DNA of 63,383 nt, counting the filler, from Reclinomonas americana ATCC 50394 (lineage: Eukaryota): assembly GCA_048213135.1 (NCBI GenBank). It is 15 parts of 15 records of this genome, joined end to end, with 100 filler letters (N's around TTAATTAATTAA, not from the genome) between each part and the next. Parts side by side here need not be neighbours in the genome. Positions count along the whole stretch, not along the records: positions 7,444 to 11,584 come from AFZH01022341.1; 14 more parts are not named here. One strand, given 5' to 3'. Positions 1-63,383 of this stretch are shown here, piece after piece. Numbering within the stretch: position 1 is the stretch's first letter; every line of letters begins with the position of its first letter. The translations under genes were made by a program, and so were the position numbers. The notes beneath the pieces were generated by a model. It saw only the letters and a program-made list of their open reading frames with translations, was not told the DNA's origin and ran no database searches.

Positions 1-360
1 CTTTTTACGCCTTTCCTTTCCGTCCCTCTCTCCCTCCCTCAGTGTGTTCTCCCTGTCCCTCCCGTGTCTTCGACGCATAGCCAACTATGATGAAAAGAGT
101 GAAGCGCGCGACCAGAATCTCGGCATCTCTCGCTCATGTCGAGAGCATCGCGTCTCCTCCGGCACGTAGAGTAGCTCACTTGTTGGGATGACAGCGACAG
201 ACGACGTGCTCGGAAGGAAGGATGGCGGGGTCGGGTGTCCCACCGGCAAGATCGCGACCACCATTCTATCAATCGTCACGCACGCACTCACTCCCACTCG
301 TGTGCCGAGTGTGAGTGCGCGTGCGCGTGTGTGTGTATAGGCGCAGAGTAGTGTGTTGTC

Positions 361-1715
361 ATGGCAGACCTGCGGTACATGCCACTGAGTGAGCACACGG
401 AGCATGTCGGCTTTGTGTCATGTGTGTCGTTGTCGCATGATGGGCGTTTGGCCGCCACGGGCTCCTTTGACGAAACAGTGCATGTGTGGGACTGCAACTC
501 GGGCCAGCTGGTGTTGCCACCACTGCGTGGACATGAGCGCCGCGTGTGGGCCGTGGCCTTTACGCCCGATGCCTCGCGAGTCATCAGTGGCTCCAGTGAT
601 CACAGCATTCGTGTGTGGTCAATGTCGAGTCCGACACTGCTGCCGCTGGCGGTGGCTCACAGTGAGGCGCACGAGCACCACCACCAGCAGCGCGAGCAGC
701 AAGTAGCGGCAGAGAGCGACGCAGCGGCAGAGGCGGCACCGGTGGTGTTGGACGGGCACTCGGGATCTGTCATGAGCTTGTCCGTGTCCGCGGATTCGCG
801 CGTCCTCGCCAGCGGATCACTCGACAAGACGGTGCGTCTGTGGGATCTCGAGTCGGGCACCGAGCGACACTGCCTGCGCGGGCACACTGAGTTTGTGTTT
901 GCCGTGGCCCTGGCGCCGTGCGAGTCGGCGCCGTGGGTGGTGTCGGGCTCGGAGGATCGCACGCTGCGCGTGTGGTCCGTGCACACGGGTGCGGTGGAGC
1001 ACGTGCTTGTCGGCCACACTGATGGCGTGTATGCGGTGGCCGTGTCGCCCGACGCGGCCTTTGTGGCCAGTGGCTCTGGCGATTTGTCGATTCGCCTCTG
1101 GTCCACCGCCACGTGGGAGACGGTCGCCGTCTTCACCGGCCACACGCTGTCGGTGCGTTCGCTGGCCATCAGCATTGGCTCCACACACGTTGCGAGTGCG
1201 TCGGCCGACAAGTCGGTTCGCGCGTGGGAGGTGGCCTCGGGGCGCCAAGTGCTCTGCATCGAAGACGGTCACAGCGACACCGTCAACGCCGTGGCGATTG
1301 GGCCCGACGGACACCGGGTGGTCAGCGCGTCGTACGACCGCACAGCCCGCGTGTGGGACACATCGCTGCCGCCAGATCCGCTGTTCTGCTCCGAAGGCGA
1401 GCTGGACGCCGCCGACACGGCACTCGACGCCGTGGCCGAGCTGGCCGACGAACAGCGCGACGTGGACGACGACGACGAAACGCACGAACGCGCACTGTAC
1501 TGCACGCTGGCATTCATGGTGCTGCGCGCGTTTGTGCGCGAAGAGGTGGCGCTTCGTGTCGCCCAGCTGCGTCACCGACGAAGACCATCCACTCCAATTG
1601 CTGCAGCTCCGGTTCGTTCTTTGCAGATTGTCTCTGTCTTGTTGTCATGCGCTGACCGTGCCCCCCCACACACACGCAGTCGAATGCAAGCCTGCCGAGA
1701 CCATTCACCGCCTGA
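361..1715 (+). CDS. WD40-repeat protein (eukaryotic)
   Basis: About 7 GH...WD/W repeats (e.g. GHSGSVMSLSVSADSRVLASGSLDKTVRLWD) in one long exon; probable intron 1612-1679 gives a stop at 1713-1715, before the next gene. Confidence 0.85.
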
Positions 1716-1813
1716 GCCATACCAACGTGTACAGAATCCTTCCGCAAGCGAGTTGTCCTCGTCCGTCGTCCCTCTTTCTCAGTTAAGTCTCTTATCTCTT
1801 TTTCAAGTAAATC

Positions 1814-2755
1814 ATGCCCGTGGTGATTGGCACTGGTGCTGGTGGCCTGGCCAAGGTCACTCTGGTGAACGAGCAAGCAGGCGGTGGCCGTGTGGAAGTG
1901 TACCTGCACGGTGCGACAGTGACAAGTTATCGCCCGCGTGAGGATGCCTCCGAGGTGCTCTTTGTGAGCGCACAGGCCGTGTGGGACGGAGTGAAGCCCA
2001 TCCGCGGTGGCATCCCCGTGAGTTCCACACACTCGCATACAGAGAGACACGCAGAGAGGGAGAGAGCTCACGCACCTCTCTTTCTCTCAGGTCGTTTTCC
2101 CACAATTCGGGCAATCTCTCGACGCGCGACTTGCACAGCACGGCTTTGCGCGCAACTCCACGTGGTCACTGTCGCAGGTGGACGACCTCGCCGACAGTGT
2201 GGTGGCCACGTTTACACTGCAATCAAACGAGGCCACCATGGCAGTGTGGCCGCATGCGTTTTCATTGCAGTACGCCGTCACTCTCGGCCCCGATCGGCTG
2301 ACCACGGCGTTGCAGATTAGCAACACGGGCGCGGAGTCGTTCGTCTTTCAGTGCCTCCTGCACACCTATTATCAGCTCGGAGAAGATGTGGCGCATTTGC
2401 AGGTGCACGGACTGCGCGGCTGTGAGTTCCTCGATCAGCTGAAGCAGCGGGCGCGCGTGACGGACGACGCGGAGAGTGCGGCGATTGCGGAGGAGGTGGA
2501 TCGCATCTACTTGTCGGTGCCGGCTGGCACCGAGCTGCAGGTGGCTCAATCGAGCAGTCGCGTGGCGCTGCAGAAGCGCGTGTTTTGGGATGGCGATCGC
2601 AGTCGGGAGGCGGCTTGCGACGTGGTGCTGTGGAATCCGTGGATCGAAAAGTCGCGGCGCATGGCCGACTTTGGCGACGAAGAGGTGCGCCGGCCAGTCG
2701 TTTGTTGAGCGATGCTGTGGTCTCTTATTATTGTTACTTTGTACAGTACCATCAA
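1814..2755 (+). CDS. Glucose-6-phosphate 1-epimerase (aldose 1-epimerase family), 3' partial
   Basis: Motifs VYLHGATVTSY, IRGGIPVVFPQFG (across intron 2018-2090), QHGFARN, LHTY, VDRIY, VVLWNPW..K...MADFGDEE. Confidence 0.9.
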
Positions 2756-2855
2756 NNNNNNNNNNNNNNNNNNNNNNNNNNNNNNNNNNNNNNNNNNNNT
2801 TAATTAATTAANNNNNNNNNNNNNNNNNNNNNNNNNNNNNNNNNNNNNNNNNNNN
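2756..2855. other. Artificial contig spacer (44 N + TTAATTAATTAA + 44 N), first of 14
   Basis: Identical 100-nt blocks with stops in all six frames at 2756, 7344, 11585, 14083, 20986, 22578, 23805, 28723, 31437, 42133, 51068, 53588, 56222 and 59240; genes are cut off at them. Confidence 0.98.
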
Positions 2856-2893
2856 TGATTTTCATTCATCATCATTGGTTTTTCCGAGGGCAG

Positions 2894-5827
<2,934 letters not shown>

Positions 5828-6050
5828 GCGCGCATGGTGTGTGTGTGTGGGGAGAGAGAGAGAGGAGGGAGGGAGTGTATATGTGCGCGCGTAGTGCAGT
5901 GTGCGGTGCAGAGTCGATGCGGTTGCGACGGTATTGTCGATTTTGTGAATTGACTGCTCTTCGAATGGCGACTAGCAGCCTCCGCTCTCGCACACACACA
6001 CACGCAACTTCAATTTCGGACTCATCTGTTGATGACATGTGCGGTCGAAG

Positions 6051-6699
6051 ATGGCAGCGATTAAGCGAACGTGCAGTGCCGAGTGTCGAGCGCCACCGGG
6101 GCCGGCTTACTCAACCGAGGTGCCTGTTGGTTGGTTACATACACCAGCCAATGCACCAATCATCCCCCAAAGGCAAAAACCGCCCGTGCGTGTACGTGTG
6201 CACGATCGATCGGAACCGGAGCGCCAGCATGGCAAAGATACTGTAAGTAGCATTCAACTCTGCAGTGCGTGTGGGCGCGTGTACTTGCGTGATTCGCAAG
6301 CTCGGAAATGTGTGCGTTGTGCGTATCTCGACTTTCAGACATTTGTGATGCACACCTGTTTTCCGCTTTCGGAGACGGCGGCGTTCATGAGTTCCAATCG
6401 CCGCCTGTTGCAGTCGGTCCTCGCCTGCAAAAACTCGCAGCCGCCCACATGCATCAGTGAAGTGCGTCCGAGCGCGTGTTGCGCAAGTGTGGCCAGGTGC
6501 GGAGTTCGAAGAACAACAATCGGACAAGCCGTCCACTTGCGCTCCACACACGCAGTCTCCCACTGCGACGCACACCGCGAGCTGCATGGAGAGCGCGCGC
6601 GCACGTGTCTGTGAAAGAAGACAGACAGAGGAAGATGCGCAGCGCATGTTGAATTTGCAGCGGGCCACGGCTTGCACTTGCCGCGCCAGCGGACTTTGA
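6051..6699 (+). CDS. Small Cys-rich hypothetical protein, intron-containing
   Basis: ATG, GT-AG candidates and several CxxC-like pairs; no family recognised and exon structure uncertain. Confidence 0.3.
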
Positions 6700-6902
6700 G
6701 TCGGTGTGTTCCCTTTTTTCTTATTTCGATTGTGCGAGAGCGGAAGCAAACAGTGCAACGCCAAGTCGTGCGTGCGTGGTGCTGTTATCGACCACACGCA
6801 CACACACACACGCACACGCACACACACAGTGTATCACACAGCTGTCTGCGAGTGAGTGCGTGGAGCGATCGCGAGTGAGTGCGTGAGACCGTTTGTCAAT
6901 CG

Positions 6903-7343
6903 ATGAGCGCTTTTCAGCCGCACTCCGCTGCCGCAACAACAGCAGCAGAGGAGGACGATGAGCAGCAACGACTCACTGCCAGAGCTGCACAACAACACCA
7001 AGACGACGACGATGGTCCAAATCCTCTGCTTGCAGCTGCTGCACTACAGAGCCTCCAACAGCAACAGCAACAACAAGAAGGTGGCGATTACCAGCACAGT
7101 GGCAGTGAAGGCGGCATGAGTGGCGAGGACGATGCCGGCGAGGAGTATGACGAGCTGGAGGAGGAGGAGGATGCCGAGTATGACCAATCGGCCACTCAGC
7201 AACATCACCACTTGTCAATGACATCAGCTGATCTGCTGCAGGCGCCTCCTCTGCGTCGGCGGAGTAGTGGTGGTGGTGGTGGTGTGCCTGTGGGAGTGCA
7301 TCATCAAGTGGGAGGCAGGAGGCAGCCGCCAGTGGGATTCAGC
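6903..7343 (+). CDS. N-terminus of an acidic/Gln-rich protein, cut by spacer
   Basis: Open low-complexity coding-like frame (poly-Q, E/D) running into Ns. Confidence 0.45.
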
Positions 7344-7512
7344 NNNNNNNNNNNNNNNNNNNNNNNNNNNNNNNNNNNNNNNNNNNNTTAATTAATTAAN
7401 NNNNNNNNNNNNNNNNNNNNNNNNNNNNNNNNNNNNNNNNNNNTGTGTGTGCGCACGCGCGTTGACTACACAGAGAGCTGTGTGTGAGAGAGCATGAGGC
7501 AAAGAATCACTC

Positions 7513-7886
7513 ACGCGTTTTGTGCCTGGCGAATGAGATCATTTGTCGCTCGCACTTTCTGCACGCGCGCATGCAACCATGTGTGAGGAGAATGCACACT
7601 TGCGTGCGCGTGTGTGTGTGAGTTGAGTGACAGGGGAATGACCAACAGACCTCGCGCTTCTCGCGTTCGGGCGCCGCCTGGATCTCATTGATGCTGCCCT
7701 CAATGTCGTCCTCCAGCTGGAACAGCCGCTTGTCAAACACAGAGACTGCGAGTGGCACACGAGTGAGCAGCAGATATACAAAAGAGTGCGTGAGGGAGAG
7801 ATGGCCAACACGACCGCGCTTTCACACACAAACATACACACGCACACAGAACACACACGCAAATGATGCGCACCTTCGTTCTCCAT
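7513..7886 (-). CDS. 5' part of a helical hypothetical protein (MENE/VFDKRLFQLEDDIEGSINEIQ...)
   Basis: ATG at 7886, canonical GT-AG introns, coding-like exons; head-to-head with the Tom40-like gene. Confidence 0.4.
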
Positions 7887-8006
7887 TACACAAAGGACTG
7901 CGCTTGAATGCACGAGAAACGCGGAGGAGCAGGGGTTACCACTCGTGTTGGTTACCGCCGCCAATCGAGTGGACGGACCGCGAAACCCTCTCCATCACAT
8001 CACAAA

Positions 8007-9393
8007 ATGCCACTGCCGCACCCAGGCAAATACGCTGATCACGCGCATGAGATCAACGGCATCCTGCTCAGTTGCGTTGCTTGCACACCTCATCATCATT
8101 TGCGCGTGTGCCTGTGCGCGTGTGTTTGCACATCGACATGGGCATGCCCTCCCCTCGCCTCTCTCTCTCTCTCTCGCTTGTGCTCACCGTTGTGTGTGTC
8201 GTGCAGCTGAGCATGAGATGATCGATGGCGCGCGAATCCGCTTCATGAAGCCGGTTTGCACTTCCCGTGTGTCTCTCTCTTGTGAGTCTTGGGCATGCTC
8301 TGACCATGTCCATACTCGCCTCACGCAGCTGAGCTTGTCACGCACGCGGTCACTGATCCTCACACACATGATCAACTTGAACTCGCGAATGTCGGCGTAC
8401 CAGTTTGGCGTGCAGACGGAGTGGAAGAACGTTCTGTCACTGAGAGAGAGAGAGAGAGAAGAGGATCGGAATGCATGTGCTGACTGCCCATTCTGCATTG
8501 CAGTTCATGCTGATGGCGCAGCGCGACAGCAGTGGCACATTCACAGCCAATGGGCGGTTCCAGAAGGACCGGGTGCGTTCCACACACGCGTGTGTGTCAG
8601 TGTGGTGGAGCAGAAATGCTGATTTGATTTGGGAGCGCAGTTCGACTCGTTTGCAGTGTACCACTTGGCCAAGGACAGGGGCATGGAGTTCTGGCAGGCG
8701 GGCGTCGATGTGGGATCACAAGCGGATCCGTGGCAGGTGTCGGCGTCGTACATGAAGGGCAGTGTGTCGGCCTCAGTGATGAAGTCGCTCACTCCGCGCT
8801 GGTCGGCCGGTGTCGAAATCAAGCACAAGTTGCGGCGCTCCTGCTTGAGCTGGAGAGGAAGAAGTCCTCGGTGCTCATTGGTTGTTTGCACAGTGCTGCG
8901 TACCTGGGTCGCGCTCAAGATTCGCCTCGTATTCCTGAAACCATTCTCGGAGCGGCTGCTCGCTACGAGACACCACACTGGGTGGCCACGCTGGAGGCCA
9001 CCTCGCAGAAGCGCATTGTGGCCTCGTACACCCGCAAGCTGACATCCAGAGCGTCCATTGGCACGCTTCTGAGGACGGATCTGTCGGATCCGGCATCGTC
9101 GGTGGTGAAGATTGGCTACGACTACCGTCTCGCGCAGCCGGCCTACGGCATCAACTCGCGAGTGCGTGGAACCGTGGAGTTTGGCCGCAAGGCGAATCGC
9201 GTGGCGTGTGCCTTTGAGGAGCGTGTGTCGGAGTCAAACACGTTCATTCTGCACGGCGACCTCGTGTACAGCGATCGCCCACAGTACAAGTTGCGTTGAT
9301 AAGGGAGACGGAGAGGGAGGAGGAGAGAGAGAGATTCTTACGTGCTGTGTTGTGTGGTGCAGGTTCGGCATTGGCCTCAACTACGGCCACTAA
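8007..9393 (+). CDS. Tom40-like mitochondrial porin-family beta-barrel, 6 introns
   Basis: N-terminal LPHPGKY resembles Tom40 LPNPG; spliced C-terminus QYKFGIGLNYGH* is a beta-signal; introns 8071-8206, 8254-8328, 8431-8503, 8573-8640, 8829-8893, 9290-9362 keep the frame. Confidence 0.75.
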
Positions 9394-10201
9394 GCTGCTT
9401 GGTGGGATCAACTGTAGTCGGTGGTGGTGGTGATGGTGTGGCCGCCTTTCTTGATTCTTCGATGGTGTCATTTCGTTGCATTTCTTTGCATCGCATTCAT
9501 TCGCCTCTCTCTTTTTTCTTTGCTCCCTTCCCCTCCCCTCCCTCGCCTGCCTCCTCTCCTTCTCACTCGCTCCGTTCCTTTGCCACCATGTCCTTCCCGT
9601 CCAGCCTCGCACCTTGTGTGCGAGAGAAACAAGTTTGTTCTGGTTGGTGGATGAGTGTGTGGCAGAAGAAGGAGTGGTGAATGTGGGGAAAAAAGGCAAC
9701 CCGGTGGTAGAGGAGGAGGAGGTGGTGGCGGGAGGGAGGGTGACGTGGTGTGTGTGTGTGTGTGCGATGAGTGTGGCATCTGGCTGCACTGTTGATGGGA
9801 GATGGAGAGTGAGGTTGCTAATTTGGTGGTGGTGGTGGTGGTGGTGGGCGGCACAGCTCACAGTGTGGCGGGTGTGTGACGCACGATGTTTCTGTTTACC
9901 TCTCTTATTTTTTCTTCCGAGTTAACGCAATAGATTGTTGGTCTCGTCTTTTTCTCTCTCCAGTTTTTTTTTGCGTCGTCGTTGTTTCTCCGCCACCCGT
10001 TGTGTGCGTGTATGTCGTGTGTGTGTGTGTGGTGGTCGAGTTGGGCCTGTGATAATGTAGCTAGAAGTGCATGCGTTTGCCATATTATGATGCTCGTTTA
10101 CAATGTATTCACGACGCCAGTGTAGTGGTGGTACAACAAAAAACAGTGGACTGCCACAACATATTTAAAAAACACACGCAGTAGCAGGAGCCGCCCACCG
10201 C

Positions 10202-11513
10202 TTATTCGTCGTCAGCGGCCTCGTTGTCGGTCACCGTTGCTTCCGCTGCGTCGGCGTTGGCCTTGGAGGCGTCGGGCTTCACTGGCGGGAAGTTGTAGAC
10301 GAGAATGTCGCGCCACGCCGAAACGATGCGGTTCACCGTCTGCTGCAGCACCTCCTTCTCGCCCTTGCGCAGGCGCACAGCCGAGCGCACATTCGGCGAC
10401 AGAGTGCGCTTCAGACGCTGCTCGTCCTCCTCAATCGACGTCTCGTACTCGCGGAACATGGTCTCGGCGGCCGCCAGCACCGTGCGGAACATGGTCAGCT
10501 CGTTGTCGAGCGACACGCCCACCGAGGTATCGTTCGTCGCCGCCAGGCGCACCAGATCCTGACCCTTGGCCAGCTGCACAACAGAGAGGGCGATGTCAGC
10601 GCAGCTGGCACACACTTTTTGTGAGGAAAGACAGAAACACACACACACCTGAATGCGCAGCGCAGTGAACAGCTCGTCGGGGCTCTCGGTGAGCGACAGG
10701 AAGAAGAAGCCGTCGGTGTTGATCTTGCGCAGCTCCAGAATGGCCTTCTTCAGCTTGACGTCCTCGGCCTCGTCGTTCAGACGAGTGTTGATGAGCACGA
10801 CATCGTACGAGGGATCGTCGAGCACGTAGCCGTTCGACAGCAGCAGGTCGAGGTTGGTCTTCTTGCCCGTGTTGACAAACACCTGCTCGCCCTTGGCAAA
10901 GTCGGCGCCCGCCAGCACGTCAAACGAGCGCGTCTCGTTGTTGAACTTGAAATCGGTCGGCACGTTGCCGTGGTTGATCATGTCCAGGCCGGGGATGAGG
11001 CACACTACCGAGCCGTCGGCCAGGTTGAGCGTGAACGAGCGCGCCGCCACAGTCGACACGGCCCACTTGAAATCGTCAAAGGTGAACTTGTCCTTGGGGA
11101 AGACCTCCGCGTACGTGCTATTGCCCTGCACAAACTCGGAGAGCGACTCGTACGTCGACTGCATCTGCTCCAGACGCGACTTGGCGAGCGACACAATGCT
11201 CGATCCCTTCAGCTCCTTCATCTCGGCCTCGGAAAAGTACAACGGCGTGTTGTACGTCGTCGGCAACGCATTCAACCAACCACTGAACTTGGACTCGGCG
11301 TTGTACTTTTCCGCCAGCACCGCCAGCCCGAGCAAGAGTTGATCGTTGACCTGTCCGATTTCACACACATGAGTGACTCTCAAGAGGCGGTCCCATGCAA
11401 GCAATACGACGCACCTCTGGGTACGCGTCGACGAGGAACTTGAGCGTGACAGTACGCGCCACGCGGCTGTTGAGGAAGGTGTCCACGGGGATCGACATCA
11501 TCAACTCGCCAGT
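10202..11513 (-). CDS. SET-domain protein with Rubisco-LSMT substrate-binding domain (SETD3/LSMT-like), 5' partial
   Basis: FKWAVSTVAARSF, LIPGLDMINH, GEQVFVN.G..TN..LLL..GY, YETSIEEDE, A.RLR.GEK.VL. Confidence 0.88.
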
Positions 11514-11708
11514 CTGCACAGGAGAGAGAGGCACAGAGTGAGAGTCGCCATGCCACGTGGCATGTCTTGCAACACACACACACANNNNNNNNNNNNNNNN
11601 NNNNNNNNNNNNNNNNNNNNNNNNNNNNTTAATTAATTAANNNNNNNNNNNNNNNNNNNNNNNNNNNNNNNNNNNNNNNNNNNNCGCTAACGCACGCCAT
11701 TTCAATAG

Positions 11709-14024
11709 GTTCTCGAGTACTTGGTGGAGGTGCTGCCGGTGGAGGTGTTTTTCGACGCCGACAATGATGGATTCTTGCCGGTGGACTCGGACGTGTTCCG
11801 ACACTTGCTGGCCGACCCCGATTCGGTGGTGCATCGGTACAAGGATGCCAGTTGCGTGCACTTTCTGTCAGTCTCACCACTGATTTCCATCCTTGTTCAC
11901 CTCTGCCGTCTCTCGCGCAACGCAGTTGATCAGTACAGCAAGACTCGCTTGTCGGCCGATCACGATCGCTCGGGGTCGACGCATACCTCGTCGCGACACT
12001 CGCGCGACGTGGAGCGCACGGGTGGTGAGATTGACTGGAGCAAGCTGCGGTTTGCGCAGATCAAGCATGTTGCGTTGTGGGGGAAGGGGGAGGGGGAGGA
12101 GGAGGAGGAGGGAGGGGGGAGGGAAGGAAGGAGGAGGGAGCGGGCGGAAGAGCTTCTATGTTTTTCTCAGCGTAGAGAGATGAGCACATCGTGGCGCTGT
12201 CTCCTGCGTGAGAGAGAGCGCAAGGGTAAAGGAGAGATAGATGGAGACTTTGCATGTTCTAATGACAGATTCACGCACATCGTGTTGCTGTCTCCTGTGT
12301 GAAGAGAGAGTGCAAGGGAGAAGGAGAGACAAATGGAGACGTTGCGTATTCTTGCAGAAGAGCATGTTTGCGAATGACGGATTCACGCATATCGTACTGC
12401 TTTCTCCTGTGTGAAGAGACTGTGTGTGTGAGAGAGAGAGAGAGCAAAAAAACCTTGCATGTTTTCTCTGCGTTGTAAATATGAGCGTGCATCCGGTTGG
12501 CACCGATCATGTTGCTGTCTTGTTTCTCAAGAGAGAGAGAGAGAAACTTTGCATGTGTTTCTCGCGTTGTGATATGTGCGCGCTTCCGAGTCACTGGTGC
12601 TGACGTTTACGCTGTCTCGTCGACGCAGTTGCACCACACCAAGGGCGAGACGCAGATGATGGGCTTCTCGGCGGCGAAGCTGCTCTTCATGTGTGTTATC
12701 ATGTGCGGCTTTGTCAACCCGGTGGTGTACTGGATCATGTTCTTCTTTGGCCTGTACCTGCTGACGCGCCTGGCGCGACGCACCGGCGAGGGCCGCAACA
12801 TGCTCTTCTTCTCCTACATGGCCACCTACTACATCCCCGTGATGATTACCTATTTGTGGTGGTTTGGATGTTGCGTCAAGTTGCTTCCTTTTTTTTGTAT
12901 TTGACCGCCCAGGCTCACCGGCTTTCTTGCACAGTGCACGACTTTGTGTCGTTCCTGTTTGTCACGTGCTGGATCATCAGTTGGCCCAACCTCATCCGCA
13001 CGCACATGTCGGATCCGGGTTTCATCTTTGCGAAACCGGAGCACTTGCGCGAGATCTTTTCGTGTGTGGAAAGGAAGATTCCGATCAACTGGAAGAAGGT
13101 GTGCCGCACATGCATGATGCTCCGGCCGCTGCGTAGCAAGCATTGCTCGGTGCGCAACTGCTGCATCGCGCGCTTTGATCACTACTGCGGGTGGACGGTG
13201 AATGCGATTGGAGCAGGTGAGTCTCGTCGTCGTGTTACTGTTGTTTTGTGAGCTTTGCATTTCATCTCTCTCTCTCTTCTCAATGCGCAGGCAACCACCG
13301 CACGTTCTTGCTCTTCTCCATTGGCTTGATGTCGGCGTTCTTGCTGCACATGTACAAGATGGTGACGTTCATCTACCACCACAAGCTCATCACGGAGGGA
13401 CTGTGGGAGATTGCATTCCAGTCGCACACGGCCATGTTCAACTACATCACGGCCGAGATCTTCCTCGCCGGCTACCTCATCATCCTCAACGTGCAGCAGC
13501 TGATGATGGTCGGTCGCAACTTGACGGTCAACGAGATGATGAATGCCGGCAGATACGCCCACTTGCGCGACCCCACCACCGGCGCCTTCCACAACCCGTT
13601 CAACATGGGTTTCTGGGGCAACATGCGGGTGCGTTCCGTGAGCATAGCAGAATGAGAACCATTCGATTCGCAGCGATGACTGATTCTCATTGTACGCAGG
13701 AATTCTGGATGGGGCCGTCGCCGCCACTCATCTATGATGGCAGTGTCAGCATTCAGGGCACCATGGCCATGACTCCGACGGCTGGCGGTGGTTGCGAGCA
13801 CGGCTGCGAGCATGACCACGGCGGTGGTCGCGGTCACGCTGGCCACGGCCACTCGCACGGTCACCACCAGCACGGGCACGGACACGGTCACGCGCATGGC
13901 GGACACGGTGGACACCATCACGGCGGGCACTCGCACGGGCATGGTGGCCACGGAGGCCATGGTGACGGGCCGCCAACGGTCGACGTGGAGGAGCAGCAGC
14001 AATTGTACCAGATGCTGTCAAGAG
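11709..14024 (+). CDS. DHHC (DHYC) palmitoyltransferase with His/Gly-rich C-terminal region, partial
   Basis: SDPGF, [54 protein letters not shown]. Confidence 0.92.
12185..12570 (+). repeat. Degenerate tandem repeat (3-4 units of about 90-110 nt) inside a long intron
   Basis: Recurring CACATCGT(G/A)..GCTGTCTCCTG.GTGA(A)GAGAG...TTGCATGT at about 12185, 12276, 12387, 12506. Confidence 0.7.
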
Positions 14025-14188
14025 GTTTGTGTGTGTTCGAAAACCGCATGCATATCTTGTGCACCGTTTTTTTATTTCAGCANNNNNNNNNNNNNNNNNN
14101 NNNNNNNNNNNNNNNNNNNNNNNNNNTTAATTAATTAANNNNNNNNNNNNNNNNNNNNNNNNNNNNNNNNNNNNNNNNNNNNCTACTG

Positions 14189-15193
14189 ATGCACCCACAC
14201 CACATGCACGCGGCATCGCCGAGCAAGACTTCGTCGGTGGCCGCATTGCTCTCGCAGCACTCGCCACTGTTGCGCCCTCAGCAGCAGCAGCCACAGCAGC
14301 AGCAGTTGGTGACGAGTCTTCCCTCGCTGTCGCATATGCTGGCGGGTGCGGATTCCCAGTTTGGCTTCGAGTACACGGCTGCTGCTCCTCTTCTGCACCA
14401 TCATCATCATCACCATGTGGCGCAACCTACTGCCGCCACCGCCGCGCTCAACATCTCGCAGATGCTGGCGCTCCACTTGCAGCAGCAGCCGGCACAGTCG
14501 CCGGGCCTGGCGCCCGCCACTCCGCCCTCGCAGCCCCTCCCGGCACCTATTGCCACCTCCGCGATATCGTCTTCTTCGTCCTCCTCGTCGTCTTCGTCGC
14601 CTCTGTCGGCCTCCAGCACGGCAACCATGTTGGCCGCAGCGCGCGCGAGGCAGTTGGTGCGTGCCGCGTCCCCGGAACTGCCACTGGCACTCCTTTCGCG
14701 ACCAATTGCCATGCCACCGACATCAGCGCAAATGTTGCCGACACCACCACCGCCACCGCCGCCTCCAGTTCATTATCCGCAACAGCACCAGCAGCAGCAG
14801 TTGCGACGACCAGCAGCGGGCGGCAACAAGAGGCGCCGCTCGTCCGCCGAGGCGTTTTCGCCATCCGGGGACGAAACCGAACGCATGTTCGTGAAGTCTA
14901 CATCATCATCATCATCGCCGCCGCAGCCACCGCGATCGGCGGTTGCTGTTGACAGCAGTGCGCTGGAGCCGCCACGGAAGCGCCGCTCGCCGTCGCACGC
15001 CGAGGTGCGGAAACCCGCGCGCAGCAGGCAACCACCACAGCCGCTCAGGACAAGTGGTGGTGGTAGTGGTGCGGCCGCCGCTGCCACTGCTGCTGCTGCT
15101 GCTGCTGCTGCGACGAATGCGTGGCAGTGCGCACGCATGGACTCGCTGGTCGGCGCGCTGCTGTCGGCGGCAGAGGTTGTCGGCCGATCATGA
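14189..15193 (+). CDS. Low-complexity Pro/Gln/Ser/Ala-rich protein, probably 5' partial
   Basis: 334-codon ORF with basic NLS-like patches (KRRRS, PRKRRSP); no domain recognised. Confidence 0.55.
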   Translation: MHPHHMHAASPSKTSSVAALLSQHSPLLRPQQQQPQQQQLVTSLPSLSHMLAGADSQFGFEYTAAAPLLHHHHHHHVAQPTAATAALNISQMLALHLQQQPAQSPGLAPATPPSQPLPAPIATSAISSSSSSSSSSSPLSASSTATMLAAARARQLVRAASPELPLALLSRPIAMPPTSAQMLPTPPPPPPPPVHYPQQHQQQQLRRPAAGGNKRRRSSAEAFSPSGDETERMFVKSTSSSSSPPQPPRSAVAVDSSALEPPRKRRSPSHAEVRKPARSRQPPQPLRTSGGGSGAAAAATAAAAAAAATNAWQCARMDSLVGALLSAAEVVGRS

Positions 15194-15452
15194 GTGTGTG
15201 TTCGATAAGTAGTGCTTGCTGTTGTTTAGAGAATTTGTGGTTGTTTGTATGTTTGTGTTTCCTTTCGTCAACTATTATTTGCTGCAATGCGCGCGCGTGT
15301 GTGTGTATGCCGCGCCACCGTGAGGGTTTCTTGAAAAAGAAGAAAATGAAAATCCATCCGTGAAGAATCGATATCCGAATCTTTTCGTCGTTGCACGCAA
15401 AGCCCTCTCCTCATCCCCCCTCCATTCTCACTCCCTCACACACACTTAAAAC

Positions 15453-16266
15453 ATGCGATTCGTTGTTGGTTCGTCAATCACGACACGCAGCGATCGCGAT
15501 GATTCGTTTTCTGACTATTGTTTTTTCTTTGCTCACTGTCCACTCTCGCAGGCGTCGACGGAAGCGACAGTAGCATGCAAGCTGCCGCGCGAGCAGCGCA
15601 ACTGGCCAAGCCCGGCGATCTGATCCTGGTTTGCACAACACGCAAGCGAGCGAGAGAAAAGATGCGATCTATTGAATTGCTTTTTTTGCAGCTGCTCGGC
15701 GCAGTGCCCACGCCGTTCAAACTCGCCGTTGCGTGCATAGCATACTCTCACTCGCTGTCTCTGTCACTGTCTGCCTCACGCGCATCTGCGCAGATGGTGA
15801 CGGAGGACGGCGACGCGGTCTTGTCTGACGAGCTCGAGGATCCGGACCCGGAGGCGGTGGCGAGCACGGCTGCGGTGCTGTCCAAGGCGGCCTCGCAGGT
15901 GACGCGAGCACTGCCGGAGGCGCACGGTGTGCTGGTGCAGGAGCGTGTAATGGCCGGCGATCCGCGGTATGCGATTCTGGAGGCGGTCGATGAAGTCGGC
16001 GCCGACTTTGTGGGTGAGCTCTCGCGATCGCTCTGGTGTGAAAGCCTGCTGCTGACGTGTGGTGTGGTGTGCAGTGGTGGGCACGCAGAGCAAGGGCTTC
16101 ATCAAGCGCATGATTGTCGGCTCGTTGCGTGCACGTGCTGTGCCTTCACTTCCCCTCCTGTCCTTACTGTGTACTCGTTGCGTGTAGCACGGCGGATTAT
16201 CTTGTGCATCACGCGCCGTGCGCTGTCATTGTGGTGCGCGATGAGAAAACAGCCGGCAGTGAGTGA
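15453..16266 (+). CDS. Universal stress protein (UspA family), 5 introns
   Basis: Spliced product MRFVVGVDGS...GDPRYAILEAVDEVGADFVVVGTQSKGFIKRMIVGSTADYLVHHAPCAVIVVR. Confidence 0.92.
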
Positions 16267-16298
16267 ATGAAGTCATCCGCGCACACTTCATTACCGCG

Positions 16299-19200
16299 TT
16301 ACACGCGAATGGTGATCGACTTGACTTCGGTGTACAGCTGCGCAGGTGTGCACGGTTCAGTTCACATGTCGACATCAGCAGGGTGCTTGTGATGCATGCG
16401 CACGCACCTGCAAGGCGTACTCGCCGCAATCGCGTCCGTAGCCAGACTCGCGGTACCCTGCACCACCCACTGTCAGCATCAATCGTGGACGACAGACTTG
16501 CTCACTCTCATGCATACCTCCAAACGGCTGCTCGGCCCAGGAGGCATTGTAGCAGTTGACCCACTGTGCGGCGTACGTGTCAGTAGGCTGTTGTCTTTTC
16601 ATCGCCGCGCATTTAGTCGGCAACTCACCACCGAGCCGGCCTGAGCATGCAGCGGAGCGCACGAATGAGAAAATATCTACAGGGCAGCAAGGCACACACA
16701 CGCACACACAAGTCACATGCACCTTCAAGTTGTCGAGCAACGAAAATACTGCGCAGAGTGCACCAGTGAGGAAACAACACCTTGCATGACTGGTAAGGGG
16801 GAAAGCACAAGCACACCTCGTGTCACATCCTGCGTTTCGGTAGGAATAAAGAAAACAAACGTAATGAGCATGGAAACAATGCACCAAGCACACACACATA
16901 GATGCATACCTGTGTGAACACGGCCGCTGCAAGCCTGCACCAAATTGATTAGTTCAACTTCCATACACACTGCCGAACCACCTCTCACAAGCAACTGACC
17001 CAAAGTTGGAGGTGTTGGCGCGGAGAAGAGCCTCCTCGGGCTCATGGAAGCGGAACACAGACATTACGGGTCCTGCACGCCCGACAGAGTGAGTGAACAG
17101 GCCATCCACCAAGCAAGCGCACGCCGATTCAAATACCGAAAATCTCCTCCTGCAAACACCGCACCATTAGTCACCGCCAGCCACGCAAACTCATCGCCGA
17201 CGCACGTACCTTGGCGATGGACATGGAGTCGTTGACATTGGTGAACACGGTGGGTGCCACAAAGTAACCGCGGTCACCGATCCGATCGCCACCACACGCC
17301 AGTGTCGCACCCTCGGCTTTACCCTGCGTCGAGTGAGGCCACGGAGATGACGCAATGTTCGACGCACGACTACAGTCTCACCTTCTGCACGTAGCCGAGC
17401 ACGCGGTCCAGTTGTTCCTGAGAAATCAAGGGGCCTTGCTCGACCGACTCCTGGAAAGGGTCGCCGACCTTGGCACGACGCTGTCGCGCCAGCTCCACCG
17501 TCATCTCCACAAACTGGTCGTACACCTTGTCATGCACAAAGATGCGCGTGCCGGCAGAGCAGCTGCGGTGCACGTTGCGTGTGTCAAGCACCAACCGGCG
17601 AAGCGGCGACATGGGAGGGGGCGAAGCACGCAACACTTGACCGGCGTTGTAGAATGTGGCCTCCTGAATGACGCGTGCAGTGCGCTTGAGGTTGGCGTCG
17701 TCAAACACAATCACCGGACTCTGCGGCATGCAGTGAGCCACGCAGCACGGCGACGGGTGGCGACGCGAGTGCGAGATGCGAGATACTCACCTTGCCACCG
17801 AGCTCCAGAGAACAGCGCTTCAGGTTGGACATTACGGCGGCTGCAATTATTGGGAGACGGTCATGCTGCTTATTGAAGAAACTCGTAGCCACACCGAAAA
17901 GGCGACTGTACCTTGCTGCACAAGTCGACCAACTTCCAAACTCCCTGTCGCACACACACACACGTCATGTCACTTGTAGTCGACACGCACACACGTCAAT
18001 GATGGCATGCACACCAGTGAATGCGACCTTGTCAATATCCATGTGGCGGGAGATCATGGCGCCGGTGGCTCCGTCACCTGCGTGCACGTGCGCCCGTGAA
18101 CAAAAGGGCAACGACAGCAATTTCACGCCATCACACACGCACCAGGGAGGACGTTGAATACGCCCGGCGGCACGCCGGCCTTCTCGCACAGCTCCGCAAA
18201 GGCAAGAGCAGTCAACGGCGTTTGCTCAGCTGGCCTGCACGTGATATGAGGTCATGCTGAGTTGCCATCCACGTGCGAATGCACGCGGCGGTAAAGACGG
18301 AACTTGAGCACTGCAACGAAGCACGCATGTGAGAGACTGTGGGTGGCCAGAGATCGAGGAACAAACATGGTGCGACACACCTACAGTGCAACCGATGGAG
18401 AGGGCCGGGGCCACCTTCCACGACAACTGAGAGCGGGTGCGAAATGAGCAGCGACACCCCGCACGGCCTCACACACAGTGGCGCACACGCAACCATGTTG
18501 AGCTGTGGTAAGGTGGAGCACGAATCGTTTGCGTTGTGAGTCTGACAAGGGGTGTGTTGTTTCCATCATATGCAGGTGTTTTTCACGCACAGGGAAGTTC
18601 CTGCGCACACAATTAAGTTGCTGTCAGACATGTGAAGAAAGAGAGTGAATACGTGTGTGACAATACCATGGGATGATGGCTCCTGATCATCCTCATGAAA
18701 ACAGCGAAGTGAGCGACCGGCCGCTGATGATCAACCACCGTGCGACAATCAACTCTCACCGACGACTGCGTGCACGACACAGTCAGTCGCCACGCAACAC
18801 ACAGTCGCACTCAAATGACGCACGCACACACCTCCCACGGGCTCGTGATACGTAAAGCTCTTGTACTGCACAACAACAATGCATTAATGAGCGCGACATC
18901 CACACCACGTAGCCGCTCACCAACGCGTCGTTCGCTCACCCCCGGACCTGCACACCAATGTCAGCCGACGCGGGATTCTCCAGAGGCATACCGCACGCAC
19001 GCAACGAGTCTCAATGACCTTTCCGTTGACCTTGCCCGCCCTGACAACCTGCAATTCAGTACTGCACTTCTCCGCGCACTCGTGAACGCACACACCCGCT
19101 CACCATCTTCACCCCCCATACACGATCCATTGACAGAATCGTCAGTGGAATGTGAAGACCAGACACACACACATGCATACACACAAACAACACACCCAGC

Positions 19201-19859
19201 ATCTGCAGGCACGGCAATGAGAAAGAAAGGAGGAGGAGGGAGGATCGGAAAAATACACGCAACAATAGCGAAAGTGTTCCGCAGTCAGCGGCACATCACC
19301 CGAGCGCGTGTCGGCCACCGGCTGCACGCGCACTCATTTGAGCAACTCTGCTACTCACAACAATGCACAGACAGCAGTGTGTGCCTTTCCACCATCCAGC
19401 GACTCGAGCGTGGCCAGCCACTCGGCATTCTCCTCAATGAGATCCGCCAGACGCGTCAGAATGCGACACCGATCAAGTGCCGGCGTGCGTCGCCACCTGC
19501 TCTCTCCCACCCGCATTAGGAGAGAGATGGACTGGTGACACACACACACACACAAGAGACATGTGCGCAACGGATCGAAAGCGGTGCGAGCTGCACGCAC
19601 GGCATCATCGACATCCTCTTGCCCGGCTTGCGACACCTGCACATGAGCGTGTGTGTGCGATGGAGTCGTGCGCGCGAAAACACGTGCCCCCTCTCCACTC
19701 GCGATCACGCACGTCACAGATGACGCTCTCGGTGGCGGGGTTGAGAGTGGGAAAGGTGCGGCCGGTGCGTGCGGCGCGGAACTCGCCGTTGATGTAGACT
19801 CCGGTGGAGCGTGGCAGACGCACACGCGACGCCGCGGCCGAGGAGGAGAACCAACGCAT
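16299..19859 (-). CDS. Aldehyde dehydrogenase (ALDH1/2-like), about 30 introns, many microexons
   Basis: Spliced motifs [91 protein letters not shown]; start codon may lie further upstream. Confidence 0.95.
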
Positions 19860-20095
19860 TTGCGCGATGGTTCGGAAAGCTGGCCGTTGTGTGAACGCAG
19901 ATGAAGCGCTGGCTGCGCGCGAAATTGTAACGTTGAGTTGCAACGGCTAGCAAGAATTTCCATCGCTTTTTGCAAACTTCGTGAGCGAAGAGTGCGTGTG
20001 TGTTGTCTGTGTGGTGTTGCGCTGCTGTTGCATTTCCGTGTTGACTGTGAGTGAGAGTGAGAGTGCGATTGTTTGTTTTCGTTGAAAGAGATAGA

Positions 20096-20985
20096 ATGCA
20101 GTCGAGGTGGTCCCGCTGTTTCCTGTACGCGGTGACACTGGCTGCGCTTGCGTTGCTGATTTTCGCGCCCTCGGCGTCGGCTGGTTCCAGCACTGAAGGT
20201 GCGTTGCCGGCAGCTTTCAAGCCTCGCGTTGCGTTGCGCCGCTCACTCTGCGCCTCTTCTCATCTCCGCTCTTTCCCTCTTTCCCGCCACTCTGCTCTGC
20301 AGTTGATGAGGCGCGCCACCTGCTGGTGGACGGCACGCTGGACATGTCGGAGGCGCTGGCCATGGAGTCCATGATGTTTGAGAATACTGCTGATGACGAG
20401 TTGACGGCCGGTTTGTTCGCACTGGTGACCTTCGCGCACACACCACCAGCTTCTCTCAAAAAAGGCAAATGCAGAAATCGATGCCGATGTTGTCGATGTT
20501 GGAGTGCTGGATGAAGAAGCCGACCTGATGGCCGCTGAGGAGGCTGACATGGACGACTTTGACGATGCCGAGTCGCTGGGTGTGGCTGCTGTTGAAACTG
20601 AGCCGCCGCCGCCTCCGCCGCCGACGGTATGTATCTTCATGCACGAGTCTTTCTTTTGTGCCCTCTTTCACTTGCTCACACCACCACATGTGTATTTTTT
20701 GCATGTGCAGCCGGCCCCGAAGGACGGCAAGGATTCCAAGGGCAAGGTATCGTACCCGGTTGTGCTTTGTCTCGTGGCTTTTTTCATTGCAAAAATTCTC
20801 ACCAAACATGTACAGCCGTGCGACACTGACCCGAAGGGTGGCAAGGACTCAAAGAGTGGCAAGCCTCAGGGAGGCAAGGACTCCAAGGGCCCTGGTGGCA
20901 AGGACTCGAAGGGTGGCAAGCCTCAGGGTGGCAAGGACTCCAAGGGCAGCAAGGGTCCGGGCGGCAAGCCTCCGGGTTCCAAGGG
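20096..20985 (+). CDS. Secreted protein with acidic region, poly-Pro and GGKDSK repeats, 3' partial
   Basis: Signal-peptide-like N-terminus (FLYAVTLAALALLIFAPSASA), GT-AG introns, repeated (G)GKDSK(G) units. Confidence 0.6.
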
Positions 20986-21085
20986 NNNNNNNNNNNNNNN
21001 NNNNNNNNNNNNNNNNNNNNNNNNNNNNNTTAATTAATTAANNNNNNNNNNNNNNNNNNNNNNNNNNNNNNNNNNNNNNNNNNNN

Positions 21086-21430
21086 CGGGCCCTTCTCGCC
21101 GCCTCGGCCGGCGAAGCGATCGGCGATCTGCTTCTGCGTGGCGTTGAGGAAGTTGACGCCGAAGCTGCGATGGCGGGCGAGCACCGGAAAACTCGACGAA
21201 GCCAAGTTGAGCCCGAACATCACCGTCGGCGGCTCGGCCGAGAGCGAGGACAGCGAAGTGACGGTCAAGCCCGTGCGATCGGCGCCCTGCCCCGTCGTGA
21301 TCACGCTGACGCCGCCGGCGAGATGGCGCAGCGCCGACCGGAAGCTCGGCGCCTCGGCTTGTGCCGACGCGGCGCGGCCGAACTGACGAGGGGCCGCGGA
21401 TGCTGGAGTGACGAGCGAGACAACGGTCAT
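21086..21430 (-). CDS. Flavin reductase family protein, 3' truncated by spacer (bacterial)
   Basis: FRSALRHLAGGVSVITT...G.TV.S..S.S.EPP, FGVNFL. Confidence 0.9.
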
Positions 21431-22025
21431 GAAGGCCTCGGCTGGCGGGAGGACGCAGCGAGGCGCACGTCGCCAGGGGACGACGTTTCGACCGGACGGA
21501 CCGGCACGCTGACGCTGCTAGGGAATGACAGGTCCTGCGGTCAGGCCGCGGGACGGCGGATCAGGAACATCGCAGCGAGCTGCGAGATCGCTCGGATTCC
21601 AAAGTATTGCCTGGTTTCATCGACGTGTCTCCGCGCTCGGAGCCCACGAAAGCATCGTGGTGCTTTTAGCATTGTTGACGCGGCGCAAGCTGCTCCAGCA
21701 AATCCCGCGATCGGGCACAGTCATCGGCGCTCGATATTGACATTCTTCCTGCGAAAACAGCCAGGGTCAATGAAATGTCCTTTCAAAGATGCGACCGGCC
21801 GGAGGCGGAAGCGCTCGCGAAGTGTAACCAATATGGAGGATTCCGTTCCACCCACGGCCAGCGGCAGGTGGCGACGGACCAAGGCTCGACCGCCGCGCAG
21901 TCGATCCATGCCCCCGGCTCCGACCTCAGCTGACCTCCTGCTCAGACAGCCGGTCGCTGCGGGCGCCAAAGCCAGCCTCTCGCAAGGCCGCCCGGGGCGC
22001 CAGGGACAAGCGCGCTATGAGCCAG

Positions 22026-22053
22026 TTGACAGTTTTGCAATCGATTACATAAT
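22026..22053 (+). promoter_or_regulatory. sigma70-type promoter overlapped by a LacI-type operator
   Basis: TTGACA-N16-CATAAT with the palindrome TGCAATCGATTACA (22036-22049) between the hexamers; a LacI gene lies in the adjacent sugar-ABC pieces. Confidence 0.7.
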
Positions 22054-22192
22054 CGCTTTTGAAGCGGCTCCATAGAATGAGCCGCTCTTGGGAGGAGCAC
22101 CGGTCATGTGCATCGGCATCGTCGATTCATCGACTTCTTGCAGCAGTGCGACCGCGCTGCGGCTGCGCTGAACCCGCGCGAAGGCCCGGGCC

Positions 22193-22577
22193 ATGGTTCA
22201 GATCGGCTTCAACCTGCTGACGGTCGGCGGCTTCATCGACGAAGCGCATCTGCCGCTGTGCGAGCGCATCCGCGCGATCGGATATGACGGCGTCGAGATC
22301 CCGGTCTTCGAGGGCGATATCGGCCATTATGAGAAGCTCGGCCGCCGCCTCGACGCGATCGGCCTGAAGCGCACCATCGTCACCATCGTCGCCGAGGACA
22401 GCAACCCGCTCTCGTCCGATCCGGCCATCCGCCGACAAGCGCGGGAGCGCCATCGCTGGGCGATCGACTGCGCCGCGGCGCTCGGCGCGACCGTCATTGC
22501 CGGCCCCTATCACTCGCCGGTCGGCGTCTTCACCGGCGAAGGCCCGCGCGAGGACGAGCTCGCTCATCTCGCCGAAG
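22193..22577 (+). CDS. Sugar epimerase/isomerase (D-psicose/D-tagatose 3-epimerase-like), partial
   Basis: GYDGVEIP, NPLSSDP..R, IDCAAALGA..IAGP.HSP.G.F.G. Confidence 0.85.
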
Positions 22578-22677
22578 NNNNNNNNNNNNNNNNNNNNNNN
22601 NNNNNNNNNNNNNNNNNNNNNTTAATTAATTAANNNNNNNNNNNNNNNNNNNNNNNNNNNNNNNNNNNNNNNNNNNN

Positions 22678-23224
22678 CCCGTTGGCCTAGTCCTCAGGTT
22701 CCTACCGGCCGTTCCCTAGGCCTTCGCCGTACTGGCCGGACTCGGGCCCCGTGCCCTGGTCGGTGCTGCTGCTGTTCGTGCTGGCCTTTGCGATCTGGCT
22801 GCTGCTGACGCGCACGCGCTTCGGCGCGCATCTCTACGCCACCGGCGGCAATCGCGACGGCGCCCGCCTCGCCGGCATCCGTACCGAGCGCGTGATGATC
22901 GGCGCGCATGTGCTGTGCTCGCTGATGGCCGGTTTGACCGGGCTCTATCTCGCTAGCCGCCTGCGCGCCGGCGCACCCTGGGTCGGCCGCGACGGCGTCT
23001 ACGACCTTGAATCCATCGCCATCGTCGTGATTGGCGGCACCTTGCTCGCCGGCGGGCGCGGCGGCGTCTGGGGCACGCTGGCCGGCGTCTTCCTGTTCGC
23101 CACGCTCGATGCCGTCTTCAACATGACCGGCATCGACGCCTTCCCGAAGCAGGTGCTGCGCGGCGCCATCGTCATCCTCGCGGTCGCCGTCTACGCGGTG
23201 CGCAGCCGGGGGCATGTCGCATGA
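22678..23224 (+). CDS. Sugar ABC transporter permease (RbsC-like), 5' partial
   Basis: T.FG..LYA.GGN...ARLAGI, Y.LESIA.VVIGGT.L.GGRG. Confidence 0.9.
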
Positions 23225-23804
23225 GCGCGGTTGCCACTCATACCGGCCCTTCGGCGGCGCTGCGCTTCGCCCGCGGTGTCAATGTCGGCCTCGCCGTCTT
23301 CCTCGTGCTCTATGGCACGATCGCCGTGCTGCAGCCGGGCTATTTCGAGGTCGAGGGCTTCCTCAACTTCCTGCGCCGGGCCGCGCCGCTGATCATCCTC
23401 GCCTGCGGCCAGCTCTTCGTCATCGCCGGCGGCGGCTTCGATCTGTCGATGGGCTCGCTGGTCACCCTGACCGTGCTCGGCGGCTCGATGCTGGCCGGCG
23501 GCAATCCCGAGAACACGTGGTGGACGATCGGCGTGCTCTATCTGATCGGGCTCGGCGTCGGGCTGGTGAATGGGCTCGTCGTCACCCTGCTCAAGGTGCC
23601 CTCGATCATCGCGACGCTCGGCATGCTGCTCTCGCTCAACGGCGCTGCGCTGATGTGGTCGGGTGGGGCGCCGCGCGGCTATCTGCCGGAGAATTTCCGC
23701 GCGCTCGGCCGCTTCGTCTATCGCGACGTCCCGCTGACCGGAATCATGCCGCTCTCGGTGCTCATCCTGATCGGATTCGTCGGGATCGCCGCCTGGCTGC
23801 TGCA
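23221..23804 (+). CDS. Second sugar ABC permease, N-terminal part
   Basis: GGFDLSMGS, G.VNG..V..LKVPSIIATLG; ATGA overlap with the upstream gene. Confidence 0.9.
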
Positions 23805-23904
23805 NNNNNNNNNNNNNNNNNNNNNNNNNNNNNNNNNNNNNNNNNNNNTTAATTAATTAANNNNNNNNNNNNNNNNNNNNNNNNNNNNNNNNNNNNNNNN
23901 NNNN

Positions 23905-24081
23905 CAGCTGCTCGGCGGACGCGCCAGCGTGACCGGCGCCGTCGCTGGCGCGCTCAGCCTGTTCGCCCTGTTCACCTTGCTCAACCTGATGGGTTTGCCG
24001 CAGCCGCTGCGCGAAACCGTGCAGGGCCTGATCCTGATCGCCGCGGTGGCGTCGAGCGCCTGGCGGATGCGGCGCGCCTGA
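23905..24081 (+). CDS. Sugar ABC permease C-terminal fragment
   Basis: LLGGRASVTGAVAGAL...VQGLILIAAV; probably the same gene as 23221-23804. Confidence 0.75.
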   Translation, partial: QLLGGRASVTGAVAGALSLFALFTLLNLMGLPQPLRETVQGLILIAAVASSAWRMRRA

Positions 24082-24163
24082 GACTGAGAGTTTTCGGAAG
24101 CGCGTGATCCCACGCGCTCCGCCAGAGGCCGCCGGCAAGGCGGCGCGACAGAGGGAGGTGAAC

Positions 24164-25288
24164 ATGAAGACGCAGATCGGTTTGGCGGCGCTGCTGGCAG
24201 CATTGTCGACAGGCGCCGTCGCCCAGAACTTCAACGATCCCGCCGAGTTCGAGCGGCAGAAGGCGCTGCTCACGGTCACCCCGCAGGGTCCGGAGGGCAA
24301 GCCCTGGGAGCAGAATCTCGGCGGCGAAAAGGTCGACACCGCCAAGTACAAGAAGCCCGGCCCCTACAAGCTCTGCTTCTCCAATGCCGGCGTGAACAAT
24401 CCCTGGCGCGTCGTCGGCTTCACCAATATGCAGGCCGAGGTCGACGCCAACAAGGCCGACATCGCCTCGTTCACCCATGCCGATGCCGAGGGCAAGGACG
24501 ACAAGCAGATCTCGGACATCAACGCCTTCGTCAACAGCGGCCAGTGCGATGCGCTGATCGTCTCGCCGAACACCACCGCGGCGCTGACGCCGGCAGTCGA
24601 GGCTGCCGCCAAGAAGCTGCCGGTCGTGGTCTTCGACCGCGGCGTCGACAGCAAGGCGCCGGTCACCTTCATCAACCCGATCGGCGGCTACGGCTTCGGC
24701 ATCCAGGGCGCGAGTTTCATCGCCGAGAAGATCCCGGCCGGCGGCGCGGTGCTGGCGCTGCGCATCCTGCCGGGCGTCGACGTGCTGGAGAACCGCTGGG
24801 CTGCGGCCGAGCGCATCTTCAAGGAGAAGGGCATCAAGGTCGTCGGCGCCGAATTCACCAATGGCGACAACGCCAAGACCAAGGCGATCGTCGAGGACTA
24901 CCTCAACCGCTTCGGCAAGATCGACGGCGTCTGGATGGATGCCGGCGCGACGGCGGTCGCGGCGCTCGAAGCCTTCGAGGATGCCGGCAAGCCCTATCCG
25001 GTGATCAATGGCGAGGACCAGCAGGACTTCCTGCAGAAGTGGAAGAAGAACAAGCTCACCGCGATCGCGCCGACCTATCCGACCTATCAGTGGCGCACCC
25101 CGGTGATCGCGGCGATCCGCATCCTCAAGGGCGAGCCGGTCACCGGCCCGACCTGGAAGCTGCCGCAGCCGGCGATCACTGCCGAGACCCTCGACAAATT
25201 CGTCAACGACAAGATGCCGCCGCTGCACTACGCGCTCTGCGGCTGCGAGCAGATGGCGAACTACCCGGCTCGCTGGGGCGGCAAGTAA
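24164..25288 (+). CDS. Sugar ABC transporter substrate-binding protein
   Basis: RBS GGAGG, signal peptide, FSNA...NPWR, DA.G...KQI.DI, PVVVFDR. Confidence 0.92.
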   Translation: MKTQIGLAALLAALSTGAVAQNFNDPAEFERQKALLTVTPQGPEGKPWEQNLGGEKVDTAKYKKPGPYKLCFSNAGVNNPWRVVGFTNMQAEVDANKADIASFTHADAEGKDDKQISDINAFVNSGQCDALIVSPNTTAALTPAVEAAAKKLPVVVFDRGVDSKAPVTFINPIGGYGFGIQGASFIAEKIPAGGAVLALRILPGVDVLENRWAAAERIFKEKGIKVVGAEFTNGDNAKTKAIVEDYLNRFGKIDGVWMDAGATAVAALEAFEDAGKPYPVINGEDQQDFLQKWKKNKLTAIAPTYPTYQWRTPVIAAIRILKGEPVTGPTWKLPQPAITAETLDKFVNDKMPPLHYALCGCEQMANYPARWGGK

Positions 25289-25411
25289 CGACGACATCGG
25301 GCGCCTGCATGCGGCAGGCGCCCGCTTTTGCCCTAACGGCAGCGATTGCGGCATGATGGGCTTCCTGCCTCCTCCTGCCGATTCGCTGTCGCAATTTCCC
25401 GATCATTCGCC

Positions 25412-26437
25412 TTGCAAGACGTATCCACAACCGCCCCGACCATCGCCGAAGTCGCCCGCCTCGCCGGCGTTTCGACCGCGACGGTGTCGCGGGCGTTGGC
25501 CCAGCCCGAGAAGGTCAAGGCCCGCACCCGCGAGCGCGTGATCGAGGCGGTCAAGGCGACCGGCTTCATCCCCAACGCCCAGGCCCGCAATCTGCGCCTC
25601 CAGGCGACGCGCACCGTGATCCTGCTGGTGCGCGACATCAGCAACCCGTTCTATCTCGAGATCTACAAGGGCGTCGAAGAAGCGGCGATCGACGCCGGCT
25701 ACAAGGTGCTGATGGGCGACGCCCGCGACGATGACGAGCGCATCCTGCGCTATGTCGACATGGTCAGGGAGCGTCATGCCGACGGGCTGATCCTGATGGT
25801 CGGCCGCTTCCCCGAACTCCTCGCCAAGCGCAGCCGCCTGCCGCCCATCGTGGTCGCACTGGAGAGGCTGCCCGGGCTGAATCTGCCGACCGTCAAAATC
25901 GACAACCATGCCGCCGCCCGCTCCGCCGTGGCGCATCTCGCCCGGCTCGGCCATCGCCGCATCGCCCACATCGCCGGCCCGATGCCGGACCCGATGAGCG
26001 TCGACCGCCGCGACGGCTATCTCGCCGGCCTCGCCGATGCGGGTATCGCAGCCGATCCTGATCTCGTCGTCGAGGGCGATTTCGGGCTGGCCGCAGGTAG
26101 AGCGGCGATCCGCACGCTCGCCGACAGAGGCGCCAGCTACACCGCCATCTTCGCCGCCAGTGACCAGATGGCGGTCGGTGCCATGGGTGAGCTCCGCGCC
26201 CGCGGCCGCCACGTGCCCGACGACGTCTCGGTCGTCGGCTTCGACGACATCGTGCTGGCGGAGGCGGTCGAGCCGCAGCTCACCACAATCCATCAGCCCC
26301 GCCGCGAGATCGGCCAGGCGGCGATGGCGCTGTTGATCGAGCAATTGTCGGGGCGCGGCGCCCCGTCCGACCTGACACTGTCGACAAGGCTGATCGAGCG
26401 TGCCTCGGCGGCCGTGCCGCCCAAGCAAGCCCGATAG
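25412..26437 (+). CDS. LacI family transcriptional regulator
   Basis: PTIAEVARLAGVSTATVSRAL HTH, PDDVSVVGFDD; start codon uncertain. Confidence 0.95.
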   Translation: MQDVSTTAPTIAEVARLAGVSTATVSRALAQPEKVKARTRERVIEAVKATGFIPNAQARNLRLQATRTVILLVRDISNPFYLEIYKGVEEAAIDAGYKVLMGDARDDDERILRYVDMVRERHADGLILMVGRFPELLAKRSRLPPIVVALERLPGLNLPTVKIDNHAAARSAVAHLARLGHRRIAHIAGPMPDPMSVDRRDGYLAGLADAGIAADPDLVVEGDFGLAAGRAAIRTLADRGASYTAIFAASDQMAVGAMGELRARGRHVPDDVSVVGFDDIVLAEAVEPQLTTIHQPRREIGQAAMALLIEQLSGRGAPSDLTLSTRLIERASAAVPPKQAR

Positions 26438-26443
26438 GGCGCC

Positions 26444-28399
26444 TTACGCTGCGGCTGCCGTCGCGCCTCTCGCCATGGCGAGGCCCACGGCCTTCTCCAG
26501 ATCGGCCTGCCAGAACGGCTTGTTCAGCCGCAGCACGCCTGCCCGCGCGCCGGCCGGCAAATCGGCATAGCCGGTCGCGAGAATGACCGGCAGCGCCGGC
26601 CAGCGCTCGCCGACCTCCGCTATGAGCTGCGCCCCGGTCATCTGCGGCATGGCGTGATCAGTGATCAGCAGGTCCACCGCTTCGCCAGCTTCAAGGAACG
26701 CCAAGGCCTCCCGAGCCGAACTGGCTTCGATAACCCGGTGGCCGAGATCCTCCAGCAGGGCCGTCGTATTCATCAGAACGAGCGCGTCGTCGTCGACAGC
26801 GAGCACCGTCAGCGTGCGCGGCGCGGCGTCGGCATCGCTCTTGTGCTCGACCGCCAGAGGCGCAGGCTCGTCGCCAGCGGACACTGCCGACACCGGCAGC
26901 CAGATCTCCGCGGTCGTGCCTTGTCCCGGGCGACTATCCAGCTGCAGGCGGCCGCCGAGCTGCTCGGCCATGCCATGCACCATCGACAGGCCGAGCCCGG
27001 TGCCCTTGCCCACGCCTTTCGTGGTGAAAAAGGGTTCGGCCGCCTGGGCCAGCGTTTTTGCGTCCATGCCAGTTCCATTATCGACCACGGAGAGACGGAC
27101 ATAGTTGCCGGCCGGCAGGCCGGTGCGGTGACCGCTGCCGACATGTTCGTTCCTGGCGCCGATGCGGAGGATGCCACCCTCGGGCATGGCGTCGCGAGCG
27201 TTGACAGCGAGATTGAGCAGGGCGGTTTCGAGCTGGTTCGGATCAGCCGAGGCCACCACGAGATCGGCTGGGAAATCCGTCTCGATCCGGATCAGCGGCC
27301 CGAGCGAGCGCTGCAGCAGATCGCCCATCTCGGCAATGAGCACGTCAACGGCGACGGGCTGCAGCGCCAGCTCCTGTTTTCGCGCGAAGGAGAGCATGCG
27401 CTGCGTCAGCGAGACCCCCCGGCTCGCCCCCTTGATCGCATTGTCGATCAGGTTGAGCTGGCGCTCGTCGCTGATCTGGCGGCGCACGAGCTCGAGGCTG
27501 CCCAGCACGGCGGTCAGCAGGTTGTTGAAATCATGCGCTACGCCGCCGGTGAGCTGGCCGAGCGCCTCGATCTTCTGCGCCTGGAACAGCGCCTCGCGCG
27601 CCGCGTCGAGCTCGGCCTGGACCTTCTGGCGCTCGGTCAGGTCGCGCGTGACCTTGGCGAAGCCGATGATCTCGCCGGCATCGCCGCGGATCGGGTCGAT
27701 GACGATGCTGGCCCAGAAGATCTCGCCGTTCTTGCGGACGCGCCAGCCCTCCCTCTCGGCGTTGCCATTGGCGATCGCAGCCTGGAGCGTCTTTTGCGGC
27801 TCGCCGCGCTCGCGATCCTCCGGCGTGTAGAACAGCGAGAAGTGTTTCCCGATGATCTCGTCCGGCGCGTAGCCCTTGATACGCTCCGCGCCGACGTTCC
27901 AGTTGGTGACGATGCCGTCGGCATCGAGCATGTAGATCGCGTAGTCCGTGACGCCCTGCACCAGCAGGCGGAATTTCTCTTCCGAGCGCCGCAGGGCCTC
28001 GTCGGCCTGTCGCCGCTCGGTCAGGTCGCGCGTCACCTTGGCGTAACCGAGCACGCGCCCGCTCGCCGGGTTGAGGATCGGGTCGATGACGACGTGGGCC
28101 CAGAAGCGCGTGCCGTCCTTGCGGACGCGCCAGCCTTCCCTCTCGAAACGGCCTTCCTCCGCGGCGATGCGCAGCGCATGTTGCGGCAGGCCGGCGGCGC
28201 GATCCTCCTCGGTGTAGAAGCGCGAGAACGACTGCCCGATGATCTCGTGATCCTCATAGCCCTTGAAACGCCGGGCGCCTGGGTTCCAGCTGATCACGAT
28301 TCCCTGCGGATCGAGCATGTAGATCGCGTAGTCCGTGACGGACTCCACCAGCAATCGATAACGCTCGGCGGTCACCGGACCTTCCGCAATCTGAAGCAC
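26444..28399 (-). CDS. PAS-PAS hybrid sensor histidine kinase/receiver
   Basis: Two PAS/PAC repeats (DYAIYMLD), H-box AHDFNNLL, NARDAM, GKGTGLGL, receiver VDDD...D...P. Confidence 0.95.
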   Translation of the reverse strand: MLQIAEGPVTAERYRLLVESVTDYAIYMLDPQGIVISWNPGARRFKGYEDHEIIGQSFSRFYTEEDRAAGLPQHALRIAAEEGRFEREGWRVRKDGTRFWAHVVIDPILNPASGRVLGYAKVTRDLTERRQADEALRRSEEKFRLLVQGVTDYAIYMLDADGIVTNWNVGAERIKGYAPDEIIGKHFSLFYTPEDRERGEPQKTLQAAIANGNAEREGWRVRKNGEIFWASIVIDPIRGDAGEIIGFAKVTRDLTERQKVQAELDAAREALFQAQKIEALGQLTGGVAHDFNNLLTAVLGSLELVRRQISDERQLNLIDNAIKGASRGVSLTQRMLSFARKQELALQPVAVDVLIAEMGDLLQRSLGPLIRIETDFPADLVVASADPNQLETALLNLAVNARDAMPEGGILRIGARNEHVGSGHRTGLPAGNYVRLSVVDNGTGMDAKTLAQAAEPFFTTKGVGKGTGLGLSMVHGMAEQLGGRLQLDSRPGQGTTAEIWLPVSAVSAGDEPAPLAVEHKSDADAAPRTLTVLAVDDDALVLMNTTALLEDLGHRVIEASSAREALAFLEAGEAVDLLITDHAMPQMTGAQLIAEVGERWPALPVILATGYADLPAGARAGVLRLNKPFWQADLEKAVGLAMARGATAAAA

Positions 28400-28436
28400 G
28401 TTTGGAACCTTGATCTATGACATGTCCAACGCGCTG

Positions 28437-28461
28437 AACGCCGCACTCCGCAGAAGGTTCC
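28437..28461 (-). promoter_or_regulatory. sigma-EcfG (general stress response)-type promoter
   Basis: GGAAC-N16-CGTT on the minus strand, about 40 nt upstream of the kinase start. Confidence 0.65.
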
Positions 28462-28490
28462 CGGTGGGACAAAGAAAAATTGCCCTAGGG

Positions 28491-28722
28491 TCAGCGACCC
28501 CGTTTCGGCGAGACCAGAATCGCGCCTGAAGCCGCGACGACGAGCACAAGGCCGAGCCAGTCGCTGGCCGCTGGCCGCTCACCGAGAAGCAGCACGGAGC
28601 CGAGTGCGCCGACGGCCGGAACCATCAGCGTCCCCAGGCTCGCGATGCCGGCCGGCAGGCGTGCGATCACGGTGAACCAGAGGAAATAGGCGAGCGCCTG
28701 GGCCCCCAAGATGTGGAAGGTC
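28491..28722 (-). CDS. DMT/EamA transporter C-terminal fragment
   Basis: LAY.LWF..I.RLPA..ASL..L..P..G......LLGE. Confidence 0.8.
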
Positions 28723-28822
28723 NNNNNNNNNNNNNNNNNNNNNNNNNNNNNNNNNNNNNNNNNNNNTTAATTAATTAANNNNNNNNNNNNNNNNNNNNNN
28801 NNNNNNNNNNNNNNNNNNNNNN

Positions 28823-29167
28823 GCCGAGCGAGACGATGAAGGCGGCGCCGGTCAGCAGCAGCGTCGCCGGCAGCCGGTCGAGGATCAGGCTCAGCACGCT
28901 CTGCTGCTGGCGGTAGCTGAAGCCGAGATCGAAGGTCAGATAGCCCGTGAGATAAACCCAGAGCTGGGTCAGCAGCGGCTGATCGAGGCCGAAGCGCTCG
29001 CGCAGCTGGATCAGCAATTGCTCATCGGCGGCGCCGGCCTCGCCGGCCAGCACCTGCGCCGGATCGCCAGGGGCGGCCCGGATCAGGAAGAAGTTCAGCA
29101 CTGCGATCGCGAAGAGGACGACGATCCCCTTCGCGAGCCGGCCGGCGAGGAATTGCGCGAGGTTCAT
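28823..29167 (-). CDS. Peptide/nickel ABC permease (DppB-like), partial
   Basis: APGDPA, FGLDQPL..Q, DLG.SY, RLPATLLL. Confidence 0.9.
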
Positions 29168-29182
29168 TCAGGCTCCGCTGGC

Positions 29183-29257
29183 GTCATTCTCGGGCGAAGC
29201 GCAGCGCAGACCCGAGAATCTCTTGCAGGAGATGCTCGGGTCAGGCCCGAGCATGAC
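29183..29257. repeat. REP-like intergenic palindromic element
   Basis: GTCATTCTCGGG...CCCGAGAATCTC and GAGATGCTCGGG...CCCGAGCATGAC form two hairpins inside a GTCAT/ATGAC stem, between the binding-protein and permease genes. Confidence 0.7.
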
Positions 29258-29276
29258 GTGACCCTGTCGGATCACG

Positions 29277-30833
29277 TCACTCCTTCCAGGCATCGCGGAA
29301 GCCGTCGTCGACGCCGATGCCGGTGGTGACGAGGTTCTTGACGTTGCAGCGATAGATCGTCGGGAAATCCATCTCGAGCAGCCAGAGCACCGGCAGTTCG
29401 TCGGCAAGGAGCTTCTGCACTTTCGTGTAGAGTTCCTGTCGCGCGCTGTCCGTCGGCGCGATCGCCGCCTCGGCGAAGAGCTTGTCGACCTCGGGATTGG
29501 AGTAGCCGCCGACATTGGCGAAGGGATTGCCCTTGGCGATGTTGCTGGTGATGTAGCTGCGCGCCACGCCCATGGCGGGGTCGCCGAGCTGGTAGAGGAA
29601 GTTGAAGTTGAGGTCGAAGTCCCAGTTGCTCGCTTTCTGTGTCCAGCCGGGCACGTCGGTGTTCTCGACCTGGACCTTGACGCCGACATCCTCGAGGTTC
29701 TGCTTGATCGCCTCGGTCCAGCGCGTCCAGGTCTCGCCATAGGGCAGGTTGAGCAGGCGGATCGTCTCGCCCTTGTAGCCGGACGCCTTGATCAGCTCCT
29801 TCGCCTTCTTCGGGTCGAAGGCGTATTTCGGCACGTCGTCCGAATAGAACTTGGTCTTCGACGAGATCGGGCCCGTGGGCAGCTTGCCGAGCCCGCCCCA
29901 GACCACCTCGCGGCCGAATTCGCGGTCGATCGCGTACATCAGCCCCTGGCGGAACTGCTTGTTCCCCAAAATGCCGTTGCGGACGTTCGGGGTGAGCCAG
30001 GCATGGGGGGCGAACATCTCCCAGCCCTTGGTGGTCATGCAGGTGTTGGGGAGCTTTGCGAGGCGGGCGACGTCGTAGACGTCGACCGAGCCGCCGGTCA
30101 GCACGTCGACCTTGCCGGTCTCGTAGGCGACGGCGCGCGCCGCCGCGTCGGGGATGATCTGCCAGTAGATCTCGTCGAGGTTCGGCTTGCCTTTCAGCCA
30201 GTAGTTCTCGTTCTTGACGAGGTGGATATAGGAACCCTTCTTCCACTCCTTCAGCTTGAACGGGCCGGTGCCGATCGGCGTGTTGTTGGCCGGGTTGGCG
30301 CGGTAATCGGTGCCGTCATAGATGTGCTTGGGGATCATCGGCGCGGAGGCGACCTCCTGCGTCATGATCATCGGGCCGAAGGGCTGCTTCAGCGTGATCT
30401 TCACGGTGAGATCGTCGACCTTCTCGATCTTGTCGACCTGGGCGTTGACGATCGGGCGCCAGCGCGGATGGACCTCGCGCAGGAACTTGTCGAGGGTGAA
30501 GACGACGTCGTCGGCGGTGAACGGCTTACCGTCATGCCAGGTCACGCCCTCCTGCAGCTTGAAGGTGTAGACCTTGGCGTCCGGCGAGATCTCCCAGCTC
30601 TTGGCCAGCGAGGGCTGCGGCTCGAGCTTCTCGTTATAGCGCAGCAGCGACTCGTAGATGTTGCCTGCGACCATGTTGGTCGGGCCGTTCTGGTTGAGCC
30701 CCTGCATCAGCATCGGCGGCTCTGGCTGGACGACGACATGGACAGTGCCGCCCTTCTTCGGCTCCTGCGCCTGCGCCACGCCGAGCGCCAGGACGGAGGC
30801 GGCGAGCGCCAGGCCAAATCTCAATCCGGTCAT
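29277..30833 (-). CDS. Peptide ABC transporter substrate-binding protein (family 5)
   Basis: Signal peptide, PSLAKSWEIS.D...YTFKL..GV.WHDG.PFTADDV, PIGTGPF. Confidence 0.95.
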   Translation of the reverse strand: MTGLRFGLALAASVLALGVAQAQEPKKGGTVHVVVQPEPPMLMQGLNQNGPTNMVAGNIYESLLRYNEKLEPQPSLAKSWEISPDAKVYTFKLQEGVTWHDGKPFTADDVVFTLDKFLREVHPRWRPIVNAQVDKIEKVDDLTVKITLKQPFGPMIMTQEVASAPMIPKHIYDGTDYRANPANNTPIGTGPFKLKEWKKGSYIHLVKNENYWLKGKPNLDEIYWQIIPDAAARAVAYETGKVDVLTGGSVDVYDVARLAKLPNTCMTTKGWEMFAPHAWLTPNVRNGILGNKQFRQGLMYAIDREFGREVVWGGLGKLPTGPISSKTKFYSDDVPKYAFDPKKAKELIKASGYKGETIRLLNLPYGETWTRWTEAIKQNLEDVGVKVQVENTDVPGWTQKASNWDFDLNFNFLYQLGDPAMGVARSYITSNIAKGNPFANVGGYSNPEVDKLFAEAAIAPTDSARQELYTKVQKLLADELPVLWLLEMDFPTIYRCNVKNLVTTGIGVDDGFRDAWKE

Positions 30834-30939
30834 CGTCGTTCTCCCCCGTTCGTTCATTGGCAGCCGGTTCGGGCGGATCGCACCCGATCGGGCGCCCGTT
30901 GGCAAGCTCGGGAGCCATGAAAGCGAGAGACAAAATCCG

Positions 30940-30977
30940 TGTCAAGGATTGACATGGCGTGTTATTAGGCGACACGC
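30940..30977. promoter_or_regulatory. Divergent promoter region with inverted repeats (candidate IclR operator)
   Basis: TGTCAA-N3-TTGACA back-to-back -35-like hexamers and an imperfect inverted repeat GCGTGTT...CGACACGC. Confidence 0.4.
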
Positions 30978-30990
30978 TCAGCAAACGACC

Positions 30991-31436
30991 ATGGCGCGCG
31001 CTTCACTTGCAATGAACCGGAAAGACAAGGACAGGGCCGCGCAATTGCCGCCGGGCGTACCGGTCGTCCGCGCCGTCGACCGCGCGATTGCTTTGCTCAG
31101 GGCCTTCCGCCCGGAGCACCCGCGGCTCGGCCTCAGCGAACTGGCGCGGCAGGTCGGGCTCGACAAGGGCACGACGCGGCGCCTGCTGCTGACGCTGCAG
31201 CTCAACGAACTCGTCGAATATGACGAGCATTCGCAGAGCTATGCGCTCGCCGTGGGGCTGATCGAGCTCGGCAGCGCCGTGACCACCGGCCGCGAACTGC
31301 GCGACATCGCCGGTCCCTACCTCACCGAGATCGCTGAGAAGACCGGCGCCACCGCCTTCATCTGGGTCCATATCGCCGGGCGCGGCCTTTGCGTCGATCG
31401 CGTCCGCGCCTCGCTGCCGCATGTCGATGCGACCTG
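30991..31436 (+). CDS. IclR family transcriptional regulator, partial
   Basis: VRAVDRAIALL...LGLSELARQVGLDKGTTRRLL.TL. Confidence 0.9.
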
Positions 31437-31536
31437 NNNNNNNNNNNNNNNNNNNNNNNNNNNNNNNNNNNNNNNNNNNNTTAATTAATTAANNNNNNNN
31501 NNNNNNNNNNNNNNNNNNNNNNNNNNNNNNNNNNNN

Positions 31537-31724
31537 CCCTTCTCGTAATCCTCCGAGAGCCGCGCCGTGTAGCCGGCGATGACGCCGCGGCGCTCCAGGC
31601 GCTCGATCCGGCTCTGCACCGTCGTGCGCGACAGCCCGAGCTTGCGGCCGAGCTCGGCCACCGGCGCGCGGGCGTTCTCGGTGAGCAGGGTCAGGAGATG
31701 GCGATCAGTCTGGTCTGTCGGCAT
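31537..31724 (-). CDS. Lrp/AsnC family regulator, partial
   Basis: D..DR.LL.LL.ENAR....ELGRKLGLSRTTVQSRIERLE..GVI.GY. Confidence 0.92.
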
Positions 31725-31843
31725 AATGACGAGAGCTTACGGCGTTCTGCTGAAAATTCCCATATGAATCGTCGCGTCGCTCGCTTCTAACCGACGAGCC
31801 ATTCGGTGACTCTGTTCCCAGACACAGATTCATCGGGGGAACC

Positions 31844-32971
31844 ATGAAAAACGTGGTCGTCATCGGCGCCGGCAAGATCGGCGCAACCATCGCCGACCTG
31901 CTCGGCGCTACCGGGGATTACCGCGTGGTGATCGCCGACCGCTCCAACGAACAGCTCGCCGCGATCAAGACCAGCTCAACGATTTCGACCCGCCGGGTCG
32001 ACATCACCGACGAGGCCGAGCTGGCAGAGGTGCTGAATGGAGCCTTCGCCGTGCTCTCGGCCGCTCCCTACGACCTGACGACGCGCATCGCCGAAGCTGC
32101 CGCGGCACAGGGCGTGCACTATCTCGACCTGACCGAGGACGTCGCCTCGACGCGCCGCGTCAAGGAGCTGGCGCTGACCGCCAAGGCGGCGCTGATCCCG
32201 CAATGCGGGCTGGCGCCGGGATTCATCTCGATCGTCGCCGCCGATCTCGCCCGCGACTTCGACCAGCTCGACAGCCTCAAGCTGCGCGTCGGCGCGCTGC
32301 CGCAATATCCGTCGAACGCGCTGAACTACAACCTGACCTGGAGCACGGACGGGGTCATCAACGAGTACTGCGAGCCCTGCGAAGCCGTCGTCAACGGCGA
32401 GCGCGTGCTGGTACCGGCGATGGAGGAGCGCGAGGAATTCTCGCTCGACGGCGTCACCTACGAGGCCTTCAACACCTCCGGCGGGCTCGGCACGCTCTGC
32501 GACACGCTCGCCGGCAAGGTGCGCACGCTGAACTACCGCACCATCCGCTATCCCGGCCATTGCGCGATCATGAAGGCGCTGCTGCAGGACCTGCGCCTCT
32601 CAGAGCGCCGCGACGTGCTGAAGGACATCTTCGAGAACGCCCTGCCGAGCACGCTGCAGGACGTGGTCGTGATCTTCGTCACCGCCAGTGGCCGGATGAA
32701 TGGTCGGCTGACCCAGCAGACCTATGCCAACAAGGTCTACAGCGCCGTGGTCGGCGGCGTGATGCGCAGCGCCATCCAGATCACCACGGCCTCGGGCATC
32801 TGCGCGGTGCTCGACCTGCTGGCAGAGGGGAAGCTGCCGCAGAAGGGCTTCGTCAAGCAGGAAGACATCGGCTTCGATGCCTTCCTCGCCAACCGCTTCG
32901 GCCGCGCCTATGCCCGCCCCGAGGATCTCGGCCACGCCCCCGGCGAGACCCACGCGGCCCGCGCCGCCTGA
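31844..32971 (+). CDS. Saccharopine dehydrogenase family protein (lysine 6-dehydrogenase-like)
   Basis: GAGKIG, YLDLTED, CGLAPG, YNLTWS.DG.INEY, EAFNTSGG, YRTIRYPGH. Confidence 0.92.
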   Translation: MKNVVVIGAGKIGATIADLLGATGDYRVVIADRSNEQLAAIKTSSTISTRRVDITDEAELAEVLNGAFAVLSAAPYDLTTRIAEAAAAQGVHYLDLTEDVASTRRVKELALTAKAALIPQCGLAPGFISIVAADLARDFDQLDSLKLRVGALPQYPSNALNYNLTWSTDGVINEYCEPCEAVVNGERVLVPAMEEREEFSLDGVTYEAFNTSGGLGTLCDTLAGKVRTLNYRTIRYPGHCAIMKALLQDLRLSERRDVLKDIFENALPSTLQDVVVIFVTASGRMNGRLTQQTYANKVYSAVVGGVMRSAIQITTASGICAVLDLLAEGKLPQKGFVKQEDIGFDAFLANRFGRAYARPEDLGHAPGETHAARAA

Positions 32972-33116
32972 GCCGGCCCAAGCATATTCGCCCCTGCCCC
33001 GCAAGCGGGCCGAAGTCCGGGGGCGCATGAACAGGTCCGGGCTGGCAAACGCCCGGGCCCAGGTTACAAAACAAAAAATGGTTCCATAGGGAACGTTTCG
33101 GGGAAACGATCGCACG

Positions 33117-33614
33117 ATGGCCAAGCGCGTCCTGATCGCGGAATTCATGCATGAGACGAACACCTTCAGTGTTCAGCTCACCGACGAGGCGGTGTTCCGT
33201 CATCACGGTGTCTTCCGCGACAACGAGGTGCCGGCCGCCTTCCAGGGCACGCGGACCTCGATGGGCGCCGCCTTCGAGGCGGCCGAAAAGTTCGGCTGGA
33301 GTCTCGTCCACCCGCTCGTCACCGGAGCCAACCCGTCGGGCCGCGTCACCGACGCGGCCTTCGACATCTTCGCCGGGATGATCCTTGCCGCTTGCGAGCG
33401 GCTCGACGGCGTCCTGCTGCATCTGCACGGCGCGATGGCGACCGAAAGCTCGGATGACGGCGAAGGCGAGTTGCTGCAGCGCATCCGCGCCAAGGTCGGC
33501 CCCGAAGTGCCGGTCGTCGCGATCCTCGACCTCCACGCGACGCTGACGCAAGCAATGGCCGACCACGCCAATGCACTGATCTCTGTGGGGAAAGGCGAAG
33601 TTTGCCGCAGTTAA
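33117..33614 (+). pseudogene. M81/MlrC family metallopeptidase, truncated at an island boundary
   Basis: HETNTF, LHGAM, DGEG, LDLHA present; similarity and high-GC3 codon style stop abruptly at about 33583 (165 aa, far shorter than typical). Confidence 0.85.
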
Positions 33615-34200
33615 AGATAGCGAACGCGATCCTGGTGGTACGCGCCGGCATCTGCCTAGAATGAAAGACCTGCGGATTGACGCCGCGAAGGACCGATTTT
33701 CCCTTCCCTGGTCTTGAAAATCGAGGCATAGTGTTTCCGCGATTGCAGGTTGAGTTCCGCAATTCGAATGGGCGCCCGACAATGTCGGGCGCCTTTCGTT
33801 ATTGGGTTCCGTCGGATCATTGTCCGGTGTGCGGCGGGCGGATTGATGGAATGCCCGACTCTGATTAGAGCGCCATTGAAATTCATGGCATGCGATCCCC
33901 GTTGATTTGATCATCCAGGACGCTCGTGAGGGATGGTCAATTGTGGCTCGAAAGCCTGTCATTCCAGGACAGAACTGGGTGCCTCCTCGAGAAGTATCGG
34001 CGCGCAATCCCGACAAGCAAACGGCTTCGCAACCTCGCAAATTGAGTGAGACTGAAGAAGTCGAGCTGAAGCGCGAACTGAGCCGACTCCGCGATCGCTT
34101 GAGGGATATCCGAGCAGAGCCGAATACGGATCCAAACAGGCGCCGGCGACGAGTCCAGCACTGAACCGCCCCGGCTTCGCCGGAGGCCGTTTGGTTTGAG

Positions 34201-35106
34201 TCAGGCTGCGATGGCTGGCTCGTCCAGCATCGCGTAATAGCGTTCCTCGGCTTCGGCCGGTGGGATGTTGCCGATGGGCTCCAGCAGCCGGCGATGGTTG
34301 AACCAGTCGGCCCAGGTCAGGGTCGCGAACTCCACGGCTTCGAAGGATCGCCATGGCCCGCGCCGATGGATCAGCTCGGCTTTGTAGAGTCCGTTGATCG
34401 TCTCGGCGAGAGCGTTGTCATAGCTGTCGCCCACACTGCCGACGGAGGGCTCGATGCCCGCTTCGGCCAGGCGCTCGGTGTAGCGGATGCTGACATACTG
34501 CGAACCGCGATCCGAATGATGCACCAGCCCACCGCGGTGCACAGGTCGGCGCTCGTGCAGGGCCTGCTCCAACGCGTCGAGCACGAAGCTCGCATGGGCC
34601 GTCCGCGACACCCTCCAACCGACGATCCGGCGAGCATAGGCATCGATCACGAAGGCGACGTAGACGAAGCCCGACCAGGTGCTGACATAGGTGAAATCCG
34701 AGACCCACAGCATGTTCGGCGCCGGCGCGTGGAACACCCGGTTGACATGGTCCAGCGGGCACGGGGCGGCCTTGTCCTGGACGGTCGTGCGGATCGGCTT
34801 GCCGCGAATGACGCCTTGCAGACCGAGATCAGCCATCAGGCGTTCGACCGTGCAGCGGGCGACGTCGAACCCCTCGCGCAACATCTGCCGCCAGACCTTG
34901 CGCGCGCCGTAGACCTCGAAGTTCTCGCCGAACACACGCTCGATCTGAGGCTTCAGCTCCAGGTCTCGCTTCGCCCGAGCCGAGAGCTTCCCCGGATCGG
35001 TCCGCTTGGCGACATGCTCATGATAGGTTGACGGGGCGATCGGCAACACCTTGCAGATCGGCTCGACCCCATGGGCCCCGCGGTGGTCGTCGATGAAGCC
35101 GATCAT
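34201..35106 (-). CDS. IS3 transposase OrfB (DDE/rve)
   Basis: [30 protein letters not shown]. Confidence 0.95.
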
Positions 35107-35432
35107 GACCGGTGTCGGCGGTCGAGCTCCGCCTGGGCAAAATACGCCGATGCCTTGCGCAGGATCTCATTGGCTTGCCGAAGCTCCCGGTTCTCGCGTT
35201 CGAGAGCCTTGAGCCTGGCCGCCATGTCCGTCGTCAGCCCGGGCTTGCGGCCGCTGTCGACCTCGGCCTTCTTCACCCACTCGTTCAGCGTCTGCGCCGT
35301 GCAGCCGATTTTGCCCGAAATCGACATGATCGCCGCCCAGCGCGACGGATGCTCGGCCTCGTGATCCAGCACCATCCGCACCGCGCGGGCACGCACCTCA
35401 GGCGAGAACTTGTTCGTCGTCTTGCTCGTCAT
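35103..35432 (-). CDS. IS3 transposase OrfA
   Basis: [39 protein letters not shown] zipper. Confidence 0.95.
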
Positions 35433-35513
35433 AGCCCCATCCTCTCAGGAGTTGGGGCCTCCGACAAACCCGGGGCGGTTCACTTCCGACAAGTTCGCGG
35501 TACCGGCGTGACG

Positions 35514-36239
35514 ATGTCTTCTGCTTGGCTTTCGGCCTTCCCAATTCAGCCCGCAACCGAGGCCGTCGAGGCACTCTGCGATGCATGGCGCGATCTCGCC
35601 CAACAGCCGCGCAAGGAATTTCACCCGAAATCCAAAGAGCCTGCACTGACAAAGCGGCTGAGAATGTACGTCGAGACGCATACAGCCCGAAAGCGGGGCC
35701 TCCTTGGCATGTGGGCCGCTGAGGACAATTTCGGGGTCATCGATCCTGACACTGCCGAAATCATTGAGGAGCGCCGAACCGACATCGTCTACGGTTGGAA
35801 CGATAGCTCCCGGGAATTGAAGCTGGTGTTCGAGTTCAAGCGTATCGGCCGCCAAAAGAGTCATCGCGATCACTACCTCGGCCAAAGCGGGCTTGGGCGC
35901 TTTGTGACCGGCATCTACAGCCGCCATCAGGCCGTGGCAGCCATGGTCGGCATTTTGCTCGATCCCAAACCTGACGTTGTTCCGCCGATCCGAAAAGCGT
36001 TAGGCAATTCAGTCCTCGCAACGTCATTGAAGTTGCGGCCTACAACAGCGGGGTCACCGTTCGAGGAGCCTTCAGTACTTTTTGCCGCCGCCGATTTTGA
36101 CACCGAACACGATCGCGATCCATCGTTGGCCCCGACGCATGGACACATTCGCGTCGCGCATTTCTTCTTCGAATTTGGATACGAACTACCCAAAAAGGAA
36201 AAGGCAAAGAAAGCACTGCAGTCGAAGTCAGGAGCCTAA
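35514..36239 (+). CDS. Hypothetical protein, probable PD-(D/E)XK nuclease fold
   Basis: RTDI...LVFEFK motif, Y.G..G..RF..G.Y; 241 aa from ATG 35514. Confidence 0.55.
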   Translation: MSSAWLSAFPIQPATEAVEALCDAWRDLAQQPRKEFHPKSKEPALTKRLRMYVETHTARKRGLLGMWAAEDNFGVIDPDTAEIIEERRTDIVYGWNDSSRELKLVFEFKRIGRQKSHRDHYLGQSGLGRFVTGIYSRHQAVAAMVGILLDPKPDVVPPIRKALGNSVLATSLKLRPTTAGSPFEEPSVLFAAADFDTEHDRDPSLAPTHGHIRVAHFFFEFGYELPKKEKAKKALQSKSGA

Positions 36240-36474
36240 TTCGCCGAAGGCAACATGCCGCTCCGTTTTCGCACCTAGCCATGTCGTCCATTCGGCCGAC
36301 GCTGCTGTGGAAACCTAACTTGGTGATTTAACCGGTCTTCCACTGGACGTTCTGCCTACATATTTTACCGATCGGCGTTTGACTTGATTGCAGCGCGGAT
36401 CTTAACACATATTCCTATTCTCGCTCGCAATCACCTCTCCTATGATCTTGAGAACATGAGCCGGCGGGGAAATT

Positions 36475-36964
36475 ATGAAAACCGATGCTCTATTACGTAA
36501 AGCTCCGCCCGATCTCCCCTCGGCATTACGACAGATTGTCGACTACCGAAAAAGCGGCTTGAGCCTCAACCATATCGTCGGCTGCCCGCTCGATTGCGGA
36601 TACTGCGTCCGACACCTCTTTGCGAACTTCGAAATGAAGAAACCGCATCTCGTCCTCGACGATGACGCGGCAGTGCGCGAACTGGTCGAGCATTGGGCCT
36701 TTCGGAAAGACATCACCCCAATTCAATTGCTCAACCGTGCTACCGATCCCTTCCTTCCCGGCGTGAAGGATCACCTCATCCGTACCCTGGAAATTCTTGA
36801 TGGCAAGGGACTGCGAAACCCGGTGCTGGTCATCACGCGATGGCGTGTGGAGCCCGACGATATACAGCGTCTCGAACGCCTTTCGAACATCAAGCTAACC
36901 ATCCTGGTGACCTGGTCCGGGATCGACGACACAAGGTTGGAGCCCGTCGAGAGCAGCATCGCCG
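36475..36964 (+). pseudogene. Radical SAM protein, C-terminally deleted
   Basis: GCPLDCGYC (CxxxCxxC), ATDPF, VITRW; frame degenerates after SSIA. Confidence 0.8.
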
Positions 36965-37384
36965 ATCCACGGCATCACGAACGAAGACGTTGCAGATGCG
37001 CCGAACTTCGACGAGATCGCCGACGACGTCCTCATATGGATCGAAGACGCAGCTATCGTCGGCCATAACGTGAAGGTCGATCTGGAGGCATTGAAGCGAG
37101 TGCTTCCGCATTGGAAGCCTCGAGCAGCGATCGACACCTTGAAGCTGGCGAAGGCGATTAAGCCGGGATTGCCGTCCTATGGTCTCTCCAACCTCTCGGA
37201 AGTGCTCGGTATCACGCTCAAAATCGAAGCGGATTTCAGAACCGGATCGCATTCGGCGCCTTACGACGTGGCACTGACGGTGGCCTTGTTTCGTGTGTTG
37301 CTCTCCAGCGTCCCCGAGGCGGTGAGATCCGCAGTCCTTGCCGACGCTGATATCGTTGAGCGGCAGAAGGACCTGCTGCTGTGA
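36965..37384 (+). pseudogene. DEDDh 3'-5' exonuclease lacking its N-terminus
   Basis: IHGITNEDVADAPNF, IVGHNVKVD, IDTLKLA, HSAPYD present; ExoI motif and start missing. Confidence 0.82.
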
Positions 37385-38004
37385 AATTCGCTCACACAAC
37401 AATCGCCGTAGCCGGCACTCACTCCACCGGCAAATCATCATTCCTGAAGGAAGTCGAAGCTCGGCTCAACGCGCATGGCCTTCGGGTCGCCAGAGTGGTC
37501 GATACGGCGTCGCGAGCCCGGGACGCCGGCTTCCCGATCCTGCGCGACCACGTTTACGAAGGCACTCTCTGGATAATGGCTGAAGGGCTTCGGCAGGAAA
37601 TGGAAGCCGCCCTCAAATCCGACGTCGTCTTGGTCGATCGTCCACCGCTCGATGCCTTAGGCTATTTCCTGGCGGCGCTTGAAGCCACTGGCCGCGAGCC
37701 CGATGAGGTTCGTCGAGAGGAATTGAAACTGATCGCCCTCGCCCACCAATCCCGGTACCACTGGTTCGCGGCGACCATCCTAGACGAGAGCGCTCCAATC
37801 GGTCCGAACCGGGACGATGACGAGGCTTTCCGGAGGCTCGCTGGCGAGACGATTGGCAAGCTGGTCCAGGCAAACGTCGCGCGCTCTCCATGGCTGACAA
37901 TGACCAACGCGGCGTCGCTGGTAAATGAGGTGGTCGAGCTCACTTTGCTGCGCCATCAGTTTCAGCGACCGCAATCAGGATCTCGCTCGCTCCAACCGAA
38001 ATAA
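37381..38004 (+). CDS. P-loop NTPase / nucleotide-kinase-like protein
   Basis: IAVAGTHSTGKSS Walker A, VLVDRPPLDALGY; GTGA overlap with the exonuclease. Confidence 0.8.
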   Translation: MKFAHTTIAVAGTHSTGKSSFLKEVEARLNAHGLRVARVVDTASRARDAGFPILRDHVYEGTLWIMAEGLRQEMEAALKSDVVLVDRPPLDALGYFLAALEATGREPDEVRREELKLIALAHQSRYHWFAATILDESAPIGPNRDDDEAFRRLAGETIGKLVQANVARSPWLTMTNAASLVNEVVELTLLRHQFQRPQSGSRSLQPK

Positions 38005-38046
38005 AGTCACGAACAGTTATTCTGTTGGAATTCGCAGAGGCAGAAA

Positions 38047-38559
38047 TTGGATGCCCGCGAACGTCGACCAATTTTGCTTGTTCGAACAGCCGTTTCTCCG
38101 CTCGCCACACAAAATTTCAACGTCGATGAACTTCTTTCCACCTTCCATCTGAACAGTCTCGCCACCAGGCGTGATCATGAGATTTTTGGATCGTTCCCCA
38201 GGGCGTCCATTGGCGATGTCGGTCTCACCGTCAGTATTCCTACGGCCCACTATATGCTGGCGCTCAAGCTCAAGGCCATGCGGGTCAATGACCCCGCCAA
38301 AGGCGCGACCGAGATCAAGGATATTCGAGCCCTGCTTCAGGTTACCGGCATCAGCACCGTCGATAGCGCAACTCACTGTCTCGCAAAATTCTTCCCCAAA
38401 TCCGCAGCGGCATCGAGGAAGCAGCGTTTCCTATTACGGGATCTATTTCCAGAGCTTGCCGGCGGGACCAAGAGCCAAAAGAGCAACCGCAATGCGCCCC
38501 GATACCCTTTACGAAGTGGCAGCCCAAGAGATCCTGGGCGGGACTACTTTGGGAGATAA
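38047..38559 (+). pseudogene. Nucleotidyltransferase-like (DUF6036/AbiEii-like) C-terminal remnant
   Basis: YMLALKLKAMR...KDIRALL motif; no N-terminal catalytic motif or clear start visible. Confidence 0.5.
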
Positions 38560-38896
38560 TCTCCTCCAGGAATTCTTGGACGAGTTTTACCTGTCCTCGT
38601 CAGCCCAAGACCGGAAACAGATGCTCGAGCAGGAGCCTCCGCTGCAGGCTGCGGCCCGACGCAACGCTCTCTATGGAGCGGTCGCAGAATACCTGTCCCG
38701 ACAGTATAAGCTCGGACCAGGGCCGGCCTGGTGCTACGCGCCCGAACGGTTTCTCGATGAGCCCTGGCACACATGTGACCGCCCTACTCCAGGCCTGATT
38801 GAGTTTTTGACCTTCTCGAGCCCAGCGGAATTTCGTCACCGCAATATCTTCACAGAGGCCCGCCCATTGCGTCGAGCCACCTCACCAAATCGGTGA
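38492..38896 (+). CDS. Hypothetical protein, candidate partner of the nucleotidyltransferase
   Basis: EFLDEFY, EPP, A.AEYL, P.W....RFL.EPW, SPAEFR.RNIF; overlaps the upstream gene end. Confidence 0.6.
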   Translation: MRPDTLYEVAAQEILGGTTLGDNLLQEFLDEFYLSSSAQDRKQMLEQEPPLQAAARRNALYGAVAEYLSRQYKLGPGPAWCYAPERFLDEPWHTCDRPTPGLIEFLTFSSPAEFRHRNIFTEARPLRRATSPNR

Positions 38897-39696
38897 TTTG
38901 GCCATTGGCATCGGCGGCAGGCCTAAATTCTGAGGACGCCATCTTGTCGCGCCTATGGTTCTTATCTGATCTTCACTTCGAAACGATTCCCTACCCGGAG
39001 GCGTTCGACCCGGCCCGGCCCGATTTCGATGTTCTTGTGGCAGCCGGAGACATTTGGGAAGCCGACACGCTTCGCGCGTTCCGCTTGCTTCGGGCGTTGG
39101 CCGGATCGAAACCGATCGTATTCGTCATGGGCAATCACGAACATTGGAATGGCGAGATCAACGAGAATCTCGCCACGGCGAAATTGCTTGCCGCCCAGTC
39201 AGAAATCTCTCTTCTCGAAGAAAGCTCGGCTGTCATTGCAGGATGTCGTTTCGTCGGCGCCACACTCTGGTCCGATTATACCCTCGCGGGCGATCCTAGC
39301 TGCCGCGCCGAAACGGGCGAACAGGTGGACGTCCAGCACGCCGGCGGCAGTCATCTCATCACAGTCGGTGATGCCCGCCGGCTGCATGCGCGGTCGCGTT
39401 CCAGGCTCGGAGAGCTTCTATCTCAGCCAGGCTCGATGCCCGTGGTCGTTGTCACCCACCACGCCCCTCACCCAGCCTGCATAGCCGAGCCCGACCGTGG
39501 GACCTGGGCTGCAGGCAACTCAGCATCAGACCTTTCGGATTTGACCGATCAAGGCAAAGCAGCGGTTTGGATCCACGGCCATGTGCATCGCTCAGTCAAT
39601 ATTCAAAGGCCGAACGGCACTCGCATTATTTGCAATCCCAACGGCCCGCTGTTCTGCAACACAGCATTTGACGAGCGCCTCGTCGTTCTCGTCTGA
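38893..39696 (+). CDS. Calcineurin-like metallophosphoesterase
   Basis: SDLH, AGDI, GNHE, GATLW, THHAP, HGHVH, CNP; true start probably about 38944. Confidence 0.92.
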   Translation: MIWPLASAAGLNSEDAILSRLWFLSDLHFETIPYPEAFDPARPDFDVLVAAGDIWEADTLRAFRLLRALAGSKPIVFVMGNHEHWNGEINENLATAKLLAAQSEISLLEESSAVIAGCRFVGATLWSDYTLAGDPSCRAETGEQVDVQHAGGSHLITVGDARRLHARSRSRLGELLSQPGSMPVVVVTHHAPHPACIAEPDRGTWAAGNSASDLSDLTDQGKAAVWIHGHVHRSVNIQRPNGTRIICNPNGPLFCNTAFDERLVVLV

Positions 39697-39817
39697 TCTG
39701 GCTCTCCATAGGGGAAGCCGTGGCGTAGGGCGCCTTCCCCTTGAACCCGGTCATTGATTAGGATTCAACGTGTTTGCCGGGATTGAATCCGATCGTCACA
39801 TTGAACCGAGCCCAGAA

Positions 39818-40048
39818 ATGACTTTCTCTTCTTTGAATGATCCGGTCGACATAGCGCGAGCAGAAGCCGCACTCGACGCGGCCTGGCATCAAATCAAAGC
39901 GTCGCTGAAAGATAATGTCGACTTTGACTCGGAGCGGCTGCGGCTCGCCGACATCGTCGTGAGCCTCATCCCAATCGCTGAGGACGAGGCAGATCTAGCG
40001 CGACGCGCTATGGAGCGATATCTCAAAACTCGGCCATCGGGCTGCTGA
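39818..40048 (+). CDS. Small hypothetical protein (FSSLNDP family)
   Basis: Clear paralogue of 48954-49172. Confidence 0.7.
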   Translation: MTFSSLNDPVDIARAEAALDAAWHQIKASLKDNVDFDSERLRLADIVVSLIPIAEDEADLARRAMERYLKTRPSGC

Positions 40049-40262
40049 GAATGGCCGTGAAGGGATAACTCGGCGACGCGCTCCTAGGCGGCACTTCCTC
40101 GCGTCGCCACCGTCGCCGCGAAACCGAAAGGTCCGGCAGTTCCTCCGCACGACCGCTCGTCATTACCGCCCTCGGACTGATACCCAGCAAACATCGTTCG
40201 GTCGCGACTACCGCGCACGGCCACTGCACCGCACGGCAAAAGCGCTGCCAAGCCAGCGGATT

Positions 40263-40307
40263 GTTACAGATTGTAACGGGTAGGAACCCCCGCTCGCCGC
40301 CCGCGTC
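40263..40307 (+). promoter_or_regulatory. Palindrome plus ECF-type promoter upstream of the copper cluster
   Basis: GTTACA-N3-TGTAAC (40263-40277) followed by GGAAC-N16-CGTC (40283-40307). Confidence 0.45.
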
Positions 40308-40360
40308 TTTCCTTGGAGCAGGAAGCTCACCGCCTCCGCAACGGGCTCAAGGAGTAGACC

Positions 40361-40693
40361 ATGCACCGCCCTACCCCAGAGATGCAGTCCTGCATCGACA
40401 AATGCCTGCGCTGTTATCAAACCTGCCTCGGCATGAGCACGAACCACTGCCTCAAGCTCGGTGGAGCGCACTCCGCCCCAGAGCACATCCAGCTAATGCT
40501 CGCTTGCGCCGAGATCTGCCGCGCCAGCGCCCAAGTCATGATCATCGGCTCCCCGCACCACAAGCATCTCTGCGCCGAATGCGCCGACATTTGCGAAGAC
40601 TGCGCCAACGAATGTGAGCGGATCGGCGACATGGACGATTGCGTCCAGGCCTGCCGCGGTTGCGCAGAAAGCTGCCGGAAAATGGCAGCTTAG
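40361..40693 (+). CDS. Four-helix-bundle copper storage protein (Csp3/DUF326-like)
   Basis: Repeated CxxxCxxC motifs (CIDKCLRC, CAEIC, CADICEDCANEC, CVQACRGCAESC), no signal peptide. Confidence 0.9.
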   Translation: MHRPTPEMQSCIDKCLRCYQTCLGMSTNHCLKLGGAHSAPEHIQLMLACAEICRASAQVMIIGSPHHKHLCAECADICEDCANECERIGDMDDCVQACRGCAESCRKMAA

Positions 40694-40726
40694 CCGCTTT
40701 TGCCCTCGAATCTTTGGAGAACTCAG

Positions 40727-41110
40727 ATGATGCGCTTCGTTCTGACCGCTGGCCTCGCGGCCTCCATGATAACCGCCGCAGTCGCGCAGCCAGCTCCCAA
40801 GCCTCAGATGGGCGACAGCATGCCCATGAAAATGATGATGCCGGAGGCCTCCGATTCCGCATCAACCAAGGAATACAAGGCGAGCATGATGCGGATGATG
40901 CAGGCGATGCCGTCGAAATTTACCGGCGATGCCGACGTCGACTTCATGATGCAGATGAAAGCCCACCATCAAGGCGCAATCGATATGGCCAAGGTAGCTT
41001 TGGCGAATGGCAAAGACCCCACCGTCAAGAGGCTCGCCACTGAAATCGTCAGCGCGCAGGAAAAGGAGATCAAGACGATCGACGAATGGCTGAAAACGAA
41101 GGGAAAATAG
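40727..41110 (+). CDS. DUF305/CopM-like periplasmic metallochaperone
   Basis: Signal peptide, Met-rich, GDADVDF...M.AHHQGAIDMA, AQEKEI. Confidence 0.88.
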   Translation: MMRFVLTAGLAASMITAAVAQPAPKPQMGDSMPMKMMMPEASDSASTKEYKASMMRMMQAMPSKFTGDADVDFMMQMKAHHQGAIDMAKVALANGKDPTVKRLATEIVSAQEKEIKTIDEWLKTKGK

Positions 41111-41174
41111 CACCGCTTCTGGAAGTTTTTGACTCGTATCGAGACCCTCATGAGCTTCCCGAAAGGAGGCCCCC

Positions 41175-41645
41175 ATGGAGCATGGCAATGGCCATAAAGG
41201 CCCAAACCATTACGGCCGCCTAGCGATCGAACTGACGCTGGATTTCATTGTGATGTACCTCGTCATGTACACCATGATCGCAGCGCTTGCGCATTTCCAT
41301 TTCAATCTCAACAACGTTTACATGACCATGATGATGGTCGCGCCGATGACGATCATCATGCTCGTCTCCATGCGCTCGATGTTCCCCTCGTCGCGGCTGA
41401 ACATCATTATCGGCGGCGCCGCCGTTGCCGTCTTTGTCATTGGCTTCATAGCCATGCGAACCCAAGCCGGCATTGGCAATGCCGAGTTCCTGCGCGCAAT
41501 GATCCCACATCATTCCGGCGCGATCCTGATGTGCGAGAAAGCCAGCATCACTGATCCGGAGATCGTCGCGCTCTGTCAGGAAATCACCAAGTCGCAGAAG
41601 GCGGAAATCGCGCAAATGGAGACAATCCTCGCCCGGCAGAGGTGA
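41175..41645 (+). CDS. Membrane-anchored DUF305 protein
   Basis: Three TM segments, MIPHHSGAILMC, I..SQ..EI.QM. Confidence 0.88.
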   Translation: MEHGNGHKGPNHYGRLAIELTLDFIVMYLVMYTMIAALAHFHFNLNNVYMTMMMVAPMTIIMLVSMRSMFPSSRLNIIIGGAAVAVFVIGFIAMRTQAGIGNAEFLRAMIPHHSGAILMCEKASITDPEIVALCQEITKSQKAEIAQMETILARQR

Positions 41646-41735
41646 AGCTCTTCACATCCGAAGCTGACATCCCCATTTCAAGCTTAGATTGTCAGCCCCG
41701 AGTGGGTTTGCCATCGGGGCAAGCCAGGGGAGGCT

Positions 41736-42086
41736 GTGATGAGGTTGTCTCACCAAATCGCTCTATCGGCGGCCTGTTTGCTGCTCTTGGCGCAGCTTGA
41801 ACCCGCGATCGCCCATCGTGCGAACCTGGCCCTGGGCCTGCGAGAGATCACCAGCGCGATTAACGGTAAGGTCTGTGCAACAGCAGGAGGGGCGCACTTC
41901 ACCTTCGATAATGATGGGCGCTTCTCGTATGATGGCCTCTGGCAAAGCGGCGGAAGCTTCACGCTTGACGCTAGCGCGGTAGTCGTGACCTTCGACAGCG
42001 GTCTTCAGCGCGCGTTTGAAATCTCCAGGCGAGGCGGAGAGCTGTATATGGAGCAAACCCGCGTCGTGTGCACCGCCAAGGAATGA
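41736..42086 (+). CDS. Hypothetical exported protein
   Basis: RBS GGGAGG, signal-peptide-like N-terminus, Cys pair in the mature part. Confidence 0.55.
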   Translation: MMRLSHQIALSAACLLLLAQLEPAIAHRANLALGLREITSAINGKVCATAGGAHFTFDNDGRFSYDGLWQSGGSFTLDASAVVVTFDSGLQRAFEISRRGGELYMEQTRVVCTAKE

Positions 42087-42401
42087 GACAGATCGGCTTG
42101 AAGTGTTTTGAGTGCAGTTCGGCCGTCTGACTNNNNNNNNNNNNNNNNNNNNNNNNNNNNNNNNNNNNNNNNNNNNTTAATTAATTAANNNNNNNNNNNN
42201 NNNNNNNNNNNNNNNNNNNNNNNNNNNNNNNNTCTGACTGAGCCGTCGAGCCTAGAGTGTTGCCGGAACAATACGAGCGTCGTCAGAACGGCGCATCCAC
42301 AACATGGGTGGGCTCCTCTGCGTAATAAGATACCGCGATTGTTGCGGCTTTCACAGCCATTGATATTGTCGACGCGGAGTTTTCGACGTCGCCAACGCCT
42401 A

Positions 42402-42830
42402 TCAGCAGGGTTTTGCCCATATTAAGGGCCTCGCCTCGGCCGAATCCGCGATATTGCCCTCAACAAGGCCAACTTCACTTAAAGTCTGATCTAACTGACA
42501 GCAGCAATGTGACGTTTTCCAAACGTGATTCGATGCAATTAGCATCCCGGCCAAATAGCCGGTGACTGAGATGGGCGCGACTGACCGCAAACTACAAATA
42601 ATGCCAGAAAAGAAAACGCCCCATAGTCCATCAAACACGCGGTCAGTCCGTGACCACTGGATGCACAAGTCCTCAATACCTGACTTTTGAACTCCCCCAC
42701 TTGCAAGGGATGTGAGTTTCTGCACGACGCTGAAATTCTCGATAGTAAAGCCCAATGATTTCAGATCAGCAAGCACCACACTTGCCGCATTTCGATCAGG
42801 AAGGGATGCGACCAAACAGGTGCTAGACAT
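42402..42830 (-). pseudogene. Low-GC ORF, possibly a degenerate membrane/general-stress protein
   Basis: DLKSLGF..ENFSVV and GLWGVFF segments weakly resemble DUF1269-like proteins. Confidence 0.3.
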
Positions 42831-42860
42831 TGGATGCCCCTTTCACACTAAACAGAATTC

Positions 42861-43118
42861 CTATCTTGAGTCAGTTTTGACTCCTTGACGCTCAATCGCT
42901 CGAACCAAGTCTCCGATATTTGACAGATTCTCGATCTCATCGCTGCGCAATTTGACGCCGAACTCGGTTTCCGCAGCGACCATCAAGGTAATGTTGTTAA
43001 ACGAATCCCATCCCTCGATGTCGGCCGCTGACGTTTCGGCCGAGAGTACGATTGTATCATCATTGAACAAGTCTCTGAATATTTGGGTCAAGCCAGCGTA
43101 GACTGCGCGCTCATCCAT
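42861..43118 (-). CDS. Acyl carrier protein
   Basis: IFRDLF, SAADIEGWDSF (phosphopantetheine Ser), E.EFGVK; overlaps the FkbH end. Confidence 0.9.
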   Translation of the reverse strand: MDERAVYAGLTQIFRDLFNDDTIVLSAETSAADIEGWDSFNNITLMVAAETEFGVKLRSDEIENLSNIGDLVRAIERQGVKTDSR

Positions 43119-45034
43119 TCCGTCTTCCTTTCCGTAATGTCGATCGGAACGGGCAAATCGGCGAACGAATCGACATCGAAGCACCAAGTCGTTGCCCCCG
43201 AAGCGTCTTCGGCAACGCAAGCGAAGCCAAGGCTGCGGTAGTGCTCACGCACCATTTGGTTCCGCTCTGTCGGGCGAAATTTGCCAACAATGGTGCGATA
43301 GCCGCGGGAGCGCGCCTCTGTGGCGACCACTGCGAGCACCGCCCGCTCCACGCGCCGCCCCAACACTCGGCAACTCATCAACCAGTTCTCGAGGACAAGG
43401 GTTTCGTCTCCGTCGGCGCGCGCCATGACGACTGAGATGATCCCGTTGTCACCGAAGCGGTCGAGCAGCCTGAAATGCAAGCCGAGGCAGCGCGGATCGC
43501 GCTCAAAGGCACTGACCTCCTGATCCGAACATCGCTGCGTTGTCAGGTTGAATTGGTTGGTCTTATTGATCAACTGCACAACGCGCGGCCGATTGATGTC
43601 GTCGAATGGCCCCCAGATCAGCTCCATTCGAAGCTCGGCCAGGAAGGCGTCCATATCCGTTGCGGCCGATGCGGCGTTCGCCCGCTCCTCGTTGGCCTGG
43701 TATTGTCCGGCCTTGCCCAGGTCATCGGCCGTCACAACGACTGCCTCGAAATATCCGCTGTCGCTTAGGCACTGCGCAAAATGAGCCGGATCCGCTGGCA
43801 ATTCGGGCACGCGCACCGAAGGCAGCCGAGAGCGCACCCATTCGCGCTCGGCGGGATTGTCGTCAGCGAAGACAATACTGTCCAATCCAATATTGAGCGT
43901 GCTCGCGATCGAGCGGATGTTCGTCGCTTTGTCGTTCCAATTGGCGCAAAAGCAGGCAATGTCCTTCAGCCTCAGCACCATTTCCGGGTGGTGCTCGAAC
44001 ACCGCCGTCGCATTTGCCTCGTCATTCTTGGAGCATACGGCCAGAATTACGCCGCGCTCCCCGAGATTGCTCAGATAGCGCTGAAAAGCACAGAAGGCCT
44101 CGCCCGCAGCCGAACCGGCACCCAGCACCAGGCCGTTCGGTCCATCGTCCCCGATCACGCCGCCCCAGAGCGTATTGTCGAGATCGAGCACGAGGCATTT
44201 CGACGAAGCACCGGATTGGGCCCCGAGCACGCGCCCCACCAGGTCGCCGTAAAACGGCCCAACCAAAGGGCTGATCTCCTGCTTCGCCTTGTGCCAGAGT
44301 GCGGGGTCAAACCAGCAGCCCCATCCCTGCCAAGCGGCATACTGATCGGGCGTGATCAAATCGAAACCCTCCTGTTCGGCGAGATCGCGCAGGGCTTCGT
44401 TCCACGACAGGATCATTTGCCGCGGCGAGTTAGGAAGACGATGCTCATTGGCACCAAGCAAGGCAGGAATGATGGGCAATGCGGTTTGCAAAATGATCCG
44501 ACACGGCAAGCGTTCTCGGATCGTCCCGCACAAGCGTTTGAGCTCATTCAGACTATGATTAAGTCGCTCCTCCGCAGCGCTTCGGTCACCCAACGCACTA
44601 TGCCCGCGTGAAACATGGTGAGCATCAAGTGCAACGAGCACGACGTCCGGCCTGAAGGCCCAGAATTCCGAGCCCAAGTCAGCGATCGCATGTCGATACT
44701 GGCCAAAACCTGGCTCATAAATATCGACATTGACGCCCCTACGTAGGCAGCCGATGCGAATGCCGGGCTGTAGGTGACTCGTCGTCGACGTTGCCAGAAT
44801 AGCTAGCCGGACGAAGCGAGCGGCCTGCGGCCTCGAATCTGCGGCGCCTGCGTTCGATCGGATCAGCCGGTCAAGCTGAATAGTCTGGACAAGGTCGAGG
44901 TTGTGCTGTGCCAGAGCGATCGCTCCGTCCCAGAACGAGCGATCCATCCTGAGGGCGTCGAGTTCAGCAAGGCTGCGACGAAAATCGCGTGCGGTGGGAA
45001 GCCAATACAGCCTTTGCCCGGGAACAGCAGCCAT
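43088..45034 (-). CDS. FkbH-like HAD-IIIC phosphatase/glyceryl transferase
   Basis: KCLVLDLDNTLWGG.IGDDG, SKND, NWNDK, DDNPAER, QL.NKTNQFNLT, DRFGDNG, MSCRV.GR. Confidence 0.93.
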   Translation of the reverse strand: MAAVPGQRLYWLPTARDFRRSLAELDALRMDRSFWDGAIALAQHNLDLVQTIQLDRLIRSNAGAADSRPQAARFVRLAILATSTTSHLQPGIRIGCLRRGVNVDIYEPGFGQYRHAIADLGSEFWAFRPDVVLVALDAHHVSRGHSALGDRSAAEERLNHSLNELKRLCGTIRERLPCRIILQTALPIIPALLGANEHRLPNSPRQMILSWNEALRDLAEQEGFDLITPDQYAAWQGWGCWFDPALWHKAKQEISPLVGPFYGDLVGRVLGAQSGASSKCLVLDLDNTLWGGVIGDDGPNGLVLGAGSAAGEAFCAFQRYLSNLGERGVILAVCSKNDEANATAVFEHHPEMVLRLKDIACFCANWNDKATNIRSIASTLNIGLDSIVFADDNPAEREWVRSRLPSVRVPELPADPAHFAQCLSDSGYFEAVVVTADDLGKAGQYQANEERANAASAATDMDAFLAELRMELIWGPFDDINRPRVVQLINKTNQFNLTTQRCSDQEVSAFERDPRCLGLHFRLLDRFGDNGIISVVMARADGDETLVLENWLMSCRVLGRRVERAVLAVVATEARSRGYRTIVGKFRPTERNQMVREHYRSLGFACVAEDASGATTWCFDVDSFADLPVPIDITERKTEWMSAQSTLA

Positions 45035-45045
45035 GGCGCATCTCG

Positions 45046-46909
45046 CTACTCTACCAAGGATATTCGGTTTTCTAAGGCCTTACTTCTCAGTCCGAGCGCG
45101 GTTGGCGGAACGGCTGATTTTTCGGAGTGATCAGTCGTCTCGGCTTCCCGCGGCTCCTTGCGAAGATGCGTCAGAAGGGTTCGAACACGCTGATCGTCGG
45201 GACGATCTCGCTCAAGTTCGATCGCCATGGAGAGGGCGTCGGCGGTTCGGCCCTGCCGGCTGATAGCGGTCGCGAGCTGGATACGGCTTCCCAGTTCTTC
45301 GGGACAAAGCGCGACGGCAGAACGAAACGCAGCTTCCGCTTTCACATGGTCACCGATGCGGCTTTGCAGCAGACCCAGCCCCGCCTGAGCGTTGGCATTG
45401 TCGGGAAGCCTTCCGACCATCGCTTGATAATCCGCGACGACAGCGCGCCGCACCTTGAGTGCGAGGACATCGCCCAAGAGCCAATGCGGTTCGGCCGCAA
45501 TCGGCTTGACCGCAATCGCCTCTCTAAGCAATGCCTCGGCATCGTCCAGCTTACAGGCCTCGATCAGAGCTTTCGCGCCGGTCACGAGAAGTGCAAAATC
45601 ATGAGGAAACACTTCGAGAGCGTCGCAAATTACCGAATGTGCCTCGTCGAACCGCTTCTGCGATCGATAAAGCCGTGCAAGCTCAAGGCTGGCTGTCGCG
45701 GTTGTCGGAGCCGCTCGCACCGCGCGGCACAGGGCAACTTCCCCCTCGGTTGCCAATCCTGAGCGCAATAAGCTCTGCCCAACCGCGAAATGCGCATGAG
45801 GGTTCTGTTCATCGAGCCGCACCGCTGCCCTCGCCGCGGCTAATGCAGCATCGGCATCGCCCTCTCGAAGACAGATTTGGCTGAGAAATGCATAACCCAG
45901 CGACGAGTCTGGTGACCGACGCAATCCTTCTTCGAGACGTCGTCGCGCGAAGGCCTGATCCCGCCCGCTAGCACACCAGATACCTTCAGCGAGCGGCTCA
46001 TTCCAATCGTAGGCGACGTAGCGATGTACGAACTCAGCAAAGGTGAACGTTCCTTCGTGTCGCAGAGGATAACGATGGCAGGGGCCGCACCAGTTTAACC
46101 CGAAATGTTCTGCTACGGCGGGATGGACAGGGTGACAATCCGGCCAGAATTGCTTGATCTGCAACGGACCGAGCACGCGCGCGATTGTCGCATCCGAAAA
46201 CCCCATGCGCTCGAACACCTGCTTTGCAAGCGCGCTGAACACCCCAAGCCCAGGATGATGCGGTGTCAGGAACGTCTGCTCAGTGCGGAAGCTATCAACG
46301 ATCGAATCACGGAAAGCGAAACCGGTCGCTCGATCTCGACGGCCTTGCGCTTCGAACCAAAGCTCATAAACCCGATCCAGATTCGTTCGCGTCCGAAAAT
46401 CGAGGCTCAAATAACGTGACACGGCCTCATCGGGAGTGACGCCTTGGGCAATCAGGCTGTTGAGGTAGGTATCACCCAGTTCCGGGTCGAATGGGCCGTT
46501 CGGCGCGTGAGGAACGCGCTCGTTTTTCGGATGAGGCCGACCGGCAAAGGGCCATAAAAAAACGGCCGATACGAGTGGAACATCAATCACCCGCGTCCCT
46601 ATCGGCAGGCTTGAACGAGCTATCCTACTGGCAGCGTCAGAAACCTGCCAAATGACGAAATCAGCTTCTGCCAGGATCGACGCGCAGGCGGGATCAGACT
46701 CGACATGTGGATTGACGTACTCCGAGGCTCCACGCATGCCCGTGGTCAACGAACTGCCGTAGAGCTTCGAGAGCCTAAACATCTGGCAATTGCCGACGAA
46801 GGCCACGCGCCGGTCAGTCAGCACCCGTTCCGCAGCCAGCTGATCAAGATCACGCGGTTGCCGGCCCGTCCGATCGACCGAGGATTCAGATGGGGCAGTG
46901 GACCGCATG
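45046..46909 (-). CDS. WcbI-like polysaccharide biosynthesis protein with TPR repeats
   Basis: GNCQ, WPF, F.T.HHP, PVHP.VA.HFGL.W N-terminal domain followed by multiple TPRs. Confidence 0.8.
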
Positions 46910-47044
46910 ATACCCCCCAAGCCCCACCCTCAGCCGCAGGGCAGTTGCACTCTTACGAAGCTATCAAATGCTCCTGATCTGCTTCTATTGACTTTGAAAG
47001 ACCCAATAGCCGGCAACGCCCACATGGCAGCGCCCGAGCACGCA

Positions 47045-47440
47045 CATTTGACCTGCTGGAGCCCGCGGTAGCGCGCGAACACGCTCTGCCGGCCTGCCGA
47101 AAAAATGGCGATCTCGTAGGACTGCGGCGCCTAGCCGGGTACCTCCATGCCGGGCGAACCGACCGGCATGCCTGGAACCGCGATGCCGATCGCCTTCGGA
47201 CGCGCGACGAGCAAGCGCTTCACCGCCTCGGCCGGGACATGGCCCTCGATGACGTAACCGCCGATTACGGCCGTGTGGCACGACATCGAGGCCTCGGGCA
47301 CGCCGAGCCTGGTCTTGAGCGGCATCACATCGTCGACCAGGACCACCTCGACCGCCAGGTCGGCGGCCCTGATATGCTCGACCCAGTTGCCGCAACAGCC
47401 GCAATTCGGGTCGCGGGTCACGATCATCTTCGGCAGAGCT
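47045..47440 (-). pseudogene. DUF411 (CopG-like metal-binding) remnant
   Basis: PNCGCC..W, SCHTA...GY.IEGHVP, PGMP.GSPGME; in-frame TAG at 47131-47133 followed by conserved-looking APQSYEI...VFARY; N-terminus missing. Confidence 0.85.
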
Positions 47441-47540
47441 TCCGTAGGCGGCCATGTAGACGAACTGGTCCTTGCCCGTGACGTCACCCGCCGCGTAGAC
47501 GCCAGCCTTGGTGGTGCGCATGCGGTCGTCGACAAGGATG
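47441..47540 (-). pseudogene. Mercuric reductase (MerA-like) internal fragment
   Basis: VDDRMRTTKAGVYAAGDVTGKDQFVYMAAYG. Confidence 0.75.
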
Positions 47541-47720
47541 GCGACGCTGGTCTCGTCCTCGATGGCCATGAATATGACGCCCTTCGCCGACCCGGCCGCT
47601 GCTGCACCAGCACGAGGCCGGCGACGTCGACCTGACGCCGGTCCCGGTAAGCGACCGCCTCCATGCAGGTCAGGATGCGCCTGCGCGCGAACTCGTCGCG
47701 CAGGAAAGCGCGCCCGCAAG
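47541..47720 (-). pseudogene. Error-prone polymerase DnaE2 OB-fold fragment, frameshifted
   Basis: AFLRDEF...VDVAGLVLVQQRPG/SAKGVIFMAIEDET. Confidence 0.75.
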
Positions 47721-47876
47721 GGCTGCAAATCTCTCCAGCCGGCTCGTAGGGGCTGCTGGTTGAGCGTCAGTCAGATTATCGATCTGCCGCTGCAGCTGGG
47801 CGATGACATGCCGGGAAAATGGGCCGAGATGCAGGTATAGCGCCATCATCAGCAGCACATAGGGCAATGCCTGACG

Positions 47877-48276
47877 ATGATGGACGAGGCAGTCGAGCAC
47901 GATCCGGTCAAGCCGGACCGGGTCCGAAAATCGATCGGCGCCGAGGCCACCTTCGCGACCGACATCGTCGAGCGCGACGCCGCGCGGTCCGAGCTCACAC
48001 CTCTCGTCGCGAAGGTACGGCGCCATTGCGAGGCCAAGCAGCTCAGCGCGCGTACGATGACGCTGAAAGTAAAATACGCCGACTTCCAGGCGGTGACGCG
48101 AAGTCGGACGGTCCCGGGGCCATTCACCGGGTCAGAGGAGGTCGAGTGGTTCGCCCAGGCGCTTCTCGATCCGCTGTTCCCGGTTCCGAAAGGCATCCTC
48201 TGATCAGCGTGACCGACCCGACGCTCAACGACGCAGCGGCGACCCCGGTGACCGATCCACAGCTCTCGCTGCTCTA
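47877..48276 (+). pseudogene. DNA polymerase IV (DinB) little-finger remnant
   Basis: V.PDR.RKSIGAE.TF..D, RT.TLKVKYADF...TRSRT, then frameshift and a QLSL tail; catalytic domain absent. Confidence 0.8.
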
Positions 48277-48296
48277 GCGTGACCGACCTGGACAGC

Positions 48297-48722
48297 TCAG
48301 GCAGCCTTGCCACGCGGCTTCCGCCGCTGTTGACCCAGGCCCATTTTCTTAGCCAGGCTGGAACGCGCCTCGGCATAGGCCGGAGCGACCATTGGGTAGT
48401 CGGCCGGAAGCCCCCAACGAGCCCGATACTGCTCGGGCGTCATGTCGTAGGCGGTGCGAAGGTGCCGCTTCAACGATTTGAACTTCTTGCCGTCTTCGAG
48501 GCAGACGATGTGGTCTGCGGTGATCGACTTCTTGATCGGCACCGCCGGTGTAGGCTTCTCCTCAACCGCGGGCGCGGCCGCCTCAGAGCCCAATCCGGTG
48601 ATCGCTGCGTGGGTCGTTGCGATCAGGTTTGGCAGCTCGGCCGCAGGCACGCTGTTATTCGAGACGTAGGCCGAAACAATATCAGCGACCAGGCCGACCA
48701 GAACGTCGTTGTTCTCTGCCAT
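48297..48722 (-). CDS. mucR: MucR/Ros family transcriptional regulator
   Basis: ADIVSAYVSNN, PAVPIKKS, CLEDGKKFKSLKRHL, YPMVAP.YA..RS.LAK.MGLG. Confidence 0.95.
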   Translation of the reverse strand: MAENNDVLVGLVADIVSAYVSNNSVPAAELPNLIATTHAAITGLGSEAAAPAVEEKPTPAVPIKKSITADHIVCLEDGKKFKSLKRHLRTAYDMTPEQYRARWGLPADYPMVAPAYAEARSSLAKKMGLGQQRRKPRGKAA

Positions 48723-48953
48723 TGTGCTCTCCCGCAATGCCGGCGAAGCGCCCGCAGAAATTGGAATTAGCTGCCTACTATCTTCAACGAAGACAAACCG
48801 ACTCGCTATTGTCTACAACAACATAGTCTCAACGAGCCCGCCACGGCCAGAGAGCTATCCACAATTTCCTGATCAGCCCATGAGGTCTCGATTGCTCGCC
48901 GCAGACATTTCCGCGCCGACATCGGTCGCAATGCGGCTCCCGACCGCCCGTGG

Positions 48954-49172
48954 CTACTCGACCATTTTCCGGTATCGATCCAGGGTGCGGCGCACGAGGT
49001 CGGCCTCGTCGAGCGCGACATGTGCGAAGTGTGCGACGAGGGAGGCAACGCGCGTCCGCTCGCGCTCCTGATCGCCGTCGGGAACACTCGGTCTCACCTC
49101 GTTCCAAACGAGATCGAACGCCGCATGCGCGCGGGCGACGTCGATAGGATCGTTCAACGAAGAAAACGGCAT
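48954..49172 (-). CDS. Small hypothetical protein (FSSLNDP family)
   Basis: Paralogue of 39818-40048. Confidence 0.7.
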   Translation of the reverse strand: MPFSSLNDPIDVARAHAAFDLVWNEVRPSVPDGDQERERTRVASLVAHFAHVALDEADLVRRTLDRYRKMVE

Positions 49173-49273
49173 GGTCCGATCATCATGTCCCGGTGGCCGC
49201 CTTGGCGAACCGCCGGATTGTGCAATCCCAGCATCCTAGGATGATGGCGCGCCTTTTTTGAGGAGATGCGACG

Positions 49274-49477
49274 ATGGCGACCGGCACCGTGAAGTGGTTC
49301 AACGCCACGAAGGGTTTCGGCTTTATCCAGCCGGGCACCGGCAGGACGTCTTGGCCCATATCAGCGCCGCAGAGCAAGCGCCCCGCGCGAGCTTCGCGAC
49401 GGTCAGAGGGTCTCCTAGGAGCTCGCCCAGAACAAGCGGTCCGGCCGGACCTCGGCCGAGCAGTTGCAGGCGCTGTA
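49274..49477 (+). pseudogene. Cold-shock protein pseudogene
   Basis: MATGTVKWFNATKGFGFIQP, then a frameshift; DV.AHISA and a SAEQLQ-like tail lie in other frames. Confidence 0.85.
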
Positions 49478-49638
49478 GTCGCGAGCTAGCGCGGCCAGAA
49501 AAGCGCCGCTCCCTCGTACCGGTCATTCTCTCACCCGTGCTGCGATCATCCTCGTCAAGTCGTCTCCTGCCGAGGCCGGCCGCGCGGGGGGGCGCAATGA
49601 GTTCGACAGCAGGTGCTTCCTTTCATGAGGTGGGGGTC

Positions 49639-50379
49639 TCAACCGATCGTCGCGAGGATCGGGAAGCGTTCGAGCAACCAGAACGCCATGGTCGATAAAT
49701 GGCCGGACAACATCGCCAGGCCCATTGCGATCATCGTCAGGCCCGCCAGGACCTGAAGGGTGCGCCCGATCCGGCGCAGCCGACGCAGGCGGGCCGCGAA
49801 GCCTTCGGCGAATAGGGCCGCCAGCAGGAACGGAAGGCCAAGGCCGAGGGAGTAGAGGCTGAGGAGCGCCACGCCATCGAGCGCGGTCGCGGATGCCGCA
49901 CTGACGGTCAGAATGGCGCCCAGCACCGGACCGATGCATGGGGTCCAGCCGAAGCCGAAAGCCACGCCGAGGAGATAGGCGCCAACCGGATGTCCGCCTC
50001 TGGCCGGGCCCTCGAGGCGCAGCTCCCGCTCAAGCCAGGCAAACCGGACGAGGCCCGTGGTGAAGATGCCGAAGACGATGACAATCACGCCACCGACGAG
50101 GCCCGCTTCATAGCGATAGCTGCGGAAGGCGTCCCCCAAGGCCGTCGCGCCCGCTCCCAGGATAACGAAGACGGTCGAGAAGCCGAGCACGAAGCTAACA
50201 CTCAGGAATAGCGTCGACAGCCGCCGCGCAACGCGAGAGCCTGCCAGTCCCGTCTCGACGGCATTGCCCGCAATGAAAGAGATATAGCCGGGCACGAGCG
50301 GCAGCACGCAGGGTGACAGAAAGGAGATCGCTCCGGCCGCCAAAGCAGTCAGGACCCCGATATTTCCAATCTCGCTCAC
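49639..50379 (-). CDS. ccdA: Cytochrome c biogenesis protein CcdA family
   Basis: AGAISFLSPCVLPLVPGY, FGFGWTPCIGPVLGAIL, YSLGLGLPF. Confidence 0.92.
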   Translation of the reverse strand: MSEIGNIGVLTALAAGAISFLSPCVLPLVPGYISFIAGNAVETGLAGSRVARRLSTLFLSVSFVLGFSTVFVILGAGATALGDAFRSYRYEAGLVGGVIVIVFGIFTTGLVRFAWLERELRLEGPARGGHPVGAYLLGVAFGFGWTPCIGPVLGAILTVSAASATALDGVALLSLYSLGLGLPFLLAALFAEGFAARLRRLRRIGRTLQVLAGLTMIAMGLAMLSGHLSTMAFWLLERFPILATIG

Positions 50380-51020
50380 GGCTGCGCGCCCCGATTTCCG
50401 GGCTCGGACAGCGTGGGGACATGTCGGGAGATCTCTGAGATCAGCTCCGGCGAATCCCATTCCTTCGGCCCGACCCAGCGCAGCACCTCGGCGCCGTCGG
50501 GGCCGAGCAGGAGCGTGGTCGGAAGCCCCGTGATCTTGAACGACCGGACCGCCTTGCCTTCTCGGTCGAGATAGATCGTAAGGTCCTTGATGCCGAACTG
50601 TGAATAGAACGGCTTCACCACTTCGGCGCCGTCGCGGTCGACCGACAGCGCGACCACTTCGAAGGCTTTGCTCCCCATCTGGCCCTGCAAGCGATCGAGC
50701 GAAGGCATCTCGGTGCGGCACGACAGGCACCAGGTCGCCCAAATATTCAAGAGGATCGCTTTGCCGCGCAGCTCTGCGAGGCGAATGGACCGGCCGTCCG
50801 CGCGCTCGAACTTCAGATCGAGCGCGCGCCGGCTCTGCACTGGCGTCGCCCGTTCCGACCAGATCGTACTGCTTCCGTAGACGACTGCAACGACACCGGG
50901 TATGGCCAGCATGGCCAGCGCGACGTACAGGCGGTATCTTCCTGGTGTGTTGTGAGCGATCACGTCATCGCCCTGTGTTCGCTGCCTTCCTCCACCGGCT
51001 TTGGGAGCCTCTTGCATCAC
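50376..51020 (-). CDS. TlpA/ResA-like thiol:disulfide oxidoreductase
   Basis: LLNIWATWCLSCRTEMPSLDRL, GLPTT.L; GTGA overlap with ccdA; start uncertain. Confidence 0.9.
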   Translation of the reverse strand: MMQEAPKAGGGRQRTQGDDVIAHNTPGRYRLYVALAMLAIPGVVAVVYGSSTIWSERATPVQSRRALDLKFERADGRSIRLAELRGKAILLNIWATWCLSCRTEMPSLDRLQGQMGSKAFEVVALSVDRDGAEVVKPFYSQFGIKDLTIYLDREGKAVRSFKITGLPTTLLLGPDGAEVLRWVGPKEWDSPELISEISRHVPTLSEPGNRGAQP

Positions 51021-51167
51021 CGCGTCCGAACTCCCCGATAGAGAGAGATGGAGCCACTAGCAGGCTGNNNNNNNNNNNNNNNNNNNNNNNNNNNNNNNNN
51101 NNNNNNNNNNNTTAATTAATTAANNNNNNNNNNNNNNNNNNNNNNNNNNNNNNNNNNNNNNNNNNNN

Positions 51168-51214
<47 letters not shown>
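51168..51214. repeat. (GT)n microsatellite at a contig end
   Basis: Perfect GT run. Confidence 0.95.
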
Positions 51215-51220
<6 letters not shown>

Positions 51221-51261
51221 GACCGCGCTGCACGCCCCCCCCCCCTCCCTTTCCCACACCA

Positions 51262-53498
51262 GTCAATGTGGCGCCGGCAAGTTTGGCATTGTCGCAGAAT
51301 CCGGCATCATTCCCAGTGCCCAATCCTGCAGCGGCAGCGGGCACCACAGTTGGAACGTTCTCAGCGTCTGATATCAACAGCAGTGAGTCATTCACCTACC
51401 GCCTCGTCGACGGCATCGGCGGTGAGCAGAACTGTTTGTTCGTGATCGATGGCAATCGGCTGGAGGTGGGGGCAGAGGGTCTTTCACCGACTTTGACGAG
51501 TCCGCTTAGCGTGCGAGTGCAAGTGACGGACTCGCGAGGACTGTCGTCGGAGTTCGTGATCCCTGTGGCGAGTTGCGTGACGTGTACTATCGTTTTTTGG
51601 CTGTGGTCTGAGGCAACAAGCTGATATGACTTAACAATGTTTCCGCACACGCAGTTGACAATGCACCAACGGACATCAGCCTTAGTTCGACGCAGTACAC
51701 GCCTGGTGGTGTGGCCGGAGAGACTGTGGCAACCATCACCGTGGTGGACGATACGGCTGTGGCGCATGTGGTGACGCTGGATTCACAGTCTGTGAATGGC
51801 GCGTTTGTTGTGCACAATAACAACGAACTGCGACGCGGCGCTGTGGTTCCTGTTGGTGATGTGCAAGTGGTATTGACCGCACGGGATGCGGCTCGCGCGT
51901 CGCTGTTTGTGACCAAGACATTCACCTTGTCAGAAAGTTGCGAGCAGCTAGCGCCTGCAGTCGTGCGTGCGTGTGGGACGATGTTATGCTGATTTGTGGT
52001 GACGCAGGAAATGTCGCACCGACGTCAATTTCATTGAGTCAGAGCCCTTCAACGCTGCAGGTGCCATCGAATGGTGCAGCGGCAGCGACTGTGGTGGGCG
52101 TGCTTTCGGCTGCAGATGCCAATTCTTCGGAGACGTTTAGCTTCCGGTTGGTGGATGGCGACGGAAGCACACACAACGCATTCTTCGTGGTGGCCAACGG
52201 CAACGAGCTGCGAGTGTCCAGTGCTGGTGTGCCGGCGGCGCAGACTGGACCACTGAGTGTGCGTGTGGGAGTTACAGACAGCGGCAACAACAAGTTTGAG
52301 CAAGCGGTGGCAGTGGCCAGTTGCGTTTTTTCTAGCTGCGCAGTAATGTGAGTGATTGTCTGCGCTTACGCGGTGTATCGGCCAGTCACGAATGCACCGC
52401 TGTCGGTGAGTCTGTCGGTGACGACGTATCCGCCGGCTGCAACGTCGGGTACAGTGGTGGGCACATTCACTGTGGCCGTGGACGCGGGATCTGCGACGGT
52501 GCCGGTTCTGACAGTGGTCACACAATCGCCGGCTAATGCCTTCAGCATCGTCGACAAGCAGTTGAAGATTGGAGCAGTGCCACCGTCTGGCACTGTCACG
52601 GTGACTGTGCGGGCTCAAGATCCGAATGTTGCGAGCTTGTATCGTGACGTTGTGTTCACGCTTGGTGAAAGTTGCGAAACTACATAGCAGAGGGAGGAAG
52701 CGGAATGCTGCTGGTGTGCAAAATACTCATGGGTGAATAATGCACAGCCGACGTTGCACCAAGCGACATTGCGTTGACACTGGCGACACCGCCGCCGTTG
52801 CGACTGCCGGCAGCGGCGTCGACGGTGATTGGAACGCTGAGCAGTGTGGATGTGAACAGTGGCGAAGCGTTCACATACGAACTGGTGTACGGTGCGTGTG
52901 GCAGTGATATGTGCATGTGGCGGCCAGTCCATGGGCTTACGCGTTGCCGTTTTTTTCTCTTGGTGTTTTGTTTCTACCAGGTGTGGGCGCGGACAACAAC
53001 TCGCTGTTTGCCATCGACGGCGACAAACTGATGGCGCGCGGTGCGGGTATTCCATCGCCGCAAGTGGCGCCTGTGAGTATTCGGGTGCGTAGCACTGATC
53101 TCGGAGGCCTCCGCATCGAGAAGTCATTCGTCGTCAGCAGTTGCGTGCATCAGTGAGGTGCACTGTGGGGAGGAGGCGATGAAAAATGACACACTTGATC
53201 GCAGCGAATTCGGTGCCGACGAGCATTGCGTTGACATCCAACACGTATCCGGCTGATGGTAGCGCTGTGGGTGGCACGCTGATTGGCCAGGTATCGGCGA
53301 CTGACGTGGACCAGAATGAGTCGTTCACATTCAGTCTGGTGGCCACTGGAGACAGCAGTCTGTTTGAGATTGACAACAGCGACGAGCTGCGGATTGCGTC
53401 GTCGGTGACAACGCCGCTGACAGGCAGCAAGAGCATCCAAGTGCAGGTTGTTGACTCGGCTCTGAACTCGCTGACCGTGTCATTCTCGATTGTGGTCG
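51262..53498 (+). CDS. Cadherin-like repeat protein (eukaryotic, partial), at least 6 repeats
   Basis: N/D-x-AP...VGTLS..D.NS.E.FTY.LV.G.G...N..F.IDGN.L...VRV..TD repeats; phase-1 introns at repeat boundaries. Confidence 0.8.
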
Positions 53499-53877
53499 GT
53501 GAGTGTCATTACCGTTGCTGATGTGGGCGGATCAACTCTTGCGCAAGGTTAACTCACTGACGAGTCGTTGTGTGCGGTGACCACAGCNNNNNNNNNNNNN
53601 NNNNNNNNNNNNNNNNNNNNNNNNNNNNNNNTTAATTAATTAANNNNNNNNNNNNNNNNNNNNNNNNNNNNNNNNNNNNNNNNNNNNGATGCCGGCGGCG
53701 TTGCCTGCTGTCAACGGCGTGCCCTCTTCCTCCTCCTCATCTTCCTGCTCTCTGATGCGTAAGAGCTCCACGCGTCAGCTCATGGTTCGTACATGTCGTC
53801 ACCGGCTCTCTCCTCTGTGACTCTCTCTCACACATTGCAACAATGTCTGTTTCTGCTATCGATGGCGTGCGCAGGCA

Positions 53878-56221
53878 ATGAGTGGAGGGCACGAAGCACA
53901 CCAGGCGGGTCTGTGGAGCGTGTTGCCGGAAGAGCTGTGGACGATTGTGTTGTCGCACTTCAGCGCGGGTGATTTGTATCGACAGCAGACCACGTGCAAG
54001 ACTTGGTGAGATGGACGATGTGCGCGTTCACGTGTGAGACCGTGAGAGCTCATCTACGCGTTGCTCGTGCGCTCTAGGTATCGCCTGCTGGTGAAGTCGG
54101 TGACGGGGTTCAGTGCAAAGAGCGCCGCTGAGATCTCTGCGGCTCTCCAATCATTGCGGTGTTTGCGCAGCTTGCACAGTTGCGATTGCGCTCTCTCGCT
54201 CTCTGCCTTGTGTATGTGTGTGCGCGGGTGTTTCTGACACGCAGGGTGTGACCTCGCAGTTGGAGTTCCGTATGGGGAGGCAGTGGATGATTTGTGCGCG
54301 GCTCTGTCGAGTGGGCGATCGGGGCTCCGCGACTTGTCATTTACGGCGCCGTGGTGGCCTCGTTGCGTGCACAGAGAGTGCTGTGAAGCAGCCTTAGTCA
54401 GCGTCCTTATTGCCTCTCTCTCTCTCTCTTTAGAATACATGGAGCGAGATCCAGTTTCGTCGCACAAGATGACGCACATGAAGCAGCTGTGTGAGGCCGT
54501 CGGCAGCAATCCCAAGTCGTTGCTGCGCTCCCTGACGATCTCTGGTAAGCGCGCATAGGGTGGGGAAGTGTTGATCTACTGGTTGTTGCTGACTCATTCC
54601 GCCACAGTGCCACTTGGGTCGGACTCTGCGTGCGACGTTTTGGGCTCGTTGTTGGCCTCCAACACCTCGCTTGTGACTGTTGATATCTCTTCTTCGTCCA
54701 CCGCATTCCCGGTGCGTCTGGCGCCCCTCGTACGGTCGCTGGTGAAGAATTCCACGTTACGGCACCTGCGGTTATGCGGATATTCTCTCGATGCTGAGGC
54801 GACTGCTGCCATGGCGACGTACCTGGCGACCACGACGTCACTGGAGACGCTGGATTTGTCGCACTCGCTGTCTGGCGAAGTGGCGGGCGGCGGTCTCACT
54901 GCACTTCTTCCGGGCCTTGCGGCAAATCGATCGTTGCGAGTCTTCCGCGCGTGCCGCGCCGATATGCGAAGCCGTGCCGCAGTTGATGCGGTCCTTGGTC
55001 CGCACTCCATGTTGCATACTCTTGACTTGGAAGGTGAGCGCGTTTATGCTTGGTGATCTTGTGTGTCACCCCTCTCTCAATGCCCTGTATAGAGAGTCTT
55101 CTCTCCACCGAGTTTGCTGTTGCGCTCGGGCGGGATCTCCGTGTCAACCACACTCTGCATCGGCTGTTGCTCGACAAAACACACAACGGAATTCCTTCGT
55201 CTCGCGGGTCGTGGCCTTTTGATGTTGGTATCTCGTCCATTACCGCAGCCCTTGTCGAGAATACAACCGTGCGAGAAGTGTCGCTGCTTAGTTGCGCAGC
55301 CAGTCGCTCTGCCAGCCAACATTCATGTTGTCGAAAACACATGCTGATGCGCGTGGTGCACAGGTACCCCATTCACTTCATCTGTACTCGCGGAGGTGGC
55401 TCAGCATGTGTGCCGTTCAACGAGTCTTCGTACTCTGCGGATTTCGACTTGCTACCGCAACAGATTCGAAACGGCGTGGGTCGACTTTGCGCAACAGCTG
55501 GCCGCAGGATCACGCCTTTCGGAGCTGTCGTTTGAGTTCCAGTCACTGAAGTCCGTGGCGGCTGCTCCAGTTCCAGACGCCCCTGTTGCTCTGTCGCTGC
55601 TCAACCATATTGGCCAACTGAGGACGTTGACCAACCTTGACTTGTCTGGTTTGTTGTTTTCCCCCTCTTACATCGGCGTGATGTTCTCTGGTGCTCACTG
55701 GCGGGTAATGCAGAGACGGCGCTTACCGGGCAGCTGGCCACTCACCTGCAGTCCCTTGTGACGCAATGTGGCTCCTTGGAGTCACTCCGCCTTGCGAGAA
55801 ATACTTTCACGGACGCGGATGCGCTCGCTGTCGCTGATGTGCTGTCCTTGGAGTCCTCATCGCTTCGCACCCTCGATCTGGAAGGCGTGCAGTTCTCGTC
55901 GATGGATGCACTCGGCGCAGTGCTCGATGCGGCAGAGCGTGCCCCGCATCTGCGAAATCTGATCCTTCGCCACGTTTTCGTGTCACAGTCGTTGGGTGAC
56001 ACCACACGTTTTCGTTGCTTTTCGTATGAGTTTGTTTGATTCTGATGGTTTTTCCGGGGAGCAGATCACCGTTGGTGCGACTTCCTGGCCCACGCCGAGC
56101 AGCGCTTCCCGCTCGGCCTGTGTTCTTCTGGGACCTGGTGGCAGACCGGCTCGGGTTGCTGTTGAGTCGAGGTGTCTCATTACGTCGCGTTGATCTTCGT
56201 GGCATCCGGATATCCGCCCCA
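53878..56221 (+). CDS. F-box / RNI-like LRR protein, 3' partial
   Basis: LPEELW..VLS.....DL.....CKTW F-box; repeats such as N.SL..LDLS, SLETLDLS, LTNLDLS, SLESLRLARN. Confidence 0.8.
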
Positions 56222-56461
56222 NNNNNNNNNNNNNNNNNNNNNNNNNNNNNNNNNNNNNNNNNNNNTTAATTAATTAANNNNNNNNNNNNNNNNNNNNNNN
56301 NNNNNNNNNNNNNNNNNNNNNTTCTGGCTCTCCGACGTTATTCAGCCGCTAACTACACGACAACATGCGCTTATTCTGCAGCTCGGTGAAGGTGTGTGTC
56401 TCTGTGTTTGTGGTGCAATGTGTGGTTACGGTTTGATTTTCTCATCGTTTTATCTCGCGCA

Positions 56462-56623
56462 GAGAAAGAGACGATTGTGCAAACCAAGTGGCACCAGAAG
56501 GTTGTCGAGCCGATTGTGAGCACGTGCCGGAGCAGCCTGCCGAACTGGGTGTCGGTGATTGGCATTCCAGTCGTTGACGACATGCTGAGTGCTGCAGATC
56601 AGCACCGTGTTAACGTGGTCTGA
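56462..56623 (+). CDS. Last exon of an unidentified gene
   Basis: CAG acceptor then an open frame to TGA; convergent with VPS35. Confidence 0.3.
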   Translation, partial: EKETIVQTKWHQKVVEPIVSTCRSSLPNWVSVIGIPVVDDMLSAADQHRVNVV

Positions 56624-56907
56624 AATGTGTGTGCCGCTGCAGAGAGAAAAAAAGAAAATCCTCATCGTAAAATTAGTGTGTGTGTATATAATTGTGAAGT
56701 CCATCCACATGCCTTGCGTTTACCCCTCGAGCTCATTCATGCACAGTGTTGCCTCTGTCTGCTCTCTGACAAGATGAAAGACAGCAGAATAGAGACAACA
56801 GCTGGCGCAAAAGGTCAACAAGATGATGATGATAGGGAAAGAAATGTTGATTCGAAGCCAAACAGAACGCCGTAAATGCTGACACACGCCATTACGACAG
56901 AGACACG

Positions 56908-59170
56908 TCAGATAGTAATATCTGCGTATCGCCGCTCCTTTTGCCGCTTCGCCCGGATGTACGCGATTGTGTTCTCGTAGAAGACCCGTGTCGCCGCACT
57001 TTCTTCCGACGGCGCATCGGCGTCTGCTGAGATGTTGGTGTTGACCAGGTCCAGCAGCTTGGTCAGGAACACGCTCGTCACCTACGACACGAACAGACCG
57101 CAAGCCTCGAATATTCAGAAGCAAACTCAAAAAAATATGAGGTCTTCAGAGTCGCACAACCACTCGCCTTTTCGTTTTCCTGGTCAAAGTGGTACAAATA
57201 CTTGTTGAGAATCTCCACAAACAGCGGGAACTGATGGGCCAACATGCAGTGGTCGGCCAGCTTGAGACTGCGTTGCAGGCATTCCAGCACACGGCCGTCG
57301 TTCATGTGCGACTCGACTTGTGGCTTCCAAAACAGGTGAGAGCAGGTGTATGCCGCGCGACACTGATCCTGCTTCTTGAGCAGCTTGACGCTGTACTGGC
57401 ACGTCTTGGTCGACAGCGTGTCATAGTTCTCCTCCGAGAGATTCACCATACGGCCCAGTGTGCCTGAGGAGTTGTTTGCCGCGTAGGCGAATGTGAGACA
57501 GACTTGTCGAAAGCACAACAACGGGGACACGGAGAGAGACGCACCGACAAAGAGCTGCAGAAGCGCCAGCTGGGTCTTCGAGTCGCTGATTTCCTCTTCA
57601 TAGATGAGGAACGACTGAGCCATGAACTCGTAAGCCAGCTTTTCCATGTGACACGCGTCAGCCACCTGAGCGCACTGCAGGTGTAGCCGCAGCGCCAGCT
57701 CGGCACGCTCGTGGGCGAGGACCTCGAGAATCTCGAGAACGTACTGGAAGATCTTGTCGAGCGATTCTGCGCAGTATACATGCATGCATTTTGTGTTAGG
57801 AATGATTCAACACTATTGGCGGACAGGAAACGAAACGTTGATCGGGGGCGCGTGCATCATCTTCTCCCTGTTGGCCGTTAGTATCGGCTGCACCGCTGCC
57901 TGAAGCAGCACCTTCGGTGTTGCTTCCACTGATGACAGCGTACGTGCGAGAGGCGAGACGCAGGTAGGCGAAAACGAGCGGCGTCAGGGTGAACACCAGT
58001 CGGCGCGTGCCTCCACGACCAAAGGTGCGTCTTGCTGATGCCAAAATCGCAAAATACACGGCAGGGTCCGATGAGTTGAACAAGTTGACCAGTCGCGCCA
58101 CCACGTTTTGCTCCTCCTCGAATTCCTACAGCGGACGTCCAGTGGTGTTAGCCGAGTACGCTAGACACGCGCGAAATCCCCCGCCTCACACACTTGACTG
58201 TATATGCATACCTCATCCATTTCCTCCTCTGGTGGCTGGTCCGGTTCGGAGCGCACCAATGGCCTGATGTACTCGAAAAAGCGATTCACTTCCTCCACGC
58301 TAGCCACTGGATGGCCGTACTTGAGCGCGTTCTTTGCGAATTCGAGGGCCACCTCCTTTCGACTGGCATACGGCAACGTCTCGAACAGAGGCAGGTAGTT
58401 TTGGAGCAGCAGCACCTGCAGAGGGAGCGCTCACAGTCAACGCACTGCGCGCAGATCACCAGAACCTCCGCATTCGTGACGAGAAAGACAAACCTTCAAG
58501 ACATTTTTGTAGGCCACCACCGGAATGGAAAGAATCTGCACCACCAGTCGCACAAAAGGTGTCGATTGTGCGCTGCGTAGACGAGTGCGAATGATGAGTG
58601 TGTCAGACAGCCAAGTCAGTGAACTGGGAACACACCGATCGGGGTTCTTCTTGAGCTCGGCAACGCACAACGCCATGGTGTTGTCCACGTATTCCACGCG
58701 GTCCGGGTAGCAGCGAAGGGCGAGATTCAGCAGCGACACCAGCAAGCTCAGTGTTCCCTTGCTGTCGATCGCCAGCGAGGATCTCTGCAGAGTACATGCA
58801 CATGGGCGGTGAATCGTAGGCTGCAGAATAGGCCAATGACATGGAGACCCATCTCAATGCAAACCTGGATGAGCTGGTTGACGAAATGAGAAAAGATCTT
58901 GAAAATGTCAACCGACTCCGCAAAGAGTGCACGGTTCTCCTCGGCGTAGTTCGCCAGTCGGTCCATGAGGGAGATGGCGATGTTCTGCAGGTCGACACCT
59001 GGCTGGAGTCCGAGGCACGTCTGCATGAGGTGGTCCAGAGTTGCCAGGTGGAACTCGTCGGGGAACACTTGAATGATGGACTCCATGAGATACTGCTGCG
59101 CAATCTGATCCTTGTGAGACAACACCTGCTCCGTCAGCCTGCCCAAGAGACTCTGTGCGACGACGGCTGC
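56908..59170 (-). CDS. VPS35: Retromer subunit VPS35, central and C-terminal exons
   Basis: KDQIAQQYLMESIIQVFPDEFHL, EEQNVVARLV, YEFM.Q.F.IYEEEISDSK.Q, KLLKKQDQCRA, RVLECLQRSLK, LFVEILNKYLY. Confidence 0.96.
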
Positions 59171-59339
59171 TGAGTGAGCAATGGAGGAACTCATGTGGTG
59201 CACAAGGACAACAGCACCAAACCTCGGTGTAGAGCTTTTNNNNNNNNNNNNNNNNNNNNNNNNNNNNNNNNNNNNNNNNNNNNTTAATTAATTAANNNNN
59301 NNNNNNNNNNNNNNNNNNNNNNNNNNNNNNNNNNNNNNN

Positions 59340-60004
59340 GACGCACCCCTCGTACTGGTTGCCGACGTCGGGCAGCTTGTCCTTGGTGCACTGCAGGAGG
59401 TAGTTGCGCAGGAAGAGGCCGCGGAGCGGGTGCTGTACACCCTTGCACATCTCCGCCAGGTCCTTGAGAATGTCACGCGCAGGCGCTTGCTTGCTGCGAA
59501 TGTACACGCTGCCGACAGTAACCAGCAAATACCTGCGCCACGAACATCCACTGCGTGGTGGGCAACATGCAGAGACCGCGTGTAGAAATGCGAGTGTACG
59601 CAACAGACGAGGAACAATGTTGCCTGCATGCTGGGCAATCTCATACAGCTCCTCGACACTGGCACCACGCACTGAGTGCTCATCCCAGAAATGCTCCTCC
59701 AGATGCCGCATTGCGTCGCACACTTGCATGTAGAGCGCATAATAGTTGCGGGGCGTCAAGAGCGACGTGCGCAGCTCATTGAGCAAGTTATTGGCGTGCA
59801 CGAGGGCCTTCTTCAGGTGTTGTTGGTCCTACGCATACCACCCCTCCGCGGTCAGCGAGGCGGCAAGCGTCGTAGTGGTGATTTGGCGTGAAGAGACAAG
59901 ACACTCACCAATTCACGCTGCATGAAGAAGCCCTGCTGCTGCACGATCTTGACGGCCTCATCGAACCAGATCTTCTGCTGCTGTTCCGCAGTCAGCTCGG
60001 TCTC
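59340..60004 (-). CDS. VPS35: Retromer subunit VPS35, N-terminal exons
   Basis: [54 protein letters not shown]; first exon not located. Confidence 0.95.
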
Positions 60005-60523
60005 CTGTGCACAGCGAGTGAGTGAACAGCCATGGCCATGGCACAAGGAGGAGGTCTGACACACGCGCCCAAATTCACATGCAAGGAACCACAACCCACA
60101 CACACGCGCGAGAGTACACATTCACAGATATGCACGTCGTCAACGTGCACACAACACCACGATGCTGTGAATGCAGACAAGCAAGCAAGGAGAAACCTCG
60201 CACACTTTTTGAGCCAAATTCCGACACGGAACTCATGCACTTGACTCCACCCAAACAACACACACATCGAGGAGAAAGGAGCACATGAGCGGGGGAGCGA
60301 GAAGAGCAAAGAGAAAAGTGTGCGTCACACGGAGGAAATTGCACACGCACGACACACTTGCAGAAAAATACACACGTGCGCGCATAAACACGAGGGAGCG
60401 GGGGTGGAGGAGGAGGGTGTGAGGGGGCAGAGAGCGTGCAAGGCGAACCTGCGGCTTGCGCGCGGCTGACATTTCCAATTGCAAACAATGCAAATGAAAT
60501 TTCATTCTCTTCTTCTTGTGTGC

Positions 60524-62420
60524 ATGATGTCGCGCGGTGGAGGCGGTTCGCTGCTGTCGCTCATCACACCGCGAGTGACACTTGTGCTTGTGTGTGTGGC
60601 AGCGGTTCTTGGATTGGTCACTCTTGCATTGCTATCGCGGACAAGAGGTGATGATGCATTGGCGACGGCTGTGCAGCAGGTTCGATCATTGTTTTTCTGC
60701 GAGAGAAAGCGAGGGTGAGATTGTGTTTCATGTGAGATGCGACTCGATAGCCGCGGCGATCGCGATGGTCGGCGTGGACGTATGCACATGAGTTCGTGCA
60801 GGAGGAAGACGCGGAGCAGGTGACGTTGTTCTTTTGCGTTGCTTGTGGTGCAGAGATTGAGAAGCTGATTGTGGGCGGGAGAGAGGTGCAGACGGTGGTG
60901 GACGATGAGTGTCGGCGATTGTGTGTGGATTTGCCGAGTGTGTGGCCGAGCAATGTCGAGTGCGATTGCTCGTATGTGGACGCGGATTTCGTGCGGCGTG
61001 GTCGGGAGATGCATGCGCCGCCGATGCCCAACACGGCGGGTGTGCTGCAAGAGGTGTACAGAAAGGGCTCCATGAAGCAGGAGACGTGTCGTGCGACGGA
61101 ACGCTTCTTGTGGCAAATGGTCGGCGCGCGACGTGATGTGGCGGGCGAGTTGCAGGCGTCGGTTGGTGACGTTGACCACCCGCAGCCGCTGCGCGGTCTG
61201 TTCAGCACGTTCAGAGAGTCGCCTCAGGTGTTGTTGCGCCTGGCGGCCCGGCTTGAGCAGCACGTGCTGGTGCCGGAGCATCGCCTGGTGGTGTTTACCG
61301 CCCTCACGTTGCGAGCGCCAGCCGGCGACAGCCGCGACAAGGTGCGGGCGTGGGAACTGATGTTGCGCAACTGGCTCAAGGCGCACTCGCTTGCGCATGC
61401 CGGCTACGTGCCACTGGTTGTGTGCACCGATGATTACACGTACCATCGAGTGGTGCAGTTGGCCGGTGGAGACGCACGAGTGGCGCTGTTGGACGCAACG
61501 CAGTGGTGTGTATGTGAGAGAGAAAGAGAGCGCGCGTGCTGCGCTCTCCACCGCTGCTTGCTTCATGGTCGTCCTCAATTGGTGCACCGCAGGTGGGTCG
61601 GCAAAGGCAAAGTCGGTGGCGATCTGCACAACTTGGACGTCTCGCTCAACATGAAGTGGATGTACGCCTACATGATGGTGCGCTGCGGCTTCCAGCCGCT
61701 GTACATGGACATTGATGCGCTGCCGCTGCGCGACTTCCGCACGGCCATGGATGTCATTCTGCCACTCAAGGACGTCGATTTCCTGGGCCAGGCCGACTGC
61801 TACGACAACTGCTCGCCGATGCGCACACTGCACGCGACACCGACAGAGCGTGTGTCGCGACCGTTCGACTACCCGCCCTCGCCGTGTGCGTTCTCGGGCT
61901 ACCCGAACTGCTCTGAGAATCAGCGACATTTCTGCATCAATGGAGGGGTGAGGAGAGCAAAAGATGTGTTTGCATGTGTGCGTCGTGCTCTTCTTACCTG
62001 CAAGTATTTTTTTCGCAGACGTGGACTTTCCGACCGAATGTCTACTCGCTGCGGTTCCTCACGCAAATGATCGACATGCTGCACGGCGACTGGACGTGGT
62101 TCGAGCAGGATCTCGTCAACTTCCTCGCCGACTATCACGTGCGACTCGGCCGGCTGCGTTTCGACTGGTTCGACATGCTCCGCATCAATCACCACATTGG
62201 ATACGACAACCTGGCGAAGCGCGAAGTGGCGCTGCTGCCACTGAGCGAGCGCGTGACGGTGCGTAAATCTTATATGTTGTGTGCGTTTGACAGCTCACAC
62301 TCACCGGTGTGCCGCCAGATGCACGTCATGGGTGTGTGGTTCGACAAAATCAAGCTGATGAAGGCCTTCCACGTGTGGATCCTCGATGAAGTGGAAGAGG
62401 CCAATCACCCGCCTCCATGA
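60524..62420 (+). CDS. Type II membrane nucleotide-diphospho-sugar transferase (GT77-like)
   Basis: N-terminal TM anchor, YMDIDA (DxD), INGG.W, EQD..N, H......K...MK....W. Confidence 0.7.
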
Positions 62421-63332
62421 CGGATGATGCCGTTCATCTAATGGGAGAAGCTGCTGCGTTCAACCAGCTGGGGCAGCATGCTACCGCGACGGCATTGTCG
62501 AAAGCATCACACACCAGCAAGGGCCGATTGGTTGTAACGACCGACCACCGACTCTGAAGAAACGGGAATAACAAGCATTTTGCTGGATTCCACGTGAAAA
62601 AATGAACTCCACGACTGAGCGGAGACTTGTTGGCGATCACTGGTAGATGCTCATTGTTGTGTATGGATCAGTGAAGTTTCTATTATATATTAACAACAAC
62701 AACTTTACTAATCCAAACAGCAACACAGCTGCATGATGATCACCATCTTGAGTGAAAGAAACGTGTCCACGCCCGGGCTTATATCATCACGAACCAAAAT
62801 GTAATCGCAAGCGATTTGCAGATCGATACTTCAACTTGTTGATCCGATTTTGTGTTGCCTAGTCGCTAATCTTCTGACTGTCACATGATCGTTAATTCTG
62901 ACAGATTGTCGTGGCTATCAAGGTCAACTTTCCGATGTAGCTGCTGCTGCATCCTTCACACCCGGCCGCGGAAAAACCGATCCAGTTTTCGATATTAGTC
63001 TCAGCTGCGTTTTTGAGGGATTCATCTTGGACATGGAACATTATCGAAGCAATCACTACGATACAATTGCTACTCACAGCTAGACCAACAATTCTCTTGC
63101 AGAAACGCCAGTATAAAAAGTCATAATGCATTTCGATTTTTCTCGCATTTCCTCGATATCTCAGTTTCTGGTGCTGACTCAAGACGATGAACATCATGCA
63201 GCTGCGTTGCTGTTTGGATTAGTAAAGTTGTTGTTGTTGTTGTCGTTGCTGTCCACTGTGGGTTCGAACCAATGGACAGTTTGCCTCATGACGTCATGCG
63301 TCGTTGATCGATTTTGTTTGTGAGTGCGCGCG

Positions 63333-63383
63333 ATGCCGCCCAAGAAGAAGTCCAAGGAGGAGGAAGACGCAGCGGCCGCGGCA
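63333..63383 (+). CDS. Start of a gene (MPPKKKSKEEED...), runs off the window
   Basis: ATG and the common MPPKK start; only 17 codons visible. Confidence 0.4.
   Translation, partial: MPPKKKSKEEEDAAAAA

Follow-up and report, generated by a model that had tools for sequence, protein, structure and literature searches.

Work on how the spliceosome selects the exact phosphate to be cut at a 5' splice site, as distinct from the place of first U1 binding, has drawn chiefly on rare human sites and on engineered yeast mutants. Canonical donors display compensation between exon-end and intron positions, namely between a G as the last exon base (-1G) and a G at intron position +5, and U12-type introns carry the donor RTATCCTT and the branch site TCCTTAAC. 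In 2009 Roca and Krainer reportedly described human 5' splice sites that are used in a shifted register, and bulged-nucleotide U1 registers are said to have been described by Roca et al. in 2012. A shifted register in which CA/GU (the slash marks the exon-intron boundary) is read as CAG has been experimentally established for rare human donors, with a test oligonucleotide listed at about -6.5 kcal/mol (Tan et al. 2016, PMC4856993). The jakobid Andalucia godoyi is described as intron-poor, with 134 introns in 864 genes and a mean length of 151 bp, in a text whose available part mentions no donor classes (PMC7050145). The literature on jakobid introns, on the hexamer GTTGCG and on the shifted register, as far as its texts were available, yielded no description of a donor class such as the one reported here.

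The window analysed, a stretch of 63,383 nt, consists of 15 short contigs joined by spacers, of which nine (32.5 kb) are eukaryotic and the other six look bacterial. The jakobid Seculamonas was the best named protein match for the eukaryotic contigs, and the nearest genome, the 6-Mb bacterial genome G001, matched the non-eukaryotic contigs only, with no match to the contig carrying a Tom40-like gene. An MCM3 exon queried against genome contigs returned solely an archaeal MCM, and an LSMT-like exon queried against metagenome contigs gave no match. The eukaryotic contigs are probably part of a nuclear genome rich in introns, that of a jakobid-like (Discoba) protist in which two forms of 5' splice site are in use. 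Its introns are of the GT-AG type like those of its Discoba relative A. godoyi, yet that species is intron-poor, whereas here a single ALDH gene of 493 codons is split by 30 introns of 58-89 nt, with exons down to 3-10 nt.

We curated 79 introns without use of the last exon base, assigning all cut sites from reading frames, homology and the GT-AG rule; 52 of them rest on protein homology or on complete open frames, the other 27 on continuity of the frame. Ab initio gene finding, in donor-blind and donor-aware runs, served for leads only, apart from four introns common to both. The curated set comprises 51 canonical GTNNG-type donors, 27 donors that we call slid and one GC-AG intron. Slid donors, 24 with GTTGCG and three with GTTNNGT, occur in about one third of introns and amount to the usual start signal placed one base further into the intron (GTTGCGT).

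Set beside the human shifted-register sites, the slid donors likewise keep GU as the cut site, follow exons that end in CA or A or, with one exception, in another non-G base, with a composition like that of canonical position -2, and carry their G and U one base later, at +6 and +7 and not at +5 and +6. Their U1 pairs would likewise move by one position, with +1G in the place of -1G. The human sites are rare and atypical and form a long AAGUAU helix, whereas here a fixed GTTGCGT consensus is found in 27 of 79 introns, the predicted pairing with canonical U1 is weak (-1.5 kcal/mol) and the switch with the -1 base is near-deterministic. We would rate the slid donors as a variant of the rare human shifted-register donors. 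Bulged U1 registers similarly have one extra nucleotide after GU, ahead of the block that pairs further downstream, but they pair the exon end through -1G, which is missing in 26 of the 27 slid donors. As in -1G/+5G compensation, the last exon base is statistically tied to intron positions; that compensation, however, strengthens one and the same register, whereas here the whole motif slides, and it does so almost absolutely (26 of 29 non-G exon ends). The slid introns do not show the U12-type motifs: the donors read GTTGCGT, and the branch-like CT(G/C)A(C/T) and CAG acceptors are those of the canonical class.

Both forms occur side by side in the Tom40-like gene (ATG at 8007, stop at 9393), whose largest ORF has a weak Porin_3 match and in which removal of six introns leaves an open 299-codon frame. 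A preliminary description had put forward this locus as showing the rule within one gene, with A/GTTGCG three times, C/GTTCTG, G/GTTTGC and G/GTGCGT, and all six donors are borne out:

8071..8206, plus strand: intron 1, slid TCA/GTTGCGT, 136 nt; open spliced frame
8254..8328, plus strand: intron 2, canonical CCG/GTTTGC, 75 nt; open spliced frame
8431..8503, plus strand: intron 3, slid variant AAC/GTTCTGT, 73 nt; open spliced frame
8573..8640, plus strand: intron 4, canonical CGG/GTGCGT, 68 nt; open spliced frame
8829..8893, plus strand: intron 5, slid CAA/GTTGCGG, 65 nt; open frame and donor-blind gene finder
9290..9362, plus strand: intron 6, slid CAA/GTTGCGT, 73 nt; open spliced frame

The other slid introns, together with the canonical exceptions and one canonical intron at a paralogous position, are as follows:

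2018..2138, plus strand: aldose epimerase intron, exception, canonical CCC/GTGAGT after C; Pfam profile positions join across it
2991..3065, plus strand: MCM3 intron, slid GAT/GTTGCGT; tblastn and spliced alignment to P0001
3163..3244, plus strand: MCM3 intron, slid CAA/GTTGCGA; tblastn and spliced alignment to P0001
11851..11925, plus strand: DHHC-gene intron, slid CCA/GTTGCGT; frame continuity
12069..12628, plus strand: DHHC-gene intron, slid CAT/GTTGCGT, 560 nt, with internal repeats
12870..12934, plus strand: DHHC-gene intron, slid GAT/GTTGCGT; donor-blind gene finder
15728..15793, plus strand: intron of a gene with a Usp Pfam match, slid GCC/GTTGCGT
16124..16187, plus strand: Usp-gene intron, slid CTC/GTTGCGT
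17563..17634, minus strand: ALDH intron, slid AGT/GTTGCGT; 5 of 5 queries
18235..18303, minus strand: ALDH intron, slid variant CAA/GTTCCGT; 5 of 5 queries
18427..18493, minus strand: ALDH intron, slid ATG/GTTGCGT, no other slid donor following G; a 9-nt exon lies before it; 3 of 5 queries
18503..18590, minus strand: ALDH intron, exception, canonical CCT/GTGCGT after T
18948..19005, minus strand: ALDH intron, slid CTC/GTTGCGT; followed by an 8-nt exon
19203..19263, minus strand: ALDH intron, slid ATT/GTTGCGT; 4 of 5 queries; the GT-AG cut restores RYYAG
19497..19571, minus strand: ALDH intron, slid TCC/GTTGCGC; 2 of 5 queries, two others of the five picking a GC donor 5 nt off
19637..19712, minus strand: ALDH intron, exception, canonical GAC/GTGCGT after C; 4 of 5 queries
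51572..51654, plus strand: cadherin-like repeat boundary intron, phase 1, slid CGA/GTTGCGT
51937..52007, plus strand: cadherin-like repeat boundary intron, slid AAA/GTTGCGA
52320..52385, plus strand: cadherin-like repeat boundary intron, slid CCA/GTTGCGT
52671..52747, plus strand: cadherin-like repeat boundary intron, slid AAA/GTTGCGA
53140..53204, plus strand: cadherin-like repeat boundary intron, slid GCA/GTTGCGT
53499..53586, plus strand: cadherin-like repeat boundary intron at the same phase-1 position, canonical TCG/GTGAGT
54179..54259, plus strand: F-box/LRR-gene intron, slid ACA/GTTGCGA; 559-aa open frame from ATG to stop
54362..54433, plus strand: F-box/LRR-gene intron, slid CTC/GTTGCGT; same 559-aa frame
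55291..55363, plus strand: F-box/LRR-gene intron, slid TTA/GTTGCGC; same 559-aa frame
57767..57836, minus strand: Vps35 intron, slid variant AAC/GTTTCGT; tblastn, open spliced product; the alternative donor 57911 (AAG/GTGCTG) would remove about 24 residues
59533..59604, minus strand: Vps35 intron, slid TCT/GTTGCGT; tblastn to P0121, joining ...NIVPRL and YLLVTVG exactly

Across the 79 curated introns, an exon ending in G preceded one of 27 slid donors, compared with 48 of the 51 canonical ones (Fisher 2.7e-16), confirming that the choice of donor form is set almost wholly by the last exon base. The contrast was retained in the 52 introns validated by homology or ORFs (1/14 slid against 34/37 canonical, Fisher 1.5e-8), with three ambiguous introns set against the rule (2.8e-14) and with five paralogous introns merged into one (1.4e-14), and the donor-blind gene-finder run proposed nine GTTGCG donors, none of them after G. 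Read from the exon side, 50 exons ending in G are followed by 48 canonical GT donors, one GC-AG intron and one slid donor, in line with the earlier statement that such exons nearly always carry canonical donors. That description had counted A, C or T before 22 of 23 GTTGCG donors; our recount gives 23 of 24 with the same sole G case (18493, ALDH), and its three GTTNNG variants do follow C (8431, 57836) or A (18303). The three non-G canonical donors with which it had qualified the rule (2018 C/GTGAGT, 19712 C/GTGCGT and 18590 T/GTGCGT) proved to be the only ones. At the paralogous repeat boundaries of the cadherin-like gene, where all introns are in phase 1, five donors read A/GTTGCG and one G/GTGAGT, so that in this single case, at 53499 as compared with 51572, 52320 and 53140, donor class and -1 base switch together.

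The mark of the slid class is G at +6 instead of +5, present in 27/27 slid donors by class definition. The +3T that the preliminary description had named together with +6G does not mark the class by itself, as all eight GTTTG(T/C/G) donors are preceded by G. All three variants (GTTCTGT, GTTTCGT and GTTCCGT) keep the +6G and also the T that follows it. On both strands of the eukaryotic contigs GTTGCG occurs 62 times, where first-order Markov simulations give 38.7 +/- 5.9. The solid signal is the -1G contrast with canonical donors and not an active avoidance of G: -1G precedes one of 24 donor and five of 38 non-donor copies (p 0.39, not significant). Similarly, A at -1 in 13/27 slid donors is inflated by the five paralogous introns and shows no clear excess over non-donor GTTGCG (9/38), and the A preference, the case in which A/G would read as AG, is only suggestive once the paralogs are merged.

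The one-base displacement itself is supported by the positions around the hexamer. Slid donors have the core TGCGT(G) from +3 onwards, canonical donors from +2, and GTGCGT is the commonest canonical donor (10/51). Scored with the canonical profile, the free positions of the slid donors had a log-likelihood of -260.5 when shifted by one base, compared with -495.1 in the same register and -297.8 for background; +7 to +9 alone gave -98.1, -110.5 and -112.5, respectively, and -1 gave -33.0 shifted against -103.5 unshifted. T at slid +7 (20/27) resembles canonical +6 (31/51, p 0.32) and is unlike canonical +7 (17/51, p 8e-4), and the -1 bases of slid donors (A13 C7 G1 T6) resemble canonical -2 (A21 C12 G7 T11, chi2 p 0.58). 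The motif after GT in slid donors is thus the canonical motif moved by one base.

Several lines argue that cleavage before GT is nevertheless kept in both classes. All spliced models are open, and those of ALDH (493 aa, 50% identity in one HSP), MCM3 (65% identity) and Vps35 (63-67%) are colinear with homologs. At intron 19263 the GT-AG cut yields the conserved RYYAG, and moving both ends of the cut by one base yields RYCAG; the later cut is ruled out at this intron and is uninformative elsewhere.

We therefore favour, with a probability of roughly 0.6, a reading with two donor forms, in which the canonical form needs -1G, the slid form has its core one base deeper, and a cut placed by GU is uncoupled from the register of recognition. 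Canonical donors, about two thirds, read G/GT(G/A/T)NG(T/C), and their exons can hardly ever do without the final G. In slid donors, about one third and of the form N/GTTGCGT, the +1G of the intron stands in the place of the canonical -1G, and the last exon base is free of the G requirement. The RNAs that read the donor would pair one base deeper in this class, first U1 and then, probably, the ACAGA box of U6, while the cut would still be placed by GU itself, which would separate recognition register and scissile bond. The slid form would carry the cost of a mismatch opposite U1 C8, and because of this mismatch it would tolerate almost no other variation, hence the near-invariant GTTGCGT. The rarity of slid donors after G would be explained by the far less constrained canonical form prevailing there. 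Of the earlier proposal that the recognition motif slides while cleavage remains before GT, the displacement and the cut site hold; reading A/G as AG is suggestive, and the duplex with canonical U1 is weak.

Considering U1 in both registers, as had been proposed, pairing with the canonical 5' end (AUACUUACCUG) supports a shifted register only partly. By count of Watson-Crick and GU pairs, 11 of 14 validated slid donors fit better in the shifted register (mean 6.2, compared with 4.5 unshifted) and 31 of 37 canonical donors in the canonical one, but the unconstrained optimum duplex with canonical U1 is shifted in only 8 of 27 slid donors. The mean nearest-neighbour duplex energy is -1.47 kcal/mol for slid and -7.06 kcal/mol for canonical donors, values calculated for a U1 from which that of the host may differ. 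The invariant slid C at +5 would face the U1 pseudouridine position and be unpaired. At the gathering threshold, Rfam searches returned nothing but an ALIL pseudoknot, on a bacterial contig; in E-value mode on the eukaryotic contigs they gave three chance-level matches and no snRNA. U1 (RF00003) gave no match in 151 genomes of the family of G001, nor in the control genomes, so that this search carries no information.

A wider version of the two-form reading, which we offer tentatively and hold to be the less probable side of the balance, is that at one third of introns the helices of U1 and then U6 would lie one base further into the intron than the scissile bond, with the cut routinely placed via GU and not via helix register. 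A U1 whose 5' end is reprogrammed (GC read by nucleotides 5-6, or C8A) may have made this possible, and it would be the first genome in which uncoupling of register and cleavage is a normal, exon-sequence-dependent mode. If true, the coding constraint of -1G would be relaxed in genes split into micro-exons. The two donor forms also show how an extremely intron-dense genome can do without a G at every exon end. Additionally, introns with displaced donors, about one in three, would offer a large natural test set for how the choice of cut phosphate relates to first U1 binding, and the two-form account makes a sharp prediction on the U1 and U6 sequences of the organism.

The same offset might instead be the work of a U1 snRNA that has diverged, or of a second one, with nucleotides 5-6 pairing GC or with C8 changed to A (perfect for A/GUUGCGU), as two recognisers or one reprogrammed, an option that we regard as unlikely. 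It would account for the poor pairing of canonical U1 with slid donors and would supply the reading partner that the near-invariant GCG at +4 to +6 (24, 26 and 27 of 27) asks for. Hypothetical U1 11-mers with GC at nucleotides 5-6 reach -7.07 kcal/mol with 24/27 slid donors in the shifted register, and those with GC and C8A -10.94 kcal/mol with 27/27, although both were designed from the consensus and serve as illustration only. A strict GC-reading U1 is not suggested by the free variation at +3 and +4 of canonical donors, and the canonical U1 5' end ACUUACCUG is to our knowledge almost invariant across eukaryotes, which also counts against divergence.

That GTTGCGT is an independent motif for a protein or other factor, with an unconstrained exon end and a canonical -1G that exists for reasons of its own, seems distinctly improbable. 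Slid positions -3 to -1 fit background (-116.2) nearly as well as the shifted profile (-109.6), and -1G is no rarer before donor than before non-donor GTTGCG, both as this explanation expects; it leaves as coincidence, however, the match to the commonest canonical donor, displaced by one base through +7 to +9, as well as the retention of +6G and +7T by all three variants. We give even less credit to a bulged register, with +1G and +2U on U1 C8 and A7, +3U bulged and GCGU paired as +3 to +6. GT-T-GCGT does equal GTGCGT with one inserted T, and bulge registers are documented in human donors (PMC9311317; Tan et al. 2016, PMC4856993), but such a register keeps -1 opposite U1 C9 and predicts the -1G found in only one of 27 slid donors, and the -1 log-likelihoods given above count against it.

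Slightly less credible still is the spread of a recent introner-like family that inserts behind non-G flanks, which the identical hexamer in 24 introns and the five GTTGCG introns at paralogous positions of one repeat gene might suggest. When the 79 introns were compared with one another by blastn, 15 short matches resulted, all but one of 13-26 nt; the longest, 45 nt with 80% identity, joins two slid introns and begins at the first bases of each. The matches mix both classes, most look like low complexity, and no common intron body emerges. Slid introns match the canonical class in length (58-83 nt apart from two outliers) and are scattered in conserved genes. In 5'-3' complementarity within introns, the two classes did not differ.

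A gene-modelling artefact, in which the true cut lies one base off or the GTTGCG sites are no donors, is scarcely credible: micro-exons do make ab initio models unreliable, but 14 slid donors lie in genes with open spliced products (ten in ALDH, MCM3 and Vps35 with end-to-end homolog alignment, four in the Tom40-like gene resting on its open frame), the residues at 19263 favour the GT-AG cut, and the excess of GTTGCG over simulation equals the number of donors (24). Gene finders with a single donor profile will mis-model such genomes; the donor-aware finder recovered 35 of the 52 validated introns, and further introns in the window remain unannotated. The ab initio runs also fused genes, invented long introns, treated (GT)n repeats as donor sites and overlooked micro-exons.

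The 79 introns that we placed by frame and homology divide into 27 with slid donors (GT followed by T at +3, with G at +6 and any base but G at +5), 51 with canonical GT donors and one GC-AG intron, with positions counted into the intron from the donor GT and -1 denoting the last exon base. The slid class comprises 24 GTTGCG donors together with GTTCTGT (8431), GTTTCGT (57836) and GTTCCGT (18303). G occupies -1 in one of the 27 slid donors (18493) versus 48 of the 51 canonical ones (contingency table of -1 base against donor class, Fisher's exact test, p = 2.7e-16); among the exons, 26 of the 29 not ending in G carry a slid donor, and the 50 exons ending in G carry 48 canonical GT donors, one GC-AG intron and one slid donor. 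In this sample of 79 introns the association of donor class with the -1 base is real and strong, as the preliminary description had claimed: it has 22 of 23 GTTGCG donors after A, C or T, our count being 24 GTTGCG donors with 18493 again the single case after G, the GTTNNG variants that it placed after A or C all belong to the non-G group, and its three exceptions among canonical donors are identical to ours (2018, 19712 and 18590). The hexamers of these three are all the best ones, GTGAGT or GTGCGT.

Introns were called, with cuts predicted from genomic DNA, from three lines of evidence that are all blind to the last exon base. Line (a), protein homology, combined tblastn with a custom protein-to-DNA spliced aligner whose intron model consisted solely of GT/GC...AG ends and a flat penalty, ambiguous aligned stretches being settled by eye, and gave 6 introns in MCM3, 10 in Vps35 and 29 in ALDH. 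Line (b), full open frames, gave the 6 introns of a Tom40-like gene and one aldose-epimerase intron, across which Pfam profile positions join. Lines (a) and (b) form the validated set (n = 52), and line (c), frame continuity by eye plus domain logic, a second tier (n = 27). A gene finder found 35 of the 52 validated introns. Before counting we excluded introns with competing donors in MCM3 (4453/4468/4476) and ALDH (19384/19372), a candidate near 14027 where a contig ends, and all remaining ab initio predictions; in the DHHC gene 13629 was retained and its alternative 13638 dropped.

Spliced models, all with an open frame, and second-tier introns
ALDH: 493 aa from ATG to stop once 30 introns are removed; one HSP of 481 residues with an ALDH homolog (P0331), 50% identity
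MCM3: 65% identity, 596 residues
Vps35: 63% identity (574 residues) and 67% (166 residues)
Tom40-like: 299 codons
F-box/LRR: 559 codons
Second tier: DHHC 5; cadherin-like repeat gene 7; F-box/LRR 7; Usp 4; other 4 (agreement between donor-blind and donor-aware gene-finder runs)

The -1G contrast holds in the validated set alone (p = 1.5e-8), in the second tier alone (5e-8) and with three ambiguous introns placed against the rule (2.8e-14). Five slid introns are copies of a single repeat-boundary intron, and collapsing them to one leaves p = 1.4e-14. A donor-blind dynamic-programming run returned nine GTTGCG donors, none after G. That the introns are mis-modelled is scarcely credible.

The frequency of the hexamer itself was considered on the nine contigs that carry eukaryotic genes with short introns (32,501 nt in total, G+C 54-62%).

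Contigs with eukaryotic genes
1-2755
2856-7343
7444-11584
11685-14082
14183-20985
51168-53587
53688-56221
56322-59239
59340-63383

GTTGCG occurs 62 times on these contigs and 17 times on the others. First-order Markov simulations give an expectation of 38.7 +/- 5.9 for the eukaryotic contigs (maximum 54 in 100), with which the 38 non-donor copies agree. G precedes 1 of 24 donor copies versus 5 of 38 non-donor copies, which is not significant (p = 0.39); what is demonstrated is thus the contrast with canonical donors and not an avoidance of G at -1. Stretches of these contigs without a gene model (5828-7343, 9400-10200, 14183-15250 and 62420-63383) hold extra GTTGCG copies, among them 6008 (-, after A), 14800 (after A) and 5922 (after G), which could be unannotated donors.

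It is well supported that the slid motif is the canonical motif moved one base into the intron. The top canonical hexamer is GTGCGT (10/51) and the top slid heptamer GTTGCGT (17/27). We scored slid donors under the canonical profile at positions outside the class definition (-3 to -1, +4, +5 and +7 to +9), either in the same register or shifted so that p is read as p-1.

Log-likelihood of slid donors: same register, shifted register, exon background
All scored positions: -495.1, -260.5, -297.8
+7 to +9 alone: -110.5, -98.1, -112.5
-1 alone: -103.5, -33.0, -39.6

T at +7 of slid donors (20/27) differs from +7 of canonical donors (17/51, p = 8e-4) but not from their +6 (31/51, p = 0.32), and the slid -1 base (A13 C7 G1 T6) does not differ from canonical -2 (A21 C12 G7 T11, p = 0.58). 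G at +4 is near-fixed in slid donors (24/27) versus 0/51 in canonical ones. T at +3 is not by itself the signal, because the eight GTTTGT, GTTTGC or GTTTGG donors all have G at +5 and come after an exon ending in G.

Cleavage before GT in slid donors, as predicted from frame and homology, is likewise well supported. With the acceptor AG held fixed, these determine the donor, and the sole other frame-keeping option is a cut shifted one base downstream at both ends, which yields an identical mRNA if the next exon begins with G and is mostly uninformative in other cases. At ALDH 19263 the GT-AG cut gives the conserved motif RYYAG and the later cut RYCAG. The domain-boundary introns of the following gene are all phase 1.

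51271-53586, +, tandem cadherin-like domain gene, weak Pfam Cadherin match, one phase-1 intron per domain boundary

Five of these boundaries read A|GTTGCG and one G|GTGAGT (53499); class and -1 base therefore switch together while the boundary stays fixed. Of the earlier proposal that recognition register and cut site are uncoupled, the slide of the motif with a cut before GT stands; that U1 of canonical sequence would be the reader is thermodynamically doubtful.

A shifted register, in which CA|GU is read as CAG and all U1 pairs move by one, is established for rare human donors (Tan et al. 2016, PMC4856993; review PMC9311317). Pair counts against AUACUUACCUG, the U1 5' end, agree with this register: of the validated donors, 11 of 14 slid ones form more pairs when shifted (mean 6.2 vs 4.5), and 31 of 37 canonical ones form more in the canonical register. 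Duplex energies computed with ViennaRNA for the canonical U1 5' end give no backing to a simple version of it, with -7.06 kcal/mol for canonical donors, nearly always in the canonical register, and -1.47 kcal/mol for slid donors, where the shifted register is optimal in 8 of 27 and its helix would be interrupted opposite C8 and at the invariant +5 C. This weak pairing favours a second or reprogrammed U1 using the same shifted register, an unlikely alternative yet the strongest of those considered. A hypothetical U1 with GC at nucleotides 5-6 would reach -7.07 kcal/mol on slid donors (24/27 shifted), and one with C8A in addition -10.94 kcal/mol (27/27); these ends were written from the donor consensus and are a prediction, not evidence. 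The window contains no snRNA genes. A search for U1 in 151 bacterial genomes, from the family of the genome closest to the window among those compared, was likewise empty, as were its controls. An independent donor motif read by a protein is improbable. We give very little weight to a bulged-U register, which keeps -1 opposite C9 and is contradicted by the -1 data. Introner-like spread of slid introns is rated marginally lower still: all-vs-all blastn of the 79 introns gave 15 short matches in both classes and no common bodies, all but one being 13-26 nt and mostly low-complexity-looking; the remaining match pairs two slid introns from their first bases over 45 nt (80% identity).

The U6 ACAGA box pairs with donor positions +4 to +6. 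Given that pairing, GCG at +4 to +6 of slid donors is unpairable, and CGU at +5 to +7 would pair as does CGU at +4 to +6 of GTGCGT. U6 would hence sit one base deeper on slid donors, or a bulge would be tolerated.

In the portion of the Andalucia godoyi genome paper considered here (PMC7050145), introns are few and all GT-AG, and donor classes go unmentioned. Searches on jakobid introns, the hexamer and 'shifted register' turned up no description of slid donors as a genome-wide class, most subscription journals lying outside their coverage.

Several introns and exons are unusual in themselves.

16299-19859, -, ALDH gene, 493 codons split by 30 introns (58-89 nt each)
57082-57167, -, Vps35 GC-AG intron, AAG|GCGAGT, exact placement by homology
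4778-4845, +, intron ending in AAG, not CAG/TAG, by homology
19107-19195, -, intron ending in AAG, not CAG/TAG, by homology
12069-12628, +, long slid-donor intron, 560 nt

The ALDH micro-exons (3, 6, 7, 7, 8, 9, 10 and 16 nt) jointly restore conserved motifs including RYYAGWA; the W of AGWA comes back through the 3-nt exon ATG after intron 19107-19195. Besides the GC donor of Vps35 there may be another in ALDH (19384, AAG|GCACAC), which is rivalled by 19372 (GCT|GTCTGT). Within the 560-nt intron lie a stretch rich in G and A (12079-12144) and 1.8 tandem copies of a 92-nt unit (12184-12352), with a non-donor GTTGCG at 12341 inside one repeat copy.

The window (63,383 bases) comprises 15 contigs, each junction being N44-TTAATTAATTAA-N44.

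Examples of spacers
2756-2855
7344-7443
20986-21085
51068-51167

We call the eukaryotic contigs jakobid-like (Discoba) because of protein matches, the sole basis of this call: among named relatives, an MCM3 exon comes closest to the MCM3 of Seculamonas ecuadoriensis, a jakobid (71% identity), and Heterolobosea are among the top named matches of a Vps35 exon. Since Vps35 runs over 56322-59239 and 59340-60000 (-; profile positions 94-156 and 218-726), these two contigs are probably genomic neighbours. Runs of (GT)n at several contig ends (51168-51215; near 11583) suggest that the assembly breaks at microsatellites. The six contigs spanning 21086-51067 (G+C 60-69%) look bacterial. The closest genome compared, a bacterial one of 6 Mb, has 36% of sampled words in common with the window and no match to the Tom40 contig. 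One bacterial-looking contig carries an ALIL pseudoknot (Rfam RF01497, 111.8 bits) at 35032-35148 (-).
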